Source of the DNA: Actinomycetes bacterium | GTDB taxonomy: Bacteria; Actinomycetota; Acidimicrobiia; Spongiisociales; UBA5794 | DNA: 52,849 nt | Assembly: GCA_023336815.1 (NCBI GenBank) | Contig: JAMBLJ010000054.1 | Span: forward strand, 1 to 52,849 | Direction: 5' to 3' | Shown here: one piece after another, positions 1 to 52,849 of the stretch | Layout of the letters: every line of letters begins with the position of its first letter | How positions within the stretch are numbered: position 1 is the first letter of the stretch | Made by a program: the position numbers and the translations under genes | Notes under the pieces: generated by a model | The model's input: only the letters and a program-made list of their open reading frames with translations | Told to the model about the DNA's origin: nothing | The model's database searches: none

Positions 1-16
1 ATCACTCCTGCATCGT

Positions 17-59
17 GGAGTTGCGTAGCAACACCGAAGGAACGCTCTTGGCGTTCCCG
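17..59 (+). repeat. Twin-hairpin REP-like dispersed repeat, copy A
   Basis: GGAGTTGCGTAGCAACACCGAAGGAACGCTCTTGGCGTTCCCG; aligns with copies at 573, 7591 and 20713. Confidence 0.8.
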
Positions 60-73
60 GTTACGCTGGGCTC

Positions 74-496
74 ATGAGACGGACACTGGACGGACATCTC
101 GGTGACTGGGTAGGTACGTGGTCGACCTGGCTGCAGCCAGACGTTCTCTACGACGTGTCTTCCCTGGAACTGTCGGTCGTTGAACAAGACGACGGATGGA
201 TGTTGTCGTACGAGGGCCACATTGCTTCAGATCACGCAGCCGGATCTATGCACTACCGCTTCGATGTGTCATCGAGTCGGATCACCTGGATCGATTCGTG
301 GCACACCGATGGTCAAAAGAGCGAACTCATCGGTATCGGAGACGATCCTGCGTTCTATGCCTACACCGACGGGTCCGATCCCTGGGGTTGGACGATCGAT
401 GTCGAACCCCGTGAGGATCGCCTGCTCATCACACACAGCAACATCCCACCAGGTGGTCGTCCGACGCGAGCGGTATCAGCGCGCCTCCGCCGCTGA
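74..496 (+). CDS. Hypothetical beta-rich protein, DUF1579-like
   Basis: 140-aa ORF with WIDSWHT and WGW motifs; TACGCT 6 nt before the ATG (leaderless layout). Confidence 0.6.
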   Translation: MRRTLDGHLGDWVGTWSTWLQPDVLYDVSSLELSVVEQDDGWMLSYEGHIASDHAAGSMHYRFDVSSSRITWIDSWHTDGQKSELIGIGDDPAFYAYTDGSDPWGWTIDVEPREDRLLITHSNIPPGGRPTRAVSARLRR

Positions 497-718
497 CGCC
501 AGTCCGCCTTTCAAGGGGGACTGGCGAGTCTTCGAGTGAGGGGGATGGGAACCCGCGTTGGTCCAAGTTCTCGGAGTTGCGCAGCAACTCCCGAGGAACG
601 CCCTTGGCGTTCCCGCTCTGTCTTTCGAGCGCAACCAGCCTTAGCCGGATGGCGCGAGTTCCCATCCCCCTGCGTCACTCCTGCGTCGTTCTGCTGTCCC
701 CCTTGAAAGGGGGACTGG
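497..718. repeat. Composite BIME-like element: inverted pair of ~60-bp palindromic units (497-557, 653-718) around twin-hairpin copy B
   Basis: Both arms read CCAGTCC(G/C)CCTTTCAAGGGGGAC...GAGTGA...GGGGGATGGGAAC(C/T)CGCG on opposite strands. Confidence 0.8.
573..616 (+). repeat. Twin-hairpin REP-like dispersed repeat, copy B
   Basis: GGAGTTGC-gca-GCAACTCC followed by GGAACGCC-ctt-GGCGTTCC: two perfect 8-bp stems. Confidence 0.85.
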
Positions 719-2144
719 GGTTGTTCGCTCGATTGCGCAGAGTTGATCGCACGTCTGTGATGTCCGCAGGACACGTCTTTGATGCCTTCCAGTAGCACCA
801 GCCGGTTGGAAGAAAGAACACCTGGAACAACGAGAGGCCAACTGCGAGGTTGTATGGAGCAGGGATCGATCGGTTGAGGACCTGGGCTGTGACCGTCGTG
901 AGGCCGGCACCGGTCGCTCGACCAACACCGTTCACGAGGTACCCAACTCCAAAAACGGTACCCCTGTGTTCGGGTACGTTCACATCAGAGATCAGAGCGA
1001 ACCAGTTGGGAGAGTCTGCGGAGGTCAGCGCGAGTGCGACGATCGCGGACAGGAACGCAGCAGCTACCCATGGATTCGTCGCGATCGACGATAGGACCTC
1101 GCCGAGGAAAGTCAACGTGCTCGCACCTTCCGTGACTTCGAGTCCACGGAGAGGGATCCAGAAGAAGATGAGAAAGAAGGGGATGGCTCCGAGAATTCCG
1201 ATGGCAGAAACGTATGCCCGACCTGACAGATTGCGGTGCTGCCACCGATCCCCGATATGTCCAGCCAGAATGGAGAACAGCGCACCGATCGAGAACATCG
1301 CAGCGAACAGGCCACCAACCTGTTGCCCGGTTGCTTGTGAATATCCCTCCGCGATGACCTTCTCCTGATAGAGAAGCGGAACCCAGATGAGCGATCCGTA
1401 TGCGATCTGCGCTGTGAGACCCTGAAGGACGAGCCACCGATTGGTCCGAACATCCGCGAGTTCGTGCAGCTGTGACGGATCGATGTCATAGTCGTAGGTC
1501 TCGCCGTCGGCGTAGAGATCGGCGAGTTCGGGTTCGCTGAATCCCCTTGGCGGATCGAAGGCGAGAAGGAACAAGATCGAGAATGAGAATCCTGACACTG
1601 CGATGATCAAGAAGGGAGCACGTGAATTGACGGCACCTGTCTGGGATGCAAGCAGGCTGCCGATAAGCGTGCCGATTCCCTGTGAGAGACCCCAGAACGA
1701 CATGGCGAGCCCTCGCCTCTTCGGCGCAACGAAGTCTGAGACGACCGAGAACCCCACAGCAGCGATGGATCCGAGACCGATCCCTGCGACCACCTGCAGA
1801 GCGAACAACACGCCGAATGAAGTCGTGAACGCACTCATCGCCATCGCTATCGACCAGATGAGCGTGCCCCATAACAGCAGTCGCTTGCGGTCCCGTTGAT
1901 CAGCCAGGTATCCCCAGCCGACGGCGGTGACCGCCGTCATCAGCACCTGTGCACCGGTGAGCGCACCGAGTGCAGCGGTGCCGACACCATACGACTCGCG
2001 GAGCTGTGGGATCATCGAAGGGATGAGCGCAATGGCAGCGTTGTCGAGCGACGCAAGCACGATGAACACAACGATCGTGTACACAACGTGGACTGGACCT
2101 CCCCACCACGACGTGCGGCGCGTATTCGCCCTGCTCGATGTCAC
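675..2144 (-). CDS. MFS transporter
   Basis: 489 aa, about 12 hydrophobic segments, motif-A-like GYLADQRDRK and GHIGDRW. Confidence 0.9.
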   Translation of the reverse strand: MTSSRANTRRTSWWGGPVHVVYTIVVFIVLASLDNAAIALIPSMIPQLRESYGVGTAALGALTGAQVLMTAVTAVGWGYLADQRDRKRLLLWGTLIWSIAMAMSAFTTSFGVLFALQVVAGIGLGSIAAVGFSVVSDFVAPKRRGLAMSFWGLSQGIGTLIGSLLASQTGAVNSRAPFLIIAVSGFSFSILFLLAFDPPRGFSEPELADLYADGETYDYDIDPSQLHELADVRTNRWLVLQGLTAQIAYGSLIWVPLLYQEKVIAEGYSQATGQQVGGLFAAMFSIGALFSILAGHIGDRWQHRNLSGRAYVSAIGILGAIPFFLIFFWIPLRGLEVTEGASTLTFLGEVLSSIATNPWVAAAFLSAIVALALTSADSPNWFALISDVNVPEHRGTVFGVGYLVNGVGRATGAGLTTVTAQVLNRSIPAPYNLAVGLSLFQVFFLPTGWCYWKASKTCPADITDVRSTLRNRANNPSPPFKGDSRTTQE

Positions 2145-2159
2145 GCTCCGTCGGATCGA

Positions 2160-2477
2160 CTAGGTATTGGAGGGCGTCGGTGGCTCCTCGCCTGGATCGG
2201 GATCCGTTGCCGGCTCCTCCGTGAGGGTTGCGGACGAGTCGGCGTCTCCGGCGCTTGCGTAGGTGACACCGGCAGTTGTCTCTGCGGTAGGTGATGTTGA
2301 GCTTCCGAACGGTGCGAGTGTCGCCATGAAAAGGCCGAAAACGATGCCGAGGATCGGGAGGATCCAGAGCAGATGCGAATCAAGAGGGATCACACCAAAG
2401 AGAAAAAGCGCAACACCTCCGAAGAGCCCGAAGAAGAAGCCACTGATGACACCGAGGAATGGTTTGCCCTGCATCAC
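2160..2477 (-). CDS. Small hypothetical membrane protein (2 TM, acidic Pro-rich tail)
   Basis: 105 aa; overlaps the upstream gene's stop codon. Confidence 0.65.
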   Translation of the reverse strand: MMQGKPFLGVISGFFFGLFGGVALFLFGVIPLDSHLLWILPILGIVFGLFMATLAPFGSSTSPTAETTAGVTYASAGDADSSATLTEEPATDPDPGEEPPTPSNT

Positions 2478-3046
2478 GCAACTACCTTTCGCTTGAATCC
2501 TGCTCCGATGGTTCCAGCTCCGAACACGAGTGTTCCCGTGGCAGCGATGATGGCTGCTGCGCCTGGACTACCGTCGAGTGTGACGTTCACTTCGGCGACA
2601 CAGGTCGTTCCGCCTTGCTGGTGGGTAGCCGTTACAAGGATCTCGCCTGTTCCACGAGGTACCCATCCAGGCACGTCGTACGTTTCGTTGCCTTCTGCAA
2701 ATATCTCGACTGTCTCGCCGTTCCAATCAAACATGTTGATACTTCCAACGCCCGCAACATTGGCCGAAATTCCTCCAACGAAACTCACAGGGTCGCTTGG
2801 TTCAGGCATGTCGATCGCACCGATGTAGTCGACGCTCGCCTTGTCGGGTACAACCGTCACGATTGAGAGTGATTGTGTGGCATCGATCTCAGCAACCGTC
2901 GGTCCGCCGGCCTCTGTCGAGAAGAATGCGAAACCCGTACAGGGGCCATCGACGACCGCACCGGCTGGTGATGCCAGCACCCCAACACTGAGCATGATCA
3001 TCGTTGCGAGTACTCCAACGGCACCGAACTTACGCTTTCGCGTCAT
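2474..3046 (-). CDS. Hypothetical exported protein with C-terminal membrane anchor
   Basis: Signal-peptide-like N-terminus, Cys pair, C-terminal hydrophobic stretch followed by KRK; GAGGAGGAG RBS upstream. Confidence 0.7.
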   Translation of the reverse strand: MTRKRKFGAVGVLATMIMLSVGVLASPAGAVVDGPCTGFAFFSTEAGGPTVAEIDATQSLSIVTVVPDKASVDYIGAIDMPEPSDPVSFVGGISANVAGVGSINMFDWNGETVEIFAEGNETYDVPGWVPRGTGEILVTATHQQGGTTCVAEVNVTLDGSPGAAAIIAATGTLVFGAGTIGAGFKRKVVA

Positions 3047-3126
3047 ACGTCTCCTCCTCTTCCGACACCACTGTACGCGAGAGCGGAACCCGTTTGTCGG
3101 AAATGTCCTGCCGCTACGCTGCTGTC

Positions 3127-4956
3127 ATGTCTCATATGTATGCCACTCCAGATCCAGTGTGGGTTCCGAACGAGGTGACAACAGCGCACGCGAACCTCGT
3201 CGAACTCATCCGGAGACGAGGACTGTCGACCTACGAGGAACTCCATGCGTGGAGTGTCGATGAACCGGACGAGTTCTGGGACATGGTCATCGAAGATCTG
3301 GATATCGAGTTCGTGGAGCCACCGACGTCGACCAGGGGGTCTCGAGATCCATTCGATCCAGCCTGGCTCCCTGGAGCGCGCCTCAACATCGTTGCCTCGT
3401 GTCTGGATCATGATCCCTCATCGGTGGCGATCATCTTCGGGACCTCGAGCGGTATCACAACCGTGACTGTCAGCGAACTGGCGTCTCGCGTGGGAGCGTT
3501 CTCTGCTGGATACGCCGCTGCTGGCTTCGACCACGGCGCAACGGTGGCGATCGTCATGCCCATGAACATCGAGGCAGTTGTTGCCTATCTCGGCATCATC
3601 GCAGCCGGTGGCATCGTCGTGTCGATCGCCGACTCGTTCGCATCTGATGAGATCGCGATGCGGCTTGAAATCTCCAAGGCCGTTGCTGTCGTGACTCAGG
3701 CAGATGTGGTGCGATTGGGCAAGAACCTGCCCATGTACGACAAGTGCGTCGAAGCTCAAGCTCCTCGATGCATCGTGGTCCACGGTGAGGATCTCAGACG
3801 TGGCGACATCCGGTGGGACGACTTCGTCGTCGAGAATGCTGCTTTCGATCCCGTGATCGCATCGGCCGGTACATACACGAACATCTTGTTCTCCTCAGGG
3901 ACGACAGGCAATCCAAAGGCGGTCCCGTGGTCCCAGACCACACCGTTGAAGGCTGCGATGGATGCCAGGTACCACCAGGACGTCCACGCAGGAGATGTCG
4001 TGGCCTGGCCTACGAACCTGGGGTGGATGATGGGTCCCTGGCTCATCTACGCCTCGCTACTCAACGGCGCGGCTATGGCGCTGTACGACGATGCACCGAC
4101 GACTCGAGGCTTCGTTGAATTCGTCGAGGACGCCGGCGTCACCATGCTTGGACTTGTTCCCTCGATCGTCTCATCGTGGCGGGCGAACGGAACGCTCCGC
4201 CCAGGGGATTGGACGTCGGTTCGTGTTCTGTCATCGACCGGTGAAGCCTCGAAGGAAGTTGACTATCGGTGGCTCATCGGCACTGCCGGCGGTGTACCGA
4301 TGATCGAATACTGCGGGGGAACGGAGATCGGGGGTGGGTATGTCACCTCGACTGTGCTCCATCCGTCTATCCCTGGCCGCTTCACGACTCCAACGCTCGG
4401 TCTCGACCTCGTGCTGATCGACGATGACGGCAACGAAGCGGAATCGGGTGAGGTGTTCCTCGTCCCGCCATCGATCGGTCTCTCGACAGAACTCATCAAC
4501 CGAGACCATGACGACGTTTACTACAACGGTGTCCCCGACATAGGACGTCCGCTTCGGCGACACGGGGATCAGATGGAGAGGGACGCCGAAGGTCGTCTGC
4601 GCGCTCTTGGACGTGTCGACGACACGATGAATCTCGGCGGCATCAAGGTCTCTTCCGCCGATCTTGAAGATGCGATCAGTGCCACCCGTGGCGTTGTCGA
4701 GTGTGCGGCCGTTGCAGTGCCGCCACCGGGGGGTGGGCCGGACCGGCTCATCGTGTTCGTGGTGCTCGACGGCGGGGAACACCGATCGTTCGACGACATC
4801 CGAAGCGAGTTCCAGGAGCATATTTCCAGCAGGCTCAATCCGTTGTTCCGAGTGCACGACGTCGTTGCGATCGATGCCCTGCCAAGAACAGCGTCGCATA
4901 AAGTTATGCGCCGCACGTTGCGATCGCACTATGACCCCTCGGACGGGTCCGTCTGA
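3127..4956 (+). CDS. AMP-dependent acyl-CoA synthetase (acetyl/acetoacetyl-CoA ligase-like)
   Basis: FSSGTTGNPK, YCGGTE, GRVDD and PRTASHK motifs; start placed at ATG 3127, 6 nt after TACGCT. Confidence 0.9.
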   Translation: MSHMYATPDPVWVPNEVTTAHANLVELIRRRGLSTYEELHAWSVDEPDEFWDMVIEDLDIEFVEPPTSTRGSRDPFDPAWLPGARLNIVASCLDHDPSSVAIIFGTSSGITTVTVSELASRVGAFSAGYAAAGFDHGATVAIVMPMNIEAVVAYLGIIAAGGIVVSIADSFASDEIAMRLEISKAVAVVTQADVVRLGKNLPMYDKCVEAQAPRCIVVHGEDLRRGDIRWDDFVVENAAFDPVIASAGTYTNILFSSGTTGNPKAVPWSQTTPLKAAMDARYHQDVHAGDVVAWPTNLGWMMGPWLIYASLLNGAAMALYDDAPTTRGFVEFVEDAGVTMLGLVPSIVSSWRANGTLRPGDWTSVRVLSSTGEASKEVDYRWLIGTAGGVPMIEYCGGTEIGGGYVTSTVLHPSIPGRFTTPTLGLDLVLIDDDGNEAESGEVFLVPPSIGLSTELINRDHDDVYYNGVPDIGRPLRRHGDQMERDAEGRLRALGRVDDTMNLGGIKVSSADLEDAISATRGVVECAAVAVPPPGGGPDRLIVFVVLDGGEHRSFDDIRSEFQEHISSRLNPLFRVHDVVAIDALPRTASHKVMRRTLRSHYDPSDGSV

Positions 4957-6047
4957 TGGAACAGGCTCTATCACTCGCGGCGTTTCTCGTCGGTTTCTTG
5001 ACAGTCATCTATGTCATCCAGGCTGCGGTCCGCACCGTCGTGCTTCCGCGCTCCGCGAAGGTGACGCTGACCTCAGTCGTCTTCGGCGCGGTTGTCGTCG
5101 TATTTCGATGGTTGGCTGACCGGAAGAGAACGTATGAGGATCAGGACAGCATCCTCGCAGTTATCGCCCCCGTTGGCATGATCGTCATCCCCGCCTCGTG
5201 GCTGGTGTTGTTGCTCGTAGGATTCGAGTTCATGTTCTGGTCGACCGATCCCGACCTGGGCCTAGGGGGCGCCTTCAACCTGGCGGGATCGTCGATCACG
5301 ACGCTCGGTTTCGCGCCGGCGATCGGGGGAGGTCAGCGCGCCCTTGCGTTCACGGCTGCTCTTCTGGGACTGCTAGTGCTCACACTCTTCATCGCGTATC
5401 TCCCTTCTATCTACTCGGCATTCCAGAGACGCGAGAACCGTGTCGCGCTGCTCGAAGTTCGGGCAGGATCGCCAGCAAACGCTCCCGAGATGTTGGTCAG
5501 ATTCCACCGTATTGGCTGGGTGGACGAGCTTACATTCGAGTGGCTTGCATGGGAGCCCTGGTTCATGGAGCTCGAGGAGACACATACGACATATGCGGCG
5601 CTGCCATGGTTCCGTTCGGCAGACGCCCATCGGTCATGGGTGACCGCCTCAGGTGCGATGATGGATGCAGCGGCTCTGTGGATATCGGCAACCAACGTCC
5701 CTGCCGGGCCGGATCATGCCGCCGCTGGACTGATGATCCGGTCCGGTTACGTCGCCATGCAACGCATCGCCGAAAGTTTCAACATTCCGTTCGATCCTGA
5801 CCCACAAGCGGGTGATCCGATAGCGTTGGAGCGATCAGAGTTCGAAGATGCGGTTGATCGCCTTGCGGTTGCAGGGATCAGTGTGCGCGAGGATCGAGAC
5901 CAGGCATGGCTTGACTTTGCGGGTTGGCGGGTCAACTACGAGGCCCCGCTCCTGGGCATGGCCCAGATGTTGAGGGCTCCCTATGCCCCGTGGACATCAG
6001 ATCGCTCACCCGTCCAGTCTGGAGCGCGAGGACACAGGGCGACCTGA
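4956..6047 (+). CDS. Membrane protein with K+-channel-like pore segment
   Basis: TM helices flanking SITTLGFAP; soluble C-terminal domain; coupled to the upstream stop (TGATG). Confidence 0.65.
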   Translation: MEQALSLAAFLVGFLTVIYVIQAAVRTVVLPRSAKVTLTSVVFGAVVVVFRWLADRKRTYEDQDSILAVIAPVGMIVIPASWLVLLLVGFEFMFWSTDPDLGLGGAFNLAGSSITTLGFAPAIGGGQRALAFTAALLGLLVLTLFIAYLPSIYSAFQRRENRVALLEVRAGSPANAPEMLVRFHRIGWVDELTFEWLAWEPWFMELEETHTTYAALPWFRSADAHRSWVTASGAMMDAAALWISATNVPAGPDHAAAGLMIRSGYVAMQRIAESFNIPFDPDPQAGDPIALERSEFEDAVDRLAVAGISVREDRDQAWLDFAGWRVNYEAPLLGMAQMLRAPYAPWTSDRSPVQSGARGHRAT

Positions 6048-6080
6048 CCGTAGAATCCGCTCAACGATGGGAGCATCTCC

Positions 6081-6968
6081 TTGCCAACCGAAACGCAGTA
6101 CACACAACTCCGCGAGCGAATCTCGGGGTTGAGCGGGGTCATCATGATCATCGGCGATGTCGATACGGGAAAGACCTCCCTCGCCAGGAAGCTCATCGCT
6201 GACGCTGTGGCCGCGGACCGTAGCGTCGCCTTTGTCGATGCCGACATAGCGGCGTCGACCGTCGGTCCGGCGGGCTGTGTTGGTCTTCGCGTTGTGACAT
6301 CCACAGCGGACCTCGACACGTTGTCACAGCCCGACGATCTGAGATTCGTGGGTGCGGTTGAACCAGGCGGCGTGGTGTTGCCCCATGTGGTCGCTGTCGC
6401 TGCCCTCGTGGATATTGCCAGGGAACGTGCGGACCTCGTGATCGTGGATACGACCGGTGTGATCTCGGGTGTTGTTGGTCAGACTTTGAAGTACCACATT
6501 GCAGAGCTGACGAAACCTGCGATGGTCGTGGCGATCGAACGCGGGAGCGATCTTGACCCTGTCGTTGCGATGCTGCGAAGATTCCTTTCTGTCCGTATCG
6601 CCGAGATAGACCCCCCTGGCGACTTGATCCCCATGTCCCCGGTCGAGCGCCAGCTCGCCCGCGCAGCGGCATTCCATCACGATCTTGGAGATGACCCGCC
6701 GCGGTGGCGAGTCCAGACCACCGTGTTCGCTCCAACGCTGCCGCTCGGGTTCGACGTATCGCGTCTCGATGGCATGCTCGTTGGGGTACAGGACGAGCTC
6801 GGACGATGTCTGGGTCTCGGGGTTCTCGAACACAGCGACGGCGCGGTTCGTGTCGCGACTCGCCACGGTGAGCAGATGCGCGGTCTGCGCCTTGGTTCGA
6901 TCCGCGTCGATCTCGAAACCTTCGCTACCAGCCGTGTACGTCTGAGGGAGCTCATCTTTGGGGTGTGA
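6081..6968 (+). CDS. Clp1/Grc3/Nol9-family polynucleotide 5'-OH kinase
   Basis: Walker A GDVDTGKT, DAD..STVGP, DTTG, RxxxR lid (RQLAR), C-terminal GRCLGLG; TTG start uncertain. Confidence 0.8.
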   Translation: MPTETQYTQLRERISGLSGVIMIIGDVDTGKTSLARKLIADAVAADRSVAFVDADIAASTVGPAGCVGLRVVTSTADLDTLSQPDDLRFVGAVEPGGVVLPHVVAVAALVDIARERADLVIVDTTGVISGVVGQTLKYHIAELTKPAMVVAIERGSDLDPVVAMLRRFLSVRIAEIDPPGDLIPMSPVERQLARAAAFHHDLGDDPPRWRVQTTVFAPTLPLGFDVSRLDGMLVGVQDELGRCLGLGVLEHSDGAVRVATRHGEQMRGLRLGSIRVDLETFATSRVRLRELIFGV

Positions 6969-7003
6969 AGATGGAGCCACAAGCCGACAGCTGACAGCCT
7001 CAA

Positions 7004-7564
7004 ATGACGGGGGTTGAGGGTGGGCCGGTGCTCCGTGGTCTTCAGATGCCGATCGACTGGACGATCTTTGGATGGCCTGACGTGCCGCGCCTTGGTGGCG
7101 TGACGTGTACAACCGGCGATCCGATGTGGGCATGGGATGCCGGAGCGCCAGCATTCGGCATCAACGTGTTCGACCCACCCCATGGCATCGATGTCGGGTC
7201 ATTCCGTATCGACCATGTCGTGCTCCTGGTACCCGAACTGTCCGGTGCGATCGCAACACTCGCTCGAGTCGGATTGGATGTTCGTCTCAGGATGAAAGTC
7301 AACGAACGGCCAGCCGCATTCTTTCGGGTCGGCCCGGTTCTTGAGGTGATCGAGTCGCCCGTTCGGGAGGCGGTGATCTACGGTGTGGCGCTCACTACCG
7401 AACTGTCCCTGGAAACGCTTGCGCTTGAATGGCGAGGAAGGGGTCTCAACGTCGGAAATCCGAAGGCTGCGATGCAACCGGGACGACGCATCATGACGAT
7501 CCACGGTCTTGACGCAGGTTGCGCCGTCATGTCCAACGACCGCGCCGTCGACCCCCGGACCTGA
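7004..7564 (+). CDS. VOC/glyoxalase-like protein
   Basis: IDHVVLLV...LEVIE pattern and AMQPGRRIMT. Confidence 0.6.
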   Translation: MTGVEGGPVLRGLQMPIDWTIFGWPDVPRLGGVTCTTGDPMWAWDAGAPAFGINVFDPPHGIDVGSFRIDHVVLLVPELSGAIATLARVGLDVRLRMKVNERPAAFFRVGPVLEVIESPVREAVIYGVALTTELSLETLALEWRGRGLNVGNPKAAMQPGRRIMTIHGLDAGCAVMSNDRAVDPRT

Positions 7565-7590
7565 CCCCAGCCGTCCGCCATCTGCTATCT

Positions 7591-7636
7591 GCGGGAACGC
7601 CAGGGGTGTTCCTGGAGCGTTTTGCTCCGCAACTCC
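7591..7636 (-). repeat. Twin-hairpin REP-like dispersed repeat, copy C
   Basis: Reverse complement GGAGTTGCGGAGCAAAACGCTCCAGGAACACCCCTGGCGTTCCCGC. Confidence 0.8.
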
Positions 7637-7640
7637 GCCG

Positions 7641-7675
7641 TCTGACGTCTGCCGTCTGACATCTGCTATCTGATA
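7641..7675. repeat. Heptamer tandem tract (TCTGnnn)x5
   Basis: tctgacg tctgccg tctgaca tctgcta tctgata. Confidence 0.8.
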
Positions 7676-7753
7676 TAAGGCCCGACGAACCTGAATGGTA
7701 CTCCCCGCACTTCCCCGAACGAGGTTGTCCAATCTGGCACATCGGGCCTTACC
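7673..7753 (-). ncRNA. Putative ~80-nt hairpin small RNA, family not recognised
   Basis: Perfect 10-bp terminal stem TAAGGCCCGA (7676-85) / TCGGGCCTTA (7742-51) starting at the predicted TSS of a consensus-like promoter; no plausible ORF downstream. Confidence 0.5.
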
Positions 7754-7759
7754 CACTGC

Positions 7760-7788
7760 AATGTACGCGGGATCGAGCAGCCATTCAA
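7760..7788 (-). promoter_or_regulatory. Sigma70/SigA-type promoter
   Basis: TTGAAT-N17-TACATT on the minus strand. Confidence 0.65.
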
Positions 7789-7878
7789 GACGAGTGATAG
7801 CCCCTGTTTTCCCGTTCTCAGGCGTTCGAGCCGCGCAGTTCGGCACAACTGACGCCAGCTATGCAAGCGTTTACGAGG

Positions 7879-7920
7879 TTGTCCACATATCCCCAGCTAT
7901 CCACAGGGGGTTGTGCACAA
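7879..7920. promoter_or_regulatory. Cluster of DnaA-box-like 9-mers
   Basis: TTGTCCACA 7879, ATATCCCCA 7887, CTATCCACA 7897, palindromic TTGTGCACAA 7911. Confidence 0.6.
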
Positions 7921-7997
7921 CGTGTTGTGTGAAAGTTCCCCGTGGGATGTTTTCGCGGCCCGACGACCGACGGGCACTCCATAGACCAGCGCTTCGG

Positions 7998-9233
7998 TCA
8001 CGGCTGGGATGTGATCCCCTCGTAGAGCTCGAGAAGCCGCATCGTCGTGGTGTGCCACGAGAACTTCTGACTGTACGCAACGCCCCCTTGCCCGAGACGC
8101 TCGGCGAATGATCCGTGTTCGAGTATCGCCGCTATCGCCGACGCGAACGCTTGAGGATCGTGGTCATCGACGAGCAATCCTGACTCGGATGCGTTGATGA
8201 CGTAAGGAAGCCCTCCCGCATTCGCTGCCACGACCGGGATACCACAGGCTTGTGCTTCGGCGGCGACGAGTCCAAAGGACTCGCTACGCGATGGAACGAT
8301 GACAACCTCGCTCGCGCGGTAGTGATCCGCGAGCGAGCTGTGTGGCACGGGTTCGAAGTACCTGATCCGATCGGCTACTCCAAGCCGTTCGGCGGATATG
8401 TGACATCGTGCGAGTTCTGCCTCGCCGTCTGGTCCGCTAGCGCCACCGATGATATGCAGGGTCGTTGGTCCCGTGTCATCGGCGAGTATCGCCGGTATCT
8501 TTCCGAATGAACGAACGGCGAGATCGGTGCCCTTGTGGGACTGGATCCTCCCAGCGAACAGGATTATCCGCTCGTCCCCGAAACCGAGTTTGGTCTTGGC
8601 GTCGGATCTGCTCCCTGGCGAGAAAACGGAGTGATCAACACCGGGTGGAGACACACAAAGGCGCTCGGGTGAGGCGCCATAGTGTTCAAGGAGGTCATCG
8701 AACTCGTAGGGCGTTGATGCGATAACGCAGTCGCTGCGCTCGATCACCTCCTGCTCTGTCAAGAGTCGGTGTGAGCTCGAAAGGGGCTCGTCCGTGCCAC
8801 GTGTCGCATCCTTGACCTTGCCCAGAGTATGGAATGAATTCGCGAGCGGAATTCCGAGGGCATCTTTGAGCCGCACACCGCAGCGACCGGACAGCCAGTA
8901 GTGGCTATGGACAAGGTCGTACGTTCGACCGTGGGACCTGATCCACTTCTCGACCTCGCGAGCGAATTCAGCGGCGTACAGCCTCATTTCTGTGAGCGAT
9001 ATCCGTTCAGCGGGACCCGTCTCGATCTGGACGACGCGGTAGCCAGGCATGACCTCGGTGACGGTGTCTGATTCGGATTCCGATCGTCGGGTGAACACGG
9101 TCACGTCGACGTTCGACGCAGCCATCGTCCGGCTGAGTCGATCGAGGTACACGTTCATACCGCCCGCGTTACCTATTCCTGGTTGGATCAGAGGTGATGT
9201 GTGCATGGCGATATAGGCCACCGAAGAGATCAT
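7998..9233 (-). CDS. mshA: D-inositol-3-phosphate glycosyltransferase (mycothiol biosynthesis, GT4)
   Basis: MHTSPL..PG.GNAGGMNVY, HSHYWLSG, GRIQ..KG, ESFGLVAAEAQACG. Confidence 0.85.
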   Translation of the reverse strand: MISSVAYIAMHTSPLIQPGIGNAGGMNVYLDRLSRTMAASNVDVTVFTRRSESESDTVTEVMPGYRVVQIETGPAERISLTEMRLYAAEFAREVEKWIRSHGRTYDLVHSHYWLSGRCGVRLKDALGIPLANSFHTLGKVKDATRGTDEPLSSSHRLLTEQEVIERSDCVIASTPYEFDDLLEHYGASPERLCVSPPGVDHSVFSPGSRSDAKTKLGFGDERIILFAGRIQSHKGTDLAVRSFGKIPAILADDTGPTTLHIIGGASGPDGEAELARCHISAERLGVADRIRYFEPVPHSSLADHYRASEVVIVPSRSESFGLVAAEAQACGIPVVAANAGGLPYVINASESGLLVDDHDPQAFASAIAAILEHGSFAERLGQGGVAYSQKFSWHTTTMRLLELYEGITSQP

Positions 9234-10132
9234 GGGACACGACCTTCGATCGCGAACAGGGGTCGAGGGGTCGCGCCGTGTTTGAACTTGTATCGCTCAT
9301 CACCCTTCAGGAAGTCGAACACTGTTGCCCCGCGATCGATCTGTGCTTCGACAAGCGAGGCGAGGAGCACGATTCCCGGGGACGCCATTGCAGCGTCGAT
9401 GTCGTAGGCGGAGTTGTAGTAGTAGTACCCATCATCTGTCTCGAATCCGAATGCGTTGGCACGCGGGATCCCGTCACAGACAAGTGTGTGGATGCTCGCC
9501 CCACCGTTGCCGAGGAGGTCGGTGAAATAGCTCTGCATGCCCCCTGTCATGAACATGCCCTTGTCCCCTTGTGATGTGCGGTGCATCGCACAGAACATGT
9601 CGATGGCCTCTGGTCCTTGGGGCACGATCTCGATCTCTCCGAACTCCGCCTCAAAGCGTCTTCTCTTTCGGCGTACCTCGTGTCGTTCCTTCTTGCCGAT
9701 GGAGGCGAGCCAGCCTTCGTACGACGAGGGAAGCGACAGCACCGCGGCGACTTCATGTTGTGTGGATGAAGCTACGAGACCGGCTTGTTCGAGGCCGACC
9801 TTGATCGCCGTAGCTGCTGTTTCAGGGAGTGAGTCGAGACGAAACGAGAGATCGGTTTGCGCCGTGACCGCCGTCACCACAGCATCAACTCCTGATGGTC
9901 CGAGGGGGCTGTGGTAGTCGGTGAGGTTCTCCTGGCCTGCGAACTCGACGAGGTGCTCGGTGAGAGCCAGAGCGACAGCGCCGTCAGGCACCGTATGGAT
10001 CTCGAGCCTGGTGTCGCTATCGTCGCGATGGTTCCACACCGTCTCAAGGAACGATCGCGTCGCGAAGGGTCCGGTTGCGGGCTCCAGTGGCTTGAGGTCG
10101 TCGGGGTATGCATCCCAATCGGTACTGCTCAT
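9230..10132 (-). CDS. GNAT-family (CelD/BcsL-like) acyltransferase
   Basis: KKERHEVRRKRRR, YYNSAYD, SPGIVL, FDFLKGDERYK; start set at MSSTDW (ATGA overlap), not the 542-aa ORF start. Confidence 0.8.
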   Translation of the reverse strand: MSSTDWDAYPDDLKPLEPATGPFATRSFLETVWNHRDDSDTRLEIHTVPDGAVALALTEHLVEFAGQENLTDYHSPLGPSGVDAVVTAVTAQTDLSFRLDSLPETAATAIKVGLEQAGLVASSTQHEVAAVLSLPSSYEGWLASIGKKERHEVRRKRRRFEAEFGEIEIVPQGPEAIDMFCAMHRTSQGDKGMFMTGGMQSYFTDLLGNGGASIHTLVCDGIPRANAFGFETDDGYYYYNSAYDIDAAMASPGIVLLASLVEAQIDRGATVFDFLKGDERYKFKHGATPRPLFAIEGRVP

Positions 10133-11061
10133 GATTCCACCACAACGGTTCGCCCGACCTTCCGCCCGCCCCCGATGACGGGAGGAGAGATCTGGTCGGC
10201 AAGGATGTCCTGCGTTCCCTCTGGCAGGAGACCAAGTTTGGTCGCAACTTCGAGCGCCGCGGCAACTGCGCCATCGGACCATCCGGAACGCGACTTCGTC
10301 GCGATGGCGATCCCGTGACGTGCCATTGCGAAAGCCCCTTCGGCACCCACCTTCTGCGGCCCGCCCCATGTGACGCCCACCCGGCCGTCGGCGCGTACGT
10401 TGTCTGCGACAAGTGCGCCGTAGGCAGTCATCGCGGTGACGATCGGCGCGGCTTCGGGATCTCGCGAGAGCCGAGCGAATGCCCGAGCGAGGGTGGTGAC
10501 AGAACCGCGAAGCGTCGGCGCCCCACACCCGTCGACGCCGACGGGTCGCGGATCGGCGCCGCTGAACTCTCGCATCACATCGAGAATCGATTCCTGGAGC
10601 GCGTGGTGGGGATCGATGTAGGACTCGGTGTCCCAACCTGCAACCACACATGCGGCCAGCCAGCCAGCATGTTTGCCTGAGCAGTTGTGGAATCGTGGTT
10701 CCGGTCCTTGATTGCCACGGGCCACCTGGAGGACGTTGGCGCCGTAGGCGAGAGGACGACCCGGCGCGCACTTGAGAGCTCCGCGTGTGAGGCCTTTGTC
10801 CCGGAGAATCTGATCGACGATGGCGAGGTGCGCAGGGAAACCGCCGTGGCTGGCACATGTGAGAGCCAGATGTTCCGGTGGCAGAACCATGCCGGTGCGA
10901 GCCGCAGCGATCGCCTGAAACGGCTTGATCGCCGAGCGATAGAACAGAGGTTGGCTCACCGTGCCCGACGAATACAATGTTGTACCCGTGTCATCGATGG
11001 CGATGGCGGCAACCTCATCGAAGGACTCTGCGAGTCCCGACCGGACCCTTGCAAGGAGCAT
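10129..11061 (-). CDS. Rhizobium-type (class 3) L-asparaginase
   Basis: RSAIKPFQA, CASHGG, HNCSGKH, DGCGAP, KVGAEG. Confidence 0.85.
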   Translation of the reverse strand: MLLARVRSGLAESFDEVAAIAIDDTGTTLYSSGTVSQPLFYRSAIKPFQAIAAARTGMVLPPEHLALTCASHGGFPAHLAIVDQILRDKGLTRGALKCAPGRPLAYGANVLQVARGNQGPEPRFHNCSGKHAGWLAACVVAGWDTESYIDPHHALQESILDVMREFSGADPRPVGVDGCGAPTLRGSVTTLARAFARLSRDPEAAPIVTAMTAYGALVADNVRADGRVGVTWGGPQKVGAEGAFAMARHGIAIATKSRSGWSDGAVAAALEVATKLGLLPEGTQDILADQISPPVIGGGRKVGRTVVVES

Positions 11062-11064
11062 CGG

Positions 11065-11607
11065 CTAGGACGTTGTTAGGAGTTCGTCCGGGCTGGCAGA
11101 TCCGTCGCGATATCGTCGTGTGAGTTCTGCCGTGATCAGATCATGTGCGTCGTAGACGGCTCTGCGCTGGTCCGAAACCGCTGCTTCGGTAGTAGTCAGA
11201 GAGTCACGGATACGTGTCAGATCATCGGTGTCAAGCATCGGGAGCTTCGCGAGAAAATTGTCGTCGAGTGCCTGGTCGATCTCCCGTCTCCCCGTCCCTG
11301 CAAGTTCCGGGAGATCGAGCGAGAGCGCTTTGTCGAGAGGATTCGTTGTCTTTCCCGATGGAGTGTCCGCGAGGATTTCGGGGAGAGCCTCGAGAATCGA
11401 CCTTGTTTCTGCACCGGACCTGCGTCGCAATTCGAAATCGAGAAGATCGAGTCGGCCGTGAAGGATCCGGCGGTAGTACGAGAGTTCGGTGTCGAGATCG
11501 TCAAGCATCTCACGTCGTGCCCTGAGGTCATCGAGGGCGATGGAATCGAGAGCGGATGTGAAATCCGTGTCCATTACCTGGTCTATACGTCTGCGGTGTT
11601 GTGTCAT
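11065..11607 (-). CDS. RsiG/AmfC-like coiled-coil anti-sigma factor
   Basis: HRRRID N-terminus, ELSYYRRILHGRLD, EAAVSDQRR, ELTRRYRDG. Confidence 0.75.
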   Translation of the reverse strand: MTQHRRRIDQVMDTDFTSALDSIALDDLRARREMLDDLDTELSYYRRILHGRLDLLDFELRRRSGAETRSILEALPEILADTPSGKTTNPLDKALSLDLPELAGTGRREIDQALDDNFLAKLPMLDTDDLTRIRDSLTTTEAAVSDQRRAVYDAHDLITAELTRRYRDGSASPDELLTTS

Positions 11608-11631
11608 ACCTTGCTCCTTGATGCCGTCAAT

Positions 11632-12777
11632 TTAGCAAGCGGAGCGCACCGTCGGGTACGGGTTCACAGCTTTGCCGTTCGGTCGTATCTCGAAGTGCAC
11701 GTGTGTTGATGTATATCTGGCGTTGCCGGAGTTACCGACGAATCCAACAACGGTTCCTTTGGTAACCCGTTGACCCGACCTCAATTCCGCAGCCTGCGAC
11801 TCGAGATGGGCGTAGTAGTAGACGGTTCCGTTGTCCGAGTAGAGGTGCACCGTGAAGCCTCCAAGGGAGTTGGAACTCAACTTGATCCTGCCATCGACAA
11901 CAGCCTGAAGAGGGCGATTTCGTGGTGCGAACATGTCGACCCCCTTGTGCCGGCGTCCCCCGGATCGTGCGAATCCCCACGAGTCGATGAAGGATGTACC
12001 ACCCTGGACCGGGCAGACGAAACCAGGGGTCGTCGCCACAGGCGCTCCACCTGCGGCGCCAGGGCGTGCCGATGATTTCTCGGCCTGCTGGCGTTTGACG
12101 CGTTCGTCTTCGATCTTCTTTTCCTTCATCTCCCGATTGAGGTTGTCAATCGCTGTACGCAGGTTCGCATCGGCTTTCGCGAGGATGCTCTCCTGCTGTT
12201 CCTGGAGTTCGGTGATCTCATCGACGACAACCTCGGCTTCATCCTGGTTGGCGGCGACGTCGATCCTGCGAATTGCCAATTCGGCAGAGCTTCGGTCCGC
12301 CTGACGAGATACGGCCTCGAGATTGTCGAGAGCCGCTAGATCGGCCGAGGCCGCTCGAGCCCGCAACGCGGATGTCGTAACGAGGTCCTGGATGTTCGAA
12401 GCGTTGAATGCAGTCCCGATAAGGTTCGATTGGCCGGATGTATAGGCGTTGATGAGCAGGTCCCTGGCCGTGAGTTCGAGCTGATCGGCTTCTGACTCGT
12501 ACCGCTTGACAGTCGCCTCCATCCGGGAGATCCGATACAGCAGATCCTCATGTTGAGCGTTCAGGATCTCGTATCGATGGACAGCGTCGTCGAGCTGGGT
12601 AGTTGCATCACGATACGCCTTGAACGCCTCGGACTGGCGAGCCTCTGCCACCGACTTGTTGCGTTGCGCTCTGTCGACGTCCGTCTGACTCTGTGCGGAC
12701 GCGCTCACGGGAACGAGCACCACCAGGGCGAGGCTGAGAACGAAGGAGAACCAGCGCGGGCTTTGTTTTCGCGACAT
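11632..12777 (-). CDS. Secreted M23 metallopeptidase with coiled-coil N-terminus
   Basis: Signal peptide, long coiled coil, HKGVD, YAHL, HVHFE. Confidence 0.9.
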   Translation of the reverse strand: MSRKQSPRWFSFVLSLALVVLVPVSASAQSQTDVDRAQRNKSVAEARQSEAFKAYRDATTQLDDAVHRYEILNAQHEDLLYRISRMEATVKRYESEADQLELTARDLLINAYTSGQSNLIGTAFNASNIQDLVTTSALRARAASADLAALDNLEAVSRQADRSSAELAIRRIDVAANQDEAEVVVDEITELQEQQESILAKADANLRTAIDNLNREMKEKKIEDERVKRQQAEKSSARPGAAGGAPVATTPGFVCPVQGGTSFIDSWGFARSGGRRHKGVDMFAPRNRPLQAVVDGRIKLSSNSLGGFTVHLYSDNGTVYYYAHLESQAAELRSGQRVTKGTVVGFVGNSGNARYTSTHVHFEIRPNGKAVNPYPTVRSAC

Positions 12778-12836
12778 GGAACTGTCAGGTTAGGCGAGGA
12801 TCCAGGAAATCGACCAAGTTCCTTCGGAGATCGGTG

Positions 12837-13826
12837 CTAGCCGATCAGCCAGAGGGCGAGCCAGAAGAGGGGCGCTGCCATGACGGCACCATCGAACATG
12901 GCGAGTGAGCCAGGGGCGTCTTCTGTGTGGACGACGGTACCGGTCCTCAGCATCGAACCAAGGGCGCGTCCTGAGATGACGCCCGCAGATGCGGCTACGC
13001 CACCAAGGAGACCGGCAGCGATGTCGAGTTGATCGATAACGAGTCCTGCCAACAGACCTGCGATGAGAGCTCCCAGAAGAGCACCGACGTTGGCGTCGAT
13101 CGACTGGATCTGGGCACCATAGGCTCCTGCGATCCACGCTCCAACGAGAGCGAAAACGGTGATGAGTACGAAGGCTACGACGGCGTACGACCCGAGCAGT
13201 CTGATGAGCACCAGACCAGCACCTGCTGACCCGGCTATCAACGTAACGAGCGTGGTCGAGGCGGTCATCCGAAAGTCACGACTGGAGGCGAAGAACACGG
13301 GCCAACTCACTGAGAGGATGATCCCAATCGCGATACCCGCTGCGAAACCTTCAAACCCCCAGGCGTAGGCACCTGTAGCTGCGGTCACGGTTCCGATAAG
13401 GGCGGGGTAGACAACGAATGCATCCCGTAGTCTCGTTGCTGTTTCCGACAGATCCCACACCCAGGCAAGGACCGCGCCGACGGCAACGAATACGTACCAG
13501 GCCTCGTCTGCCCAAGCCACTGCGAGCAGAGATACTACGAGAGCGACGGATAGCAGGTTCGGGGCCACGTCGAAGCTGGTCATCGAGAGCGCTCCGCCTG
13601 AGACCGGCGGGATCAGGGCGACCTCGTCCGACGGCCCGATCGGTGTGTCCGCGTTAGCTTGTTCACCGTTGACCCACACTCTGGCCGATCCAAGCCCGGC
13701 GCTGAACTGGATCCCGAACCGGTCGGACGCCTGACCGAGCAGCTCGTCGACCGTTCCGGCCTCGAACTGCGCTGAGTCGGTTCCAGCCGATTCCCGTAGA
13801 TTGGCGAACAATCGCAACGTTGCCAT
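12837..13826 (-). CDS. MoaD/ThiS ubiquitin-like domain fused to a polytopic membrane domain (degenerate CdsA-like)
   Basis: LRLFANLRESAG...EVALIPPVSGG, then ~250 hydrophobic aa; TACGCT 6 nt before the ATG. Confidence 0.75.
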   Translation of the reverse strand: MATLRLFANLRESAGTDSAQFEAGTVDELLGQASDRFGIQFSAGLGSARVWVNGEQANADTPIGPSDEVALIPPVSGGALSMTSFDVAPNLLSVALVVSLLAVAWADEAWYVFVAVGAVLAWVWDLSETATRLRDAFVVYPALIGTVTAATGAYAWGFEGFAAGIAIGIILSVSWPVFFASSRDFRMTASTTLVTLIAGSAGAGLVLIRLLGSYAVVAFVLITVFALVGAWIAGAYGAQIQSIDANVGALLGALIAGLLAGLVIDQLDIAAGLLGGVAASAGVISGRALGSMLRTGTVVHTEDAPGSLAMFDGAVMAAPLFWLALWLIG

Positions 13827-13913
13827 GGTGCCAGCGTAGTGCGATTGGCAGACGAGGGTATGCCGCGTGCGTTGCGGACAAAACGCATCTGAGGCTGATG
13901 CGGCGCTGGGCTC

Positions 13914-15161
13914 CTAGCCGGCGACGGTTCCCTTGCACTCGCCGAAGCCGATGGGTACTGCGCCTTCGATATCGCATCGTGCGCTGATCCGGATCGTGTC
14001 GCCATCCTCAAGATAGGTGCGTGTCGATCCGTCGGATAGGGTGAGATCGCGTGTGCCATTCCATGACTGTTCGAGGAGCGATCCGAACTGGTCGGGTGTT
14101 GGCCCTGACACCGTGCCCGACGCGTACAGGTCGCCTGGCCGCGTTGTTGCACCGTTGATCGTGGCGTGGGCAAGTTGTTGGGCCATCGTCCAGTACATGT
14201 TGGTGAACGACGTAGCGATGATCGTGGTGGGCGGCGAGCCGACAGGAGATAGATCGACCGTGAGATCGATGGCTACACCTTGACGTTTCTGCTCCTGCAG
14301 ATAGGGCAACGGCACAGGATCCTGCGCAGTTCCCGACACACGGAAAGGTTCGAGCGCCTCGAGTGGCACGATCCATGGAGATATGGATGTGGCGAACGAC
14401 TTACCGAGAAACGGTCCGAGCGGTACGTACTCCCAGGCCTGGATATCCCGTGCTGACCAATCGTTGACGAGACACATGCCGAAAATGTGATGTTCGGCCT
14501 CGTCTACAGGGATGGGTGTCCCGAGCTGCGGTCCTGCACCGGTGATGAACCCCACTTCGAGTTCGATGTCGAGCTTCTCCGATGCTCCGAACAGCGGTCC
14601 GGTCGGTCCCCGCATCTGCCCGTGTGGACGCTTGATCGGAGTGCCAGAGGGAATGATCGTGCCAGCCCTGCCGTGGTAGCCGACCGGAAGGCGCTTCCAG
14701 TTGGGCAGCAACGGGTCCCCATCTGGCCGGAACATACGCCCGACGTTGATCGCATGCTGCTGGGACGAGTAGAAGTCGACGTAGTCGCCGATCGTGACAG
14801 GGAGTCTGAGGCGAACCGGGTGATCGATCATGACATTGTGTGCCCTGGCGAACGCGATTCCTTGTTCGTTGCCCGCCGTCAACATCTCCGTGACACGACC
14901 ACGTACCGCGCTCCAGACGCCACGTGAGTGGCCAAGAAAGGTGTTGAGCGAGTTCTGGCGAAACGTGCCATGACGGAGTCCGGTGCTTGTGAACAACCCC
15001 GCAGCCTCCGCTCTGGCGAGGTCGACGATGACCTCGCCGATCGCTACCCCGCATCGTTCACCCTCTGCGTCTGCGAAGACGCCGTACGGCAGATTCTGAA
15101 TCGGAAAATCAGACCCGAAGCCAACAGGTACCCACGATTCGAGGTGCGTGGCAGTGGTCAC
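13914..15161 (-). CDS. fahA: Fumarylacetoacetase
   Basis: FPIQNLPYG, DYVDFYSS..HA, LDIELE, NDWSARDIQAWEYVPLGPF, SGTVSG. Confidence 0.95.
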   Translation of the reverse strand: MTTATHLESWVPVGFGSDFPIQNLPYGVFADAEGERCGVAIGEVIVDLARAEAAGLFTSTGLRHGTFRQNSLNTFLGHSRGVWSAVRGRVTEMLTAGNEQGIAFARAHNVMIDHPVRLRLPVTIGDYVDFYSSQQHAINVGRMFRPDGDPLLPNWKRLPVGYHGRAGTIIPSGTPIKRPHGQMRGPTGPLFGASEKLDIELEVGFITGAGPQLGTPIPVDEAEHHIFGMCLVNDWSARDIQAWEYVPLGPFLGKSFATSISPWIVPLEALEPFRVSGTAQDPVPLPYLQEQKRQGVAIDLTVDLSPVGSPPTTIIATSFTNMYWTMAQQLAHATINGATTRPGDLYASGTVSGPTPDQFGSLLEQSWNGTRDLTLSDGSTRTYLEDGDTIRISARCDIEGAVPIGFGECKGTVAG

Positions 15162-16078
15162 GATCCCTCCCCGAGGAACGTGAGCTCGGTGAGTGCCTCG
15201 ATCGGTTCGTCGAAGTCACACGAACCGTAGGCGACGAATCCGCTCGTGCGGACACGCCGAATAGCGCTACCGGTGATCGTGATCTCACGCCACGTTGCGA
15301 ACGCTGGCCCGATTGCAAAGGCCCCAGGGATCGTTTCAGCGATGATCGCCTGGACCGTAGTGCGATCCTCTCCTGCAGCAGCCGCAGCTGATGCAAAGAG
15401 AAGGTTGACGAACCCATGCAGCCACACATCCAGGTCGTGATCGAAGTGTCGGAGCGGCCGGTGAAGCCCTGCGGTTGCCTTGAAGGGCATGCGGACGTCA
15501 GTCGCCGACGTGATGAACTCAGTGACCTCTTCAGAGGTCGGGAACATGTCAGCGGTGAGCCCTCCGCATCGTAATTTCGCTCCACCTACGCGAGTTCGTT
15601 CGGCGAGTGCTGATGCAATGGATGAGACCTGTCCCTGGATCGACGCAGAGCGTGCAACCTCAAGGAACGGGACGACTTCAGGTTGGATCGACAGTACGGC
15701 GTCGATCGTCGCATCGACGCCGTCGCGAGTTGGTATGGCGATCTTCGTCTCGGCGGAGGCGATCACGGCGGCAGGCTGCATCTCGGTGTGGAAGCTCTGT
15801 GCAACAGATGCAGAGGCACCCAGTTCCTCGTCGAGGATCACCGCGATTTCCCACGGATCTTCGCCGGGCAGAATCGACCGCGTCAGTTCACCTGCAAGTT
15901 CGATCAGTCTGGACGCCGGACACAGGAAGCGTCCAGCCACCCAGGAGGCCTCGGATGAGCGGGCTGCCCGATACCCCTCAACGGCGCCAGCCATGTCATG
16001 TGATGCTGGAGGGAACAGGCCGGCGTAGTCGATGAGGGCGGCGAAGGATGCCGTCCGAGCATCGAGGACGAGTCTCAT
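15158..16078 (-). CDS. Conserved hypothetical protein in the homogentisate operon
   Basis: DYAGLFPPA, KLRCGG, FKATAGLH, HGFVN, GSCDFDEP; 4-nt overlaps with both neighbours. Confidence 0.8.
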   Translation of the reverse strand: MRLVLDARTASFAALIDYAGLFPPASHDMAGAVEGYRAARSSEASWVAGRFLCPASRLIELAGELTRSILPGEDPWEIAVILDEELGASASVAQSFHTEMQPAAVIASAETKIAIPTRDGVDATIDAVLSIQPEVVPFLEVARSASIQGQVSSIASALAERTRVGGAKLRCGGLTADMFPTSEEVTEFITSATDVRMPFKATAGLHRPLRHFDHDLDVWLHGFVNLLFASAAAAAGEDRTTVQAIIAETIPGAFAIGPAFATWREITITGSAIRRVRTSGFVAYGSCDFDEPIEALTELTFLGEGS

Positions 16079-17241
16079 CGACCCTCGAGCCATGTCCACG
16101 CGTACCCGTCATCTTCGGAGTCCTTTGCACCTGGCCCCATATCGAGCGGCCGGAACGTGTCGATCATGACAGCGAGCTCTTCCGTGCCCTTCTTGCCGAT
16201 ACTTGCCTCCACGGAACCTGGCTGGGGACCATGGGTGTGGCCAGCGGGGTGGAGGGAAACCGATCCTTGTTCGATACCGGCACCCTTGCGCGACATGAAA
16301 TTGCCTTCGACGTAGAACAGAACCTCATCGCTGTCGACGTTGGCATGGTTGTACGGAGCCGGTATTGCATCGGGGTGATAGTCGAAGAGCCTTGGAACGA
16401 ATGAGCAAACCACGACTCCTGGTGCCTCGAAGGTCTGGTGGACGGGCGGTGGCTGATGTACGCGGCCTGTGATGGGCTCGAAGTCGTGGATCGAGAACTT
16501 GTGCGGGTAGAGACAACCATCCCAACCGATGACATCGAACGGATGGTTGCCGTAGACGAACTGCGTCATCCCTCCGCGGTGTTTCACCAGAACCTCGACG
16601 TTCGTGCCATCGCGTATGAGTGGCGTCTCCGGCCCATGAAAGTCCCGTTCACAGAACGGGGCATGTTCGAGGAGTTGCCCGTTGCGCGAGAGGTAGCGGC
16701 GGGGCGGACCGATATGTCCGCGGGTCTCGAGGATGAGTGCTCGAACGGGCTCGGCCGATGGATCGACCTCGTATCGATGGATCACCGATGCGGGGATGAT
16801 GAGGTAGTCGCCCGCCTCGAATCGAATCGCTCCGAACACCGTCTCAAGTGTTCCCGTGCCTTGCTCGATGAACACCATCTCGTCCCCTGTGGCGTTCTTG
16901 TACAAACCCGAACTATCCGAGCCGACGAAATACGAGACGGTGCAATCCTCGTTTGCGAGGAGTACTGCCCTGGCCGTAACGACATCACCTCCTGCCTTGA
17001 GTTGGTGCGTCTTGAAATGGCGAGGGCGGAGGGGGTGGTTCGGCGATGTGTCTTGGACTTCAGCCTCCACGGCCTCGATCGAGCGAAGCGCGGTGGGGGA
17101 GTGTGCGTGATATAGCAGTGCTGAGTCGAAGGAGAATCCTTCCTCACCCATCAGTTCTTCGGCGTAGAGGCTGCCGTCTGGTTGGCGAAACTGGGTATGG
17201 CGCTTCGGCGGGACCTCCCCAACGGTGCGGTAGTACGGCAT
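16075..17241 (-). CDS. hmgA: Homogentisate 1,2-dioxygenase
   Basis: HPFDVIGWDG, HQPPPVH, PYNHANVDSDE, HGPQPG. Confidence 0.92.
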   Translation of the reverse strand: MPYYRTVGEVPPKRHTQFRQPDGSLYAEELMGEEGFSFDSALLYHAHSPTALRSIEAVEAEVQDTSPNHPLRPRHFKTHQLKAGGDVVTARAVLLANEDCTVSYFVGSDSSGLYKNATGDEMVFIEQGTGTLETVFGAIRFEAGDYLIIPASVIHRYEVDPSAEPVRALILETRGHIGPPRRYLSRNGQLLEHAPFCERDFHGPETPLIRDGTNVEVLVKHRGGMTQFVYGNHPFDVIGWDGCLYPHKFSIHDFEPITGRVHQPPPVHQTFEAPGVVVCSFVPRLFDYHPDAIPAPYNHANVDSDEVLFYVEGNFMSRKGAGIEQGSVSLHPAGHTHGPQPGSVEASIGKKGTEELAVMIDTFRPLDMGPGAKDSEDDGYAWTWLEGR

Positions 17242-17379
17242 GTGTCTCCTTGCGAGTGCGGTTCCATGCTACGCGGTCGCGTCGTGTTCAGTTCGGTTCC
17301 GATTTTCGTACGGCTCGAAGGCGTGCCTCCGCGCGTGGTGCGATACTACGGGTACCGACGTCGAACACAGGAGAGAGCA

Positions 17380-18495
17380 GTGGACGCCGATCTCACGTTG
17401 CGGGCGAAAGAGTTCGCATCCCAGGACCCGTTTCCGATGAAAGGGTTCGGACCGGCCGAGTGGTGGGTGGGGAACGCATTCATGACCGCACAGGCATTCC
17501 GAGCCTTGCTTGGCATGCAGATCGTCGGGTATCGGGGACCCGAGACTGGAGTATCAGACAGGTCCTCGTACCTCCTTGTCTCGGACCAGATCCAGTTCAT
17601 CGTGACCGGCGCACAGGATGGTGACCACGAGATCGCGGAGCATGTGAAGTTGCATGGTCCCGGCGTCAAGGATGTTGGATTTCTTGTCCCGGATGCGAAG
17701 GCCGCGTTCGCCATGGCGGTTGATAACGGTGCGCTACCCGAGCGGTCCCCCGAGGTCATCGAGAACGCCGATGGTCGGATGGTCATCGGTGCTATCCATG
17801 CATATGGAGACACAGTTCACTCTCTGATCGAGATCGAGGGTGCCGATCCACGGTTTGAGATCCGTACGGACACCGTCGCGCGATCGGCCGGGCTCCACGC
17901 GATCGATCACGTCGTTGCGAATGTCGAACTCGGCAAGATGAACTACTGGGTTGAGTTCTATGAGCGGATCTTCGCGTTCACGATGCTCAAGCACTTCGAC
18001 GATGACGCGATCTCGACGGAGTACACGGCCCTCATGTCGAAGGTGATGGCCGGCGGCAGTGGCGTGATCAAGCTGCCGATAAACGAGCCAGCTCACGGCA
18101 AGAAGAAGAGCCAGATCGAGGAATACCTCGACTTCTACAAGACGCCGGGTGTACAGCACCTAGCGTTGTCAACGGATGATCTTCAGACGACCATCGCTGA
18201 CATTCACGGTCGTGGCATCGAGACGATTTACGTGCCTAGCGAGTACTACCCGGAAGCCAGGGAACGTCTGTCGGATGTCGAGCTTGACTGGGAGAGGATC
18301 GAGCAGCTCAGCATCCTCGTCGATCAGGATGATGACGGATACCTTCTCCAGACGTTCACGAAGATGCTCCAGGATCGACCCACCGTCTTCTTCGAATTTA
18401 TCGAACGACGTGGAGCAACAGGGTTCGGCATCGGAAACTTCAAGGCGCTGTTCGAATCGATCGAGCGAGAACAGGCGAAACGCGGCAACCTGTAG
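17380..18495 (+). CDS. hppD: 4-hydroxyphenylpyruvate dioxygenase
   Basis: IDHVVANV, KSQIEEYL, GVQHLAL, FFEFIER, GFGIGNFKALFESIEREQ; GTG start after AGGAGAG. Confidence 0.95.
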   Translation: MDADLTLRAKEFASQDPFPMKGFGPAEWWVGNAFMTAQAFRALLGMQIVGYRGPETGVSDRSSYLLVSDQIQFIVTGAQDGDHEIAEHVKLHGPGVKDVGFLVPDAKAAFAMAVDNGALPERSPEVIENADGRMVIGAIHAYGDTVHSLIEIEGADPRFEIRTDTVARSAGLHAIDHVVANVELGKMNYWVEFYERIFAFTMLKHFDDDAISTEYTALMSKVMAGGSGVIKLPINEPAHGKKKSQIEEYLDFYKTPGVQHLALSTDDLQTTIADIHGRGIETIYVPSEYYPEARERLSDVELDWERIEQLSILVDQDDDGYLLQTFTKMLQDRPTVFFEFIERRGATGFGIGNFKALFESIEREQAKRGNL

Positions 18496-18527
18496 CCATA
18501 GTCGGCTGTTAGATGTCAGCCATCTTC

Positions 18528-19373
18528 TCAGTACTTCTCGGGTACGAAGGTTTGTTCGGAGATCGGTGGTCTGATGTAGGCGGTGTCCTGCTGGCGAGGT
18601 GGCAGATCGACGGGCCCCAGCGTCCGATCTTCATACGGGATGACTGAAAGGAGATGGCTGATGCAGTTCAGCCTCGCGCGTTTCTTGTCCTCGGCGTTCA
18701 CCACGTACCACGGAGCCTGCTTGATATCCGTGTGGTCGAACATGATGTCCTTCGCCTTTGAGAACTCAACCCATCTCGCGCGAGATTCGAGGTCCATTGG
18801 AGACAACTTCCAGCGTTTCGTCGTGTCGTCGATTCGGGCCTGGAAGCGACGTTCCTGCTCCTCGTCGCTCACCGAGAACCAGTACTTGATGAGGATGATT
18901 CCGCTGCGGACGAGCATCCGCTCGAACTCAGGGCACGAGCGGAGGAACTCCTTGTACTCCTCTTCGGTGCAGAACCCCATAACGGGTTCGACGAGAGCGC
19001 GGTTGTACCAGGACCGATCGAACAGCACCATCTCGCCCGCTGCTGGCAGGCGATTCACATACCGCTGGAACCACCACTGGGTCTTCTGTCTTTCCGTCGC
19101 TGTTCCGAGGGCTTCAACGCGACAGATCCTCGGGTTCAGTCGTTCCGTTATCCGTTTGATCACACCACCCTTGCCCGCGGCGTCACGTCCTTCGAATACG
19201 ATGACGACTTTGAGCCCCTCATCCTTGACGAAACTTTGGAGCTTGACGAGTTCCGACTGAAGGCGTTCCAGTTCGTCCTCGTAGAAATGCTTCTTGAGCT
19301 TGGGTTTCTTGACGCTCGCCTGCGGTTCGATCGTGTCGAATACGGATTCTGTAGGTGCGTTGCTATCAGGCAT
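18528..19373 (-). CDS. ppk2: Polyphosphate kinase 2
   Basis: FEGRDAAGKGG, FDRSWYNRA, WKLSPMD, DKKRARLN. Confidence 0.95.
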   Translation of the reverse strand: MPDSNAPTESVFDTIEPQASVKKPKLKKHFYEDELERLQSELVKLQSFVKDEGLKVVIVFEGRDAAGKGGVIKRITERLNPRICRVEALGTATERQKTQWWFQRYVNRLPAAGEMVLFDRSWYNRALVEPVMGFCTEEEYKEFLRSCPEFERMLVRSGIILIKYWFSVSDEEQERRFQARIDDTTKRWKLSPMDLESRARWVEFSKAKDIMFDHTDIKQAPWYVVNAEDKKRARLNCISHLLSVIPYEDRTLGPVDLPPRQQDTAYIRPPISEQTFVPEKY

Positions 19374-19504
19374 GCGACACACAGTACTCCCTGGCTGACA
19401 GCTGGTACTTGGAAGATCAACGAACAGGGGCTGATTGGGGATTGCCCATCTTCGACCGGTTAGGCGATTTCACATTCGTGTGGTTGCTCCGCATGACCGT
19501 AGGT

Positions 19505-19681
19505 GTACGAAGTACGAAGTAGGTATGACGTAGTTCGACTCGGAGGGAATATGCAACGAGAAACGATGAGTGACTCCCCGACATTGCGTGCTGCGAAGAC
19601 CAGCGCCTGTCGACCGATCGGGGCTGCATCTGGTTCGCCAGCTCACGCCCCTGGCCGTTGGTACTGCGTACTACGTTCTAC
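19505..19681. repeat. Two oppositely oriented GTACTAC-type heptamer tracts (19505-19537, 19661-19681)
   Basis: Minus strand gaactac gtcatac ctacttc gtacttc; plus strand gtactgc gtactac gttctac. Confidence 0.65.
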
Positions 19682-19741
19682 AAGGCGTTGCTAAGCGCTC
19701 TGTTTCACCTGTCCGAGCGCCTTGTTGGTACCCTTTGCGCT

Positions 19742-20593
19742 ATGTCTGTTCCCATCTCCTTTTTGAGCGACTTCGGCCACACCGACGAGTTCGTTGGTGT
19801 TGTTCACGGTGTGATCGCTCGTATCGCACCAACAGCCAGGGTGATCGATGTCACGCACGGAATCGGGCGAGGAGACGTTCATGGTGGTGCGATGGCATTG
19901 ACCCGTGCGGTGCAGTTCATGCCAGACGGTGTGTTCCTTGCTGTTGTTGATCCAGGTGTCGGCACCGAACGTCAGGCGATCGCTGCGCGGACATCGATTG
20001 GTTATTTTGTGGGTCCGAACAACGGCTTGCTCGCCCCTGCAGTTGCAATGGTCGGAGGCTCCGATCTCATCGTTTCCCTTGAGGACCAGCGATTCCAGCT
20101 CCCCTCGTCGGGAGCGACTTTCCATGGTCGAGACATTTTTGGGCCGGTCGCCGCTGTTCTCGCCACGGGTCAGGCGGAGATCACGGATCTTGGACCCGAG
20201 CTACCGGCGGATGCCGTGACTCCCTTGCTCATTCCCCTGGCCGAGCCGGATGGAAGGGGAGCCATCAAGGCGACCATCTTGTGGATCGACACGTTCGGCA
20301 ACATCCAGTTCAACATCGGCCCAGATGACTTGACCGGTCTTGGTCTGTCAACCGGAGATGATGTCACGGTGGCGTTCGCGATGATGGAGCATCGGATCAC
20401 GTGGGGTGGTGCATATGGCGATGTCGACGAAGGCGAGGCCGTCGTCCACGTGGATTCCCACGGCCAGATCGCGCTCGGTGTCAATGGTGGCCACGCTGCA
20501 GACGATTTCGATGCCAGAGTCGGAGACTCCATGGTCCTTGGGAGACCAGGCGGTGGGAATCGCCTCGAGATCACCGGTGTCGCGACCACCTGA
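19742..20593 (+). CDS. SAM hydroxide adenosyltransferase (DUF62 SAM hydrolase/halogenase family)
   Basis: FLSDFG, IDVTH, VVDPGVGTER, TFHGRDIF, DTFGN. Confidence 0.88.
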   Translation: MSVPISFLSDFGHTDEFVGVVHGVIARIAPTARVIDVTHGIGRGDVHGGAMALTRAVQFMPDGVFLAVVDPGVGTERQAIAARTSIGYFVGPNNGLLAPAVAMVGGSDLIVSLEDQRFQLPSSGATFHGRDIFGPVAAVLATGQAEITDLGPELPADAVTPLLIPLAEPDGRGAIKATILWIDTFGNIQFNIGPDDLTGLGLSTGDDVTVAFAMMEHRITWGGAYGDVDEGEAVVHVDSHGQIALGVNGGHAADDFDARVGDSMVLGRPGGGNRLEITGVATT

Positions 20594-20600
20594 TCGCCCG

Positions 20601-20696
20601 CTACGGGGTGAGCCCGCCCGTGAGCAACTTCGCCACGAATGCGACCACGATGAACGCAAGCAGGATCGCAACGGCGATTGACGTAACGGGGCGCAT
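20601..20696 (-). CDS. 31-aa single-TM small protein (below the ORF-track cutoff)
   Basis: MRPVTSIAVAILLAFIVVAFVAKLLTGGLTP; TAGCTT 7 nt before the ATG. Confidence 0.6.
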   Translation of the reverse strand: MRPVTSIAVAILLAFIVVAFVAKLLTGGLTP

Positions 20697-20712
20697 GAAT
20701 AGGAAGCTAACA

Positions 20713-20757
20713 GCGGAAACGCCCGAGGCGTTCCTTGGGAGTTGCTATGCAAAGTCC
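20713..20757 (-). repeat. Twin-hairpin REP-like dispersed repeat, copy D
   Basis: Reverse complement GGACTTTGCATAGCAACTCCCAAGGAACGCCTCGGGCGTTTCCGC. Confidence 0.75.
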
Positions 20758-20815
20758 GGGGTGACAGTGGAAGAAGCGGTCGGCTGTTGGTATACCGAGT
20801 CCGAACTTTCCGATC

Positions 20816-20857
20816 CGGTAAACGGTAAACGGTAAACGGCTGTCGGCTGTGAGCTGT
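20816..20857. repeat. Heptamer tandem tract
   Basis: cggtaaa x3, cggctgt x2, gagctgt. Confidence 0.8.
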
Positions 20858-20863
20858 CCCGCC

Positions 20864-21094
20864 CTAGCTCTCCCGGAACGGTCTGAGCTTCTCGATGTCG
20901 ATGATGCCCTCGTCGATCACGACACCATTGCGGGACTCGATCACGGGTACCCGGTCGCTGTAGCGCTCCAGGAGCGCAAGGTCGAGGTCTACATCGATGA
21001 GTGTCACGGCGTCATCTCCGTACACGTCTCTTGCACGGGCAATGCCCTTCTCACACAAAGGACAACCCTGGCGTGTGTACACGATGACATCCAT
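20864..21094 (-). CDS. Glutaredoxin-like protein
   Basis: VYTRQGCPLC...RVPVI; start MDVIV, 6 nt after TACCAT. Confidence 0.85.
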   Translation of the reverse strand: MDVIVYTRQGCPLCEKGIARARDVYGDDAVTLIDVDLDLALLERYSDRVPVIESRNGVVIDEGIIDIEKLRPFRES

Positions 21095-21210
21095 GGCGCC
21101 ATGGTAGAAGACAAAGAAGCCGACATCGGACGGAGAACGTTGCCAGCATGTGTAGCTCGACACCGCGTCAGGACAAGCTGTAGCCTCTCTCCGCCACTCT
21201 AGATTCGGAG

Positions 21211-21876
21211 GTGGCGAAAACGATGCACGAAACTGTTGCCGCACCTCCGGTGAAGCCGTCTTGGCGAGGCTGGCAACACGCTGCCATGTTCCCGGTCGCC
21301 CTCGTCGCTGGGCTGGTCCTCGTCGCTACTGCGCCAACCTCGGCGGGTCGTGTCAGTTCGGTCATCTTCGCCTCGACCGCCCTGCTGTTATTTGGAGTGA
21401 GTGCCCTTCTTCACCGTGGCACATGGTCAACGAATGTTGAGGCAGTGCTTCGCCGGTTGGATCACTCGAACATCTATCTGATCATCGCAGGGACGTACAC
21501 ACCGTTTGCCGTGCTTGGGCTGCCGCAGAGTTCGGGAAAACTGTTGCTGTCCATCGTTTGGACTGGTGCGCTCGTTGGCGTCGTGCTCACGGTGTTCTGG
21601 ATCGGCGTACCTCGATGGCTGTCCACATCGCTCTATGTTGTTGTCGGGTGGGTTGTCGTGTTTTTCTTGCCGGCGTTGGTCGATGGAGCAGGCCTGGGAG
21701 TGGTTGCATTGATTGCCATCGGCGGTGTCCTCTACACATTCGGCGCTGTTGTGTATGCCGTCAAGTGGCCGAACCCATCTCAACACACGTTCGGGTTCCA
21801 TGAGGTTTTCCACTTGCTCACCATCGTTGCCTTCGCAGTCCACTACATCGCGGTGTGGGTCGTCGTTCACCAGTAG
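21211..21876 (+). CDS. Hemolysin III / PAQR family membrane protein
   Basis: RRLDHSNIYLIIAGTYTPF, GFHEVFH, 7 TM. Confidence 0.92.
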   Translation: MAKTMHETVAAPPVKPSWRGWQHAAMFPVALVAGLVLVATAPTSAGRVSSVIFASTALLLFGVSALLHRGTWSTNVEAVLRRLDHSNIYLIIAGTYTPFAVLGLPQSSGKLLLSIVWTGALVGVVLTVFWIGVPRWLSTSLYVVVGWVVVFFLPALVDGAGLGVVALIAIGGVLYTFGAVVYAVKWPNPSQHTFGFHEVFHLLTIVAFAVHYIAVWVVVHQ

Positions 21877-21941
21877 GAAAACTGGACGAGCAGCGTGACA
21901 TGTCAGGCGTGATCGCGGGTGGAGCGCGGTCGAGTCGTGAG

Positions 21942-23165
21942 CTACTTCCTCACATTCACCGTGCGTTCGATGGCGTTGTAGATGTGTTCGGACATCCTTG
22001 CCTCGTCGGGATCGAGCAGGTTCGCCATCACCTTGAGCGTCCACTCCATCAACGACTGCGAGCGGAGCCCGACGGTGGTGAGTGAACGCATGACCATCGG
22101 GTTTCCGATGGCCTTGACGAACACACGAGCCACGCGGTGGTAGTCCCCATACGCGTCGTCCAGGGCTGTCACGTAATTTGCCAGTGCATCTTCGTTTCCC
22201 GTGGCCGCATCGGCGAGATGGGTCGCAGCCATTCTTCCCGTCTCATAGGCGTAGTCGATGCCCTCTCCGTTGAATGGATTCACGGCACCGGATGCATCAC
22301 CGACAAGCATCCAGTTGCGGCCGACCTTCGGTCCGACGGAGAGCGACATGGGAAGTTTGCCACCGATCGGTTTGGTGTGCGGTGTCACATCCGTGACCTT
22401 CCAGTGGTCAGGGAGAGAGTGGATGTAGGCATCGAGGATGTGCGATGTGTTGACATCCTTCCACCCTTTGAACGTGGAGACGAGCCCGGCTCCGATGTTG
22501 ATCTCACCATCACCGAGGGGAAATACCCAACCGTACCCTGGCATTGCGTTGCCTTCTTTGTCCCTGATATCGAGTTGGCTCTCAATGAACGGGTCCATTG
22601 AAAGCGGACTTGTGTAGTACGCGCGAACTGCGAGACCGTAGGGGTAATCCTTGCGCCGTGATGCGCCAACGCCGCGACCGAATCGTGAATTCGATCCGTC
22701 TGCGATGACGACGAAGTCGGGGTGAACAGTCCGTTCTTCGTCATCCCTGGAAAGTGTCACGCCAACCACTTTGTCGTCCTCGAGAATAGGCATTGCGGTT
22801 GTGCCTTGTTCCACAGTGGCACCCTCGGTCTCTGCTAGACCGGCGACGATCCCGTCGAGATCCGCCCTGCGCATCGTCGCTCCCCAATTGGGATAGATCG
22901 AATGTTCGGGCCATGGCATTTCGATCTTGAGATCTCCTGCATAGGCTCGGAGGCCGTCCACGCGGTGCAGATCGAGGCTGTCGAAGTCGAAGCCCATGTC
23001 GAGCAGCTGTTTGATAGCTCGGGGAGTCAGCCCGTCGCCGCACGCTTTCTCACGTGGGTAGGTCTTCTTCTCCACGAGGTGAACATCAAGGCCATTACGA
23101 GCAAGCCAGTATGCACATGAGGCACCGCCTGGTCCGCCACCGACGACGAGGATATTTGCTGCCAT
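21942..23165 (-). CDS. Geranylgeranyl reductase family flavoprotein (MenJ-like menaquinone reductase)
   Basis: GGGPGG, PREKACGDGLTPRA, GYGWVFP, GDASGAVNPFNGEGI. Confidence 0.85.
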   Translation of the reverse strand: MAANILVVGGGPGGASCAYWLARNGLDVHLVEKKTYPREKACGDGLTPRAIKQLLDMGFDFDSLDLHRVDGLRAYAGDLKIEMPWPEHSIYPNWGATMRRADLDGIVAGLAETEGATVEQGTTAMPILEDDKVVGVTLSRDDEERTVHPDFVVIADGSNSRFGRGVGASRRKDYPYGLAVRAYYTSPLSMDPFIESQLDIRDKEGNAMPGYGWVFPLGDGEINIGAGLVSTFKGWKDVNTSHILDAYIHSLPDHWKVTDVTPHTKPIGGKLPMSLSVGPKVGRNWMLVGDASGAVNPFNGEGIDYAYETGRMAATHLADAATGNEDALANYVTALDDAYGDYHRVARVFVKAIGNPMVMRSLTTVGLRSQSLMEWTLKVMANLLDPDEARMSEHIYNAIERTVNVRK

Positions 23166-23197
23166 GCCGCGAGGGTACCGGCGAGGCGGGTTGCTGG

Positions 23198-24817
23198 TCA
23201 GCCTTCGTTCGAAGCTTCGACGAGGCCACAGTCGATCTCGGCGTCAACGAGGTCCTGACCACCGAACTGGACACGTTCATAGAGAGACACAGCGGCGAGT
23301 TGTTCCTCTGAGAGAGATGCCGCGAAACCAGGCATCAATCCGACGCCACCCACGGGTTTCTGGTTCTCTCCATAGGTCGGGTCTGGCCATCCGGCTGTTC
23401 CGATGCCTACCCATTCGATCTGTGTTGCGCATTGACCGGCGGGGAAGGTCTCGAGGACCGCTCCTGCCGTGAACGCTGGGCCTACACCACCTGTACCGTC
23501 AGCATTGTGACACGCAACGCACTGTGCGTAGATGGCACCGCCGGAGGCGAAATAGTCAGCGGTCGTCTCCCCGTACGGGCTCCCGTCACAGTTGACGGCC
23601 TCGCCGGTCGCAGGATCGACGAGAAGTTGTCCGCCCGATCCGCAGTCGGGTCCGTTCGGTGAGACGAGGATGTAACCAACGGCGAGCAGTGGGATGAGGA
23701 GGAACGCTGCGAGAAGCCACTTCGGATACCCGCCCTGTGCCGGTGCAGCCTCGTCGGCTTCATCGCCAGTCGGACCCTGAGCTCTATCCGTCGTGGGTTC
23801 GATCACTTCGACGTCATCCCCGGTGTTCGGGTCCGGTTCTTCATCTGACGGTCCAGACGTATCCTCTGTTGCTGGTTCTGGCGCAGATGGGGGTGCTGTC
23901 GAAACGGCTCCCGGATCCACTCCTGCCCACTCCGCAAGTACGGCTTCGACGGATTCACCCGTCTTCTTAGATCGTGCTTCTGCTGAGCGTTGGGCGAGTG
24001 AGGCTGGCATGCCTTTGACTTCCGCGACCTGTGCGAGCAATTCGTCCATGCTCATCGCTCCAACGGCAACAGCTGCAGCGGCCGCTACTGGAGCGGGTGC
24101 GACGGCATCTGGTTCGACTGGCGGTTCAGTGGCCGCTCCTGGGTCCACTCCTGCCCACTCCGCAAGTACGGCTTCGACGGATTCACCGGTCTTCTTGGAT
24201 CGTGCTTCTGCTGAGCGTTGGGCGAGTGAGGCTGGCATGCCTTTGACTTCCGCGACCTGTGTGAGCAGTTCGTCCATGCTCATCGCACCTACGGCGACGG
24301 CGGCAGCAGCCGCAGTGGCGACGGGGGCGGGTGTGGCCTCCTCCGGCTCGGCTGGTGGCTCGTCCTCCTTCACAACGTCTGGTTCCCCGGATGCAACGGG
24401 TGCTGGAGTCCTTGCTGACACGAGTTCATCGAGATCGATACCCGCCCAATCCGCGAGAACTGAGTCGAGGGTCTCTCCGGCATGGGTGGCTCGAGCCTGT
24501 GCTGACGAGAGGATGAGTTTTGGAGGCATGCGCTTTGCCTCGGATGCGAGTTGGACGAGCTCATCTGTGGTTACACCGGTCGGTACCGACGCAGTGGCGA
24601 GAGCGGGTGTGTCAGGTGTAACCGGTGGTTCGGGTTCAGCTACTGGAGCGGTTGTCACTTCAGGCTTGGACGCCGATGTGGACCCTTCGCCAAGCCATTC
24701 CTGGAGAACCTGTTCGATGGTCGAACCCGTCTTGTCGGCTCTGGCCTGTGCAGATCGCTCGACGAGGGACGCTGGCATCCCTCGCATCTCAGCGACCTGT
24801 TGGAGAAGTTCGTCCAT
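23198..24817 (-). CDS. Membrane-anchored monohaem cytochrome c with four N-terminal ~43-aa repeats
   Basis: Four xDELxxxxxExxxMPxxL...ARxxxxGxxxxxVLxxWxG repeats, one TM, CVACH, MPGF. Confidence 0.85.
   Translation of the reverse strand: MDELLQQVAEMRGMPASLVERSAQARADKTGSTIEQVLQEWLGEGSTSASKPEVTTAPVAEPEPPVTPDTPALATASVPTGVTTDELVQLASEAKRMPPKLILSSAQARATHAGETLDSVLADWAGIDLDELVSARTPAPVASGEPDVVKEDEPPAEPEEATPAPVATAAAAAVAVGAMSMDELLTQVAEVKGMPASLAQRSAEARSKKTGESVEAVLAEWAGVDPGAATEPPVEPDAVAPAPVAAAAAVAVGAMSMDELLAQVAEVKGMPASLAQRSAEARSKKTGESVEAVLAEWAGVDPGAVSTAPPSAPEPATEDTSGPSDEEPDPNTGDDVEVIEPTTDRAQGPTGDEADEAAPAQGGYPKWLLAAFLLIPLLAVGYILVSPNGPDCGSGGQLLVDPATGEAVNCDGSPYGETTADYFASGGAIYAQCVACHNADGTGGVGPAFTAGAVLETFPAGQCATQIEWVGIGTAGWPDPTYGENQKPVGGVGLMPGFAASLSEEQLAAVSLYERVQFGGQDLVDAEIDCGLVEASNEG
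23916..24286. repeat. Intragenic near-identical direct repeat, 143 bp, period 228 bp
   Basis: 23916-24058 versus 24144-24286, few substitutions. Confidence 0.9.
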
Positions 24818-24821
24818 TGCG

Positions 24822-26720
24822 CTACCTCAGCGTCTCGATGTAGGTGACAAGTGCGTCGATATCCGAATCCGATAGGTACGAGTACGACGGCATGGTCGAC
24901 CACGAACGTGCGGCCCTGGGATTGATCAGATGTGGCCCGATCGCATCGACGTTGAAACCCTCACGGGAAGCAAGATGCATCAGGTCCGGTCCGAGACGGT
25001 AGGCGCCGAGTAGCACCGGATTCTCATGGGCATAGTCGCCAGCGAGCGATACCGCGCCGAGACCAACGTCGCTCGCAACGGGTCGCACCTGTTGCGTATG
25101 ACACTCGGCGCAGCCCTCGGAAACGTAGAGGTCGCGACCGATCGATGCTGCAGAACCATCGGCGTACGTTCGCTCGGTGTCAGCCAGCAAGGTCGACTCT
25201 GCGTCCGTGCTGTCGACCATCGGAAGAATGGCCGTGAACATTGCGGCGAAGAGCCACACCGCAACGACACCTCTGGTCAATCGTTTCCACGTTGCATATC
25301 GTTGCTTGCCGGAGAACTCGAGGTCATAGGCGGCGTGTCCGTCCGGGACCGCAAGGTCTTCGTCGTTGCGGCTTCCCACGCGAACGAGGAAGATGATCTG
25401 GGCGACCGTGAAGACCGCAATCGATGCAGCCGTGACCCATAGAAATGGGTACACCGTGTCAGCGGTGACCTTCCAAGCCGGACCCCAGTTCGCGAAGTTC
25501 TGGCTTGTAGGACCAGCGGCCCAGGAAAATCCGACGGCGACTCCACCCATGAGGAGTGCTGCGACAGCACCAGTGAGCCCGGTGAGCGACCACGCGAAGT
25601 GGAAGCTCGACCCGGAGGATGACCCTCCGCTGAGCACTCGATGTCCTGCGAATATCGCAAAGGACACGCCACCCAGTACCACGAGCAACTGCAGCGCCCG
25701 TACCCAGGGGGAGAATTGCACGATGCTGCTCGTCGCTGGCCACGTCAGGAGCAGATTCACGGCAGTCGTGGCGACGAAAGCGAGACCGCCTACGGTCGCG
25801 TAGCGCAAGGATGCCTTGTCGCCGACACTCGCAATGCGACCCTTGAGGAGCAGTCCAAGGTCCGTGACGATCACGAGAGTCGGAACGATCGCTCCGATCG
25901 CAAAGGCAATACCGATACTTTCGAACCAGTTCGGTGCCGGTGAGAAGATCAAACGGGTCGCACTCATGAATGACCACACCAGGATCAGTGACCAGAAACC
26001 CAGGGCCGCCAGTGGGCCAGCTTCGGTTGGGTCGGACCCGCTGATGTGTCCGAATACAAAGTACAACAGTCCGACGGCCGCCGTGATCATGAACAGTGTG
26101 AGTCCTGCACTGCCGAACGCCCCAACAACAGCCCCCGATGTACCTGCTGGTGCGGGCAGGATCGCTGCAAGTGCGGTGAGTGTGAGCAGAATCGGTGCAG
26201 CTGTTAGGTACCAGCCAGCTGTACCAAGTCGATCACGGTTGGACCGTGCGGTCGCTGTGATCGACATCGTGGCGAGCAATGCTCCGATGGCAAGAAGCGC
26301 ACGTGACCATATCGGTGCCTCAAGACCGGTGATCCCGCTGTTGAGACCGAACAGGATGCCGGCGGCGCCGCCTGCGCTCGCGATAACAAGGGCGACGAGG
26401 GAGGCCAGAGCGAGGGCGCTCCTCTCAAGGGGGTTGTTCGTGATCTTTGAAAGGGCGAAATAGCTGACTCCGAGAAGCCCGATGACTGCCCAGCCATACG
26501 TGAGAAGTAGACGACTTGCAGGGGCGATTCGACCGTAGCTCGTAAAGGCGTACGTTGACGCAAGATCCGGAAGTGCGATCTGGAACAGGGCCAGTGACGA
26601 TCCGGCGAGACCGGTGACAAGGAGTATCGCAGCCACGACGAGATGTGTACGCGCTGTCCGTGTGCTTGTCTCTTCCACTTCGGCACTCTGTACGTCGTTG
26701 GGTGAAGTTTCAGCCGTCAC
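24822..26720 (-). CDS. cbb3-type oxidase CcoN-like domain (His ligands absent) fused to a CcoO-like cytochrome c
   Basis: About 12 TM following the CcoN motif order; C-terminal GRDLYVSEGCAECHTQQVRP, RLGPDL, STMPSY; AGGAGG RBS. Confidence 0.8.
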   Translation of the reverse strand: MTAETSPNDVQSAEVEETSTRTARTHLVVAAILLVTGLAGSSLALFQIALPDLASTYAFTSYGRIAPASRLLLTYGWAVIGLLGVSYFALSKITNNPLERSALALASLVALVIASAGGAAGILFGLNSGITGLEAPIWSRALLAIGALLATMSITATARSNRDRLGTAGWYLTAAPILLTLTALAAILPAPAGTSGAVVGAFGSAGLTLFMITAAVGLLYFVFGHISGSDPTEAGPLAALGFWSLILVWSFMSATRLIFSPAPNWFESIGIAFAIGAIVPTLVIVTDLGLLLKGRIASVGDKASLRYATVGGLAFVATTAVNLLLTWPATSSIVQFSPWVRALQLLVVLGGVSFAIFAGHRVLSGGSSSGSSFHFAWSLTGLTGAVAALLMGGVAVGFSWAAGPTSQNFANWGPAWKVTADTVYPFLWVTAASIAVFTVAQIIFLVRVGSRNDEDLAVPDGHAAYDLEFSGKQRYATWKRLTRGVVAVWLFAAMFTAILPMVDSTDAESTLLADTERTYADGSAASIGRDLYVSEGCAECHTQQVRPVASDVGLGAVSLAGDYAHENPVLLGAYRLGPDLMHLASREGFNVDAIGPHLINPRAARSWSTMPSYSYLSDSDIDALVTYIETLR

Positions 26721-26938
26721 GAGCCGGCGTCCTCCTGGTGCGGTTGTCTTCCGTCGTCCTGTGCAGGCGGTGAAACTCTAGCCGCGACGTTGGAGTCAGC
26801 AGTCATCTGCGCTGGAGTTTCTGGCGTGTGCGCGAGAATTGTTGCCGAGATGCCGACAAACTGTCGCGACTCCGACTTGAATAATCGGAGACAACGTACA
26901 CGGCGTACAATGCACGCCCAACATGCAAGGGAAGATTC

Positions 26939-27523
26939 GTGAACGGACGTAGACAGATCATCGCGGGCGTCGCTTTGATCCTGATCGGCCTTGTTGTAAC
27001 CATTGGTGCATCGGTTGTAGTGCACATGGCGGAGGCCCCCGAATTCGACGACCTTGGCCGCGAGCTGTTCGCGGGTGTTCCCAGGGGATGGCAGGTCGCG
27101 ACGCTTGCTCAGATCGTCGCCCTCGGCGGTGTGATCATCTCGCTTGCCGGTGCTACATACGGGTTCTTGTGGCAACAACCTCTGACATGGGCGCGGGCAA
27201 TGCTCGGTGCGCTGCTTTTCGCTTCCCTGATGTTCGTTATCTTTGCGATTGTCCCGAATCAGTTCCTGACGCTGACACAGGCGACGCTGGAATGGACACC
27301 ACAGAAAACGTTCCTTGTGGTCCCTCCCATCGTGGCGTTGAACAACGAGATCTCGCTTTCCTATGCAGCGCTCAAGGACATGATCTCGGCCGGGTATGCG
27401 ACAACGATGCTGATCCTCATTCCGGTCATCATGTACAAGTGGCAGGAGCGTGCGAAAACTCAGGACGCCCCGAAACCAGATCCCGTATCTGACTACGGCA
27501 GACCCCTGCGCGTGGATCGCTGA
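26939..27523 (+). CDS. Hypothetical 4-TM protein, first gene of the bc operon
   Basis: 194 aa, hydrophobic, C-terminal SDYGRPL; coupled to the ferredoxin gene. Confidence 0.75.
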   Translation: MNGRRQIIAGVALILIGLVVTIGASVVVHMAEAPEFDDLGRELFAGVPRGWQVATLAQIVALGGVIISLAGATYGFLWQQPLTWARAMLGALLFASLMFVIFAIVPNQFLTLTQATLEWTPQKTFLVVPPIVALNNEISLSYAALKDMISAGYATTMLILIPVIMYKWQERAKTQDAPKPDPVSDYGRPLRVDR

Positions 27524-27966
27524 TGGCGAAGGAAGTCTGGCTCGAAACGCCACCGATGCGGGATGACTATCAACTCGCGCTCGTGGACACGGAGTACATG
27601 AACGCGGCTGTGAAACCCAAGCAGTTCATCCACATCAATGAATCCGAATGCATTCTGTGTGCCGGATGCGTCGACATCTGCCCCTGGAAATGCATTCAAC
27701 TTCTCTCGCCAGATATCGTCACCGAAGCGATTGGTGTTGACGACCCGAACGACAACGAGGAGAACGGCGCCGTGTTCGTCATCGACGACACCGAGTGCAC
27801 CAGATGCAAGTTGTGCGTCGATCGATGTCCCACCAACGTCATAACCATCGGTAAATTCGGTGGTTCATTGGTAGCCAGTTCTGATGCGTTCGACGCTGCA
27901 CCGTGGGAATACGATTCTGGCACAAGAGATACCAAGAGTGGCGTCGCGTATGGCGTGCGCTGGTAG
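27523..27966 (+). CDS. 2x[4Fe-4S] ferredoxin
   Basis: CILCAGCVDICP and CTRCKLCVDRCP. Confidence 0.9.
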   Translation: MAKEVWLETPPMRDDYQLALVDTEYMNAAVKPKQFIHINESECILCAGCVDICPWKCIQLLSPDIVTEAIGVDDPNDNEENGAVFVIDDTECTRCKLCVDRCPTNVITIGKFGGSLVASSDAFDAAPWEYDSGTRDTKSGVAYGVRW

Positions 27967-27981
27967 GAAGAGGAGAACGAG

Positions 27982-28758
27982 TTGGTAGACGGCAACGGCA
28001 GGACGAGCGTCAAGGACGCTGTCACCGGAATGGGAGACCATGTCCGGAACTCTCAGGTGTGGAACTCGATCTTCCGCCCTGGTTCGCCGATGCGTGCGGA
28101 TGGGGGAGACTCGCCGAGGAACCGTGCCTACGTTGTCATGAACAACGTTCTCTACCACCTGCATCCAGTCAAGGTAAAGCGACATGGCGTCCGCCTGTCC
28201 TACACGCTGTGTCTCGGAGGGCTGAGCTTCTTCCTCTTCATCCTTCTGACGGTCACAGGGATCTTCCTGATGTTCTACTACCGACCGACGTCACCCCAGG
28301 CGTACTTCGATCTTCAGGCTCTTGCAACAGATGTAGCGTTCGGGCAACTCGTTCGCAATATGCACAGGTGGGGCGCACACATCATGGTGCTGACTGTGTT
28401 CCTGCACATGGCTCGTGTGTTCTACCACGGTGCGTACAAGCCACCACGGGAATTCAACTGGGTTGTTGGCATCGTTCTGTTGCTGTTGACGCTTCTGCTG
28501 TCGTTCACCGGCTACCTACTCCCATGGGACCAACTCGCTCTTTGGGCTGTCACTGTTGGTTCGAATATGGCTGCGTATACCCCCGTATTCGGCAACCAGG
28601 TGACGTTCGCGCTCATCGGGGGTATACAGATCACCGCGGACACCCTTCTGCGCTGGTACGTGCTTCACGTGTTGTTCCTCCCGTTCATCATCACCATCTT
28701 TATGGCCGTCCATTTCTGGCGGGTCCGTAAAGATGGCGGCATCTCAGGTCCGCTGTAA
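27982..28758 (+). CDS. Cytochrome b6-type subunit (PetB/QcrB-like) of menaquinol:cytochrome c reductase
   Basis: CLGG, MHRWGAH...[17 protein letters not shown]-x14-H. Confidence 0.92.
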
Positions 28759-28767
28759 GGAGACACC

Positions 28768-29625
28768 GTGGCACAGCTTCCAGATCATCTCCTCAAACGG
28801 GCCGCCGAGGCCAGAGCGAAAGCAGAAGGCCGAACGGTCGACGACGTCATGGCTGAGATGAAGGGCGAACCGGCCGCAGCTTCGCCGTCGCCTGCAGCCG
28901 CCGTGACATCGGGTCCTGGCAGGGATCTCGATGCTGAGGCTGCAACGTACGGTGTTCCCCGACCGCTCCTCGAACGATCGATGTTCGCCCGTGCAAGAAT
29001 GGACGGCACGGCCGTACCCGCAATGGCCGGCGCACCTGCAGCCGCACCTGCAGCCACGGCATCCGCAGCAGCGGCTCCCGCGGCCGCTGCGCCGACAGGT
29101 CCGCCACCGGGTGTGAGAACACAACGTCTCCTCACTGTGGTCAAAGCAGGGGCGATTCAGGGCACCACCAAGGAACCCGCAGACAAGGTCAACGTGTGGC
29201 CGCACCTGCTGGCAATCGAATTCGTGGCGTTGTTGGCTATGTCCGCTTTCCTCTTCTTGCTGTCAGCGCTGATGGATGCACCGCTTCTCGAGTTCGCAAA
29301 CTTCAACGAGCAGCCGAACCCATCCAAGGCGCCGTGGTACTTCCTGGGACTCCAGGAGCTGCTCGCGTACTTCGATCCTCAGGTCGCCGGTGTGATCATT
29401 CCTGGGTTCGGTATTGCCGCACTAGCATTTATCCCGTACATCGATCGAAACCCGTCGGTGCGTCCTTCGAATCGCAAACTTGCGATCTCGTTGTTCACGG
29501 TGTTCTTTATGGGTGCAGCTGTGTTGACGATCTTCGGCTCGTTCTTTCGCGGACCGGGCTTTAACTTCGTATTTCCCTGGACCGATGGGATATTCTTTGA
29601 CGACCTGCTAGCGATTCTCGAATGA
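28768..29625 (+). CDS. Subunit IV (PetD-like) with N-terminal repeat extension
   Basis: VWPHLL, PNPSKAPWYFLGLQE, PYIDRNP, 3 TM. Confidence 0.88.
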   Translation: MAQLPDHLLKRAAEARAKAEGRTVDDVMAEMKGEPAAASPSPAAAVTSGPGRDLDAEAATYGVPRPLLERSMFARARMDGTAVPAMAGAPAAAPAATASAAAAPAAAAPTGPPPGVRTQRLLTVVKAGAIQGTTKEPADKVNVWPHLLAIEFVALLAMSAFLFLLSALMDAPLLEFANFNEQPNPSKAPWYFLGLQELLAYFDPQVAGVIIPGFGIAALAFIPYIDRNPSVRPSNRKLAISLFTVFFMGAAVLTIFGSFFRGPGFNFVFPWTDGIFFDDLLAILE

Positions 29626-29632
29626 GGCACCC

Positions 29633-30493
29633 ATGAGCGCCACTGCAATCTTCGTTCTCATCATCCTCGCAGCTGCTGCCATGGTCGTTGTAGCGATCGT
29701 TGCTGTTGCCAGCAGTCGGTCGGACACCGATGGTGCCGCGACGGCAGGCGAGCTGGATCGCAAGGCTGCCAGGGCCGACAAGGCGCGACGCAAGGCCAAG
29801 ATCGAAGTCGCCGCCGCATCCGGCGGTCCCGGCCGAGAGACGACCGTGATGTTGGTCGATCCCGCTGCGGAGTACGAGACCGCAGTACCGCTCGAGGAGA
29901 TCTCCGCCGTGGAATACGGTGTGACAAGACGCAAGTTCTTCAATCGGGCGATAGGTGCCGTTTTCGGTCTTTTCATGTTGCAGTTCGCCCTTGCCGGATT
30001 GGCGTTTTTCTGGCCGAAGCTCAAAGGCGGTTTCGGGACACCGATCAAAGCTGGCGATGTGAGCACCCTCAAGTCAGAGGTGCTCGTTGCTGGAAAGATC
30101 GTGCCCAAGTTCGTTCCGGCTGCCCAAGCCTGGATCGTTCCCTTCGACATGAGCAACCTGGAGGGTTCGTCCTATGAGGAGGTGCCCTTCGTTGTTGTTG
30201 GTGGCGAATCAGACGGCATCGGTCTTATGGCGCTGTGGCAGCGATGTGTCCATCTTGGATGCCGTGTGCCGTCCTGCGAGTCGTCACAGGGGTTCGAATG
30301 CCCGTGCCATGGTTCGAAGTACAACGGCCATGGCGAATATGCGGCTGGCCCCGCACCGCGGAACCTGGATCGGTTCGGCGTATCGATCGACAGCGCGGGT
30401 GAGCTCGTGATCGACACGGGAACGGTTGTGCAGACAGCACGTGCGAAGGTGTACACAGTTGCGTATCCACAGGGTCCGTTCTGTGTTGGTTGA
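29633..30493 (+). CDS. Rieske iron-sulfur subunit
   Basis: Internal Tat motif TRRKFF, CVHLGC, CPCHGS, GPAPRNL. Confidence 0.93.
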   Translation: MSATAIFVLIILAAAAMVVVAIVAVASSRSDTDGAATAGELDRKAARADKARRKAKIEVAAASGGPGRETTVMLVDPAAEYETAVPLEEISAVEYGVTRRKFFNRAIGAVFGLFMLQFALAGLAFFWPKLKGGFGTPIKAGDVSTLKSEVLVAGKIVPKFVPAAQAWIVPFDMSNLEGSSYEEVPFVVVGGESDGIGLMALWQRCVHLGCRVPSCESSQGFECPCHGSKYNGHGEYAAGPAPRNLDRFGVSIDSAGELVIDTGTVVQTARAKVYTVAYPQGPFCVG

Positions 30494-30517
30494 TGGACTG
30501 AAAAAGGTGATGGGTCA

Positions 30518-32149
30518 GTGATTTCAACAGGTATACATCTAGCGGCACTCGTGCTCGCAACCGGCGAGGACGCCGGAGTGGTGTCGAGCGGTTCAGGGCT
30601 TGGTGTTGGTGCTCTGGCCCTCATGGCCGTGGTCGTTCTTCTCCTCGGTTGGATGGCGTATCTTTACATCAACTCCCGTCGCAGCGCCGCGGCCGCTCAG
30701 GATCCAGCTCCGCCGAACCTGTCTCCCCCTGCCTCGGACGATGAACTCGAGAACCGCAAACTGACACGAGTCCTGCGTGCGGCTCTCTTCGGCAGCGCAT
30801 TGCTTGCTATCGCTCTCCCCTGGTACGCCATCAACGAACCGGATCGTCAAGACACCGCGGCCGAGTCGATCCTCGAAGAAGATGTCGAGGCTGGTGCCCA
30901 CTGGTTCAGTGTCGACGGGTTCGCATGTGCCCAGTGTCACGGTCCTACCGCGGGTGGTGGAGCCGCCCCCTTCACGGAAGCTCGGAGCGGCGTTGATGTC
31001 TCCTGGGCGGTTCCGTCTCTGGACGATGTGCTGTTCCGATACTCCGAAGAAGAAGTGAAGTTCTGGATCGTCTTCGGTCGCGATGGAACCCCGATGCCGG
31101 CCAATGGCCTTGAAGGGGGAGGGGCGATGACGGTCCAGGAGGTCGATCAGACCATCGAGTATCTGAAGTCCATCCAACTCAGTCAGGTTGATGCCTTTGC
31201 TAAGTCAGAGTCGACCGTCGATCTTGCCCTGAAAGCGATCGAAGGCGGAGAAGCTAGGGCACGATCCCTCATCAACCTTCAGCAAGCGGATATCGATGCG
31301 GTGAACGCCGCACCTGACAAGCTCGCGGTGACCGGTTCCTTCGCAGATGATGTCAAGGATCTCCTTCAGGCGCCGGGAACGTGTACAGCTGCATCAGCGA
31401 AGCTCGTGGACACAACGTGCGAAGATCCCGGCGAAGACAGTGATCGGGATGGCCTGACAGATGACGCTGAGAAGGCACTGACAGAAATCGCATCGGTTTC
31501 CATGGAGACTCTCGTTGTTCCCGTCGCATCACAGAACGACGAAGGGATCACCGAATACTCGTTCGAAGCCAATGAGCAGTACGCGTTGAGGTACGACCCC
31601 TTCGTAGCATTCACGAACATCGACCCGGATTCGAGGAACCCCGCACCGGATCTCGACATGGCGGCGGTACTGCTCGAGCACCTCGAGACCGATCTCCTGC
31701 TCGTCGGCGTGACGGCCGATCGTCAGGATCAGTTCCTCGAGGGGTTGAATTCCGGTATGGCCTTTCTCGAGCAGTCTCTCGCTGACCAGCTCTGGAATAT
31801 CGACTACGCGACCGTCGCCACCAACATGGATGTTTCGGAGGCCGATGCACAACGCGGTGTTGGACTCTTCAACTCATATTGTGCGCGGTGTCACACCGGT
31901 GGCTATTCCGCAGGAGCTCCATTCGAACAAGGGGCTGGCACCGGTGCGTGGGGACCGTCACTTCTCGATGGGCGGGCCGAAGGCCAGTTTCCTACCATCG
32001 ATGACCAGGTTGCATTCGTCATGACAGGATCTGACAACGGCGAACGGTACGGCGTCAACGGTCTCGGTACGGGCCGGATGCCCGGATTCGGCCAGGTGCT
32101 GTCCGTCTCAGACATCGAGCTCATCGTGAAGTACGAAAGGACACTCTGA
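30518..32149 (+). CDS. Membrane-anchored dihaem cytochrome c
   Basis: CAQCH...MPA and CARCH...MPGF; N-terminal TMs; start uncertain. Confidence 0.88.
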   Translation: MISTGIHLAALVLATGEDAGVVSSGSGLGVGALALMAVVVLLLGWMAYLYINSRRSAAAAQDPAPPNLSPPASDDELENRKLTRVLRAALFGSALLAIALPWYAINEPDRQDTAAESILEEDVEAGAHWFSVDGFACAQCHGPTAGGGAAPFTEARSGVDVSWAVPSLDDVLFRYSEEEVKFWIVFGRDGTPMPANGLEGGGAMTVQEVDQTIEYLKSIQLSQVDAFAKSESTVDLALKAIEGGEARARSLINLQQADIDAVNAAPDKLAVTGSFADDVKDLLQAPGTCTAASAKLVDTTCEDPGEDSDRDGLTDDAEKALTEIASVSMETLVVPVASQNDEGITEYSFEANEQYALRYDPFVAFTNIDPDSRNPAPDLDMAAVLLEHLETDLLLVGVTADRQDQFLEGLNSGMAFLEQSLADQLWNIDYATVATNMDVSEADAQRGVGLFNSYCARCHTGGYSAGAPFEQGAGTGAWGPSLLDGRAEGQFPTIDDQVAFVMTGSDNGERYGVNGLGTGRMPGFGQVLSVSDIELIVKYERTL

Positions 32150-32670
32150 TGGGGTACCTCCGCACACGCACCCGACGTCTGGGTTCCCAGGAATCCGGAA
32201 TCTCGAAGCTCGAGACTCTTGGTCTGATCGCGTTCATCCTCGCCCTCCTCGCAATGGTCCCCTTTATTCGCAACTGGGTGATCAACGCTATCGGTGTTGT
32301 CTTTGGTCAGGTCGACGAAGATACGGGCGAGATCAACGACTTCTCGACTGCAATGCGTGGTTTCGCCATCGTGGGCGGTGCCGTGATCGTGTTCATCGGC
32401 TCGGGTGCTTTGCTGTTGTGGACGAACCTTGGAAAACGTCTTGCTTTCCTGATCACAGGCGCTGCGACGTTCGGTTGGCTCACGATCAACGGAGTTCTCT
32501 TCGTTGTGTACGCACCCCGAGGAATTCGTCCCACGAACCTCGAGGGACTCAACTCGATTCAGGTGCGCCTTCCCGCTCTCGCCATGACCCTGGGATCGTT
32601 CGTCCTGTTCTTGATGTTCACCCTCGCCCTCGCACGCTACGAATCGGACATGAGCGCCGAAGAGGCGTAG
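32149..32670 (+). CDS. Hypothetical membrane protein, last gene of the bc operon
   Basis: 173 aa, 4 TM, TNLGKRLAFLI; coupled to the upstream stop. Confidence 0.75.
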   Translation: MGYLRTRTRRLGSQESGISKLETLGLIAFILALLAMVPFIRNWVINAIGVVFGQVDEDTGEINDFSTAMRGFAIVGGAVIVFIGSGALLLWTNLGKRLAFLITGAATFGWLTINGVLFVVYAPRGIRPTNLEGLNSIQVRLPALAMTLGSFVLFLMFTLALARYESDMSAEEA

Positions 32671-32690
32671 GCAGGGAAGAAGGGGAAGAG

Positions 32691-32954
32691 GTATTCCGTA
32701 ATACGTATTACGTAGTAGGTACGACGACTCGGACACCAATGCAGGCCGCTTCGCGGATCGCACTATGTCGCGTGTCATACGTGAAATAGGTCCGTCGTAA
32801 GAGACTCGAGGTGGCGGCAGTGCCAGCTGTCCGGCCGTTCGCACTTCGTCATACGTACTACGTAATACGAATCCACCACGAGTGCTCACCTGGCTACACG
32901 CCTCACCAGTCCGAGTTACGTCATTCGTACTACGTCATACGTATTGCGCAATAC
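32691..32954. repeat. Three GTACTAC/GTCATAC heptamer tracts
   Basis: 32691-32725 (5 units), 32841-32868 (4), 32913-32954 (6). Confidence 0.8.
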
Positions 32955-32966
32955 CTCCGCCTCGCA

Positions 32967-33587
32967 TCAACCTGAGTTGCGATGGAAGGCGAGGATGCCG
33001 AGTTCCGTCGACAGATCAACCCTTCGAATGAATACCTCGTCGGATGTCTGAAGTATCGTCGGTGCGAGATTCAAGATGGATGTGACCCCCGCCTCCGCGA
33101 GTCTGTTCGCGACGGACTGTGCTGCGCTTGCGGGTGTGGCGATGATGCCGATCTCTATGCCCCGCTCCTTGACGATATCGGCAAGTCGATTGGCTGATTC
33201 GATCTTCAGACCATCTACCGGGTCTCCGATCTTGTCGTTGTCAATGTCGACCACTGCAACGACGTCGAACCCCCACGCATCGAAACCTTTGTAGTTCGTC
33301 AGGGCGGAACCAAGGTTCCCGGCACCAACGATCACGACCGGGTACGTACGTGTCAGGCCAAGCACCTTGCGGATCTGGCTTCGTAGCTCGCGAATGTCAT
33401 ACCCGACACCACGTGTTCCATAGCTACCGAGATACGAAAAGTCCTTGCGGACCTGTGCGCTGTTGACCCCGGCGGCGATGGCGAGTTGCTCTGACGAACA
33501 CTTGGCCTCACTGTCGACCATGTCTGTGAGACAGTGCAAGTACCTGGGTAGGCGGGCCACCGTGGCTTGGGGAATCGTACCCTTCAT
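32967..33587 (-). CDS. rex: Redox-sensing transcriptional repressor Rex
   Basis: IPQATVARLPRY, QVRKDFSYLGSYGTRGVGY, GAGNLG; start MKGT, 7 nt after TAGGCT. Confidence 0.95.
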   Translation of the reverse strand: MKGTIPQATVARLPRYLHCLTDMVDSEAKCSSEQLAIAAGVNSAQVRKDFSYLGSYGTRGVGYDIRELRSQIRKVLGLTRTYPVVIVGAGNLGSALTNYKGFDAWGFDVVAVVDIDNDKIGDPVDGLKIESANRLADIVKERGIEIGIIATPASAAQSVANRLAEAGVTSILNLAPTILQTSDEVFIRRVDLSTELGILAFHRNSG

Positions 33588-33699
33588 CGCAATAAGCCTA
33601 CGAAGCGCGGTGTGTTGACGTGTATCGGGAAGCCCTTCGTTCCTGACTTTGGTACTGCGTGATTTCTGATGGGTCCAGAGGGTCGGTAACCTCACAACC

Positions 33700-34122
33700 A
33701 TGGAGCTTGTCGACTATCTGCCTATTGCTCTTCTCACGTTGCTCGGCATTGCGTTTGCTGGAGTTTCACTCGTTCTCGCCCGAGTGCTTGCACCTTCGAA
33801 CCCGACACCTGAGAAGCTGGCTCCGTACGAGTGCGGTATCGTTCCGCTTCAGGAACCAGTGCAGCGTTTCCCCGTCAAGTTCTACCTCGTTGCGATGTTG
33901 TTCGTCATTTTCGATGTTGAGATCATCTTCCTTTTCCTATGGGCTGTTCGCATGGATCAGTTCGGCTGGGCGGGGATCGCGACGGTGGTGGCGTTCATGC
34001 TCATGCTCATCGAAACGCTTGCATACGCCTGGAAACGTGGCGCGTTGGACTGGAACGTCTCACATCGGACGCGTACACGTCGGGTTGTTGCGCCTGAGGC
34101 CACGATCGAGAAGGCCGCCTGA
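33700..34122 (+). CDS. nuoA: NADH-quinone oxidoreductase subunit A
   Basis: [26 protein letters not shown]. Confidence 0.95.
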
Positions 34123-34607
34123 TGGCTGGCGTGGCCTCTGATCCCGGATTCCTCATGTCCACGATGGAAAAAGGTGTCAACTGGGCCAGGACACGCTCCA
34201 TGTGGCCTGCGACGTTCGGTCTGGCGTGTTGTGCCATTGAGATGATGGGGACTGGCGCTGCGCACAACGACCTCTCGAGATTCGGCATGGAGGTGTTTCG
34301 CGCCTCACCCCGCCAGGCCGATCTCATGATCGTTGCTGGCCGCGTGTCCCAGAAGATGGCACCCGTTCTGCGGCAGGTGTACGACCAGATGGCGGAACCG
34401 AAGTGGGTCATCTCGATGGGCGCCTGTGCTTCCTCTGGTGGGATGTTCAACAACTACGCCCTCGTTCAGGGTGTCGATGAGGTAGTACCTGTCGATATCT
34501 ATGTTCCCGGATGCCCGCCAGGACCACAGTCGCTGATGCACGGCATTCTCACCCTCCACGAGAAGATCATGTCCGGGGAGATCCAGCGATCGACCGGTCT
34601 GGTATGA
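34122..34607 (+). CDS. nuoB: NADH-quinone oxidoreductase subunit B
   Basis: [20 protein letters not shown]. Confidence 0.97.
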
Positions 34608-34608
34608 C

Positions 34609-35169
34609 ATGACAGACGAGATCATGCCTCCCGAAGAATCAGCTGCAGAGGAGCGCGACTCGGTTCGGCGCGCTCTACCCGAAGTTGCGAGCATCGCGAG
34701 CCTGTTCGCCGCGTTCGAGGACGCAACCTTCGAGGTACGGTCGTATGCGTCGAGCGATGTGAGATATCACACGATCGATGTGCCCGTCGACGACTGGGTA
34801 GCGTTCGCGCGATCGGCAAAGGATGTTGGATTCGATACGTTCGTGGATCTTGCTGCGGTGGATCACTTCGCTGACGCTCCACGTTTCGAGGTAGCTCTGA
34901 ACCTGATCTCGATGGTCGAGAAGGAACGCATCATCATCTCCACTCGCGTCGCGTACGACGTTGCTTCGGTTCCAACCGTGACCGACGTGTTCGTTGGTGC
35001 GAACTTCTACGAACGCGAGGCGTACGACCTCTTTGGAATCGATTTTCCGGGACATCCGGACCTGACTCGAATCCTGATGCCTGACGACTGGGAGGGTCAC
35101 CCGCTTCGCAAGGATTACGACATTGGTGCCGTGCCGGTGGAGTTCAAGGCCGGGAGTCTCGATCTGTGA
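34609..35169 (+). CDS. nuoC: NADH-quinone oxidoreductase subunit C
   Basis: [18 protein letters not shown]. Confidence 0.95.
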
Positions 35170-36593
35170 CGGACACACCAGACACAACAGCCCCCGTGGA
35201 GGACCCGGCACCTATCGGTCCGGATGCATCGGTTGCCTTTAGCGTGGAAGACGAACGGCGAAAGCAGCACGAGATCTGGGTTTCGGGCACAGAGGAACGG
35301 ATGCCGTTCGCCAGTGCTACCAATGAAGGTGCTCAGGAGCTCTTGCCTCGCGACCAGGATCCGGCTCTTGCACTCCAAACCGGCACCGCTGTCGAGGATG
35401 ATTTCATCTCGTTTGTTCCGGCGATCGACGAGGAACGGCAGATCATCAACATGGGCCCACAACACCCATCGACCCACGGCGTGCTGCGGCTTCAAGTGGA
35501 GCTCGAAGGCGAGACCGTGCGCAGGGTCAAACCCATCATCGGGTATCTGCACACTGGCATGGAGAAGACCGCAGAGACGCTGACCTACGCCCAGGGTTCG
35601 ACGAACGTCACACGTATGGACTACCTCTCACCGTTCCACAACGAACTTGCGTACTCGCTGACCGTTGAACAGCTCCTCGGTATCGATGTTCCTGCACGCG
35701 CTGATGCCATCAGGATCCTCATGACCGAGCTGAACAGGGTGTCGAGCCATCTGCTGTCAACGGCAACGATGGGTATGGACATCGGTGCTCTTTCGATGAT
35801 GATCTACGGGTGGCGTGAACGCGAACTCTGTCTCGACTTCTTCGAGAAGACAACCGGTCTCCGCATGAACCACAACTACATCCGGCCAGGGGGAGTAGCA
35901 GCCGAACTTCCTGACGGTTGGGAGGACGACATCGTCAGCATCATCGAGGGTGTCAACGCCGGTGTCGACGAGTACGAAGAGTTGCTCAACGAAAATCCGA
36001 TCTTTCTCGACCGCACGATTGGTGTTGGGGTGCTGACTCCTGAAGAAGTCAAACAGTACGGCATCACAGGACCGGTGGCTCGTGCATCTGGCATCGACTG
36101 GGATCTGCGCAAGGCGATGCCCTACAGCGGGATCGAAAAGTACGAGTTCGATGTCCCGACGGGTCTTCACGGTGACGTGAATGATCGATATCACCTTCGG
36201 ATCAAGGAGATCCGCGAGTCACTCAAGATCGTCCACCAGGTGCTCGAATCGATCCCTGCCGGTGACTATCGAAATCCGGACCCAAAGGTCACGCCACCCC
36301 CTCGCAAGCGCATCGATGAATCGATGGAGGCGCTGATCCACCACTTCAAGCTCTTCACATCAGGTATCGAGGTCCCACCGGGTACGGCGTACCAGTCCGT
36401 CGAGGGACCACGCGGCGAGATCGGTTGCTACCTCGTATCCAAAGGTGGAACCAAGCCGTGGCGAATGCACTGGAGGGCCCCCTCCTTTGCCGTTGTGCAG
36501 TCGTTACCTGCGATGATGTCTGACTCGCTTATCGCTGACCTGATCTCGGCGCTTGCCTCGACGGATCCTGTCCTTGGGGATGTGGACCGATGA
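35166..36593 (+). CDS. nuoD: NADH-quinone oxidoreductase subunit D (acidic N-terminal extension)
   Basis: [28 protein letters not shown]. Confidence 0.96.
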
Positions 36594-37219
36594 GTTCCCC
36601 GATATCTGCATGGTCGCATGCCAGCCAGGAAAGGGTGCAGACGATCCTTGACTCGTACCCCGAGCCTCGTTCGGCGATCATGCCCCTCCTCTATATTGCG
36701 AGCCTCGAACATGATCGTGTTTCCCCAGAGGCGATGCGGCAAGTCGCTGAATTGACCGGTGTGACCCCGGCACAGGTTGCCTCGGTCGCATCCTTCTACA
36801 CGATGTTCAAACGCGACGGTGTCGGCGAGTATCTCGTGTCTGTATGCACATCGATCTCTTGCTTCTTGCGGGGAGCCGACGATGTCCTGGAAGTTGTGGA
36901 AGATGCAACCGGTGCCAGGCGTGGTGAGACATCGTCCGACGGCACATTCACAGTTGAACACGTCGAATGTATCGGCTCGTGTGGTGGAGCGCCGGCGGTA
37001 CAGGTGAACTACGAACTCATCGAGGGTGTATCCACAGACAACGGCCGAAAGCTGGTTGCGTGGCTGAAGGATACCAAACCACAGGTCGTTCTGGCTGACG
37101 AGATGCAGCAGCTGTTTGGCGGTAGTCGTTCTTTCGACTGGGGCGGTCCCGAACCGGAAGGTGCTATTGCGCCTGTTCCTGCGTTCGGTCCGTACGGATC
37201 CTCAGGGGAGGGACGTTGA
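36590..37219 (+). CDS. nuoE: NADH-quinone oxidoreductase subunit E
   Basis: SFYTMF, CTSISC, ECIGSC. Confidence 0.93.
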   Translation: MSSPISAWSHASQERVQTILDSYPEPRSAIMPLLYIASLEHDRVSPEAMRQVAELTGVTPAQVASVASFYTMFKRDGVGEYLVSVCTSISCFLRGADDVLEVVEDATGARRGETSSDGTFTVEHVECIGSCGGAPAVQVNYELIEGVSTDNGRKLVAWLKDTKPQVVLADEMQQLFGGSRSFDWGGPEPEGAIAPVPAFGPYGSSGEGR

Positions 37220-38508
37220 CAGACTTGATCCTGACCGCACGTATGACCGCGCACCCTGCTGATAGCCATATGATCGATCGTTTCGTTGCTACCGGTGGGT
37301 ACAGCGCTCTCCGGAAGGCTCTCACCGAGTTGACGCCAGAAGAAGTCAAGGATGAGGTCAAGGCATCGAATATGAGAGGTAGAGGTGGGGCAGGGTTCCC
37401 AACGGGTGTCAAGTGGGGGTTCCTCGCCGCTTCAGAACCGCGGTATCTGGTCGTCAACGGTGACGAATCTGAACCGGGTACGTTCAACGATCGTCAGCTC
37501 ATGGAGCGTGACCCTCATCAGCTCGTTGAGGGCATAGCCATCTCAAGCTACGCACTCGGGATAGGCCACGCGTTCGTGTACATCCGTGGTGAGTACCCGC
37601 GATCGGCACGGCGTGTGCAACGAGCTATCGAGGAGGCCTACGCGGCCGGTTACCTTGGAGACGGAATCCTCGGCACCGACTTTTCCCTCGACGTGACCGT
37701 CCATCTCGGTGGTGGTGCATACATCTGTGGCGAGGAAACAGCACTGCTCAACAGTCTCGAGGGGCGACGAGGTGAACCGAGGCTCAAACCGCCGTTCCCC
37801 GCTGTCGAGGGTCTGTATGCGAAACCCACGATCGTCAACAACGTGGAGTCCATCTCGAACGTTCCGTGGATCGTCAACAACTCCGGAACGTCCTATGCCG
37901 CCATCGGTCCTGAGCGCTCCGCCGGAACCAAGATGTTGAGTATCTCCGGCCATATAAACAAGCCTGGCAACCACGAGATCATCATGGGAATGACCTGGCG
38001 AGATATGATCTACGACCTTGGCGGAGGCATCCCTGACGACAGGGCGCTCAAGACCTGGATTCCGGGAGGAGCATCCGCTCCCTGGTTCGTCCCCGAGGAA
38101 CATCTCGACACGATCCTGTCGATCGATGATGTTGCTGCCAACGGTTCGATGATCGGTGCTGGTGCCGTTGTCGTGATGGATGAAACGACGAATGTCGTTG
38201 CAGCAGCGCATCGAATCGTTCGCTTCTTCGCACACGAGTCGTGTGGACAGTGCACACCATGCCGTGAAGGGACTCGTTGGCTTGAAGACGTGCTGAAGAG
38301 GATTCTCGACGGTCGCGGACGCCCCGAAGATATCGACCTGCTCCTCGACATCTCGGACAATATTTCCCCAGGTCTCTCCTGGCCGCCGGCGATGACAACG
38401 ATCTGCCCGCTCGGACCGTCAGCGGTTTCTCCTGTGACCTCGATTACACGGTGGTTCCTCCCCGAGATCGAGGCGATGATCGCCGGAGGTGGTGATTCCG
38501 ATGGCTGA
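37216..38508 (+). CDS. nuoF: NADH-quinone oxidoreductase subunit F
   Basis: GRGGAGFP, DESEPG, YICGEETAL, ESCGQCTPCREG. Confidence 0.96.
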   Translation: MTDLILTARMTAHPADSHMIDRFVATGGYSALRKALTELTPEEVKDEVKASNMRGRGGAGFPTGVKWGFLAASEPRYLVVNGDESEPGTFNDRQLMERDPHQLVEGIAISSYALGIGHAFVYIRGEYPRSARRVQRAIEEAYAAGYLGDGILGTDFSLDVTVHLGGGAYICGEETALLNSLEGRRGEPRLKPPFPAVEGLYAKPTIVNNVESISNVPWIVNNSGTSYAAIGPERSAGTKMLSISGHINKPGNHEIIMGMTWRDMIYDLGGGIPDDRALKTWIPGGASAPWFVPEEHLDTILSIDDVAANGSMIGAGAVVVMDETTNVVAAAHRIVRFFAHESCGQCTPCREGTRWLEDVLKRILDGRGRPEDIDLLLDISDNISPGLSWPPAMTTICPLGPSAVSPVTSITRWFLPEIEAMIAGGGDSDG

Positions 38509-40924
38509 TGCCGATCAGGTCACGATCACGATCAACGGCATCGACCACGTCGTTGCGGCAGGTCAACTCCTGATCACCGCGGCCGAGAACATCGGTGAGA
38601 TCATCCCGAGATTCTGTCACCACGACAAACTCGAGCCCGTCGCCAAGTGCCGGATGTGTCTCGTTGAGGTCGAGGGTCCAAGAGGGAAAGCCCTCGTGCC
38701 CTCATGCACGATGCCGGTGAGCAATGGGATGGTCGTCGACACCAAGTCAGCTGTGGTCACAAAGGCGCATGAAGGCGTCCTTGAGTTCTTGCTCATCAAT
38801 CATCCACTTGATTGCCCTATCTGTGACAAAGGAGGGGAATGCCCTCTCCAGGATCAGGCGTATGCCCATGGTCCTGGCGAGAGCCGGTTCGTCGAGGAGA
38901 AGCGCACCTATCTCAAGCCGCTGCCGGTCTCGGACCTCGTCCTGCTTGATCGTGAACGATGTGTACTGTGCGACCGCTGTGTGCGGGTCGCTGACGATAT
39001 CGCTGGCGATCCCCTTCTCGTCTTCACCGAGCGTGGGAACGCCGTTCAGATCCAGACCTTCCCTGACGAGCCGTTCGCCTCCTATTTCTCAGGTAACACC
39101 GTTCAACTCTGTCCTGTTGGGGCGTTGACCTCTGTCGACTATCGGTTCAAGGCTCGGCCGTGGGACCTCCACCATGTCACGTCCGTGTCTCTTGTCGACA
39201 CCGTGCAATCGACTGTTGATGTCCAGACATCCCGGGGCAAGATCGTCCGCGTCTACGGTGTGGAGAACGATGCAGTCAACGAAGGATGGTTGTCCGACAA
39301 GGACCGTTTCGTGTTCCCTGCCATCCATGCGGATACCAGGGTCGTCCAGCCCTTGGTGCGCAACGGTGAGCGATTCGACAAGGCGACGTGGGGTGAGGCG
39401 CTCGAGATCGTCGCTTCACGACTGGGGTCGTGCAAAGGCGCAGAGGTTGCTGCGATCGGTGGCGCACACAACACGAACGAGGATGCGTTCGCCCTAGGGA
39501 AGTTCATGCGGTCGGTCATCGGCTCCGCACACATCGACGCTCAGATCGGTGATGGTCTCGACGCCCGACTCGCCGCAGCTGTTACATCGCGCGCACGTCT
39601 CGGCGATCTCGATGCAGCGTCAACGATCCTCGTTTGGGGCCCGGACCTCAAGGAGGTCCTGCCTGTTCTCTATCTCAGGGTGCGCAAAGCTACTCGCAAC
39701 GGGGCGACACTCGTTGTCGTAAGTCCAGTGGCCACGGGGCTCGACTCTGTTGCTGACCATGTCGTCAGGTATCGTGCAGGGACGGGTTCCGAACTTCTTC
39801 GCAAGCTCGGGGCAGGTGACGGGGATCTCGTGGGAGCCAGGTCTGCGCTCCGTGAGGGTCCGGTTGTTGCACTTGTCGGCCGGACGTCGCTTGCGGAAGA
39901 TCCGAATCTCGCCGAATCGATCGCTGCCTTTGCGTTGTCATTGCCTGAAGCGAAGATCCTTCCCCTTCTCGAGCGAGGCAACGTGTTCGGGGCTCTTGAC
40001 ATGGGCCTCGCTCCTGGCCTCCTGCCCGGCCGTGTTTCTGTGGATTCACAAGAAGGTGTCGACGCCATCGAGGATGCGTGGGGACCGTTGCCGGACCACG
40101 AAGGACTCGACGCGATGTCGATCCTGGCGGACCTCGTGGAAGGTGATATGTCGGCCCTCGTGATGGTCGGATCGGATCCGGTAAGCGACTGTCCCGATCC
40201 CCAACTCGCACGTGCTGCGATTGAGGCAGCGGACTTTGTCGTTGCGATCGACGCGTTTATCACGGACTCGTCTGTGCTAGCCGACGTGATTCTTCCTGCC
40301 GCCGTGTGGGGAGAGGTGGACGGGACGGTGACGAACCTCGAAGGCAGGGTGCAGCGGATTCGGCCATCGTTGTTGCCTGCCGGTCAGTCGAGAGCCTTGC
40401 ACGGATTGCTGGATGACATCGCCAGTCAGATGGGTGCCGATCTCGGTACCTCGGATCTCGCGATGATCTCGAAGGAGATTGCTTCCGTCGCTCCGAGTTA
40501 CGCCGGTATCACGATCGACTACCTGACCTTTGCTGGTGACCCCGATGGTGTTGTTGTGCCCATCGAGGATGCTCAACAGCCGCTCGTTTACACACCGGTC
40601 GACCGACCCGTTCCGGTTGTCACTGGCGAGTTCACTCTGCACCTCGCTGCATCGCTGTACGACGCTGGCGTGTGGCTGAGCAACGCCGCAGCGCTCGGAG
40701 ATCTTGCGAGAAGCGCATACGTACGACTCCATCCTTCGGATGCGGCGCGGAGGGCTATCACACCTGGGGAAACGATCGTTGTCTCTGGCTCGCACCAGCT
40801 ACCCGTTGCTCTCGACGATACGGTGTCGCGCGGGACGCTCGTTGTCCCTCACAATCTGGAGGAGACGAAGGGGTTCGTTGCGACACCAACCGTGACTGTC
40901 GATACCGTGCGAGGTGAGGAATGA
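38501..40924 (+). CDS. nuoG: NADH-quinone oxidoreductase subunit G
   Basis: CRMCLVE, HPLDCPICDKGGEC, CVLCDRC, CPVGAL. Confidence 0.95.
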   Translation: MADADQVTITINGIDHVVAAGQLLITAAENIGEIIPRFCHHDKLEPVAKCRMCLVEVEGPRGKALVPSCTMPVSNGMVVDTKSAVVTKAHEGVLEFLLINHPLDCPICDKGGECPLQDQAYAHGPGESRFVEEKRTYLKPLPVSDLVLLDRERCVLCDRCVRVADDIAGDPLLVFTERGNAVQIQTFPDEPFASYFSGNTVQLCPVGALTSVDYRFKARPWDLHHVTSVSLVDTVQSTVDVQTSRGKIVRVYGVENDAVNEGWLSDKDRFVFPAIHADTRVVQPLVRNGERFDKATWGEALEIVASRLGSCKGAEVAAIGGAHNTNEDAFALGKFMRSVIGSAHIDAQIGDGLDARLAAAVTSRARLGDLDAASTILVWGPDLKEVLPVLYLRVRKATRNGATLVVVSPVATGLDSVADHVVRYRAGTGSELLRKLGAGDGDLVGARSALREGPVVALVGRTSLAEDPNLAESIAAFALSLPEAKILPLLERGNVFGALDMGLAPGLLPGRVSVDSQEGVDAIEDAWGPLPDHEGLDAMSILADLVEGDMSALVMVGSDPVSDCPDPQLARAAIEAADFVVAIDAFITDSSVLADVILPAAVWGEVDGTVTNLEGRVQRIRPSLLPAGQSRALHGLLDDIASQMGADLGTSDLAMISKEIASVAPSYAGITIDYLTFAGDPDGVVVPIEDAQQPLVYTPVDRPVPVVTGEFTLHLAASLYDAGVWLSNAAALGDLARSAYVRLHPSDAARRAITPGETIVVSGSHQLPVALDDTVSRGTLVVPHNLEETKGFVATPTVTVDTVRGEE

Positions 40925-41961
40925 GTATCTTCATCGAGGCTGCAATCCGTGCCGTGTTCGTGTTCGGTTTCCTGCTCGTCACCGTGATCCTTCTCGTGTG
41001 GGTGGAACGAAAGTTCGTTTCCGATCTTCAGAACCGTGTTGGCCCGGATCGTGCCGGACCATGGGGGATCCTCCAGACCCTCGCCGACGGGATGAAGAGC
41101 TTCTTCAAGGAATCGATTCGACCGACCAACGTCGAAGTGGCTCTGTTCGTAGCAGCACCCATCATCGCTCTCATGACAGCACTACTCATCTTCATGGTTG
41201 TTCCCATTGGAGCACCGGTGGAGATCAACGGCACTGAATACGCCCTCGTCGGAGCGGATCTCAACGTCGGCCTGCTGTACGTTCTTGCTCTGTCGTCCAT
41301 GGCCGTGTACGCAATCGTGTTCGCTGGCTGGGCGTCGGGGTCGAAGTACCCACTTCTTGGCTCGGTGAGAGCATCGGCCCAGATGATCTCGTACGAGGCT
41401 GCGATGGGTCTCTCGCTGGTCCCCGTCGTTCTCTTCGCTGGTTCGACGTCGATAACGACCATCGTCGAACAGCAGCAGGGCACGTTCCTTGGTGTATTCC
41501 CTGCGTGGAACATCGTGCTGTTGCCGTCGTTCGTGATCTTCCTCATCTCCGGATTCGCAGAGACCAACCGAGCGCCTTTCGATCTCGTCGAGGCTGAACA
41601 GGAGATCGTCGGTGGCTATCACACCGAATACTCCGGTTTCCAGTTCGCGCTCTTCTTCCTTGCTGAGTACATAGCGGTCTTCAACATCTCTGCGCTTACC
41701 GCAGTCTTATTCCTCGGTGGTTGGTCCGGGCCGGTCTTCGGACCTGCATGGATCGCGTGGGTCTGGCCTATCGGTTGGTTCCTGCTCAAGACATGGGCCA
41801 TCGTTCTGTTCTTCGTATGGGTACGCGCGTCCCTTCCCAGAATGCGGTACGACCATTTGATGAGCTTTGGATGGAAGAAACTGATTCCTGTCTCGTTGGC
41901 GTGGATCATCCTTGTGGCGATCGCAATCGGTATCAGAGACTTCGGGTTGCCATGGTCATGA
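40921..41961 (+). CDS. nuoH: NADH-quinone oxidoreductase subunit H
   Basis: GILQTLADGMK, ETNRAPFDLVEAE. Confidence 0.96.
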   Translation: MSIFIEAAIRAVFVFGFLLVTVILLVWVERKFVSDLQNRVGPDRAGPWGILQTLADGMKSFFKESIRPTNVEVALFVAAPIIALMTALLIFMVVPIGAPVEINGTEYALVGADLNVGLLYVLALSSMAVYAIVFAGWASGSKYPLLGSVRASAQMISYEAAMGLSLVPVVLFAGSTSITTIVEQQQGTFLGVFPAWNIVLLPSFVIFLISGFAETNRAPFDLVEAEQEIVGGYHTEYSGFQFALFFLAEYIAVFNISALTAVLFLGGWSGPVFGPAWIAWVWPIGWFLLKTWAIVLFFVWVRASLPRMRYDHLMSFGWKKLIPVSLAWIILVAIAIGIRDFGLPWS

Positions 41962-41971
41962 GGAGGCATCG

Positions 41972-42637
41972 ATGAGCTGGTTCGCAGACCTTCTCGGTCC
42001 ATTCAGGGGCTTTGCCGTGACTATGCGTCAGGTGGGAAAGCCACGGCTGACGATCAAGTACCCCGCACAGAAACGGGTCAAACCGGAGCGTTTTCATGGG
42101 CGACACGTTCTCAACCGGTACCCCGACGGCATGGAGAAGTGCATTGGATGTGAATTGTGTGCGGGTGTGTGCCCTGCGAACTGCATCTATGTGCGTGGCG
42201 CGGATAACCCACCGGAGGAGCCTGTCAGCCCAGGCGAACGATTCGGTTTCGTGTACGAGATCAACATGCTGCGGTGCATCTTCTGTGCGATGTGTGTCGA
42301 AGCTTGTCCCACACAGGCGATCACGATGACCCATCTGTTCGAGATGTCAGTGACCGAACGTGCTGACGGCATCTACACGAAAGATGAACTTCTTGTTGAG
42401 CCCGATGGGACGCCGAACCATCCGCAGCCACCATCGGAACTTATCGACCTCGACGAACTCACGGCCGGCGACGGGTGGATGCGAGCCACATCACCAGCGG
42501 GTCATGCCGCATATGAAGGCGTCGTAGCTTGGACGCCCTCTGCGAGAACCGGAGACCTCCCGGCTGAACGAGGTCAGATGAGCGATCCGCAGCTGGATGC
42601 CGGTGTCTCCGAAGAGAAGGAAGCCGACGATGGGTGA
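41972..42637 (+). CDS. nuoI: NADH-quinone oxidoreductase subunit I
   Basis: CIGCELCAGVCP, CIFCAMCVEACP; AGGAGG RBS. Confidence 0.96.
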   Translation: MSWFADLLGPFRGFAVTMRQVGKPRLTIKYPAQKRVKPERFHGRHVLNRYPDGMEKCIGCELCAGVCPANCIYVRGADNPPEEPVSPGERFGFVYEINMLRCIFCAMCVEACPTQAITMTHLFEMSVTERADGIYTKDELLVEPDGTPNHPQPPSELIDLDELTAGDGWMRATSPAGHAAYEGVVAWTPSARTGDLPAERGQMSDPQLDAGVSEEKEADDG

Positions 42638-43160
42638 GTTGATCGTGTTCATCATCTTCGCCACCGTTGCGCTCGTGAGCGCCATCGGGATGGTCTTGGC
42701 GAAGAACCCTGTGTACTCAGCTATCGGACTGCTCGGTGCGATGTTCTCGATCGCTGTGCTGTACGTACTCCTTGATGCCCACTTCGTTGCGGCGGTGCAG
42801 GTGATCGTGTATGCGGGAGCTGTGATGACACTGTTCCTCTTCGTCATCATGCTCATCGGGGTCGATAACCGAGAGGCGTACGGGCCTGCGGTTCCCGCAC
42901 AAAGGATCATGACGGCGGTTGTCTCCATCGGGCTCTTCGCAGCGATCGTCCTTGCTGGCCGTGCTGCATGGATCACAGGGAGCAATGCTTTCGGAACACC
43001 GGATCTGAACGGGACCATCGAGAACGTGTCCGATGAGCTCTTCGGTACCTGGACCGTTGTCTTCCTCTCGACCGTGATGCTGCTCACCATCGCTGCGCTT
43101 GGAACGATCGCTCTCGCCTACTTCGGGACCGATGTTCCCGATGAGGAGGCGACGCTGTGA
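42630..43160 (+). CDS. nuoJ: NADH-quinone oxidoreductase subunit J
   Basis: [19 protein letters not shown]. Confidence 0.95.
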
Positions 43161-43462
43161 CGCTTACCATCTCGTGGTTCCTCATCCTCGCAGCAGCACT
43201 GTTCTCTATCGGTGTAGCTGGTGTTCTCATCCGTCGCAACGCCCTCGTGATGTTCATGTCGATCGAGCTCATGCTCAACTCTGTCAACCTCACCTTCGTA
43301 GCGGTCAGCAGAGAACTCGGTCTGATCGAGGGGCAGGTCGCTGCCCTGTTCGTGATGGTTGTCGCCGCAGCCGAAGTCACCATCGGGTTGGCGATCATCG
43401 TCGCGGTCTTCCGACGCAAGGCAAGCGCGAACGTCGATGAACTCGCGGAATTGAGGGGGTAA
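43157..43462 (+). CDS. nuoK: NADH-quinone oxidoreductase subunit K
   Basis: RRNAL...IELMLN, AAAEV. Confidence 0.96.
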
Positions 43463-43464
43463 CG

Positions 43465-45339
43465 ATGACAGACCTTCTGTGGATCCTCATCGCACTGCCT
43501 CTCACAGGGGCGTTCATCAATATCGTATTCGGCAAGAGGATCGGGGAACCCCTTGCCGGGTGGCTCGGGTTCGTTCTCGTCGGTAGCGCCTGGGCGATCG
43601 CTGTTGTACCGACGCTGGGTCTCCTCACCGGATCCGGCACACCTGAAACGATCTATCTCTTCTCCTGGATCCCTGTCGTTGGCGCCGATGCTGCGATCCT
43701 GTGGGATCCTCTTTCGGCGCTACTCACGATGATCGTGACGGGTGTTGGTGCGCTGATTCATCTGTATTCCATCGGTTACATGCACGGAGATGAGCGATTC
43801 GCCCGGTTCTTCGGGTATCTCAACTTGTTCATCGCTTCGATGCTGATCCTCGTCCTCGCTTCGAACTACGCGGTCATGTTCATCGGTTGGGAACTTGTTG
43901 GATTGTCGTCCTATCTCCTGATCTCCTTCTGGTTCAAGAAGCCGTCGGCTGCCGCTGCAGGCAAGAAGGCGTTCATTGTTAACCGGATAGGAGATTGGGG
44001 ATTCCTTGTAGCCCTGATGATCATCTTCGCGTCGTTCGGCACTTTCGATTTCGGTGTGATCTTCACTACGGCGCCCGTCGTATTGACGACCGGTGCGGCA
44101 ACCGCGATCACGTTGCTGCTTTTCCTTGGTGCCACAGGGAAGTCCGCCCAGATCCCTCTGTACATCTGGTTGCCTGACGCGATGGAGGGACCAACTCCGG
44201 TTTCCGCGCTCATCCATGCGGCAACGATGGTTACTGCCGGGGTGTTCATGATGGCCCGCTCAGCGGTTCTGTTCGAGCTCGCTCCGATCTCGGGTGTGAC
44301 CATTGCCGTTATCGGTGGCGCAACTGCACTCCTTGCAGCGGTCATCGCCGTGACCCAGATGGATATCAAGAAGGTTCTCGCCTATTCGACCATCAGCCAG
44401 CTTGGCTACATGGTTATGGGTGTGGGCGTCGGTGCCTACTCAGCGGGTGTGTTCCACCTGTCAACCCATGCGTTCTTCAAGGCGCTGCTGTTCCTCGGTG
44501 CGGGTTCTGTGATTCACGGCATGGCGGACGAACAGGACATGCGAAAGATGGGTGGCCTCCGTAAGGCGATGCCGGTGACGTTCGTCACGATGACCGTTGG
44601 CTGGTTGGCCATATCGGGTATCTTCCCGTTCTCGGGGTTCTGGTCGAAAGATGAGATCCTCGCCGCAACCTTCCAAAGGGGCGGTCCGTGGCTGATCCTG
44701 TGGGCGGTCGGGATTCTCGCTGCGTTGCTCACCGCCTTCTACATGACGCGTCTCTACGTACTGACTTTCCTCGGCAAACCCCGGTGGGCGGAAGGAACCG
44801 AGCCGCACGAGTCGCCATGGACGATGACGTTGCCCCTCGCCGTTCTCGCCGTCGCCGCTGTGATATTCGGTGTGTTCAACACTCCGGCGAGGCTCGCTTT
44901 CGAGCACTTCCTCGAGCCGTCCTTTGCGTTGATCTCTCATGCCGAGCCACTGGATCTCCCGCTGGCAGCAGTGCTTGCCCTTTTCGCTCTCGTTGTCGCC
45001 ATCGGTGGGATCGCATGGTCATGGTTCCGATACAACCGCGATGAGCTCCCGGTCGAAGAGGGCGGCTTCTGGCAACGGGGACTGAACGGATTCGCGGTAG
45101 ATGATCTGTATGGCCGCGTCATCGTTGAACCAGGCAAGAAGGTCTGCGAGTGGTTCGCCGATTCCGTCGATCCGAAGGGGATCGATGGCGTGAGCCACGG
45201 CATTGCCCAGGGTGTGCGGACGGCTGGCGACGGGCTGAAGACGCTCCAATCTGGCCAGGTTCGCAGCTATGCCGGTGGGATCGCGATCGGTGCCGTAGTG
45301 CTCATCCTGGCCGTCCTCGCCTTAGGAGGAGGGTTCTGA
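43465..45339 (+). CDS. nuoL: NADH-quinone oxidoreductase subunit L
   Basis: GKSAQIPL..WLPDAMEGPTPVSALIHAATMV. Confidence 0.97.
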   Translation: MTDLLWILIALPLTGAFINIVFGKRIGEPLAGWLGFVLVGSAWAIAVVPTLGLLTGSGTPETIYLFSWIPVVGADAAILWDPLSALLTMIVTGVGALIHLYSIGYMHGDERFARFFGYLNLFIASMLILVLASNYAVMFIGWELVGLSSYLLISFWFKKPSAAAAGKKAFIVNRIGDWGFLVALMIIFASFGTFDFGVIFTTAPVVLTTGAATAITLLLFLGATGKSAQIPLYIWLPDAMEGPTPVSALIHAATMVTAGVFMMARSAVLFELAPISGVTIAVIGGATALLAAVIAVTQMDIKKVLAYSTISQLGYMVMGVGVGAYSAGVFHLSTHAFFKALLFLGAGSVIHGMADEQDMRKMGGLRKAMPVTFVTMTVGWLAISGIFPFSGFWSKDEILAATFQRGGPWLILWAVGILAALLTAFYMTRLYVLTFLGKPRWAEGTEPHESPWTMTLPLAVLAVAAVIFGVFNTPARLAFEHFLEPSFALISHAEPLDLPLAAVLALFALVVAIGGIAWSWFRYNRDELPVEEGGFWQRGLNGFAVDDLYGRVIVEPGKKVCEWFADSVDPKGIDGVSHGIAQGVRTAGDGLKTLQSGQVRSYAGGIAIGAVVLILAVLALGGGF

Positions 45340-46913
45340 TGCCAGTGCTCACCATCTTGCTTGTTCTCCCGATCGTCGGAGCGCTGGTCGTTGCGGTCCT
45401 GCCGAAGCGACGACCAGAACTCATCTATCCGATCTCCCTCGTCGTATCGATCCTGCCACTTGCCGTAGCCGGATACATCCTGTGGAACTTCACGGTCGGT
45501 GACGCATCGTTCCAGTTCACGGAAGACATCTCATTCAACGAGACCATCGGCTTCGGATGGCGTGTTGCCGTCGATGGTGTGTCGTTGTTCATGGTCGTCC
45601 TCACTGCGCTCCTGTTTCCCATAGCGATCGCCGCATCACATGCGGTGACCGACCGACTCAAAACATACATGATCTTGATGCTCGTTCTCGAGACGGGCGT
45701 CCTCGGCGTGTTCCTTTCACTGGACCTCCTCCTCTTCTTCGCATTCTTCGAGATCGTGCTCATCCCGATGTACATGCTCATTGCCATGTGGGGCTCCGAG
45801 AATCGTGCGTACGCTTCAATGAAGTTCGTTCTCTTCACTGCTGCAGGTTCCGCATTCTTGTTTGCATCGATCATCGCTCTTGGGCTTCTCGCTGGCGAGC
45901 AGATCGGAACACTTGCCTCGTTCGACTTCAGAACGATGCTCGACGTCGAACTGACGCGGACCACACAGATCCTTCTGTTCTCAGGGTTCGCGATCGCCTT
46001 TGCGATCAAGGTTCCCCTGTTCCCCTTCCACACGTGGCTCCCCGACGCGCACACCGAGGCACCAACCGCAGGATCGGTGCTGTTAGCAGGCGTTCTGTTG
46101 AAGATGGGTACCTACGGGTTGTTGCGATTCAACGTGACGCTGTTCCCTGAGATCACCGTCGACTTCGGCTTCTGGCTTGCCCTGCTCGGTGTCGTCGGCA
46201 TCGTGTACGGGGCTGCTGTTGCGATCGTGCAGCCGGATATCAAACGACTGGTTGCCTACTCGTCTGTGTCACACATGGGATTCATCGTGCTTGGCATCTT
46301 CGCCCTCACCAGCCAGGCACTCCAGGGATCGATCTTTCAGATGATCAGCCACGGTCTCACCACGGGGGCGCTGTTCCTGTTGATCGGGATGGTGTACGAC
46401 AGAACGCATACGCGCAAGATCGCCGACTACGGAGGCCTCGCCAAGGTGATGCCCGTGTTCGCAGGGCTGTTCCTCTTCTCTGCGTTTGCGAGCGCCGGCC
46501 TGCCAGGCCTCTCAGGATTCGTTGGTGAATTCACGATCCTCATCGGGTCATATCTCACGTTCCCCACACTTGCGATCATCTCCGCTTCGGGTGTGATCCT
46601 CGCTGCCATCTATCTGCTGTGGGCGTATGAGCGAGTATTCACCGGGCCGATCACGAATTCGAAGCTCGAGGCCCTCAAGGATCTCAACGTCAGAGAGATA
46701 GCGATTCTTTTGCCGCTCGTAATTCTCATCATCGGCCTTGGTGTGTATCCCAAGCCGGTCATGGATCGGATCGAGCCATCAGTCAACCTGATGCTTGACA
46801 GGATCGAGGCGGTCACCGACTACCAGGTGCCAGAGTTTGGCGGGTCGGATGACACCGTCGACATCGAATATGGCGAGATCGAGTACGAGGAACACGAAGG
46901 GGGCGACGGCTGA
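45339..46913 (+). CDS. nuoM: NADH-quinone oxidoreductase subunit M
   Basis: KVPLFPFHTWLPDAHTEAP, AYSSVSHMG; start at TGATG overlap. Confidence 0.96.
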   Translation: MPVLTILLVLPIVGALVVAVLPKRRPELIYPISLVVSILPLAVAGYILWNFTVGDASFQFTEDISFNETIGFGWRVAVDGVSLFMVVLTALLFPIAIAASHAVTDRLKTYMILMLVLETGVLGVFLSLDLLLFFAFFEIVLIPMYMLIAMWGSENRAYASMKFVLFTAAGSAFLFASIIALGLLAGEQIGTLASFDFRTMLDVELTRTTQILLFSGFAIAFAIKVPLFPFHTWLPDAHTEAPTAGSVLLAGVLLKMGTYGLLRFNVTLFPEITVDFGFWLALLGVVGIVYGAAVAIVQPDIKRLVAYSSVSHMGFIVLGIFALTSQALQGSIFQMISHGLTTGALFLLIGMVYDRTHTRKIADYGGLAKVMPVFAGLFLFSAFASAGLPGLSGFVGEFTILIGSYLTFPTLAIISASGVILAAIYLLWAYERVFTGPITNSKLEALKDLNVREIAILLPLVILIIGLGVYPKPVMDRIEPSVNLMLDRIEAVTDYQVPEFGGSDDTVDIEYGEIEYEEHEGGDG

Positions 46914-48391
46914 TGGGAAATGCATCGTATCTTGCCGTGGCATTCGAGGGCATCCTTCTCATCGGTGCACTGGTCGTCCTCCTCGTCGCTGTAGTAGCCG
47001 GACGAAGCCGTGCAGTGTGGGCTCCAATAGCTGGAGCATCCTTCTTGCTCGCAGCCCTTGCCGGCGTGCTTCAGTGGATCGAGGTGGAGAACGGCGGGGG
47101 AGGCATGTTCTTCTCAGCCCAGAATCTCCAGGTCATCAAGTCCCCGATGGTGGTCCTTGATGGCTTCTCCGCGATGGCTTCCATCGTTCTGGGTCTTGTT
47201 GGTTTCACTGCGATGCTGGGATCCTGGGATCTCGTAGCGAAGGTCGGAAAACGGTCTGCCGAGTTCGTTGCTTTGTCGCTACTCGCCTTCGCGGGTCTTC
47301 ACATGATGGCTGCAACACCGAACCTGGTTGTGATTTTCATCGGTCTCGAGACAGCCTCTATCAGCTTCTACGTTCTCGCCGGTTTCATCAGGGCTGACGT
47401 CAAGTCCGACGAGTCAGCCCTCAAGTACTTCCTTCTGGGCAGCCTTGCATCGGCGCTGTTCCTCTACGGAATCGCCTTGACGTTCGCTGCGACCGGATCG
47501 TTGACGATCTACGGCGTCAACTCGATCAGGGACTTCTTCTCCGAGACTGTCGTCAGCGACCCAGGCATCTTGCTCGTTGGCATGGCTCTGATGCTCGTTG
47601 GGTTGATGTTCAAGATATCGGCCGCTCCGTTTCACCAATGGGCGCCCGATGTCTATCAAGGGGCTCCGAGCGGCGCCGTTGGACTGATGGCAGCAGGTGT
47701 CAAGATCGCTGGCTTCGCTGCCCTCGGTCGGATCTTCGTAGGCGGTTTCATTTCACAGATCGACACGTGGGGTCCGATCGTCGCTGTGATAGCGGCGCTT
47801 TCGATGGTGATCGGCACGACCATGGCTCTTGTTCAAACAGATATGAAGCGTCTCGTTGCCTATTCAGGTGTTGCCCACTCGGGGTATCTTCTGTTGACAC
47901 TCCTCGCCGGTGTCGAGGGAATGTCGGCAATGTGGTTCTATCTCGCGACCTACCCGTTCATGATCGTAGGAACATTCGCCATCATCTCCACCGTCTCGGG
48001 TCCTACATCGACATCCTCGCCGATAGAGGCGATGCGCGGTCTGTCCCGCCGCTCGCCTGAGATGGGTTGGTTGCTTGCAATATTCATGTTTGGCATGTCT
48101 GGTATGCCATTCTTTGCGGGGTTCGTTGGGAAGATCCTCGCGTTCATCGCCGCTGGAGACGCTGGCTATATCTGGCTCGTCGTCGTCGCAACCCTCACCA
48201 CTGTGATCGGCTTCGCCTTCTACCTCAGAGTTGTCGCGACGGTCTTTTCCGGGGAGGACGACGACACCACCATGATCGATCCGACGTTGTCTTCACGGTT
48301 CGCCGTCGTGATCGGTGCGACTGTCACCGTAGTTTTCGGTATCGTCCCATGGATACTCATAGACGTGGTACGTGACGCCCTTCCCCTCTAA
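46913..48391 (+). CDS. nuoN: NADH-quinone oxidoreductase subunit N
   Basis: ESALKYF, FKISAAPFHQWAPDVYQGAP. Confidence 0.96.
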   Translation: MGNASYLAVAFEGILLIGALVVLLVAVVAGRSRAVWAPIAGASFLLAALAGVLQWIEVENGGGGMFFSAQNLQVIKSPMVVLDGFSAMASIVLGLVGFTAMLGSWDLVAKVGKRSAEFVALSLLAFAGLHMMAATPNLVVIFIGLETASISFYVLAGFIRADVKSDESALKYFLLGSLASALFLYGIALTFAATGSLTIYGVNSIRDFFSETVVSDPGILLVGMALMLVGLMFKISAAPFHQWAPDVYQGAPSGAVGLMAAGVKIAGFAALGRIFVGGFISQIDTWGPIVAVIAALSMVIGTTMALVQTDMKRLVAYSGVAHSGYLLLTLLAGVEGMSAMWFYLATYPFMIVGTFAIISTVSGPTSTSSPIEAMRGLSRRSPEMGWLLAIFMFGMSGMPFFAGFVGKILAFIAAGDAGYIWLVVVATLTTVIGFAFYLRVVATVFSGEDDDTTMIDPTLSSRFAVVIGATVTVVFGIVPWILIDVVRDALPL

Positions 48392-49925
48392 ACACAAATC
48401 GGTAGCTCTCCCAAGGCGATTCGCCATTGGGTTCATCGCCATAGTCGCTATCGCCGTGCCGTCGATGAGTACGCTCGCCTCGATCGTTACGACCGACATC
48501 TTTATTGTGCGCGAAGAACAACCGCTTGGCGAGGATGTGTACGTCACATCAGTTTCGGGGAGGGTCGAGGGGGTGATTGATGGGGACCTGACCATCTTCA
48601 CCGGCAACCTCGTTATCACGGGAAGAGTGACTGGGTCGGTGACTGTGTTCTCGTCGGGATCAGTTGTCGTTGAGCCGACCGGACGCGTCGACGGGTCACT
48701 TCGAGGGGCTGCAGCGAGCGTCACGATCGATGGCAGAGTTGGGGACGACGTCTTTCTTACGGCACCCTCGGTTGTGATCGAAGAGATAGGCTCGATCGGA
48801 CGCGATGCCGTGATCTTTGGAGGGACCGGTCGTATCGAAGGTTCGGTCGGTCGCGATGTGCGCGGACGAACGATTCGGCTCGTGGTCGATGGTTCAGTAG
48901 GTGGTGACCTGGACGTAGCAACCCAGAAACTGGAGTTCGGACCCCAAGCCGACATCGACAAGGATGTTCTGTACCGGTCGCCTGTGGAGGCGAGCATTGC
49001 TGAGGATGCGCGCATCGGGGGTACGGTCACCCGGCTACCGACCCAGAGCAACTTCGTGTACGGGATCATGCTCGCTCTTGCGAACGTCGTTGGGTTTCTC
49101 GGATTCGTGGTTGCGGGCCTGGCCCTGCTCTGGGCGATGCGTCGGACTGGTTCACGCGCAGTCGGAGCCGTGCTGACACGCCCTGTCCGGTCGTTTCTTG
49201 TCGGCGTACTCGCTGTCGTTGTTCTCCCAGTCCTCATCGCAGTGCTTGGGATCACGCTCGTTGGGCTTCCGCTCGCGTTCATTGGAGTTCTTCTTGGTGC
49301 CGCGCTGTTCGTCGTTGGCCCAGTTCCAGCGATCACGGCTCTCGGCAACCGGGTGCTGCTCCGCAGGGGTGGCTTGTTCGGAGCGTTCCTTGCGGGGGCG
49401 ATACTGTGGCGCCTCGGGATCTGGTTCGTTCCCGTTGTTGGGGGATTCCTCTACGCCATCGGTCTTGTGTGGGGTGTTGGCGGGTGGGTCCTTGGCGCTA
49501 TTGCCGCACGAAGAGGAGATCCCATACCTGTGGAGCTGTTGCCGCAGGCGATGATCGCCGAATCGGAGATCCCCCCGGACTGGGACCCCCCACGTGCACC
49601 TGGTCGAGCCGTGGCTGTTGCAACTCACGCCGGGTTGCCTCAGGATGATCAGACGCTCGAGGAGGACATCGAACTCGAAGAGGTCGCCGACGGTTCTTCC
49701 GACCCATCGGAGGAATCGATCGCCTTCTTCCGCGATGCCGAGGGTGACAACACACCCGAATCAGTGGATGACGAGGCCGATGTCAGCGACATCGCAGAGG
49801 GTGATGTCGTGACGAACACGGCTGAGGAGGATGTCGTGATCGACGACGAGGTTCGGGGTCAGGATGAAGAAGGCGATGATGATCGACCGCCACCCTCAGC
49901 TGATTCGTGGGGTCTCCCCGGCTGA
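48372..49925 (+). CDS. Bactofilin-like beta-helix repeat protein with membrane domain and acidic tail
   Basis: Repeated (V/I)xGxVxGD/S units, about 5-6 TM, D/E-rich C-terminus; start uncertain. Confidence 0.75.
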   Translation: MTPFPSKHKSVALPRRFAIGFIAIVAIAVPSMSTLASIVTTDIFIVREEQPLGEDVYVTSVSGRVEGVIDGDLTIFTGNLVITGRVTGSVTVFSSGSVVVEPTGRVDGSLRGAAASVTIDGRVGDDVFLTAPSVVIEEIGSIGRDAVIFGGTGRIEGSVGRDVRGRTIRLVVDGSVGGDLDVATQKLEFGPQADIDKDVLYRSPVEASIAEDARIGGTVTRLPTQSNFVYGIMLALANVVGFLGFVVAGLALLWAMRRTGSRAVGAVLTRPVRSFLVGVLAVVVLPVLIAVLGITLVGLPLAFIGVLLGAALFVVGPVPAITALGNRVLLRRGGLFGAFLAGAILWRLGIWFVPVVGGFLYAIGLVWGVGGWVLGAIAARRGDPIPVELLPQAMIAESEIPPDWDPPRAPGRAVAVATHAGLPQDDQTLEEDIELEEVADGSSDPSEESIAFFRDAEGDNTPESVDDEADVSDIAEGDVVTNTAEEDVVIDDEVRGQDEEGDDDRPPPSADSWGLPG

Positions 49926-49938
49926 ACCGGCAACAACC

Positions 49939-50970
49939 TCAGTGGAGACCCGATGCCGTCTCGTACACGATCGAATCCACGACCTCGACATCGACCCTGT
50001 CGCCTATCAATATGCGGTTCGCTGTTGGCACAAGGGCTTCGATCCGTTCTCCGCCTGCAAGTTCGATCTCGACGAGCTGATCATGTCCGTAGAACTCTCG
50101 ATCGGTAATACATCCGGCCCCGTCATCTGAGACCCTGGGAGCGATCCATTCCGGCCGGATCATGACCTCGGCATGGGAGCCTGCTGGAAGCGATGTTGTG
50201 ATCGGTCCCAGAACGGTTGCCACCGATCCGTTTTCAACCACGCCGGGAAGGAGGATCGCGTCACCCAGGAATCGTGCCACCCATGGGTTGATCGGCTGTG
50301 CGTACACATCATCAGGAATCCCTGATTGCACGATTCTGCCATCGCTCATGATCGCTATGACATCCGCTATAGCAAGTGCCTCTGCTTGATCATGGGTGAC
50401 GAATACAGCTGTGGCACCGGCACCTCGGAGAATACGTCTGAGCTCCCGCCGCATCCGCTCGCGTTGGGGTGCGTCGAGGTTGGAGAACGGTTCGTCGAGC
50501 AGCACGACATCCGGCGCCGGTGCGAGCGCACGGGCGAGAGCGACTCGTTGTTGCTCGCCGCCTGAGAGTTCATGGGGAAAACGAGAGCCATGGTCTTCGA
50601 GACCCACGAGTTTGAGGACATCGTGAACGCGTTGGACGCGGTCTGCGCCGCGTACGCCGTAACCGACGTTCTCAGCAACAGAGACGTGTGGAAACAACGC
50701 GTATTCCTGGAACACCATGCCGACATTGCGCTTCTCCGGTGGGATGTCCTTGCCGGCCCCTACGACGATCGTGTCCCTGATCGCGACAGTTCCGGAATCA
50801 GGGTGCTCGAAACCAGCGATCACACGCAACGCGGTGGTCTTGCCGCATCCCGACGGGCCGACGAGTGCAACAAGAGACCCCTGTGGGACGTCGAGCGAGA
50901 AATCATCGAGCGCGACGGCATCACCAAACGAAACCGATACACCTGTGACCGAGATCAGCGGACCTGTCAT
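49939..50970 (-). CDS. Fe3+-type ABC transporter ATP-binding protein (FbpC-like)
   Basis: GPSGCGKT, LSGGEQQ, LLDEPFSNLD, TOBE-like tail. Confidence 0.92.
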   Translation of the reverse strand: MTGPLISVTGVSVSFGDAVALDDFSLDVPQGSLVALVGPSGCGKTTALRVIAGFEHPDSGTVAIRDTIVVGAGKDIPPEKRNVGMVFQEYALFPHVSVAENVGYGVRGADRVQRVHDVLKLVGLEDHGSRFPHELSGGEQQRVALARALAPAPDVVLLDEPFSNLDAPQRERMRRELRRILRGAGATAVFVTHDQAEALAIADVIAIMSDGRIVQSGIPDDVYAQPINPWVARFLGDAILLPGVVENGSVATVLGPITTSLPAGSHAEVMIRPEWIAPRVSDDGAGCITDREFYGHDQLVEIELAGGERIEALVPTANRILIGDRVDVEVVDSIVYETASGLH

Positions 50971-52604
50971 ACCTCCACCACATCCTTGGATCGAATGGAA
51001 AGGTAATAGACCGGGACAACTGAGACAGCGATAAGGAGCAAGGACGATGTCGCAGCTCGTGCGTAGAGCAATTCATCTGCGGCGGACCATATGCGAACCG
51101 CGAGGGTCGTGAACCCCGGGGGACTCAAGAGGAGTGTTGCGGGAAGTTCCTTGATCGTCGTAACGAATACAAGGGCACCGCCCGCCAACAGACCGCGAGA
51201 TATAAGCGGAAGGGTGACCTTGACGTAGGTCATGATCGGGCCGTGCCCGAGCGAACGCGACGCGTCTTCGAGTGCAGGGTTTACCTGGAGCAGCGAGGCC
51301 TTGGCTGATGATGTTGCCTGTGCGAGGAACATCGCTGCATACACGAGAGCCAGAACGAGGATCGACTGATATACGGGCCGGGCGTAGCGAATCGTGAAAG
51401 CTACGACGGCGATGGCGATCGTGATGTGTGGCAGGGAGAAGATGGTGAACACCACTCGTTCGAGCCAGTGGGTGGAACGAGAAGCGAATCGAACGGTGAG
51501 AACTGTTATCGGGATCGCCGCCGCCATTGCAAGACCGGCAGCGAACGTACCCGCCGTGAGGGACCCCATCACCGCTCGCCACGACACAGCGATGTTGGTG
51601 CCCGCAGCGAGGCCACGCACGACCCAGATGCTGAGCACGCTGACAGGAACGAAGATGCCGATCGCGGTGACGGTGGTCAGACTGAGGATGGCCGTTGTGC
51701 GTTGGGGCGGGGTCAAGCGGTAGATCGATGGTGGCCGCGACGTTGAGCGTGAGAAGTATGTGCCCTTTCCCCGTGTGCGTTGCTCGCCCCAGATGAAGAC
51801 TCCCGCAATCATGATGAGAACGATGGATAGAACGATTGCTGGTGTTCTGTCGAGTCGACCCGAGTATTGGGCGTAGATCACACGCGTGAACGCGTCGAAC
51901 CGCATCAGGGACACTGCTCCAAAATCTGAGAGTGTGTAGAGCGCAGCGAGCAGAGCTCCTGCACCGATCGCGGGACGTAATTGAGGCAAAACGACGGTCC
52001 AAAAAACACGGCCGGGTGAGGCTCCCAGCCCTCGTGCGGCCTCCTCGAGGGAAGGATCCACTTTGCGGATCGCGGCGGCAGTGATGAGATACACATACGG
52101 GTATGTGGTGATCGTCAGTGCGAGCCATGCCCCCGGAAGACCGATCAGGTGAGGAATTTCCAACCCTGTGATGTCGGCGAATACCCCTCTGGGGCCCGTC
52201 CCTGAGATGAAGGCAAGCGCAACGACATAGGAAGGGATGACAAGTGGGAGCGCAAAGGCAACCCCCCAGATCCGTTTGAAGGCGATGTCGGTGCGTGCGA
52301 GGACCCAGGCTCCACCGACGCCGATCACGATCGCTGAGAACGTCACGACTCCGGTCAACAGGAAGCTACGACCTGCGAGACGCAGCGTTCTGAACGAGAA
52401 CAGGGTGGCCCACGCTGCATCAGTAGCGCCGGCCGCCCTTCCAAACAGGAAGAGGACAGGAAGTGCAACAGGGACGAGCACCGCAAGGGCGGCGGCCCAC
52501 AGCCACCACGGAGGTCGCCTCCGTGACTCCTTGACTCTTCCCGGTGATGCCGCTGGTGTCCCTGCAACAACGTGTACCTCAATGACCGGGTCGCGTCCGT
52601 TCAC
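50967..52604 (-). CDS. Fe3+-type ABC transporter permease (FbpB-like)
   Basis: Two EAA loops (EEAARGLG, EDASRSLG), PLVIPSYV, KELPATL. Confidence 0.92.
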   Translation of the reverse strand: MNGRDPVIEVHVVAGTPAASPGRVKESRRRPPWWLWAAALAVLVPVALPVLFLFGRAAGATDAAWATLFSFRTLRLAGRSFLLTGVVTFSAIVIGVGGAWVLARTDIAFKRIWGVAFALPLVIPSYVVALAFISGTGPRGVFADITGLEIPHLIGLPGAWLALTITTYPYVYLITAAAIRKVDPSLEEAARGLGASPGRVFWTVVLPQLRPAIGAGALLAALYTLSDFGAVSLMRFDAFTRVIYAQYSGRLDRTPAIVLSIVLIMIAGVFIWGEQRTRGKGTYFSRSTSRPPSIYRLTPPQRTTAILSLTTVTAIGIFVPVSVLSIWVVRGLAAGTNIAVSWRAVMGSLTAGTFAAGLAMAAAIPITVLTVRFASRSTHWLERVVFTIFSLPHITIAIAVVAFTIRYARPVYQSILVLALVYAAMFLAQATSSAKASLLQVNPALEDASRSLGHGPIMTYVKVTLPLISRGLLAGGALVFVTTIKELPATLLLSPPGFTTLAVRIWSAADELLYARAATSSLLLIAVSVVPVYYLSIRSKDVVEV

Positions 52605-52849
52605 AGAAGCCCGGCTCGAGCGACGAGGTCTGTTGCGGTGTCGAGAACCGACGCGAGGTCCGAGAGATCGATGGCTGGTGTCGGGATCGTATCTATTGGT
52701 GGAAGTCGGGGATCGGCAGCGATGCCGGGCACGAGGGGATACTCGAACGTTTCATCTGCGAAGTAGGTCTGAGCATCGTTGTTGAGGAGAAAAGCGACGA
52801 AACGTGTTGCGGCCTCAATGTTGCTTGAGCTGGCGAGAACGCCCGCTCC
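52601..52849 (-). CDS. C-terminal part of an Fe3+ ABC substrate-binding protein (truncated by the window edge)
   Basis: Open frame GAGVLASS...AQTYFADETFEYPL...AGLL*, GTGA overlap with the permease. Confidence 0.8.
   Translation of the reverse strand, partial: GAGVLASSSNIEAATRFVAFLLNNDAQTYFADETFEYPLVPGIAADPRLPPIDTIPTPAIDLSDLASVLDTATDLVARAGLL

Follow-up and report, generated by a model that had tools for sequence, protein, structure and literature searches.

A conserved respiratory gene island of Acidimicrobiia places a split b6-type cytochrome complex beside a cbb3 oxidase homologue without the catalytic ligands

The window, that is, the whole stretch of DNA analysed here, comprises 52,849 nucleotides of contig JAMBLJ010000054.1 (GCA_023336815.1) from a member of the Acidimicrobiia. 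A preceding sequence-only reading had described two divergent gene units around a 218-bp spacer, with rex and the nuo operon as flanks, and we recovered this gene order, the spacer and these flanks as follows:

21942..23165, minus strand: geranylgeranyl-reductase family flavoprotein (MenJ-like), directly downstream of repC on the same strand
23198..24817, minus strand: repeat cytochrome c (repC), 539 aa, with four ~46-aa N-terminal repeats, one TM and one CxxCH
24822..26720, minus strand: pseudo-CcoN + CcoO fusion (pNO; COX1+FixO), 632 aa, with one CxxCH
26721..26938, no strand: divergent control region of 218 bp between the two arms
26939..27523, plus strand: orphan 4-TM subunit TM4a, whose stop overlaps the ferredoxin start
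27523..27966, plus strand: 2x[4Fe-4S] ferredoxin, 147 aa, with 2x CxxCxxCxxxCP and no TM
27982..28758, plus strand: cytochrome b6, with His haem ligands and the haem-ci cysteine
28768..29625, plus strand: subunit IV, with KAPWYF and two N-terminal three-helix modules
29633..30493, plus strand: Rieske [2Fe-2S] protein, with CVHLGC / CPCHGS
30518..32149, plus strand: dihaem cytochrome c, 543 aa, with two CxxCH
32149..32670, plus strand: orphan membrane subunit TM4b (second 4-TM protein)
32967..33701, minus strand: Rex-type redox-sensing repressor (context)
33700..48391, plus strand: nuo operon (context), from Pfam

The CxxCH motifs number four on three proteins, as had been counted (one in repC, one in pNO and two in the dihaem cytochrome c). 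The Pfam matches of the nuo operon cover nuoB, C, D, E, F, G, H, I, J, K and L and a further antiporter-like subunit at 46913-48391; the ORF at 33700-34122 has no Pfam match of its own and is called nuoA from its position. The flavoprotein at the other flank, previously taken for a MenJ-like reductase, belongs to the expected family (TIGR02032 passed at 226 bits, cut-off 158.8), but its 287 bits against the MenJ model NF045655 fall below the cut-off of 700. This gene is syntenic in most close loci, and rex in most loci. A 278-aa minus-strand ORF overlapping 26717-27553 was rejected as the gene of that region, being Arg-rich and without relatives; the plus-strand ORF of 194 aa (TM4a) is conserved in 52 loci.

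The first question is what kind of complex the plus arm encodes. The haem ligands of its cytochrome b6 (His128/His142 and His229/His244) are invariant, and Cys77, which aligns with the haem-ci (CLGG) cysteine of b6, is invariant in 37/37 sequences. The best PDB matches of this protein are b6 chains (178 bits), while the scores fall to about 130 bits with bc1 cytochrome b and to about 93 bits with actinobacterial QcrB. Like b6f and Bacillus-type b6c complexes, the island has a split cytochrome b, with helix-D His residues spaced as in b6 and the haem-ci cysteine, together with subunit IV and the Rieske protein; it differs from them in its Qo motif, which is APWY instead of PEWY or PDWY, in the dihaem cytochrome c that takes the place of cytochrome f or a fused c, and in having a gene for a ferredoxin and a pair of orphan membrane subunits. 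No gene of the island was identified as PetG/L/M/N. The QcrCAB-aa3 (bcc-aa3) system is comparable in its monoderm actinobacterial lineage, its use of menaquinol and a dihaem cytochrome c that stands in for a soluble carrier; an aa3-type oxidase is the likely partner of the island as well. However, the cytochrome b of the island is split and b6-like, and the NCBIfam models of QcrA, QcrB and QcrC all score far below their cut-offs. Since b6 chains outscore QcrB chains and these models fail, the earlier assignment of the quinol-oxidising core to the b6 type, and not to QcrCAB, holds.

The KAPWYF of subunit IV, an APWY-type Qo motif, is invariant in 37/37 sequences and assigns the protein to the APWY clade among the split cytochromes b, as outlined in the consulted parts of Kao & Hunte 2014 (PMC4122944), where the clade is reported to include an Acidimicrobiia isolate and is described as uncharacterised. 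Geobacter ExtO/ExtP/ExtQ also belong to this clade (PMC5877670). The island b6 passes the NCBIfam ExtP model (304 bits vs 290), but subunit IV lies under the ExtQ cut-off (58.6 vs 150), and the Ext context of porin, rhodanese and multihaem cytochrome is absent from the island. The consulted parts of the APWY and Ext literature make no mention of the ferredoxin, the orphan subunits, the pseudo-oxidase or the docking module.

The Rieske protein has two TM segments and a twin-arginine motif (RRKFF), and the dihaem cytochrome c has N-terminal TM segments and haem motifs at 137 (CAQCH) and 455 (CARCH), with an insert of about 220 aa between its two domains. Over 36 orthologues, the ferredoxin averages 74% column identity, and its N- and C-terminal extensions are conserved; its gene is present in 50 of the 54 b6-holding loci and was not found in the other four (L037, L038, L039 and L041), in which b6 begins within about 70 bp after TM4a. 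TM4a is recognisable by the motifs MTWARA and VPxxWL..Q..LEW and a C-terminal S.YGRP tail; no relatives were detected in Pfam, in PDB or by Foldseek, and its AF2 model has a pLDDT of 85. TM4b consists of a conserved core of about 118 aa with three TM and the motif YAPRG.RP..EGLN, to which the host clade adds an N-terminal TM.

Another question is whether pNO, annotated in the source records as cbb3 oxidase subunit I/II, is an oxygen reductase at all. In this protein, a 12-TM CcoN homologue is continued by a TM anchor that leads into a monohaem c domain of the FixO type, and an 18-sequence pseudo-CcoN profile aligned with all 12 helices of P. stutzeri CcoN (210.6 bits, E 2.7e-61). The cbb3 oxidases CcoN/CcoO/CcoP, including the bc1-cbb3 supercomplex (PDB 3mk7, 5djq, 6xkw), have this homologous 12-helix body, a CcoO domain with CxxCH and Met, to which that of pNO aligns at 80 bits (3mk7_B), and the same order of N, O and TM-anchored cytochrome c genes; CcoN-CcoO fusions also occur among real oxidases. 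In contrast, the six haem/Cu ligand positions of CcoN align to non-His residues in pNO. No His stands at these columns or the adjoining ones in any of the 55 family sequences (0/55), no column anywhere in the family is an invariant His, and most ligand sites hold Ala, Gly, Val, Ser or Thr. The column of the cross-link Tyr, which like the six His is absent in 55/55 sequences, holds Trp, Gly, Ala or Ser; Gly, Pro and Trp make up most of the conserved residues. Scores against the NCBIfam cbb3 models stay far under the cut-offs (120 vs 1080 and 24.8 vs 583). With all ligands of haem b, haem b3 and CuB lost, the CcoN body should be unable to reduce O2 or NO, and pNO is, as judged from these alignments, not the oxygen reductase named in the databases. 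The description of the CcoN part as a pseudo-oxidase, and of the locus as devoid of an O2-reducing site, is thus upheld. The haem c site of the CcoO part is kept (CAECH at 537 and the invariant Met610), CxxCH and Met being invariant in 16/16 sequences. Found in 111 of the 301 sampled genomes, including 34 of the 36 of ~1 Mb, pNO retains 49-71% identity across more than 100 clusters, and this identity, together with the retention in ~1-Mb genomes, points to selection.

The third gene of the island also departs from the cbb3 pattern. In repC, Ala/Pro/Glu-rich linkers join four cytoplasmic three-helix modules, which are followed by one TM anchor (about residues 368-386) and an outward monohaem c domain (CVACH at 433). 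A homologue of 265 aa (34% identity, E 3e-8) lies divergently beside the b6 operon of a genome without pNO. With its single haem, its cytoplasmic repeats and a homologue in a genome that lacks CcoN/O, repC may not be a CcoP at all. In the host genome, the three-helix module occurs only in repC (four copies) and subunit IV (two copies), and in loci with an unfused CcoO it is found on subunit IV, CcoO and repC. Among 1.84 billion representative proteins, 445 carry the module. The 61 longer representatives that were scanned included 22 cytochromes c, 6 FixO and 6 subunit IV proteins; the other 27 were uninformative (23 without a Pfam match and 4 with weak, below-cut-off or no-stretch matches). 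Neither the window's own copy nor 28 others matched Pfam at E <= 0.001, the 28 giving just three different one-member matches at E 0.037-0.099, and Foldseek against PDB gave no match at E <= 0.001. The probable role of the module is that of a shared docking tag, which would link the two arms to each other or to a common partner. The peripheral-subunit-binding domain of 2-oxo-acid dehydrogenase E2 is a docking domain on flexible Ala/Pro linkers; the island module is likewise small, helical and strung on Ala/Pro/Glu-rich linkers, in 1 to 7 copies, but no sequence relation between the two was detected.

How constant is the pairing of the two arms? They are adjacent in all 54 loci with enough flank, an arrangement repeated far beyond chance; among the 63 Acidimicrobiia-type loci, b6 lies beside pNO in 54, and the other nine contigs end within 1.3 kb of pNO. 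The spacer measures 151-276 bp in 49/52 loci and holds, for each arm, one Shine-Dalgarno site and a conserved -10-like hexamer (TAGAGT on the minus strand and TACAAT on the plus strand), with a putative promoter function; a search of the 218-bp spacer for Rex-operator-like sites found none. In the host order, 74 of the 86 genomes have both arms, nine have neither, none has pNO only and three, all fragmented assemblies, have TM4b only, counts that come from related, non-independent genomes and hence overstate the support. The failure of the arms to co-occur, named earlier as the observation that would speak against their unity, was therefore not what we found. The assembly had also been put forward as possibly new: the arrangement is real, but it is a lineage-wide feature not peculiar to the host genome, and the locus is a conserved Acidimicrobiia respiratory gene island, whose b6-type complex is chloroplast-like. 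Beyond the order, TM4b-like matches occur in 265/301 genomes, as against 111/301 for pNO, and three genomes of other families (G185, G274 and G025) have the b6/ferredoxin operon without pNO. The plus arm is class-wide and the dead-oxidase arm clade-restricted; as the former persists without pNO in the genomes examined, pNO is accessory and dispensable for the core complex.

The smallest genomes bear on the electron acceptor. In three of ~1 Mb (G088, G005 and G056), no cytochrome b was found besides the island b6, and no cytochrome bd at all; apart from pNO, their single COX1 is a real A-type remote from the island. COX2 genes were found in all three, and the one read, that of G088, encodes CuA together with a fused cytochrome c and is of the caa3 type. 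Within the order, a real COX1 is present in 72 of the 74 genomes with the island and lacking in 7 of the 9 without it. Of the three fates suggested in the sequence-only reading, the feeding of a remote oxidase is best supported by the sole b6 and remote oxidase of the ~1-Mb genomes and by this co-occurrence. The host genome also has an unsplit cytochrome b with a QcrA-like Rieske protein, another split b6 locus, a cytochrome bd and a pair of real A-type oxidases; given the two further Rieske/cytochrome b loci and the cytochrome bd, the island need not be the sole route.

Taken together, these data make it fairly probable that the island is the housekeeping complex III of a large Acidimicrobiia clade, the main menaquinol:cytochrome c reductase feeding aa3/caa3, with a dead cbb3 as cytochrome-c scaffold. 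The plus arm would be a split b6-type menaquinol:cytochrome c oxidoreductase with an APWY Qo motif, haems bL and bH, a covalent haem ci, the Rieske protein and the dihaem cytochrome c, to which the cytoplasmic 2x[4Fe-4S] ferredoxin subunit and the two lineage-specific membrane subunits may be attached. The minus arm, presumably derived from ccoNO and perhaps physically associated with the plus arm, would keep the CcoN body as a scaffold in the membrane, on which the CcoO haem c would still function. Electrons could then pass from menaquinol through the Rieske protein and the dihaem cytochrome c to the CcoO-type and anchored c haems, and from these to a remotely encoded aa3/caa3 oxidase. Several points count against this explanation, besides the b6/ferredoxin operons without pNO and the further Rieske/cytochrome b loci and cytochrome bd of the host: APWY complexes have been argued, in the consulted parts of PMC4122944, to run in reverse; in four of the 54 loci no ferredoxin gene was found; and in three pNO-positive genomes (G141, with 4 contigs and 95% completeness, G288 and G112) no real COX1 was found.

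It is possible, if doubtful, that the ferredoxin defines the function, cytochrome c reduction being only half the job of a ferredoxin-linked junction. Reduced ferredoxin might pass electrons via haem ci to the quinone pool, a hard-wired version of the ferredoxin:quinone route proposed for b6f, or bifurcation at Qo might push one electron to ferredoxin, as proposed for anammox complexes. The translational coupling of the ferredoxin in the operon, its conservation and invariant extensions, the invariant haem-ci cysteine, the presence of the ferredoxin-containing operon in other families of the class and the atypical working proposed for the APWY clade (PMC4122944, in part) are all consistent with such a junction. 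The Rieske/cytochrome b complexes of anammox bacteria that include a cytoplasmic NAD(P) oxidoreductase, as presented in the consulted parts of PMC12954380, resemble the island in that both operons encode an extra cytoplasmic Fe-S redox protein, but the island has only the 147-aa ferredoxin, which has neither a flavin nor an NAD(P) domain. It is the host's second b6 locus (contig C284) that shows the anammox-like architecture, with a GltD-like NAD(P)H Fe-S flavoprotein, and this too would fit a junction. Against a junction stand the four loci lacking the ferredoxin, the absence from the island of a gene for a ferredoxin-reducing or -oxidising partner, and the ~1-Mb genomes that encode a single b6 and a single oxidase (of the caa3 type in the case read), which need forward quinol oxidation anyway; driving an electron down to about -400 mV while the membrane potential opposes it would also be energetically demanding.

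We consider it unlikely that the arms are separate machines sharing a regulatory region only, with pNO and the anchored cytochrome c in a membrane module of their own that makes no contact with the b6c complex and acts, for example, as an outlet for electrons to some external or alternative acceptor, or as a device for assembly or sensing. The core operon without pNO in other families, the separate -10-like element of each arm and the three pNO-positive genomes without a detected real COX1 would fit such independence, but the conserved head-to-head spacing, the complete lack of pNO without a plus arm (0/86 genomes) and the rare module shared by both arms, with no further recognised protein type carrying it in the 61 scanned representatives, favour the joint complex III reading. 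Catalysis of O2 or NO reduction by the CcoN-like domain through unconventional ligands would agree with the source annotations and the strongly conserved 12-helix body; set against the loss of His from every ligand column, the mostly small residues there, the replaced Tyr, the prevalence of Gly, Pro and Trp among conserved positions and the failed cbb3 models, it is highly improbable. Finally, we give almost no credence to a decaying, functionless pseudogene, which the lost ligands and a pNO split over two frames in one ~1-Mb genome (G088) might suggest, as pNO reading frames are open and full-length, identity holds at 49-71% across clusters, the gene recurs in the sampled genomes, most of those of ~1 Mb included, and the CcoO haem site is intact.

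An ORF listing combined with Pfam, NCBIfam and motif scans reproduced exactly the gene order, coordinates, spacer and flanks that the sequence-only reading had drawn for the island. The features are as follows.

Gene map of the island and its flanks
21942-23165, minus strand: geranylgeranyl-reductase family gene
23198-24817, minus strand: repC, anchored repeat cytochrome c (539 aa; four N-terminal repeats, one TM helix, one CxxCH)
24822-26720, minus strand: pNO, pseudo-CcoN fused to CcoO (632 aa; COX1 and FixO/CcoO Pfam matches, one CxxCH)
26721-26938: divergent spacer (218 bp)
26939-27523, plus strand: TM4a, first orphan membrane protein (194 aa, 4-TM)
plus strand: ferredoxin (147 aa; two CxxCxxCxxxCP motifs, no TM segment)
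plus strand: cytochrome b6, gene separate from that of subunit IV
plus strand: subunit IV (285 aa)
plus strand: Rieske protein, after subunit IV
plus strand: dihaem cytochrome c (543 aa)
32149-32670, plus strand: TM4b, second orphan membrane protein (173 aa, 4-TM)
beyond TM4b: Rex, then the nuo operon (nuoB to nuoL and one further antiporter-like subunit by Pfam; nuoA named by position only)

A competing 278-aa minus-strand ORF over 26717-27553 was rejected, as it is without relatives and the plus-strand ORF there is kept in 52 loci. Comparison of the spacer in 19 loci revealed two conserved elements at the paired window sites 26772-26786 and 26905-26916: GAAACTCTAGCCGCG, which reads TAGAGT on the minus strand, and GGCGTACAATGC, which contains TACAAT. 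These hexamers are probably the -10 elements of two divergent promoters. A consensus search of the window for the Rex operator (up to two mismatches) gave one match, outside the island, with 1.52 expected by chance, and lends no support to Rex control of the spacer.

A key question is whether the plus arm, from TM4a to TM4b, and the minus arm, pNO with repC, travel together. A locus scan with one genome per species returned 79 loci, of which 16 are ordinary cbb3 genes of other phyla with none of the island's other genes and 63 are of the island type; seven of the latter records carry titles of other phyla, possibly a result of binning. In 54 of the 63 island-type loci, the b6 gene and pNO face each other head-to-head, bearing out the co-location across genomes on which the proposal of a joint complex depended. 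In the remaining nine, the contig ends less than 1.3 kb upstream of pNO, and four of these show TM4a or the ferredoxin at the edge. The spacer between the arms measures 151-276 bp in 49 of 52 loci, with -10-like hexamers conserved for each direction. In one locus (L029:6315-10000), an insertion of 3.7 kb separates the arms where a spacer of ~200 bp is usual.

The same association was seen in a class sample of 300 genomes plus the window genome. pNO is present in 111 of these 301 genomes, comprising nearly all of the window's order bar one family and three families outside the order, and strong TM4b matches fall in the same families. Within the order (86 genomes), both arms occur in 74 genomes, neither in 9, TM4b only in 3 and pNO only in none. 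The TM4b-only assemblies consist of 160-370 contigs, and two of their three hits are no more than 2 kb from where a contig begins. The tallies include the unpublished-flagged genomes G228 (pNO, TM4b and COX1 counts) and G197 and G245 (TM4b and COX1 counts); dropping them shifts each count by at most 3 and changes no conclusion.

Weak TM4b-like matches extend to most other families (265 of 301 genomes overall), and three pNO-less genomes reached through such matches contain TM4a, ferredoxin, b6, subunit IV, Rieske protein, dihaem cytochrome c and a TM4b-like protein, with b6 identities of 73-76%. Because the full b6/ferredoxin gene set is kept in these genomes, the operon is class-wide and the ccoNO-derived pair was inserted within a single large clade. 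The anchored cytochrome c is probably class-wide along with the operon: in one pNO-less genome the gene running divergently from the operon encodes a repC homologue of 265 aa, again an anchored cytochrome c. In G274, a genome of a pNO-less family (L098:1467-6135), an anchored cytochrome c facing the b6 operon is followed by a HemL-like class III aminotransferase, HemB and a HemD/methylase fusion.

Another question is what pNO has retained of a cbb3 oxidase. On sequence grounds, the homology of its pseudo-CcoN part to CcoN is not in doubt, because a profile of 18 CcoN-part sequences matches 3mk7_A of P. stutzeri with 210.6 bits (E 2.7e-61) over all twelve helices (profile positions 19-469 against residues 10-468); the 12-TM subunit I fold is shared. 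The ligands of haem b, haem b3 and CuB in P. stutzeri CcoN are H60, H207, H257, H258, H345 and H347 (positions taken from the alignment). None of 55 aligned family members has a histidine at these six columns or at adjoining ones; the window protein carries S69, A205, T255, R256, L343 and L345 there, and the consensus of the 18-sequence profile is non-His at all six. The column of the cross-linked active-site tyrosine (Y251) is occupied by W in 36 members, G in 9, A in 5, S in 4 and M in 1. There is no invariant His column in the family, and the invariant residues are mostly Gly, Pro and Trp, a pattern suggesting that packing has been conserved rather than chemistry. The CcoO part keeps its monohaem c site, with C537, C540, H541 and the axial M610 invariant in 16 of 16 sequences, and scores 80.5 bits against 3mk7_B and 76.7 bits against FixO/CcoO (residues 524-624); the Pfam match to COX1 is weak (59.5 bits, residues 23-413). 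In remoter loci, one gene encodes the CcoN-like part (about 470-525 aa) and another the CcoO-like part (about 250 aa). In the ~1-Mb genome G088, the pseudo-CcoN is split over two ORFs in different frames (222 + 238 aa; L092:12459-13866), either by a frameshift or by a sequencing error; the frame is intact in its relatives G005 and G056 (469 aa).

The pNO family comprises more than 100 clusters at 90% identity, mostly from Acidimicrobiia metagenome-assembled genomes, and its source names are cbb3 subunit I/II. The curated NCBIfam cbb3 cut-offs are all missed (PRK14485, 119.8 vs 1080; ccoN, 24.8 vs 583; ccoO, 72.6 vs 200.65). Metagenome-based claims that Acidimicrobiia respire microaerobically with high affinity would be wrong where they depend on pNO. 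Among the papers searched, none described a ligand-less CcoN or this island, and the accessible text of a 2024 survey covering the haem-copper superfamily names no family without cofactors (PMC11214002). A cofactor-less haem-copper-oxidase shell under strong selection would be an unusual example of a catalytic subunit turned scaffold.

The b6 arm can be placed more closely. Its b6 profile scores best against cytochrome b6 chains (178 bits), followed by bc1 cytochromes b (~130) and actinobacterial QcrB (~93). In this split cytochrome b, all 37 sequences compared share the haem ligands H128, H142, H229 and H244, and the 15-residue His offset on helix D, a mark of b6, is present. C77 (..YTLCLGG..), which likewise never varies among the 37, is aligned with the haem-ci cysteine (b6 Cys35; ..FYCLGG.. 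of chain 6rqf_I), which predicts a covalent haem ci. The Rieske protein has both cluster-binding motifs of the CxHxGC...CxCHxS type (CVHLGC at residue 205, CPCHGS at 223) and an RRKFF export motif ahead of its second TM segment. In subunit IV, the Qo motif APWY and its flanks (K187, A188, P189, W190, Y191, F192) are invariant in 37 of 37 sequences, and KAPWYF would place the complex, by motif rather than by tree, in the APWY clade of Kao & Hunte (PMC4122944). In the accessible part of that paper, the clade includes one Acidimicrobiia isolate, is called biochemically uncharacterised and is suggested to operate in reverse (PMC4122944).

Several known complexes were compared with the island. Cytochrome b6f proper has cytochrome f and PEWY, whereas the island has a dihaem class-I cytochrome c and APWY instead. 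The earlier distinction from the actinobacterial QcrCAB complex also stands, the curated cut-offs being missed by QcrB (110 vs 500), QcrA (22.7 vs 275) and QcrC (24.9 vs 200). The nearest curated NCBIfam model is Geobacter ExtP (NF040969), against which the island b6 scores 304.3 bits with a cut-off of 290; subunit IV reaches 58.6 bits against ExtQ (NF040970; cut-off 150), and no ext-type neighbours occur at the island.

For the two orphan membrane subunits, no relatives were found. TM4a has no Pfam or NCBIfam family at cut-off or with a convincing E-value (best 0.081 and 0.014, respectively), and TM4b has no match at all in either collection. Neither has a sequence relative in the PDB, both fall in unnamed clusters only in the protein atlas, and the TM4a model gave no Foldseek match at E <= 0.001. 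A comparison of TM4a with TM4b detected no similarity (BLASTP E 0.29), and TM4b showed no relation to the QcrA-like protein of the window genome (hhalign probability 0.1%).

A link between the two arms at the protein level is suggested by a shared module. The repC repeats and the N-terminus of subunit IV are one ~47-aa unit, and in the 3.0-Mb window genome an HMM built from the loci matches only repC (four copies) and subunit IV (two copies). In loci with an unfused CcoO and in the ~1-Mb genomes, one module each is found on subunit IV, CcoO and the anchored cytochrome c; matches on subunit IV of the three pNO-less genomes are weak (13-17 bits). AlphaFold models the module as a three-helix bundle (pLDDT 90.8). 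It has no Foldseek match in the PDB and none in Pfam at E <= 0.001; the only Pfam rows are three weak hits, all different and each from one member sequence (E 0.037-0.099). Multi-copy proteins also give weak HTH-type hits in Pfam; these cover the module and were not counted as evidence of homology. The module occurs in 445 of 1.84 billion representative proteins. A scan of 61 longer representatives identified 22 as cytochromes c, 6 as FixO and 6 as subunit IV; the other 27 are uninformative (23 without a Pfam match, 4 with weak, below-cut-off or no-stretch hits). The module precedes the TM anchors of outward-facing c-haem domains, a topology that points to a cytoplasmic location, and it is the strongest hint that proteins of the two arms come into contact with one another or with a shared partner.

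These data raise the question of the electron acceptor. In G088, G005 and G056 (~1 Mb, 87-94% complete, 1-3 contigs), the only PF00033 match is the island b6, so that the island is their only cytochrome b complex; COX1 is represented by one real A-type protein (~520 bits) and the pseudo-CcoN, and a search for cytochrome bd in these three genomes found none. COX2 genes were found in all three, and in that of G088 the CuA motif is intact and a cytochrome c domain is fused on; COX2 of the window genome also has CuA. A real COX1 (E <= 1e-40) occurs in 290 of the 301 genomes of the class sample. Within the order, it is present in 72 of the 74 genomes with the island and missing from 7 of the 9 without it. 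These data fit forward operation, from menaquinol through c haems to aa3/caa3. Exceptions are G141, G288 and G112, which have the island and no detected COX1. G141 (4 contigs, 95% complete) carries pNO (413 bits) and TM4b with no real COX1 at E <= 1e-40, and its island possibly works with another acceptor.

In their accessible portions, a survey of a sister order mentions only a cytochrome b subunit of complex III (PMC12008989), and one of streamlined marine Acidimicrobiia reports complex III as absent (PMC7771536). Judging from size and class, the ~1-Mb genomes, whose only cytochrome b complex is this island, probably belong to the latter group.

The most likely reading, which we consider reasonably probable, is that the island is the clade's main menaquinol:cytochrome c reductase. 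Menaquinol would be oxidised by the b6 complex, the dead cbb3 shell would act as a scaffold holding relay c haems on the path to aa3/caa3, and the shared module would serve as a cytoplasmic dock tying the parts together. The resulting supercomplex of b6c, pseudo-cbb3 and aa3 is putative, its basis being genomic linkage and the shared domain.

The ferredoxin invites a further reading. It is a plain 2x[4Fe-4S] protein with 74% mean column identity, its N- and C-terminal extensions also being conserved, and it is absent from 4 of the 54 loci. These four (L037, L038, L039 and L041) form one sub-clade in which no ferredoxin gene was detected between TM4a and b6, the gap being only ~70 bp, and the gene may have been lost or relocated; TM4a is longer (243 aa) in two of them. 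Complex prediction for the ferredoxin with b6, subunit IV and TM4a gave scores of 0.11 and 0.10, under the mark of 0.32, and is weighed neither for nor against binding. In the boldest reading, which we regard as unlikely, the ferredoxin would be a stably bound cytoplasmic subunit swapping electrons with haem ci, the b6 complex would be a hard-wired ferredoxin-quinone-cytochrome c junction, and the three-helix modules on both arms would be tethers keeping this soluble partner and the dead cbb3 scaffold together with aa3/caa3 as a single megacomplex. A ferredoxin route for cyclic electron flow through chloroplast b6f has long been hypothesised and, to our knowledge, never shown; if true, the junction would be its natural bacterial form. 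With its wide conservation, its haem-ci cysteine and a ferredoxin gene in the same operon, the b6 complex is a bacterial setting in which one could directly probe what haem ci does and whether ferredoxin delivers or receives electrons.

The window genome also carries two A-type oxidase loci (contigs C161 and C202) and cytochrome bd (C107). On its contig C134 (L089:7434-14480), an unsplit cytochrome b with cytochrome c fused at its C-terminus (563 aa) accompanies a QcrA_N-type Rieske protein; neighbouring genes encode two secreted PKD/Ig-domain multihaem proteins, one with 6 and the other with 4 cytochrome c domains. On C284 (L088:4074-14672), a second split b6 locus consists of b6, subunit IV, Rieske protein and cytochrome c, directly beside a 606-aa GltD-like NAD(P)H Fe-S flavoprotein (Pyr_redox_2 + Fer4_20 + Fer4) and a cytochrome c. 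Also directly adjacent is a Nar/Nxr-like molybdoenzyme pair (1206-aa NarG/NxrA-like and 504-aa NarH-like), and the architecture of the locus recalls the anammox Rieske/cytochrome b complexes with an NAD(P) oxidoreductase.

Follow-up and report, generated by a model that had tools for sequence, protein, structure and literature searches.

A repeated three-helix module on a cytochrome c and on Rieske/cytochrome b subunit IV of Acidimicrobiia, a putative cytoplasmic docking element

Introduction

The respiratory locus described here raises the question of why two divergently encoded membrane proteins, a cytochrome c and subunit IV of a Rieske/cytochrome b complex, begin with copies of the same short helical repeat. 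The window is a 52,849-nt stretch of an Actinomycetes bacterium (GCA_023336815.1 JAMBLJ010000054.1:1-52849), and the genome searched comprises 3.0 Mb. On the minus strand, an ORF with a Pfam Cytochrom_C match (23198..24817) encodes a membrane-anchored monoheme cytochrome c of 539 aa, and a gene for a CcoN-like/CcoO-like fusion lies 5' of it (24822..26720, minus strand; Pfam COX1 59.5 bits, FixO 76.7 bits). The divergent operon on the plus strand opens with three genes (26939..28758; ORFs with Pfam/NCBIfam assignments) for a 194-aa membrane protein, a 2x[4Fe-4S] ferredoxin (27523-27966) and cytochrome b6 (27982-28758), homologues of which occur in 68/80, 73/80 and 77/80 related loci, respectively. 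These are followed on the same strand by a 285-aa PetD-like subunit IV of a split b6-type Rieske/cytochrome b complex (28768..29625), a Rieske protein (29633-30493) and a diheme cytochrome c (30518-32149), the last two likewise assigned from ORFs and Pfam/NCBIfam.

Results

Four modules precede the membrane helix of the cytochrome c, and their arrangement agrees with what a sequence-only reading of the locus had proposed. The protein consists of four N-terminal modules with acidic Pro/Ala-rich linkers, a single membrane helix at about aa 365-385 (23663..23725, minus strand, from a hydropathy window) and a cytochrome c domain whose heme-binding CxxCH lies at aa 433-437 of the translation (23507..23521, minus strand). 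Its classification as a class I c-type cytochrome draws on this CxxCH together with a marginal Pfam Cytochrom_C match over aa 424-513 (21.8 bits against a cut-off of 21.3), and its relatives score above that value. All four copies lie on the minus strand. Copy 1 (aa 1-45, 24683..24817) scores 93.8 bits against the four-copy profile, a self-match, and its type is kept at the same position in relatives, while copy 2 (aa 83-127, 24437..24571) is a distinct subtype in which a helix-2 Arg that is 95% conserved elsewhere is replaced by Ser. Copy 4 (aa 256-300, 23918..24052) is a duplicate of copy 3 (aa 180-224, 24146..24280), and the direct repeat that spans them (23907-24085 and 24135-24313; 179 nt, 93% identical, spacing 228 nt) marks this duplication as recent. 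The linkers between copies are acidic and consist of 59-84% Pro/Ala/Glu/Thr/Val, and the folded modules are themselves net acidic, with charges of -2 to -4.

The same reading had placed two copies on subunit IV, and both are present in partial form. This protein was assigned to PetD by its Pfam Cytochrom_B_C match (37 bits against a cut-off of 20.7, aa 177-259), its three hydrophobic segments, taken as three membrane helices, and its position in the gene order b6, subunit IV, Rieske; the NCBIfam ExtQ model scored 58.6 bits, under its cut-off of 150. Its N-terminal extension is 117 aa long. Copy A (aa 2-35, 28771..28872, plus strand) comprises helices 2 and 3, predicted by AlphaFold2 at residues 6-20 and 24-32 and preceded by five non-helical residues; helix 1 has no room here, since the gene starts 10 nt past the cytochrome b6 stop codon. 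Copy B (aa 52-90, 28921..29037, plus strand) comprises helices 1 and 2 only (predicted at 54-61 and 65-79), with a conserved Asp-Gly-Thr...Pro tail where helix 3 would be, and its subtype is kept in 17/17 aligned relatives.

Profile searches show that all six copies are homologous. One search used a profile made from the cytochrome c's four copies alone and covered all 44,815 six-frame ORFs of at least 40 aa in the genome. Setting aside the cytochrome c itself, E fell under 0.1 for subunit IV only (E 3.1e-6, with 23.8 bits for copy A and 4.9 bits for copy B), and the next-best ORF lay at E 0.12. Profile A5, built from 30 copies of which none came from subunit IV, still finds both partial copies, with 30.9 bits for copy A (E 3.9e-7) and 19.3 bits for copy B (E 0.0017), each E scaled to 44,815 sequences. 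Among 17 related subunit IV N-termini, this profile detects copy A in all 17 and the copy-B type likewise in all 17, the latter at 12.7-24.3 bits and with E <= 0.01 in 10. A strict core motif matches two real ORFs of the genome compared with none in each of three shuffles, and both module and motif are confined there to the cytochrome c and subunit IV, which are neighbouring membrane proteins.

The topology of both carriers would place the modules on the cytoplasmic side, as had been predicted. A signal peptide is absent from the cytochrome c, whose only membrane helix precedes a heme domain necessarily outside the cell, so its modules should face the cytoplasm. As for subunit IV, known b6-type complexes have the N-terminus of this subunit on the n-side. 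The same topology accounts for the N-terminal position of the modules, which form the only large cytoplasmic part of the carrier proteins.

The module is a unit of about 45 aa. From cytochrome c copy 3 with 32 aligned copies, AlphaFold2 predicts a three-helix bundle (pLDDT 97.9) with helices at residues 2-13, 17-31 and 35-43, the third of which is acidic in the modules. Across 432 distinct copies, the P, L, R, S, A, R/K and A of helix 2 and the G that follows are 83-98% conserved, in agreement with the core P-x2-L-x2-R-x3-AR-x4-G that had been read from the window. The repeat also remained unnamed in our searches. Neither the first 360 residues of the cytochrome c nor the first 140 of subunit IV are covered by any family of Pfam-A 2025 or NCBIfam 20.0, and profiles A1 and A2 found no match among PDB sequences (best E 0.38). 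Public names of the relatives are 'hypothetical protein', 'cytochrome c' and 'mono/diheme cytochrome c family protein', and their precomputed Pfam families are PF00034 and PF13442 only. We regard the module as a new domain family.

Among 1.84 billion proteins, the full module is restricted to part of the class Acidimicrobiia, where it forms 455 clusters. It occurs in 39/41 relatives, at Candidatus Actinomarina loci and in 65/65 genomes of one family with genomes of roughly 1 Mb, and its retention in genomes of this size argues for a function. There are four kinds of carrier, all membrane proteins: the cytochrome c, a CcoO-like cytochrome, subunit IV and an unnamed protein with 6-7 helices. Of the 150 best clusters, 19 contain cytochrome c domains, 7 FixO/CcoO and 5 PetD. 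The separate CcoO-like genes of relatives bear one module each, whereas the window has the CcoN-like/CcoO-like fusion instead. The 6-7-helix protein belongs to no known family and is encoded away from the bc locus, in one genome next to glutamate-cysteine ligase-like and luciferase-like genes, so the module is not exclusive to that locus. One further cluster, in which the module is combined with a TFIIS-type zinc ribbon, is the sole carrier that is neither a respiratory nor another membrane protein. In 48 of 49 proteins of at least 200 aa with a predicted membrane helix, all copies precede the first helix, and in every carrier family the first copy begins within the first few residues. Copy number ranges from 1 to 7 among relatives, and the last copy was duplicated independently in two genera. 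The copies are nevertheless conserved by position, with 75% identity between genomes compared with 53% within one protein.

Other Acidimicrobiales carry the middle helix only, with a motif like IPEHLLKRS, of which subunit IV has two examples and the divergently encoded cytochrome c has one. The core helix was found in 73/80 subunit IV ORFs, 47/53 cytochrome c ORFs and 20/10,815 other ORFs, and in at least 9 of these 20, which are unlabelled or fragmentary ORFs, the sequence reads as that same motif. These single-helix forms are basic, combining Ile/Leu/Leu with many Arg/Lys, and subunit IV and the cytochrome c often share nearly identical first 11 residues. Helices of subunit IV and cytochrome c from the same genome agree at 11.39 of 21 positions compared with 10.25 between genomes (a value reached by 0/5000 permutations), and at 11.56 compared with 11.0 in the single-helix lineages alone (0/10,000 permutations), an effect of about 0.6 to 1.1 residues of 21 whose significance is overstated by these counts because the genomes are related.

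Discussion

We tentatively propose that the module is a putative cytoplasmic protein-protein docking or tethering element on the membrane subunits of one respiratory unit, a reading to which we give somewhat less than an even chance. This unit would consist of the Rieske/b6 subunit IV, the divergent cytochrome c and, in genomes with a separate gene for it, the CcoO-like cytochrome. Hanging on disordered acidic Pro/Ala-rich linkers at the N-termini of these subunits, the modules would bind to one another or else to a single site on the complex that all of them share, and the membrane-anchored electron carriers would thereby stay close to the bc complex. The functional core would be the middle helix, with the pattern P-x-x-L-L-x-R-S-A-x-A-R-A, and several copies on flexible spacers might add avidity in a sticker-and-spacer arrangement. 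Docking fits the presence of the module on just two neighbouring membrane proteins of the window genome, its occurrence elsewhere on the functionally linked CcoO-like subunit, and the correlated change of the subunit IV and cytochrome c helices within genomes. We also count in its favour the behaviour of the copies, the retention of the core helix and a conservation of helix 2 that exceeds what a buried face needs. A simple pairing of subunit IV with the cytochrome c is complicated by the fourth carrier and by the single-helix lineages. In those lineages the core-helix leucines would be free, whereas they should be buried in a folded module, which makes it hard to see how both forms would dock through the same interface; an alternative ligand for the basic single-helix forms could be acidic lipid or an acidic protein, for example the ferredoxin of the operon.

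That last possibility leads to an alternative that we consider unlikely yet worth weighing, in which the module connects every carrier to one and the same third protein in the cytoplasm, with the acidic 2x[4Fe-4S] ferredoxin or another hub as candidates. The ferredoxin is widely conserved at related loci and strongly acidic (25 Asp/Glu compared with 12 Lys/Arg), and since it lacks both a signal peptide and any membrane helix, it requires an n-side site to dock to; the conserved core-helix residues that look exposed are Arg/Lys, and a shared partner would explain both the correlated helix change and the fourth carrier. The folded modules are, however, acidic themselves, and a ferredoxin would hardly seem to require two or more sites on subunit IV and as many as four on the cytochrome c. 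The basic character of the single-helix forms, whose Ile/Leu/Leu are paired with many Arg/Lys at the end of long flexible tethers adjoining the membrane, would also suit a membrane-surface helix that binds anionic lipid, so that the carriers are co-localised by their lipid environment without protein contact. We think this improbable, as in the window lineage the helix sits inside a confidently predicted, net-acidic bundle where its leucines should be buried, its hydrophobic face is narrow and broken by Arg, and its near-invariant Ser and small Ala residues are typical of helix-helix packing. A comparably small probability attaches to a biogenesis or turnover tag, an N-terminal element read by a chaperone, insertase or protease so that the subunits are inserted or degraded together. 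Such a tag would account for first copies that start so near the N-terminus and for two different proteins of one locus that begin with almost the same peptide, but topology forces the N-terminal position anyway, the internal copies (the second subunit IV motif and cytochrome c copies 2-4) are equally conserved, so that a terminus is not required, and up to seven copies are hard to reconcile with a tag.

A loose resemblance to ribbon-helix-helix (RHH) proteins had also been noted, and it held for the register of the helices but not as a significant profile match. Hhalign pairs the Pro-capped helix 2, the Gly-x-Ser/Thr turn and the following helix of the module with helix A, the turn and helix B of RHH domains in the expected register, and copy A, with its short non-helical N-terminus and two helices, has the element order of an RHH monomer. 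The probability against 25 local RHH domains was 22.8% (A5) and 6.2% (A3), Pfam RHH_5 matched copy A alone at 13.8 bits against a cut-off of 26 (E 0.051), the other five copies had no Pfam RHH match at E <= 10, and an RHH_1 search of the genome returned two other loci on other contigs and neither module gene. In RHH domains an N-terminal beta-strand pairs with that of a second chain to give an obligate intertwined dimer, whereas full module copies are predicted to have a helix (residues 2-13) in place of this DNA-reading strand and to fold as monomeric three-helix bundles. The module copies are also acidic and occur as repeats on membrane proteins; kinship between the two is weak. The best natural structural matches were ANTAR domains (EutV, NasR, AmiR, Rv1626), which share the three-helix arrangement and similar size with Z of 5.0-5.5 and rmsd of 1.8-1.9 A over 45 residues; a Z of 5 to 6 lies inside the range that the tool itself gives as noise for small helical bundles. 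Sequence identity to them is 4-13% with no Pfam match, and in the soluble regulators that contain it an ANTAR domain comes after a receiver or sensor domain, an entirely different context. A nucleic-acid-binding domain akin to RHH, HTH or ANTAR, tying RNA or DNA to the membrane or regulating expression, could further call on the zinc-ribbon cluster and on a distant subunit IV with repeats of the module (P0008) that passes the whole-protein cut-off of Pfam Xre-like-HTH with 39.5 bits summed from weak hits, though no single stretch of that match is significant. With sequence matches all under family thresholds, acidic modules with an acidic third helix, and carriers that apart from the zinc-ribbon cluster are all respiratory or other membrane proteins, we regard this as very improbable.

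The docking reading has parallels in known systems. Membrane-anchored or fused cytochromes c are kept attached to bc complexes in Rhodobacter cytochrome cy, in the actinobacterial bcc diheme QcrC and in the Bacillus subunit IV-cytochrome c fusion. The proposed purpose is the same, an electron acceptor held beside the Rieske/b complex rather than a freely diffusing cytochrome c, and the window cytochrome c likewise combines an N-terminal membrane anchor with an outward-facing heme domain. In those systems, however, tethering relies on the membrane helix, on a linker in the periplasm or on fusion of the genes, whereas here the candidate tether lies on the cytoplasmic side, as a folded module in several copies, and has homologous copies on the bc subunit itself. 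Its architecture of 1-7 short helical or small folded units on disordered low-complexity spacers, with lineage-variable copy number, resembles the sticker-and-spacer linkers of pyrenoids and carboxysomes (EPYC1, CcmM with its SSUL repeats, and CsoS2), and the four units and Pro/Ala-rich linkers of the cytochrome c match this plan as a functional analogy only. EPYC1, CcmM and CsoS2 are soluble and bind Rubisco, whereas the units described here stand on integral membrane respiratory subunits and have no sequence relationship to them. In the Acidimicrobiia that carry it, the module may keep these respiratory proteins together on the cytoplasmic side.

Results

The N-terminal repeats of the cytochrome c and of subunit IV of the bc complex are related copies of one module. 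The sequence-only reading had assigned four repeats to the first protein and two to the second, and both sets were located at the protein N-termini: the 539-aa cytochrome c (23198-24817, minus strand) carries copies of about 45 aa each at residues 1-45, 83-127, 180-224 and 256-300, and subunit IV (28768-29625, plus strand) carries copy A at residues 2-35 and copy B at residues 52-90. The cytochrome c copies are joined by acidic linkers consisting of 59-84% Pro/Ala/Glu/Thr/Val, and are followed by one membrane helix (about residues 365-385) and then by a CxxCH motif at residue 433. The relationship between the two sets, also proposed in that reading, is borne out by a profile of the four cytochrome c copies, which matches subunit IV at E 3.1e-6; this was its sole significant non-self match among 44,815 six-frame ORFs of the whole genome, with the next-best ORF at E 0.12. 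A broader profile (A5), whose 30 module copies were drawn from a fourth carrier protein as well as from cytochromes c and CcoO-like proteins, with none from subunit IV, scores 30.9 bits (E 3.9e-7) on copy A and 19.3 bits (E 0.0017) on copy B of the window's subunit IV. A5 picks up copy A in 17/17 related subunit IV N-termini and the copy-B type in all 17 as well, at 12.7-24.3 bits and with E <= 0.01 in 10 of them. The likeness of the repeats in the two proteins is beyond chance.

The cytochrome c repeats differ in age. Copies 3 and 4 contain a 179-nt repeat that is 93% identical and 228 nt apart, and they are a recent duplication; a direct-repeat search returned this pair only, and Tandem Repeats Finder returned none in the cytochrome c gene, whose repeats have a long period and have diverged. 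The last copy was duplicated independently in two genera. The three ancestral copies are conserved by position, with 75% identity for the same copy across six genomes vs 53% between copies within a protein, and copy 2 forms a separate subtype that lacks the conserved Arg. A same-genus subunit IV ORF (L129, on contig C394 of genome G006) has a full cytochrome c-type module just before copy B, in place of copy A; this ORF extends past the contig end, and the arrangement may have arisen from a join made in assembly and not from a true swap.

The module had been described from the sequence as unnamed, and it stayed so: neither Pfam nor NCBIfam has a family over it, the best PDB sequence match has E 0.38, and public records of relatives are named only 'hypothetical protein' or cytochrome c. 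A full-text literature search did not find it. The passages of PMC5600118 that match the search terms hold nothing on Acidimicrobiia or N-terminal extensions, and the corresponding passages of PMC12008989, which lists respiratory complexes, do not mention the feature. Absent by name from the libraries searched, the module represents a new domain family, with 455 clusters.

AlphaFold2 modelling from 32 aligned copies gave a compact three-helix bundle with a mean pLDDT of 97.9 and helices at residues 2-13, 17-31 and 35-43. The subunit IV N-terminus was modelled with lower confidence (pLDDT 67) and is predicted to be disordered outside its helices, of which copy A has two, corresponding to module helices 2 and 3, and copy B two, corresponding to helices 1 and 2. 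Copy A has no room for a helix 1 because the subunit IV gene begins 10 nt past the stop codon of cytochrome b6. Foldseek found nothing in the PDB at E <= 0.001, the best matches (E 1.9) being designed helical toroids and the c-di-GMP-binding domains of PilF/MshE, and the ESM Atlas gave no usable match. VIA-align against 48,161 chains ranked a designed toroid first (Z 6.3); the archaeal Rpa1 AROD domain and ANTAR domains came next (Z 5.0-5.6). All these values lie inside the tool's stated noise for small helical bundles, and we therefore assign the module to no fold family. The earlier comparison with ribbon-helix-helix (RHH) proteins holds only as a loose resemblance; the tests did not establish kinship. 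Pfam RHH_5 reaches copy A at E 0.051, and hhalign sets helix 2, turn and helix 3 in register with helices A and B of RHH domains and the turn between them, at probabilities of only 22.8% and 6.2%. An RHH_1 search of the window's genome matched two other loci, not the cytochrome c or subunit IV genes.

A search of 1.84 billion representative proteins with the 32-copy profile returned 455 clusters at E <= 0.001, 277 of them at E <= 1e-10. Among the best 150 clusters, 33 carry a Pfam family (E <= 1e-4): cytochrome c in 19, FixO/CcoO in 7, PetD in 5, and a TFIIS-type zinc ribbon and a weak MIF match in one each; the remaining 117 are mostly short fragments. The MIF match (cluster P0020) overlaps the module region and was disregarded, and the odd architectures of P0025, P0040 and P0106 were set aside as apparent out-of-frame or read-through gene calls. 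Proteins carry 1 to 7 module copies. A membrane helix is predicted in 49 of the 65 proteins of at least 200 aa, and all copies lie ahead of the first such helix in 48 of these 49, the exception resembling a faulty gene call. The only soluble architecture found, as a predicted gene call, is P0099, a 123-aa metagenome protein in which a full module is joined by a Glu/Pro/Thr-rich linker to a TFIIS-type C4 zinc ribbon and no membrane helix is present.

The fourth carrier (locus L013, 2519-3679, plus strand; relatives in L014-L020 and L022) is about 400 aa long and has a single module at its N-terminus, then a linker rich in Pro/Ala, and 6-7 membrane helices. It matches nothing in Pfam or NCBIfam and, in the ESM Atlas, only unnamed 'hypothetical protein' clusters with scores <= 0.87. 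Its gene in L013 lies between those of a luciferase-like monooxygenase and a 2-hydroxyacid dehydrogenase, with a GCS2-type (glutamate-cysteine ligase-like) ligase gene upstream. The window's own genome has no module match beyond the window's contig.

By genome, the module occurs in 39 of 41 close relatives and in 149 of 301 Acidimicrobiia, including nearly every family of the window's order. It is present in 65/65 genomes of a family with genomes of roughly 1 Mb, and several other families of the class, within the same 301 genomes, have it in none. A phylum-wide sample had it in 7 of 401 genomes, all seven from the window's order. Unpublished genomes G027, G038 and G277 are counted in these tallies, and their sequences enter no alignment.

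A simpler form of the module extends to other lineages. In 80 related bc loci of named Acidimicrobiales (Ilumatobacteraceae, Microthrix, Iamia, Desertimonas and acIV among them), many subunit IV proteins lack the folded module and have its middle helix twice, in a form that reads like IPEHLLKR[SA]: once around residue 4 and once some 50 residues further on. The divergently encoded cytochrome c opens with the same motif. A 13-position pattern of this helix occurs in 73/80 subunit IV ORFs, 47/53 cytochrome c ORFs and 8/24 CcoN/O-type ORFs, vs 20 of the 10,815 other ORFs; nine or more of those 20 read as this motif again, on ORFs that are unlabelled or fragmentary. A stricter pattern hits only the cytochrome c and subunit IV in the window's genome and nothing in each of three shuffles. 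Over 432 distinct copies, the Pro cap (98%) and the Gly after helix 2 (92%) are most conserved, together with helix 2 itself (Leu 83%, Arg 95%, Ser 83%, Ala 98%, Arg/Lys 98%, Ala 92%). From the single-helix distribution and this conservation pattern, we infer that the common element is older and broader than the folded repeat, with helix 2 as its core.

Helices of subunit IV and cytochrome c are slightly more alike within a genome than between genomes (11.39 vs 10.25 identities of 21; reached by 0/5000 permutations), and the lineages with the single-helix form alone give 11.56 vs 11.0 (0/10,000 permutations). Because the genomes are related and the effect is small, we regard this as weak support for either correlated evolution or gene conversion. 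Together with the positional conservation of the cytochrome c copies, the copy 2 subtype and the independent duplications of the last copy, it counts among the signs that the module has a function. At locus L070, the subunit IV ORF (7974-8675, plus strand) and the cytochrome c ORF (301-1146, minus strand) agree almost completely over the first 21 residues around the motif, far over the average of about 11 of 21, which suggests either recent gene conversion or swapped N-termini.

The genes of the cytochrome c and of subunit IV lie in two divergent operons of this Acidimicrobiia genome. On the minus strand, a CcoN-like/CcoO-like fusion (24822-26720) is followed directly downstream by the cytochrome c. 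Five His occur in the first ~480 residues of its CcoN-like half (at 26, 225, 360, 374 and 462), no two of them adjacent, and its NCBIfam scores are far under the cut-offs (ccoN 24.8 vs 583). Heme-copper oxidases require six conserved His ligands, an HH pair among them; with too few His and no such pair, the fusion may not be a functional oxidase. The plus-strand bc operon opens in the 26939-27966 region with a 194-aa membrane protein (26939-27523) of no family, kept in 68/80 related loci, and a 2x[4Fe-4S] ferredoxin (27523-27966), kept in 73/80. This ferredoxin is soluble and acidic (25 Asp/Glu vs 12 Lys/Arg), and its presence as a subunit of a b6-type complex suggests that electrons enter or leave on the cytoplasmic side. 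The four-helix cytochrome b6 (27982-28758) scores above the NCBIfam equivalog cut-off for ExtP (304.3 bits vs 290), a b-type cytochrome belonging to a 'selenite/tellurite reduction operon', and subunit IV is well under that for ExtQ (58.6 vs 150). The Rieske protein (29633-30493) has an additional N-terminal membrane helix and then a loop of ~70 aa with a basic helix-like stretch, after which comes a twin-arginine-like RRKFF segment; the loop is a possible further cytoplasmic contact site. A diheme cytochrome c (30518-32149) follows.

Discussion

The simplest reading of these observations is that the module serves as a cytoplasmic protein-protein docking element joining membrane subunits of a single respiratory unit. 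Reach and avidity would come from its flexible spacers and multiple copies. Candidates for the surface it binds are a second module, some part of the bc complex and a third protein, for which the acidic ferredoxin of the operon is an example. Complex prediction for subunit IV residues 1-95 (17-row alignment) with one cytochrome c module (30-row alignment) scored 0.00 in two runs that had no controls, and speaks neither for nor against binding. Rival roles for the module are lipid binding, nucleic-acid binding, or service as a tag for biogenesis or turnover. The main difficulty for any single model lies in the helix 2 leucines, which should be buried in the folded form and free in the single-helix form.

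A more ambitious version of docking, which we consider improbable, is that the module acts as the sticker in a sticker-and-spacer system of the cytoplasm, which would cluster a stretch of the respiratory chain from the inner side of the membrane, comprising the Rieske/b6 complex, the membrane-anchored cytochrome c, the CcoNO-like complex and the 6-7-helix protein. To our knowledge, respiratory supercomplexes rely only on contacts inside the membrane or on its periplasmic face, and a sticker of this kind, if real, would represent a route of supercomplex building absent from known examples.

Holding a membrane-anchored cytochrome c at the bc complex is an established principle, and tethering through a repeated cytoplasmic module common to subunit IV would be a new version of it. 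Oceans, lakes, soils and activated sludge all contain abundant Acidimicrobiia (the named relatives include Candidatus Actinomarina, acIV, Ilumatobacteraceae and Microthrix), and our literature search found no biochemical study of their respiratory chains. A conserved module on subunit IV and its cytochrome c partners offers a handle on how a b6-type complex with unusual extras, namely a ferredoxin, the 194-aa membrane protein and a His-poor CcoNO-like protein, is wired to its electron acceptors. Should docking prove to be its role, the module would give supercomplex assembly an additional, cytoplasmic mode; at minimum, it fills with a new domain family of 455 clusters a place that is now blank in annotation pipelines.

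What the first reader, a model, noticed from the sequence alone, without database searches (positions are those of the whole stretch)
24822..26720. Apparently catalytically dead cbb3 oxidase subunit I fused to an intact CcoO cytochrome c
Seen: the membrane part follows the CcoN motif order, but each metal-ligand position is substituted. GRLRPLHT reads GRIAPASR, WYGHNA reads AFGSAG, YIWAGPHHL reads WSFMSATRL (cross-linking Tyr also gone), and WTIGHVH reads WVRALQL. The frame is unbroken, has an AGGAGG RBS, and ends in a complete CcoO domain (CAECH, RLGPDL, MPSY). Established: haem-copper oxidases need six His for haem b, haem b3 and CuB. Inference: this is a maintained pseudo-enzyme that cannot reduce O2, reused as a scaffold for an electron-carrying cytochrome c or as a transport/sensing module. 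The alignment was done by eye against remembered CcoN motifs.
Basis: partly seen in the sequence, partly recalled or inferred. Interest (0 to 1): 0.85.

Follow-up and report, generated by a model that had tools for sequence, protein, structure and literature searches.

The report
Metal-free cbb3 oxidase relic, kept as scaffold
This gene encodes a cbb3-type oxidase core that has lost every histidine needed to hold its haems and copper but is still carefully conserved, fused to an intact cytochrome c and always encoded beside a Rieske/cytochrome b6 complex, so it probably relays electrons or holds partners together and does not reduce oxygen.

Summary
The gene lies on the minus strand (24822-26720, 632 aa). 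It has a CcoN fold (Foldseek TM 0.84 to 3MK7 chain A) fused to a CcoO domain with CxxCH and MPSY.

All six metal-ligand histidines are replaced (S69, A205, T255, R256, L343, L345). The cross-link Tyr is W249. Three independent alignments agree.

The loss is not local decay:
- 108 of 113 alignable close homologues have 0 of 6 His, and 5 have 1.
- The state extends to split CcoN/CcoO orthologues and to a 1-Mb-genome lineage.
- dN/dS of the membrane domain is 0.09-0.18.

The gene is strictly syntenic. It is followed by a membrane-anchored monohaem cytochrome c and diverges from a ferredoxin / cytochrome b6 / subunit IV / Rieske / dihaem c operon. A complex model places the monohaem cytochrome's helix on TM7-8 (ipSAE 0.74; best control 0.01).

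An independent ligand-poor CcoN+CcoO+cytochrome c triad sits between ACIII and aa3 genes in Verrucomicrobiota.

Best reading: a cofactor-free platform for a c-haem relay between quinol oxidation and aa3 oxidase. This role is inferred, not shown. I found no published description. Current annotation calls these proteins cbb3 oxidases.

The parts
24822..26720 (-). pCcoNO: fused ligand-free CcoN-like domain + CcoO cytochrome c, 632 aa, GTG start (stop codon 24822-24824)
   Evidence: ORF list and translation; Pfam COX1 + FixO; 120 listed homologues at 48-100% identity
26731..26736 (-). AGGAGG ribosome-binding site, 10 nt before the GTG
   Evidence: sequence read
25380..26720 (-). CcoN-like membrane domain, residues 1-447, 12 predicted helices
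   Evidence: AF2 secondary structure; Foldseek to 3mk7_A TM 0.84; profile hit E 2.2e-26
26514..26516 (-). codon S69, at the site of the TM2 His ligand (low-spin haem b; cofactor assignment recalled)
   Evidence: G/A/S in 113 of 113 alignable homologues
26106..26108 (-). codon A205, at the site of the TM6 His ligand (CuB; assignment recalled)
25953..25958 (-). codons T255-R256, at the site of the TM7 His-His pair (CuB; assignment recalled)
25686..25694 (-). codons L343-Q344-L345; L343 and L345 at the sites of the two TM10 His ligands (haem b3 and haem b; assignment recalled)
24825..25289 (-). CcoO part, residues 478-632: one TM anchor (478-502) and a monohaem cytochrome c domain
   Evidence: Pfam FixO; phmmer to 3mk7_B E 6e-16 with the MPSY motif aligned; helix 478-502
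25098..25112 (-). haem c attachment motif C537-A-E-C-H541
   Evidence: translation; C537, C540, H541 invariant in 35 sequences; CxxCH in 119 of 120 homologues
23198..24817 (-). cytc539: four cytoplasmic repeat motifs, one TM helix, one C-terminal haem c domain; starts 4 nt after the pCcoNO stop; predicted partner
   Evidence: translation; CxxCH at 433 and TM 365-389; present in 32 of 36 loci, the other 4 end at the gene; complex model ipSAE 0.74 vs best control 0.01
21942..23165 (-). geranylgeranyl-reductase family gene (MenJ-like), co-oriented downstream neighbour; probably a separate function
   Evidence: Pfam; NCBIfam TIGR02032 226 bits above its cut-off, MenJ 286.6 bits below its cut-off of 700; syntenic
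26939..27523 (+). orf194: conserved 4-TM protein of no known family, first gene of the divergent operon
   Evidence: no Pfam or NCBIfam hit; 4 hydrophobic segments; found in 32 of 36 loci, the other 4 lack upstream sequence
27523..27966 (+). 2x[4Fe-4S] ferredoxin-type subunit
   Evidence: Pfam Fer4 families
27982..28758 (+). cytochrome b6-type cytochrome b
   Evidence: Pfam Cytochrome_B E 7.6e-48; NCBIfam ExtP 304.3 bits, cut-off 290
28768..29625 (+). subunit IV (PetD-like) with an N-terminal extension carrying the same repeat motif as cytc539
   Evidence: Pfam Cytochrom_B_C; BLASTP of the N-termini E 1e-07
29633..30493 (+). Rieske [2Fe-2S] subunit
   Evidence: Pfam Rieske
30518..32149 (+). 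membrane-anchored dihaem cytochrome c (CxxCH at 137 and 455); C-terminal domain weakly CcoP-like
   Evidence: Pfam; motif count; TIGR00782 E 6e-07, far below its cut-off
32149..32670 (+). orf173: conserved 4-TM protein of no known family, last gene of the operon
   Evidence: no family hit; syntenic

Best explanation
pCcoNO is a pseudo-enzyme derived from a fused cbb3-type (C-family) oxidase. Its 12-helix CcoN domain binds no haem b, haem b3 or CuB and cannot reduce O2. It is kept as a membrane platform. The platform holds its own CcoO haem c on the outer face and docks the transmembrane helix and linker of the next gene's monohaem cytochrome c (cytc539).

The resulting haem-c-only 'CcoN-O-P-like' module is a lineage-specific accessory of the Acidimicrobiia ferredoxin / cytochrome b6 / subunit IV / Rieske / dihaem-c complex. 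It most likely acts as a membrane-bound electron relay, and possibly a physical bridge, from that complex to the CuA-type aa3 oxidases of the same genome.

Shown: fold, ligand loss, purifying selection, synteny and phyletic pattern.
Modelled: the pCcoNO-cytc539 contact.
Inferred: absence of b haems and Cu, the direction of electron flow, and any supercomplex.
For: Fold and ligand loss are.

The loss is family-wide. Of the 120 listed homologues, 113 are alignable at all six sites. 108 of these have 0 His and 5 have 1, always at site 256. The residues at those sites vary freely (G/A/S at 69; 12 different residues at 256), so no alternative ligand is conserved.

Across 68 diverse His-less representatives, the columns conserved at 80% or more are mostly Gly/Pro/Trp/Phe plus R64, Y220 and T337. 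These are also conserved in 6-His CcoN. This is fold maintenance without a new polar site.

dN/dS of the membrane domain is 0.086-0.177 in 10 pairs, the same range as the CcoO domain.

Synteny: 32 of 36 loci show orf194 (and the b6c genes where the contig reaches), and 32 of 36 show cytc539. All the exceptions are contig ends. Nine further genomes keep the cluster, with CcoN and CcoO split in six of them, and all nine have 0 of 6 His.

The CcoN-like and CcoO parts are present or missing together. Five genomes of other families have neither, while cytc539-like and the b6c operon remain.

A 1.0-Mb genome keeps a CcoN-like gene with a single His in 469 residues, next to CcoO-like and cytc539-like genes.

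Complex model: ipSAE 0.74 (three runs 0.73-0.76), best of 3 controls 0.01, at least 87% contact agreement between runs, partner pLDDT at least 81. That mark was reached by 58 of 80 solved complexes and 2 of 110 mismatched pairs; these counts hold only roughly because my own alignments were used. The interface comprises TM7-8 residues 236-290 and the invariant CcoO loop 545-557. That loop had pLDDT below 50 in the monomer model.

cytc539 and subunit IV of the b6c operon share a cytoplasmic repeat motif.

The only COX2 found in the genome lies in a 265-aa frame without CxxCH, so it needs an external cytochrome c donor.

Independent parallel: in a Verrucomicrobiales locus a CcoN-like gene with 1 of 6 His, a CcoO and a cytochrome c lie between ACIII genes and an A-type COX1/COX3.
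Against: No experiment and no expression data were available. Haem b and Cu absence is inferred from sequence.

The cytochrome b6 is found in 271 of 301 sampled class genomes, but the CcoN-like profile only in 66 (E<=1e-20) to 75 (E<=1e-6). The b6c complex therefore works without the module in most of the class. The module cannot be an obligatory subunit or the only exit route.

The b6c operon already encodes its own dihaem cytochrome c, and cytc539-like proteins exist without pCcoNO. A relay is therefore conceivable without the platform.

The complex model may pass partly through likeness to solved cbb3 structures with CcoP. It says nothing on the position of the partner's haem domain, because only partner residues 8-62 are in the confident interface.

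I could not inspect model coordinates, so whether the former haem pockets are filled is unknown.

The aa3 genes are not linked to this cluster in the window's genome.
Confidence: 0.55

Rival explanations
1. The membrane domain has taken on a transport or energy-coupling role of its own, for example a proton or ion path gated by the redox state of the attached c haem, or a small-molecule channel. The CcoO haem then serves as the driver or sensor and not as a relay.
For: Twelve helices are kept under dN/dS of about 0.1-0.18, which is strong for a mere anchor. E267 and D287 on TM8 are invariant in the 19-sequence N-domain alignment. D287 replaces an Asn that is invariant in 6-His CcoN. H374 is kept in 119 of 120 homologues.
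Against: Across the wider His-less clade, D287 drops to 44% and H374 is not kept. No clade-wide polar network was found. Nearly all clade-wide conserved columns are structural residues shared with true CcoN. The position aligned to the Glu of the ...STFEGP... segment of 3mk7_A is hydrophobic in the profile.
Confidence: 0.13
2. It is a purely structural or assembly factor for the b6c complex or for cytc539 (a stabiliser or chaperone-like subunit), and its CcoO haem takes no part in the main electron path.
For: Strict synteny with the b6c operon. Predicted tight binding of the cytc539 helix. The module is dispensable in most of the class.
Against: The haem c motif and the MPSY Met are among the best-conserved parts: CxxCH in 119 of 120 homologues, and C537, C540, H541 and M610 are invariant. 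That would not be expected of a redox-silent stabiliser. CcoO is co-inherited with the CcoN-like part.
Confidence: 0.12
3. It is still a redox enzyme that binds haem or metal through non-His ligands, or at a new site, and reduces O2, NO or another acceptor.
For: The HCO superfamily has repeatedly changed active-site chemistry. Passages of Murali et al. 2024 (PMC11214002) report gNOR with one His replaced by Asp, and low-spin haems with His/Met or His/Lys ligation.
Against: All six sites are lost at once, and the replacing residues vary among close relatives. No conserved Met, Cys, Lys or second His is available in the membrane domain. One orthologue has a single His in 469 residues. No CcoS/FixS or FixH assembly gene was found in the 94%-complete genome.
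Confidence: 0.05
4. It is a decaying relic with no function: a pseudogene that happens to remain open.
For: All catalytic ligands are gone.
Against: The frame is open in every one of 28 full-length loci translated. dN/dS is 0.09-0.18. The gene is conserved at 25-70% identity across families and is retained in a 1.0-Mb genome.
Confidence: 0.02

Closest known systems
Fused CcoNO (bifunctional subunit I/II) cbb3 oxidases of Bacteroidota and relatives (NCBIfam PRK14485)
   Same: Same architecture: a 12-TM CcoN, a cytoplasmic linker, the CcoO TM anchor and a monohaem c domain. Alignable end to end at 22-26% identity. Best NCBIfam hit.
   Different: Those proteins keep all six His (13 of 14). The window scores 119.8 bits against a cut-off of 1080 and has none of the six.
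Pseudomonas stutzeri cbb3 oxidase, CcoN and CcoO (PDB 3MK7 chains A and B)
   Same: Closest solved fold: TM 0.84, rmsd 2.8 A. Profile E 2.2e-26 to chain A. The CcoO domain matches chain B at E 6e-16 with CxxCH and MPSY aligned.
   Different: 16% identity, no metal ligands, no cross-link Tyr. CcoN and CcoO are separate chains there. The partner here is a monohaem cytochrome, not a dihaem CcoP.
gNOR, and qNOR, of the HCO superfamily (Murali et al. 2024, PMC11214002; passages read)
   Same: Both are examples of HCO members that changed or lost cofactor sites. gNOR replaced one active-site His. qNOR is a subunit I/II fusion whose cytochrome c part lost its haem motif.
   Different: [quoted passage not shown] Here all three CuB His and all three haem His are gone. 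It is the mirror image of qNOR: the catalytic domain is emptied and the cytochrome c is kept.
Ligand-poor CcoN-like family of Verrucomicrobiota
   Same: A CcoN fold family with at most 1 of 6 His: 120 of 120 sequences, 104 with one and 16 with none. In locus L080 it is followed by CcoO and a cytochrome c and placed next to a quinol:cytochrome c oxidoreductase. It is annotated as cbb3 subunit I.
   Different: It is a separate clade in the tree. The partner complex is ACIII, not b6c. The replacing residues are fixed (A, S, R, R, W) instead of variable. It is not fused to CcoO.
Membrane-anchored cytochrome c relays (cytochrome cy of Rhodobacter; the dihaem QcrC of actinobacterial bcc-aa3 supercomplexes) - recalled, not tested here
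   Same: This is the job proposed here: carrying electrons from a Rieske/cytochrome b complex to a terminal oxidase without a soluble cytochrome c.
   Different: Those relays are simple anchored cytochromes. None uses an emptied oxidase subunit as its anchor.

Membership tests
CcoN, catalytic subunit of C-family (cbb3) haem-copper oxidases | 12-helix COX1/CcoN fold | tested here: met
   Pfam COX1 59.5 bits, cut-off 34.8; Foldseek 3mk7_A TM 0.84; profile E 2.2e-26
CcoN, catalytic subunit of C-family (cbb3) haem-copper oxidases | Two His axial ligands of low-spin haem b (TM2 and TM10; cofactor assignment recalled from the 3MK7 literature) | tested here: not met
   S69 and L345 at these columns; no His at either site in 113 of 113 alignable homologues
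CcoN, catalytic subunit of C-family (cbb3) haem-copper oxidases | His ligand of high-spin haem b3 (TM10; assignment recalled) | tested here: not met
   L343
CcoN, catalytic subunit of C-family (cbb3) haem-copper oxidases | Three His ligands of CuB (TM6, and a His-His pair in TM7; assignment recalled) | tested here: not met
   A205, T255, R256; only 5 of 113 homologues have a His, at site 256 alone
CcoN, catalytic subunit of C-family (cbb3) haem-copper oxidases | Active-site Tyr that cross-links to a CuB His | tested here: not met
   W249 opposite the Tyr of VYIW in 3mk7_A; W in 99, G in 18 of 120 homologues
CcoN, catalytic subunit of C-family (cbb3) haem-copper oxidases | Curated NCBIfam score cut-offs (TIGR00780 ccoN; PRK14485 fused I/II) | tested here: not met
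   24.8 bits vs 583.15; 119.8 bits vs 1080
CcoO / FixO monohaem subunit II | Pfam FixO gathering score | tested here: met
   76.7 bits vs 29.6
CcoO / FixO monohaem subunit II | CxxCH haem attachment and distal Met (MPSY), with an N-terminal TM anchor | tested here: met
   C537-H541 and M610 invariant, aligned to 3mk7_B; helix 478-502
CcoO / FixO monohaem subunit II | NCBIfam equivalog cut-off TIGR00781 | tested here: not met
   72.6 bits vs 200.65
Complete cbb3 oxidase system (ccoNOQP with ccoGHIS) | Dihaem CcoP subunit encoded with CcoN and CcoO | tested here: not met
   The downstream cytochrome has one CxxCH and no TIGR00782 hit. Only the dihaem c of the divergent operon hits it weakly (E 6e-07, 29 bits vs 179.95).
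Complete cbb3 oxidase system (ccoNOQP with ccoGHIS) | Assembly genes CcoS/FixS and CcoH/FixH in the genome | tested here: inconclusive
   No match for PF03597 or PF05751 in the window's genome. That genome is 94% complete in 299 contigs, so absence is not proven.

The most novel reading that the evidence does not exclude
Emptied cbb3 oxidases form a recurrent, undescribed class of respiratory adaptor. The cofactor-free CcoN, with CcoO and a third cytochrome c, is the physical bridge of a supercomplex joining the quinol-oxidising complex to an aa3 oxidase. That complex is the ferredoxin-b6c in Acidimicrobiia and ACIII in Verrucomicrobiota. The adaptor is a fossil of an ancestral complex III-cbb3 supercomplex, whose oxidase lost its metals after aa3 took over O2 reduction. 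In the boldest form, the empty 12-helix core still moves protons in response to the redox state of its c haem.
Probability: 0.25. Interest if true: 0.9.

Novelty: new variant of a known kind. Interest (0 to 1): 0.75.

Why it matters
First, it extends the known range of the haem-copper oxidase superfamily. A passage read in the 2024 survey of that superfamily (PMC11214002) describes the active-site histidines as completely conserved in all families except gNOR. Here a large family under purifying selection has none of the six ligands. Among the 131 of the 150 best cluster representatives alignable at all six sites, 84 have 0 of 6 His.

Second, databases name these proteins 'cbb3-type cytochrome c oxidase subunit I/II'. 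Genome-based studies read such annotations as high-affinity, microaerobic respiration. One example is the attribution of cbb3 oxidases to MAGs in PMC8357290 (passages read); I did not check whether those genes belong to this family. For Acidimicrobiia and Opitutales-type Verrucomicrobiota that inference is probably wrong.

Third, the family offers a natural case of how a respiratory enzyme is turned into a pseudo-enzyme scaffold. It also makes a concrete question testable: how is electron transfer from Rieske/b6 or ACIII complexes to aa3 oxidases wired?

Tried and rejected
RNA evidence: one search for sequencing runs listed no holder on record as RNA. No reads were laid, so nothing can be said on expression.

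Earlier notes of this scan: nothing to show.

The 278-aa minus-strand ORF 26717-27553, which overlaps the start of pCcoNO, was considered as an upstream operon gene and rejected. It has no family hit and an Arg/His-rich, non-protein-like translation. It lies opposite the conserved plus-strand orf194.

The 328-aa minus-strand ORF 31903-32889 was likewise treated as a shadow of orf173. Its identity across loci is lower, 38-54% against 62-82%.

The open-frame extension had a frame error for some loci. Its output was not used, and the match regions were translated directly. In-frame stops in some distant tblastn regions were written as X for that alignment.

The listing of cluster members gave no taxonomy for ten representatives.

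Pfam at E up to 10 found no family for the cytoplasmic repeat, orf194 or orf173.

Literature searches found no description of a His-less CcoN or of this gene cluster. The library lacks most subscription journals, and supplements were closed. The supplementary trees and alignments of PMC11214002 might include such sequences.

I could not inspect model coordinates. Whether the former haem pockets are filled was therefore not tested.
Full report
WHAT IS THERE.
The finding's coordinates hold one ORF on the minus strand, 24822..26720 (632 aa, GTG start). AGGAGG lies 10 nt upstream of the start.

Pfam finds COX1 over residues 23-413 (E 3.5e-16) and FixO over 524-624 (E 2.4e-21). The best NCBIfam hit is the fused subunit I/II model PRK14485, at 119.8 bits against a cut-off of 1080. 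ccoN TIGR00780 reaches 24.8 bits against 583. The protein is therefore a relative of the fused CcoNO oxidases, but a very aberrant one.

LIGAND LOSS.
Three independent alignments agree.

(i) A MAFFT alignment of the window protein with 13 close, 3 intermediate and 14 distant loci from public genomes. 13 of the 14 distant sequences, mostly Bacteroidota fused CcoNO, have His in six columns. The window has S69, A205, T255, R256, L343 and L345 there. None of the 13 close or 3 intermediate sequences has His in any of the six.

(ii) A profile of 19 N-domains (alignment A2) hits 3mk7_A at E 2.2e-26. The printed alignment puts the same residues opposite the His of the RPLHT, YGHNA, GPHHL and IGHVH motifs, and W249 opposite the Tyr of VYIW. 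Which His binds which cofactor is recalled from the 3MK7 literature; I did not read it here.

(iii) An AlphaFold2 model built on 35 sequences (pLDDT 84.3, pTM 0.90; 12 helices, then a linker, one more helix and a cytochrome c domain) matches 3mk7_A best. Foldseek gives E 5.6e-13, TM 0.84 normalised to the target, and rmsd 2.8 A over 453 columns. Other cbb3 CcoN chains, NorB and the A/B-type subunits I follow.

The CcoO part aligns to 3mk7_B at E 6e-16 with CxxCH and MPSY in register.

NOT LOCAL DECAY.
A search of 5.8 billion proteins gave 135 hits. The best 120 are listed, at 48-100% identity, and those with a name are mostly from Acidimicrobiia or Actinomycetota MAGs.
- Of these 120, 113 have residues at all six sites. 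108 have no His and 5 have one, always at site 256. Seven are fragments.
- The replacing residues vary: G/A/S at site 69, and twelve different residues at 256.
- CxxCH is present in 119 of 120, and H374, which is not a ligand site, in 119 of 120.
- All 28 full-length loci translated have open frames.
- Nei-Gojobori dN/dS for ten pairs is 0.086-0.177 in the membrane domain and 0.078-0.157 in the CcoO part. Five pairs have dS below 0.7, so those values are not saturated.

The membrane domain is thus under purifying selection about as strong as that on the cytochrome domain.

HOW LARGE THE FAMILY IS.
The A2 profile, searched against 1.84 billion cluster representatives, found 1568 proteins at E<=1e-3. 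The best 150 were examined.
- Of the 131 with residues at all six sites, 84 have 0 His, 17 have 1, 6 have 2, 1 has 4, 2 have 5 and 21 have 6.
- True 6-His CcoN first appear at about 184 bits, below many His-less proteins.

A FastTree of 117 sequences was built from the window plus 116 representatives with at least 380 aligned positions; 34 shorter representatives were left out. It was midpoint-rooted, which is rough.
- It shows a His-less clade of 68 leaves (65 with 0 and 3 with 1 His; support 0.79).
- Inside that clade sits a sub-clade of 33 leaves, nearly all fused, that includes the window (support 0.955).
- A second, separate ligand-poor clade is also present.

Across the 68 leaves, the columns conserved at 80% or more are almost all Gly/Pro/Trp/Phe plus R64, Y220 and T337. 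These are also conserved in 6-His CcoN, and no clade-wide new polar cluster appears. This is what a maintained fold without a new active site looks like.

GENOMIC CONTEXT.
The next gene starts 4 nt after the stop. This is cytc539 (23198-24817). It has four copies of a roughly 30-residue cytoplasmic motif, one TM helix and one C-terminal haem c domain. A MenJ-like geranylgeranyl reductase follows.

Diverging from pCcoNO is an operon with these genes:
- orf194 (4 TM, no family);
- a 2x[4Fe-4S] ferredoxin;
- cytochrome b6 (NCBIfam ExtP 304 bits, cut-off 290);
- subunit IV;
- Rieske;
- a membrane-anchored dihaem cytochrome c;
- orf173 (4 TM, no family).

In 36 related loci, orf194 is found in 32 and cytc539 in 32. 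The other four in each case end at the gene.

Nine further genomes of the class keep the arrangement.
- In six of them (families f2 and f4) the CcoN-like gene (about 480-530 aa) and CcoO are separate.
- Two are fused.
- In one the two parts lie about 7 kb apart.
- All nine have 0 of 6 His.

The N-terminal extension of subunit IV carries the same repeat as cytc539 (BLASTP E 1e-07 for the single comparison). This ties the two divergent operons together.

PHYLETIC PATTERN.
In 301 sampled genomes of the class:
- the cytochrome b6 is found in 271 (E<=1e-60; 74% identity or more in the matches listed);
- the CcoN-like profile is found in 66 at E<=1e-20 and in 75 at E<=1e-6.

The CcoN-like matches are concentrated in the window's own order: f1 13/16, f2 33/35, f3 6/9, and f4 6/7 to 7/7. 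These tallies include the unpublished genome G254, and for b6 also G212. Without them the counts are 65/300, 74/300 and 269/299.

The counts are a lower bound. In the 1-Mb-genome family f12 only 8 of 65 pass, at E near 1e-7. In the one f12 locus that I read (L102), there is a 469-aa CcoN-like ORF with a single His (local hmmsearch E 7.9e-11). It still shows the FW...PDW motifs, and CcoO-like and cytc539-like genes follow it.

In five genomes of other families only the cytc539-like gene sits opposite orf194. No CcoN-like or CcoO-like gene was found there by tblastn or by the profile.

Three things follow:
- the CcoN-like and CcoO parts come and go together;
- the b6c complex and cytc539 exist without them;
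- the module is retained even in a very small genome.

THE REST OF THE GENOME.
The genome (94% complete, 299 contigs) holds:
- two A-type COX1 genes (E 1e-142 and 3e-132);
- one COX2 hit, in a 265-aa frame without CxxCH;
- three cytochrome b loci, including an actinobacterial QcrB-like one;
- no match to FixS/CcoS or FixH.

No genome in the class survey listed a second full-length CcoN-like match.

PARTNER PREDICTION.
I modelled pCcoNO (35-row alignment) with the C-terminal 184 residues of cytc539 (25-row alignment, 52-83% identity to the window's copy).
- ipSAE was 0.74 (three runs, 0.73-0.76) against 0.01 for the best of three controls.
- Contact agreement between runs was at least 87%, and partner pLDDT was at least 81.
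- That mark was reached by 58 of 80 solved complexes and 2 of 110 mismatched pairs. These counts hold only roughly because my own alignments were used.

The partner's TM helix lies on residues 236-290 (TM7-8). Its conserved post-helix segment lies on the invariant CcoO loop 545-557, which had pLDDT below 50 in the monomer model.

The model supports binding but does not show it. It may owe something to solved cbb3 structures. It does not place the partner's haem domain.

AN INDEPENDENT PARALLEL.
The second ligand-poor clade belongs to Verrucomicrobiota. Homologues of representative P0204 include proteins of Opitutus sp. GAS368, Oleiharenicola lentus and Lacunisphaera, named 'cbb3-type cytochrome c oxidase subunit I'.
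- All 120 listed have at most 1 of 6 His: 104 have one, at the 205 site, and 16 have none.
- The other five sites carry fixed replacements, A, S, R, R and W.

In Verrucomicrobiales locus L080, a 37%-identical relative with 1 of 6 His is followed by CcoO and a cytochrome c. It lies between ACIII genes (NrfD/ActC, ActD, a cytochrome c) and a cupredoxin gene, an A-type COX1 (E 1.6e-130) and COX3.

Passages of PMC6688271 report that, in verrucomicrobial methanotrophs, the ACIII genes are co-located with genes for a cbb3-type oxidase, the only complex IV type in its comparison table. The ligand-poor triad of L080 therefore occupies the place of a working cbb3 next to the quinol-oxidising complex, now with an aa3 oxidase beside it.

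MECHANISM.
The best-supported reading has four steps.
- The emptied CcoN is a membrane platform (shown: fold, selection, co-inheritance with CcoO).
- It carries the CcoO haem c and docks cytc539 (modelled).
- The haem-c-only triad relays electrons from the ferredoxin-b6c complex towards the CuA-type aa3 oxidases, perhaps within a supercomplex (inferred).
- It descends from an ancestral 'complex III-cbb3' arrangement (inferred from context and the verrucomicrobial parallel).

Against this reading: the module is dispensable in most of the class, the operon has its own dihaem cytochrome c, and there are no expression or biochemical data. I put it at 0.55. The rivals are an ion or proton path in the membrane domain (0.13), a redox-silent stabiliser (0.12), unconventional cofactor binding (0.05) and neutral decay (0.02).

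COMPARISON AND NOVELTY.
The protein works, at most, like an anchored cytochrome c relay. By membership it is a CcoO and a CcoN-fold protein, but it fails every catalytic criterion of CcoN.

[quoted passage not shown] Nine full-text searches found no description of a His-less CcoN or of this cluster. Subscription journals and supplements were not covered.

I rate it a new variant of a known kind. It has practical weight because databases and MAG studies read these genes as cbb3 oxidases.

Noticed in passing
window 28768-29100 (+) and 23768-24817 (-); L102 12206-13042: A roughly 30-residue cytoplasmic motif (P..L..RSA.ARA...G.S.E.VL.EW) occurs twice at the N-terminus of subunit IV and four times in cytc539 (BLASTP E 1e-07). 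In the 1-Mb-genome locus L102 it also heads the CcoO-like protein. No Pfam family matches it. It may be a shared docking module, perhaps for the ferredoxin subunit.
   Followed up: partly
L080 865-13542; proteins P0204, P0281-P0399: Verrucomicrobiota have their own CcoN-like family with at most 1 of 6 His (120 of 120) and fixed replacements A/S/R/R/W. In L080 it is encoded with CcoO and a cytochrome c between ACIII genes and an aa3 oxidase. Named isolates carry it.
   Followed up: partly
window 26939-32670 (+): The ferredoxin / b6 / subunit IV / Rieske / dihaem c operon, flanked by two unknown 4-TM genes, is near-universal in the class (b6 in 271 of 301 genomes at 74% identity or more). Its b6 passes the cut-off of the NCBIfam 'ExtP selenite/tellurite reduction operon' model. 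The role of the ferredoxin subunit is open.
   Followed up: partly
G000 contigs C284 and C134 (L085, L086): The genome has two more Rieske/cytochrome b loci. One is QcrB-like (567-aa frame) with a Rieske and a cytochrome c. The other is a 425-aa cytochrome b with a small Rieske and a monohaem c. That makes three such complexes in a 3-Mb genome.
   Followed up: no
L102 10843-13042: In the small-genome lineage the CcoN-like ORF has one His in 469 residues. The CcoO-like protein reads HPNY where others have MPSY, which suggests a different distal haem ligand.
   Followed up: no
window 26721-26790 (-) and homologues P0004, P0006, P0009 etc.: Several database homologues are annotated with about 24-30 extra N-terminal residues ending '...HQEDA.S'. 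This is the translated, conserved ribosome-binding region (caccaggaggac). The conserved protein starts at V/MTAE(T/I)S.
   Followed up: partly
L029 2314-6001; L095 and L096: In a few loci 3.7-4.4 kb of other DNA separate the CcoN-like gene from the divergent operon. In L096 the CcoO-like gene lies about 7 kb from the CcoN-like gene. The content of these stretches was not examined.
   Followed up: no
window 21942-23165 (-): A MenJ-like geranylgeranyl reductase (78-87% identical across close loci) stays next to cytc539 even where the CcoN-like gene is missing. It may saturate the menaquinone side chain.
   Followed up: no
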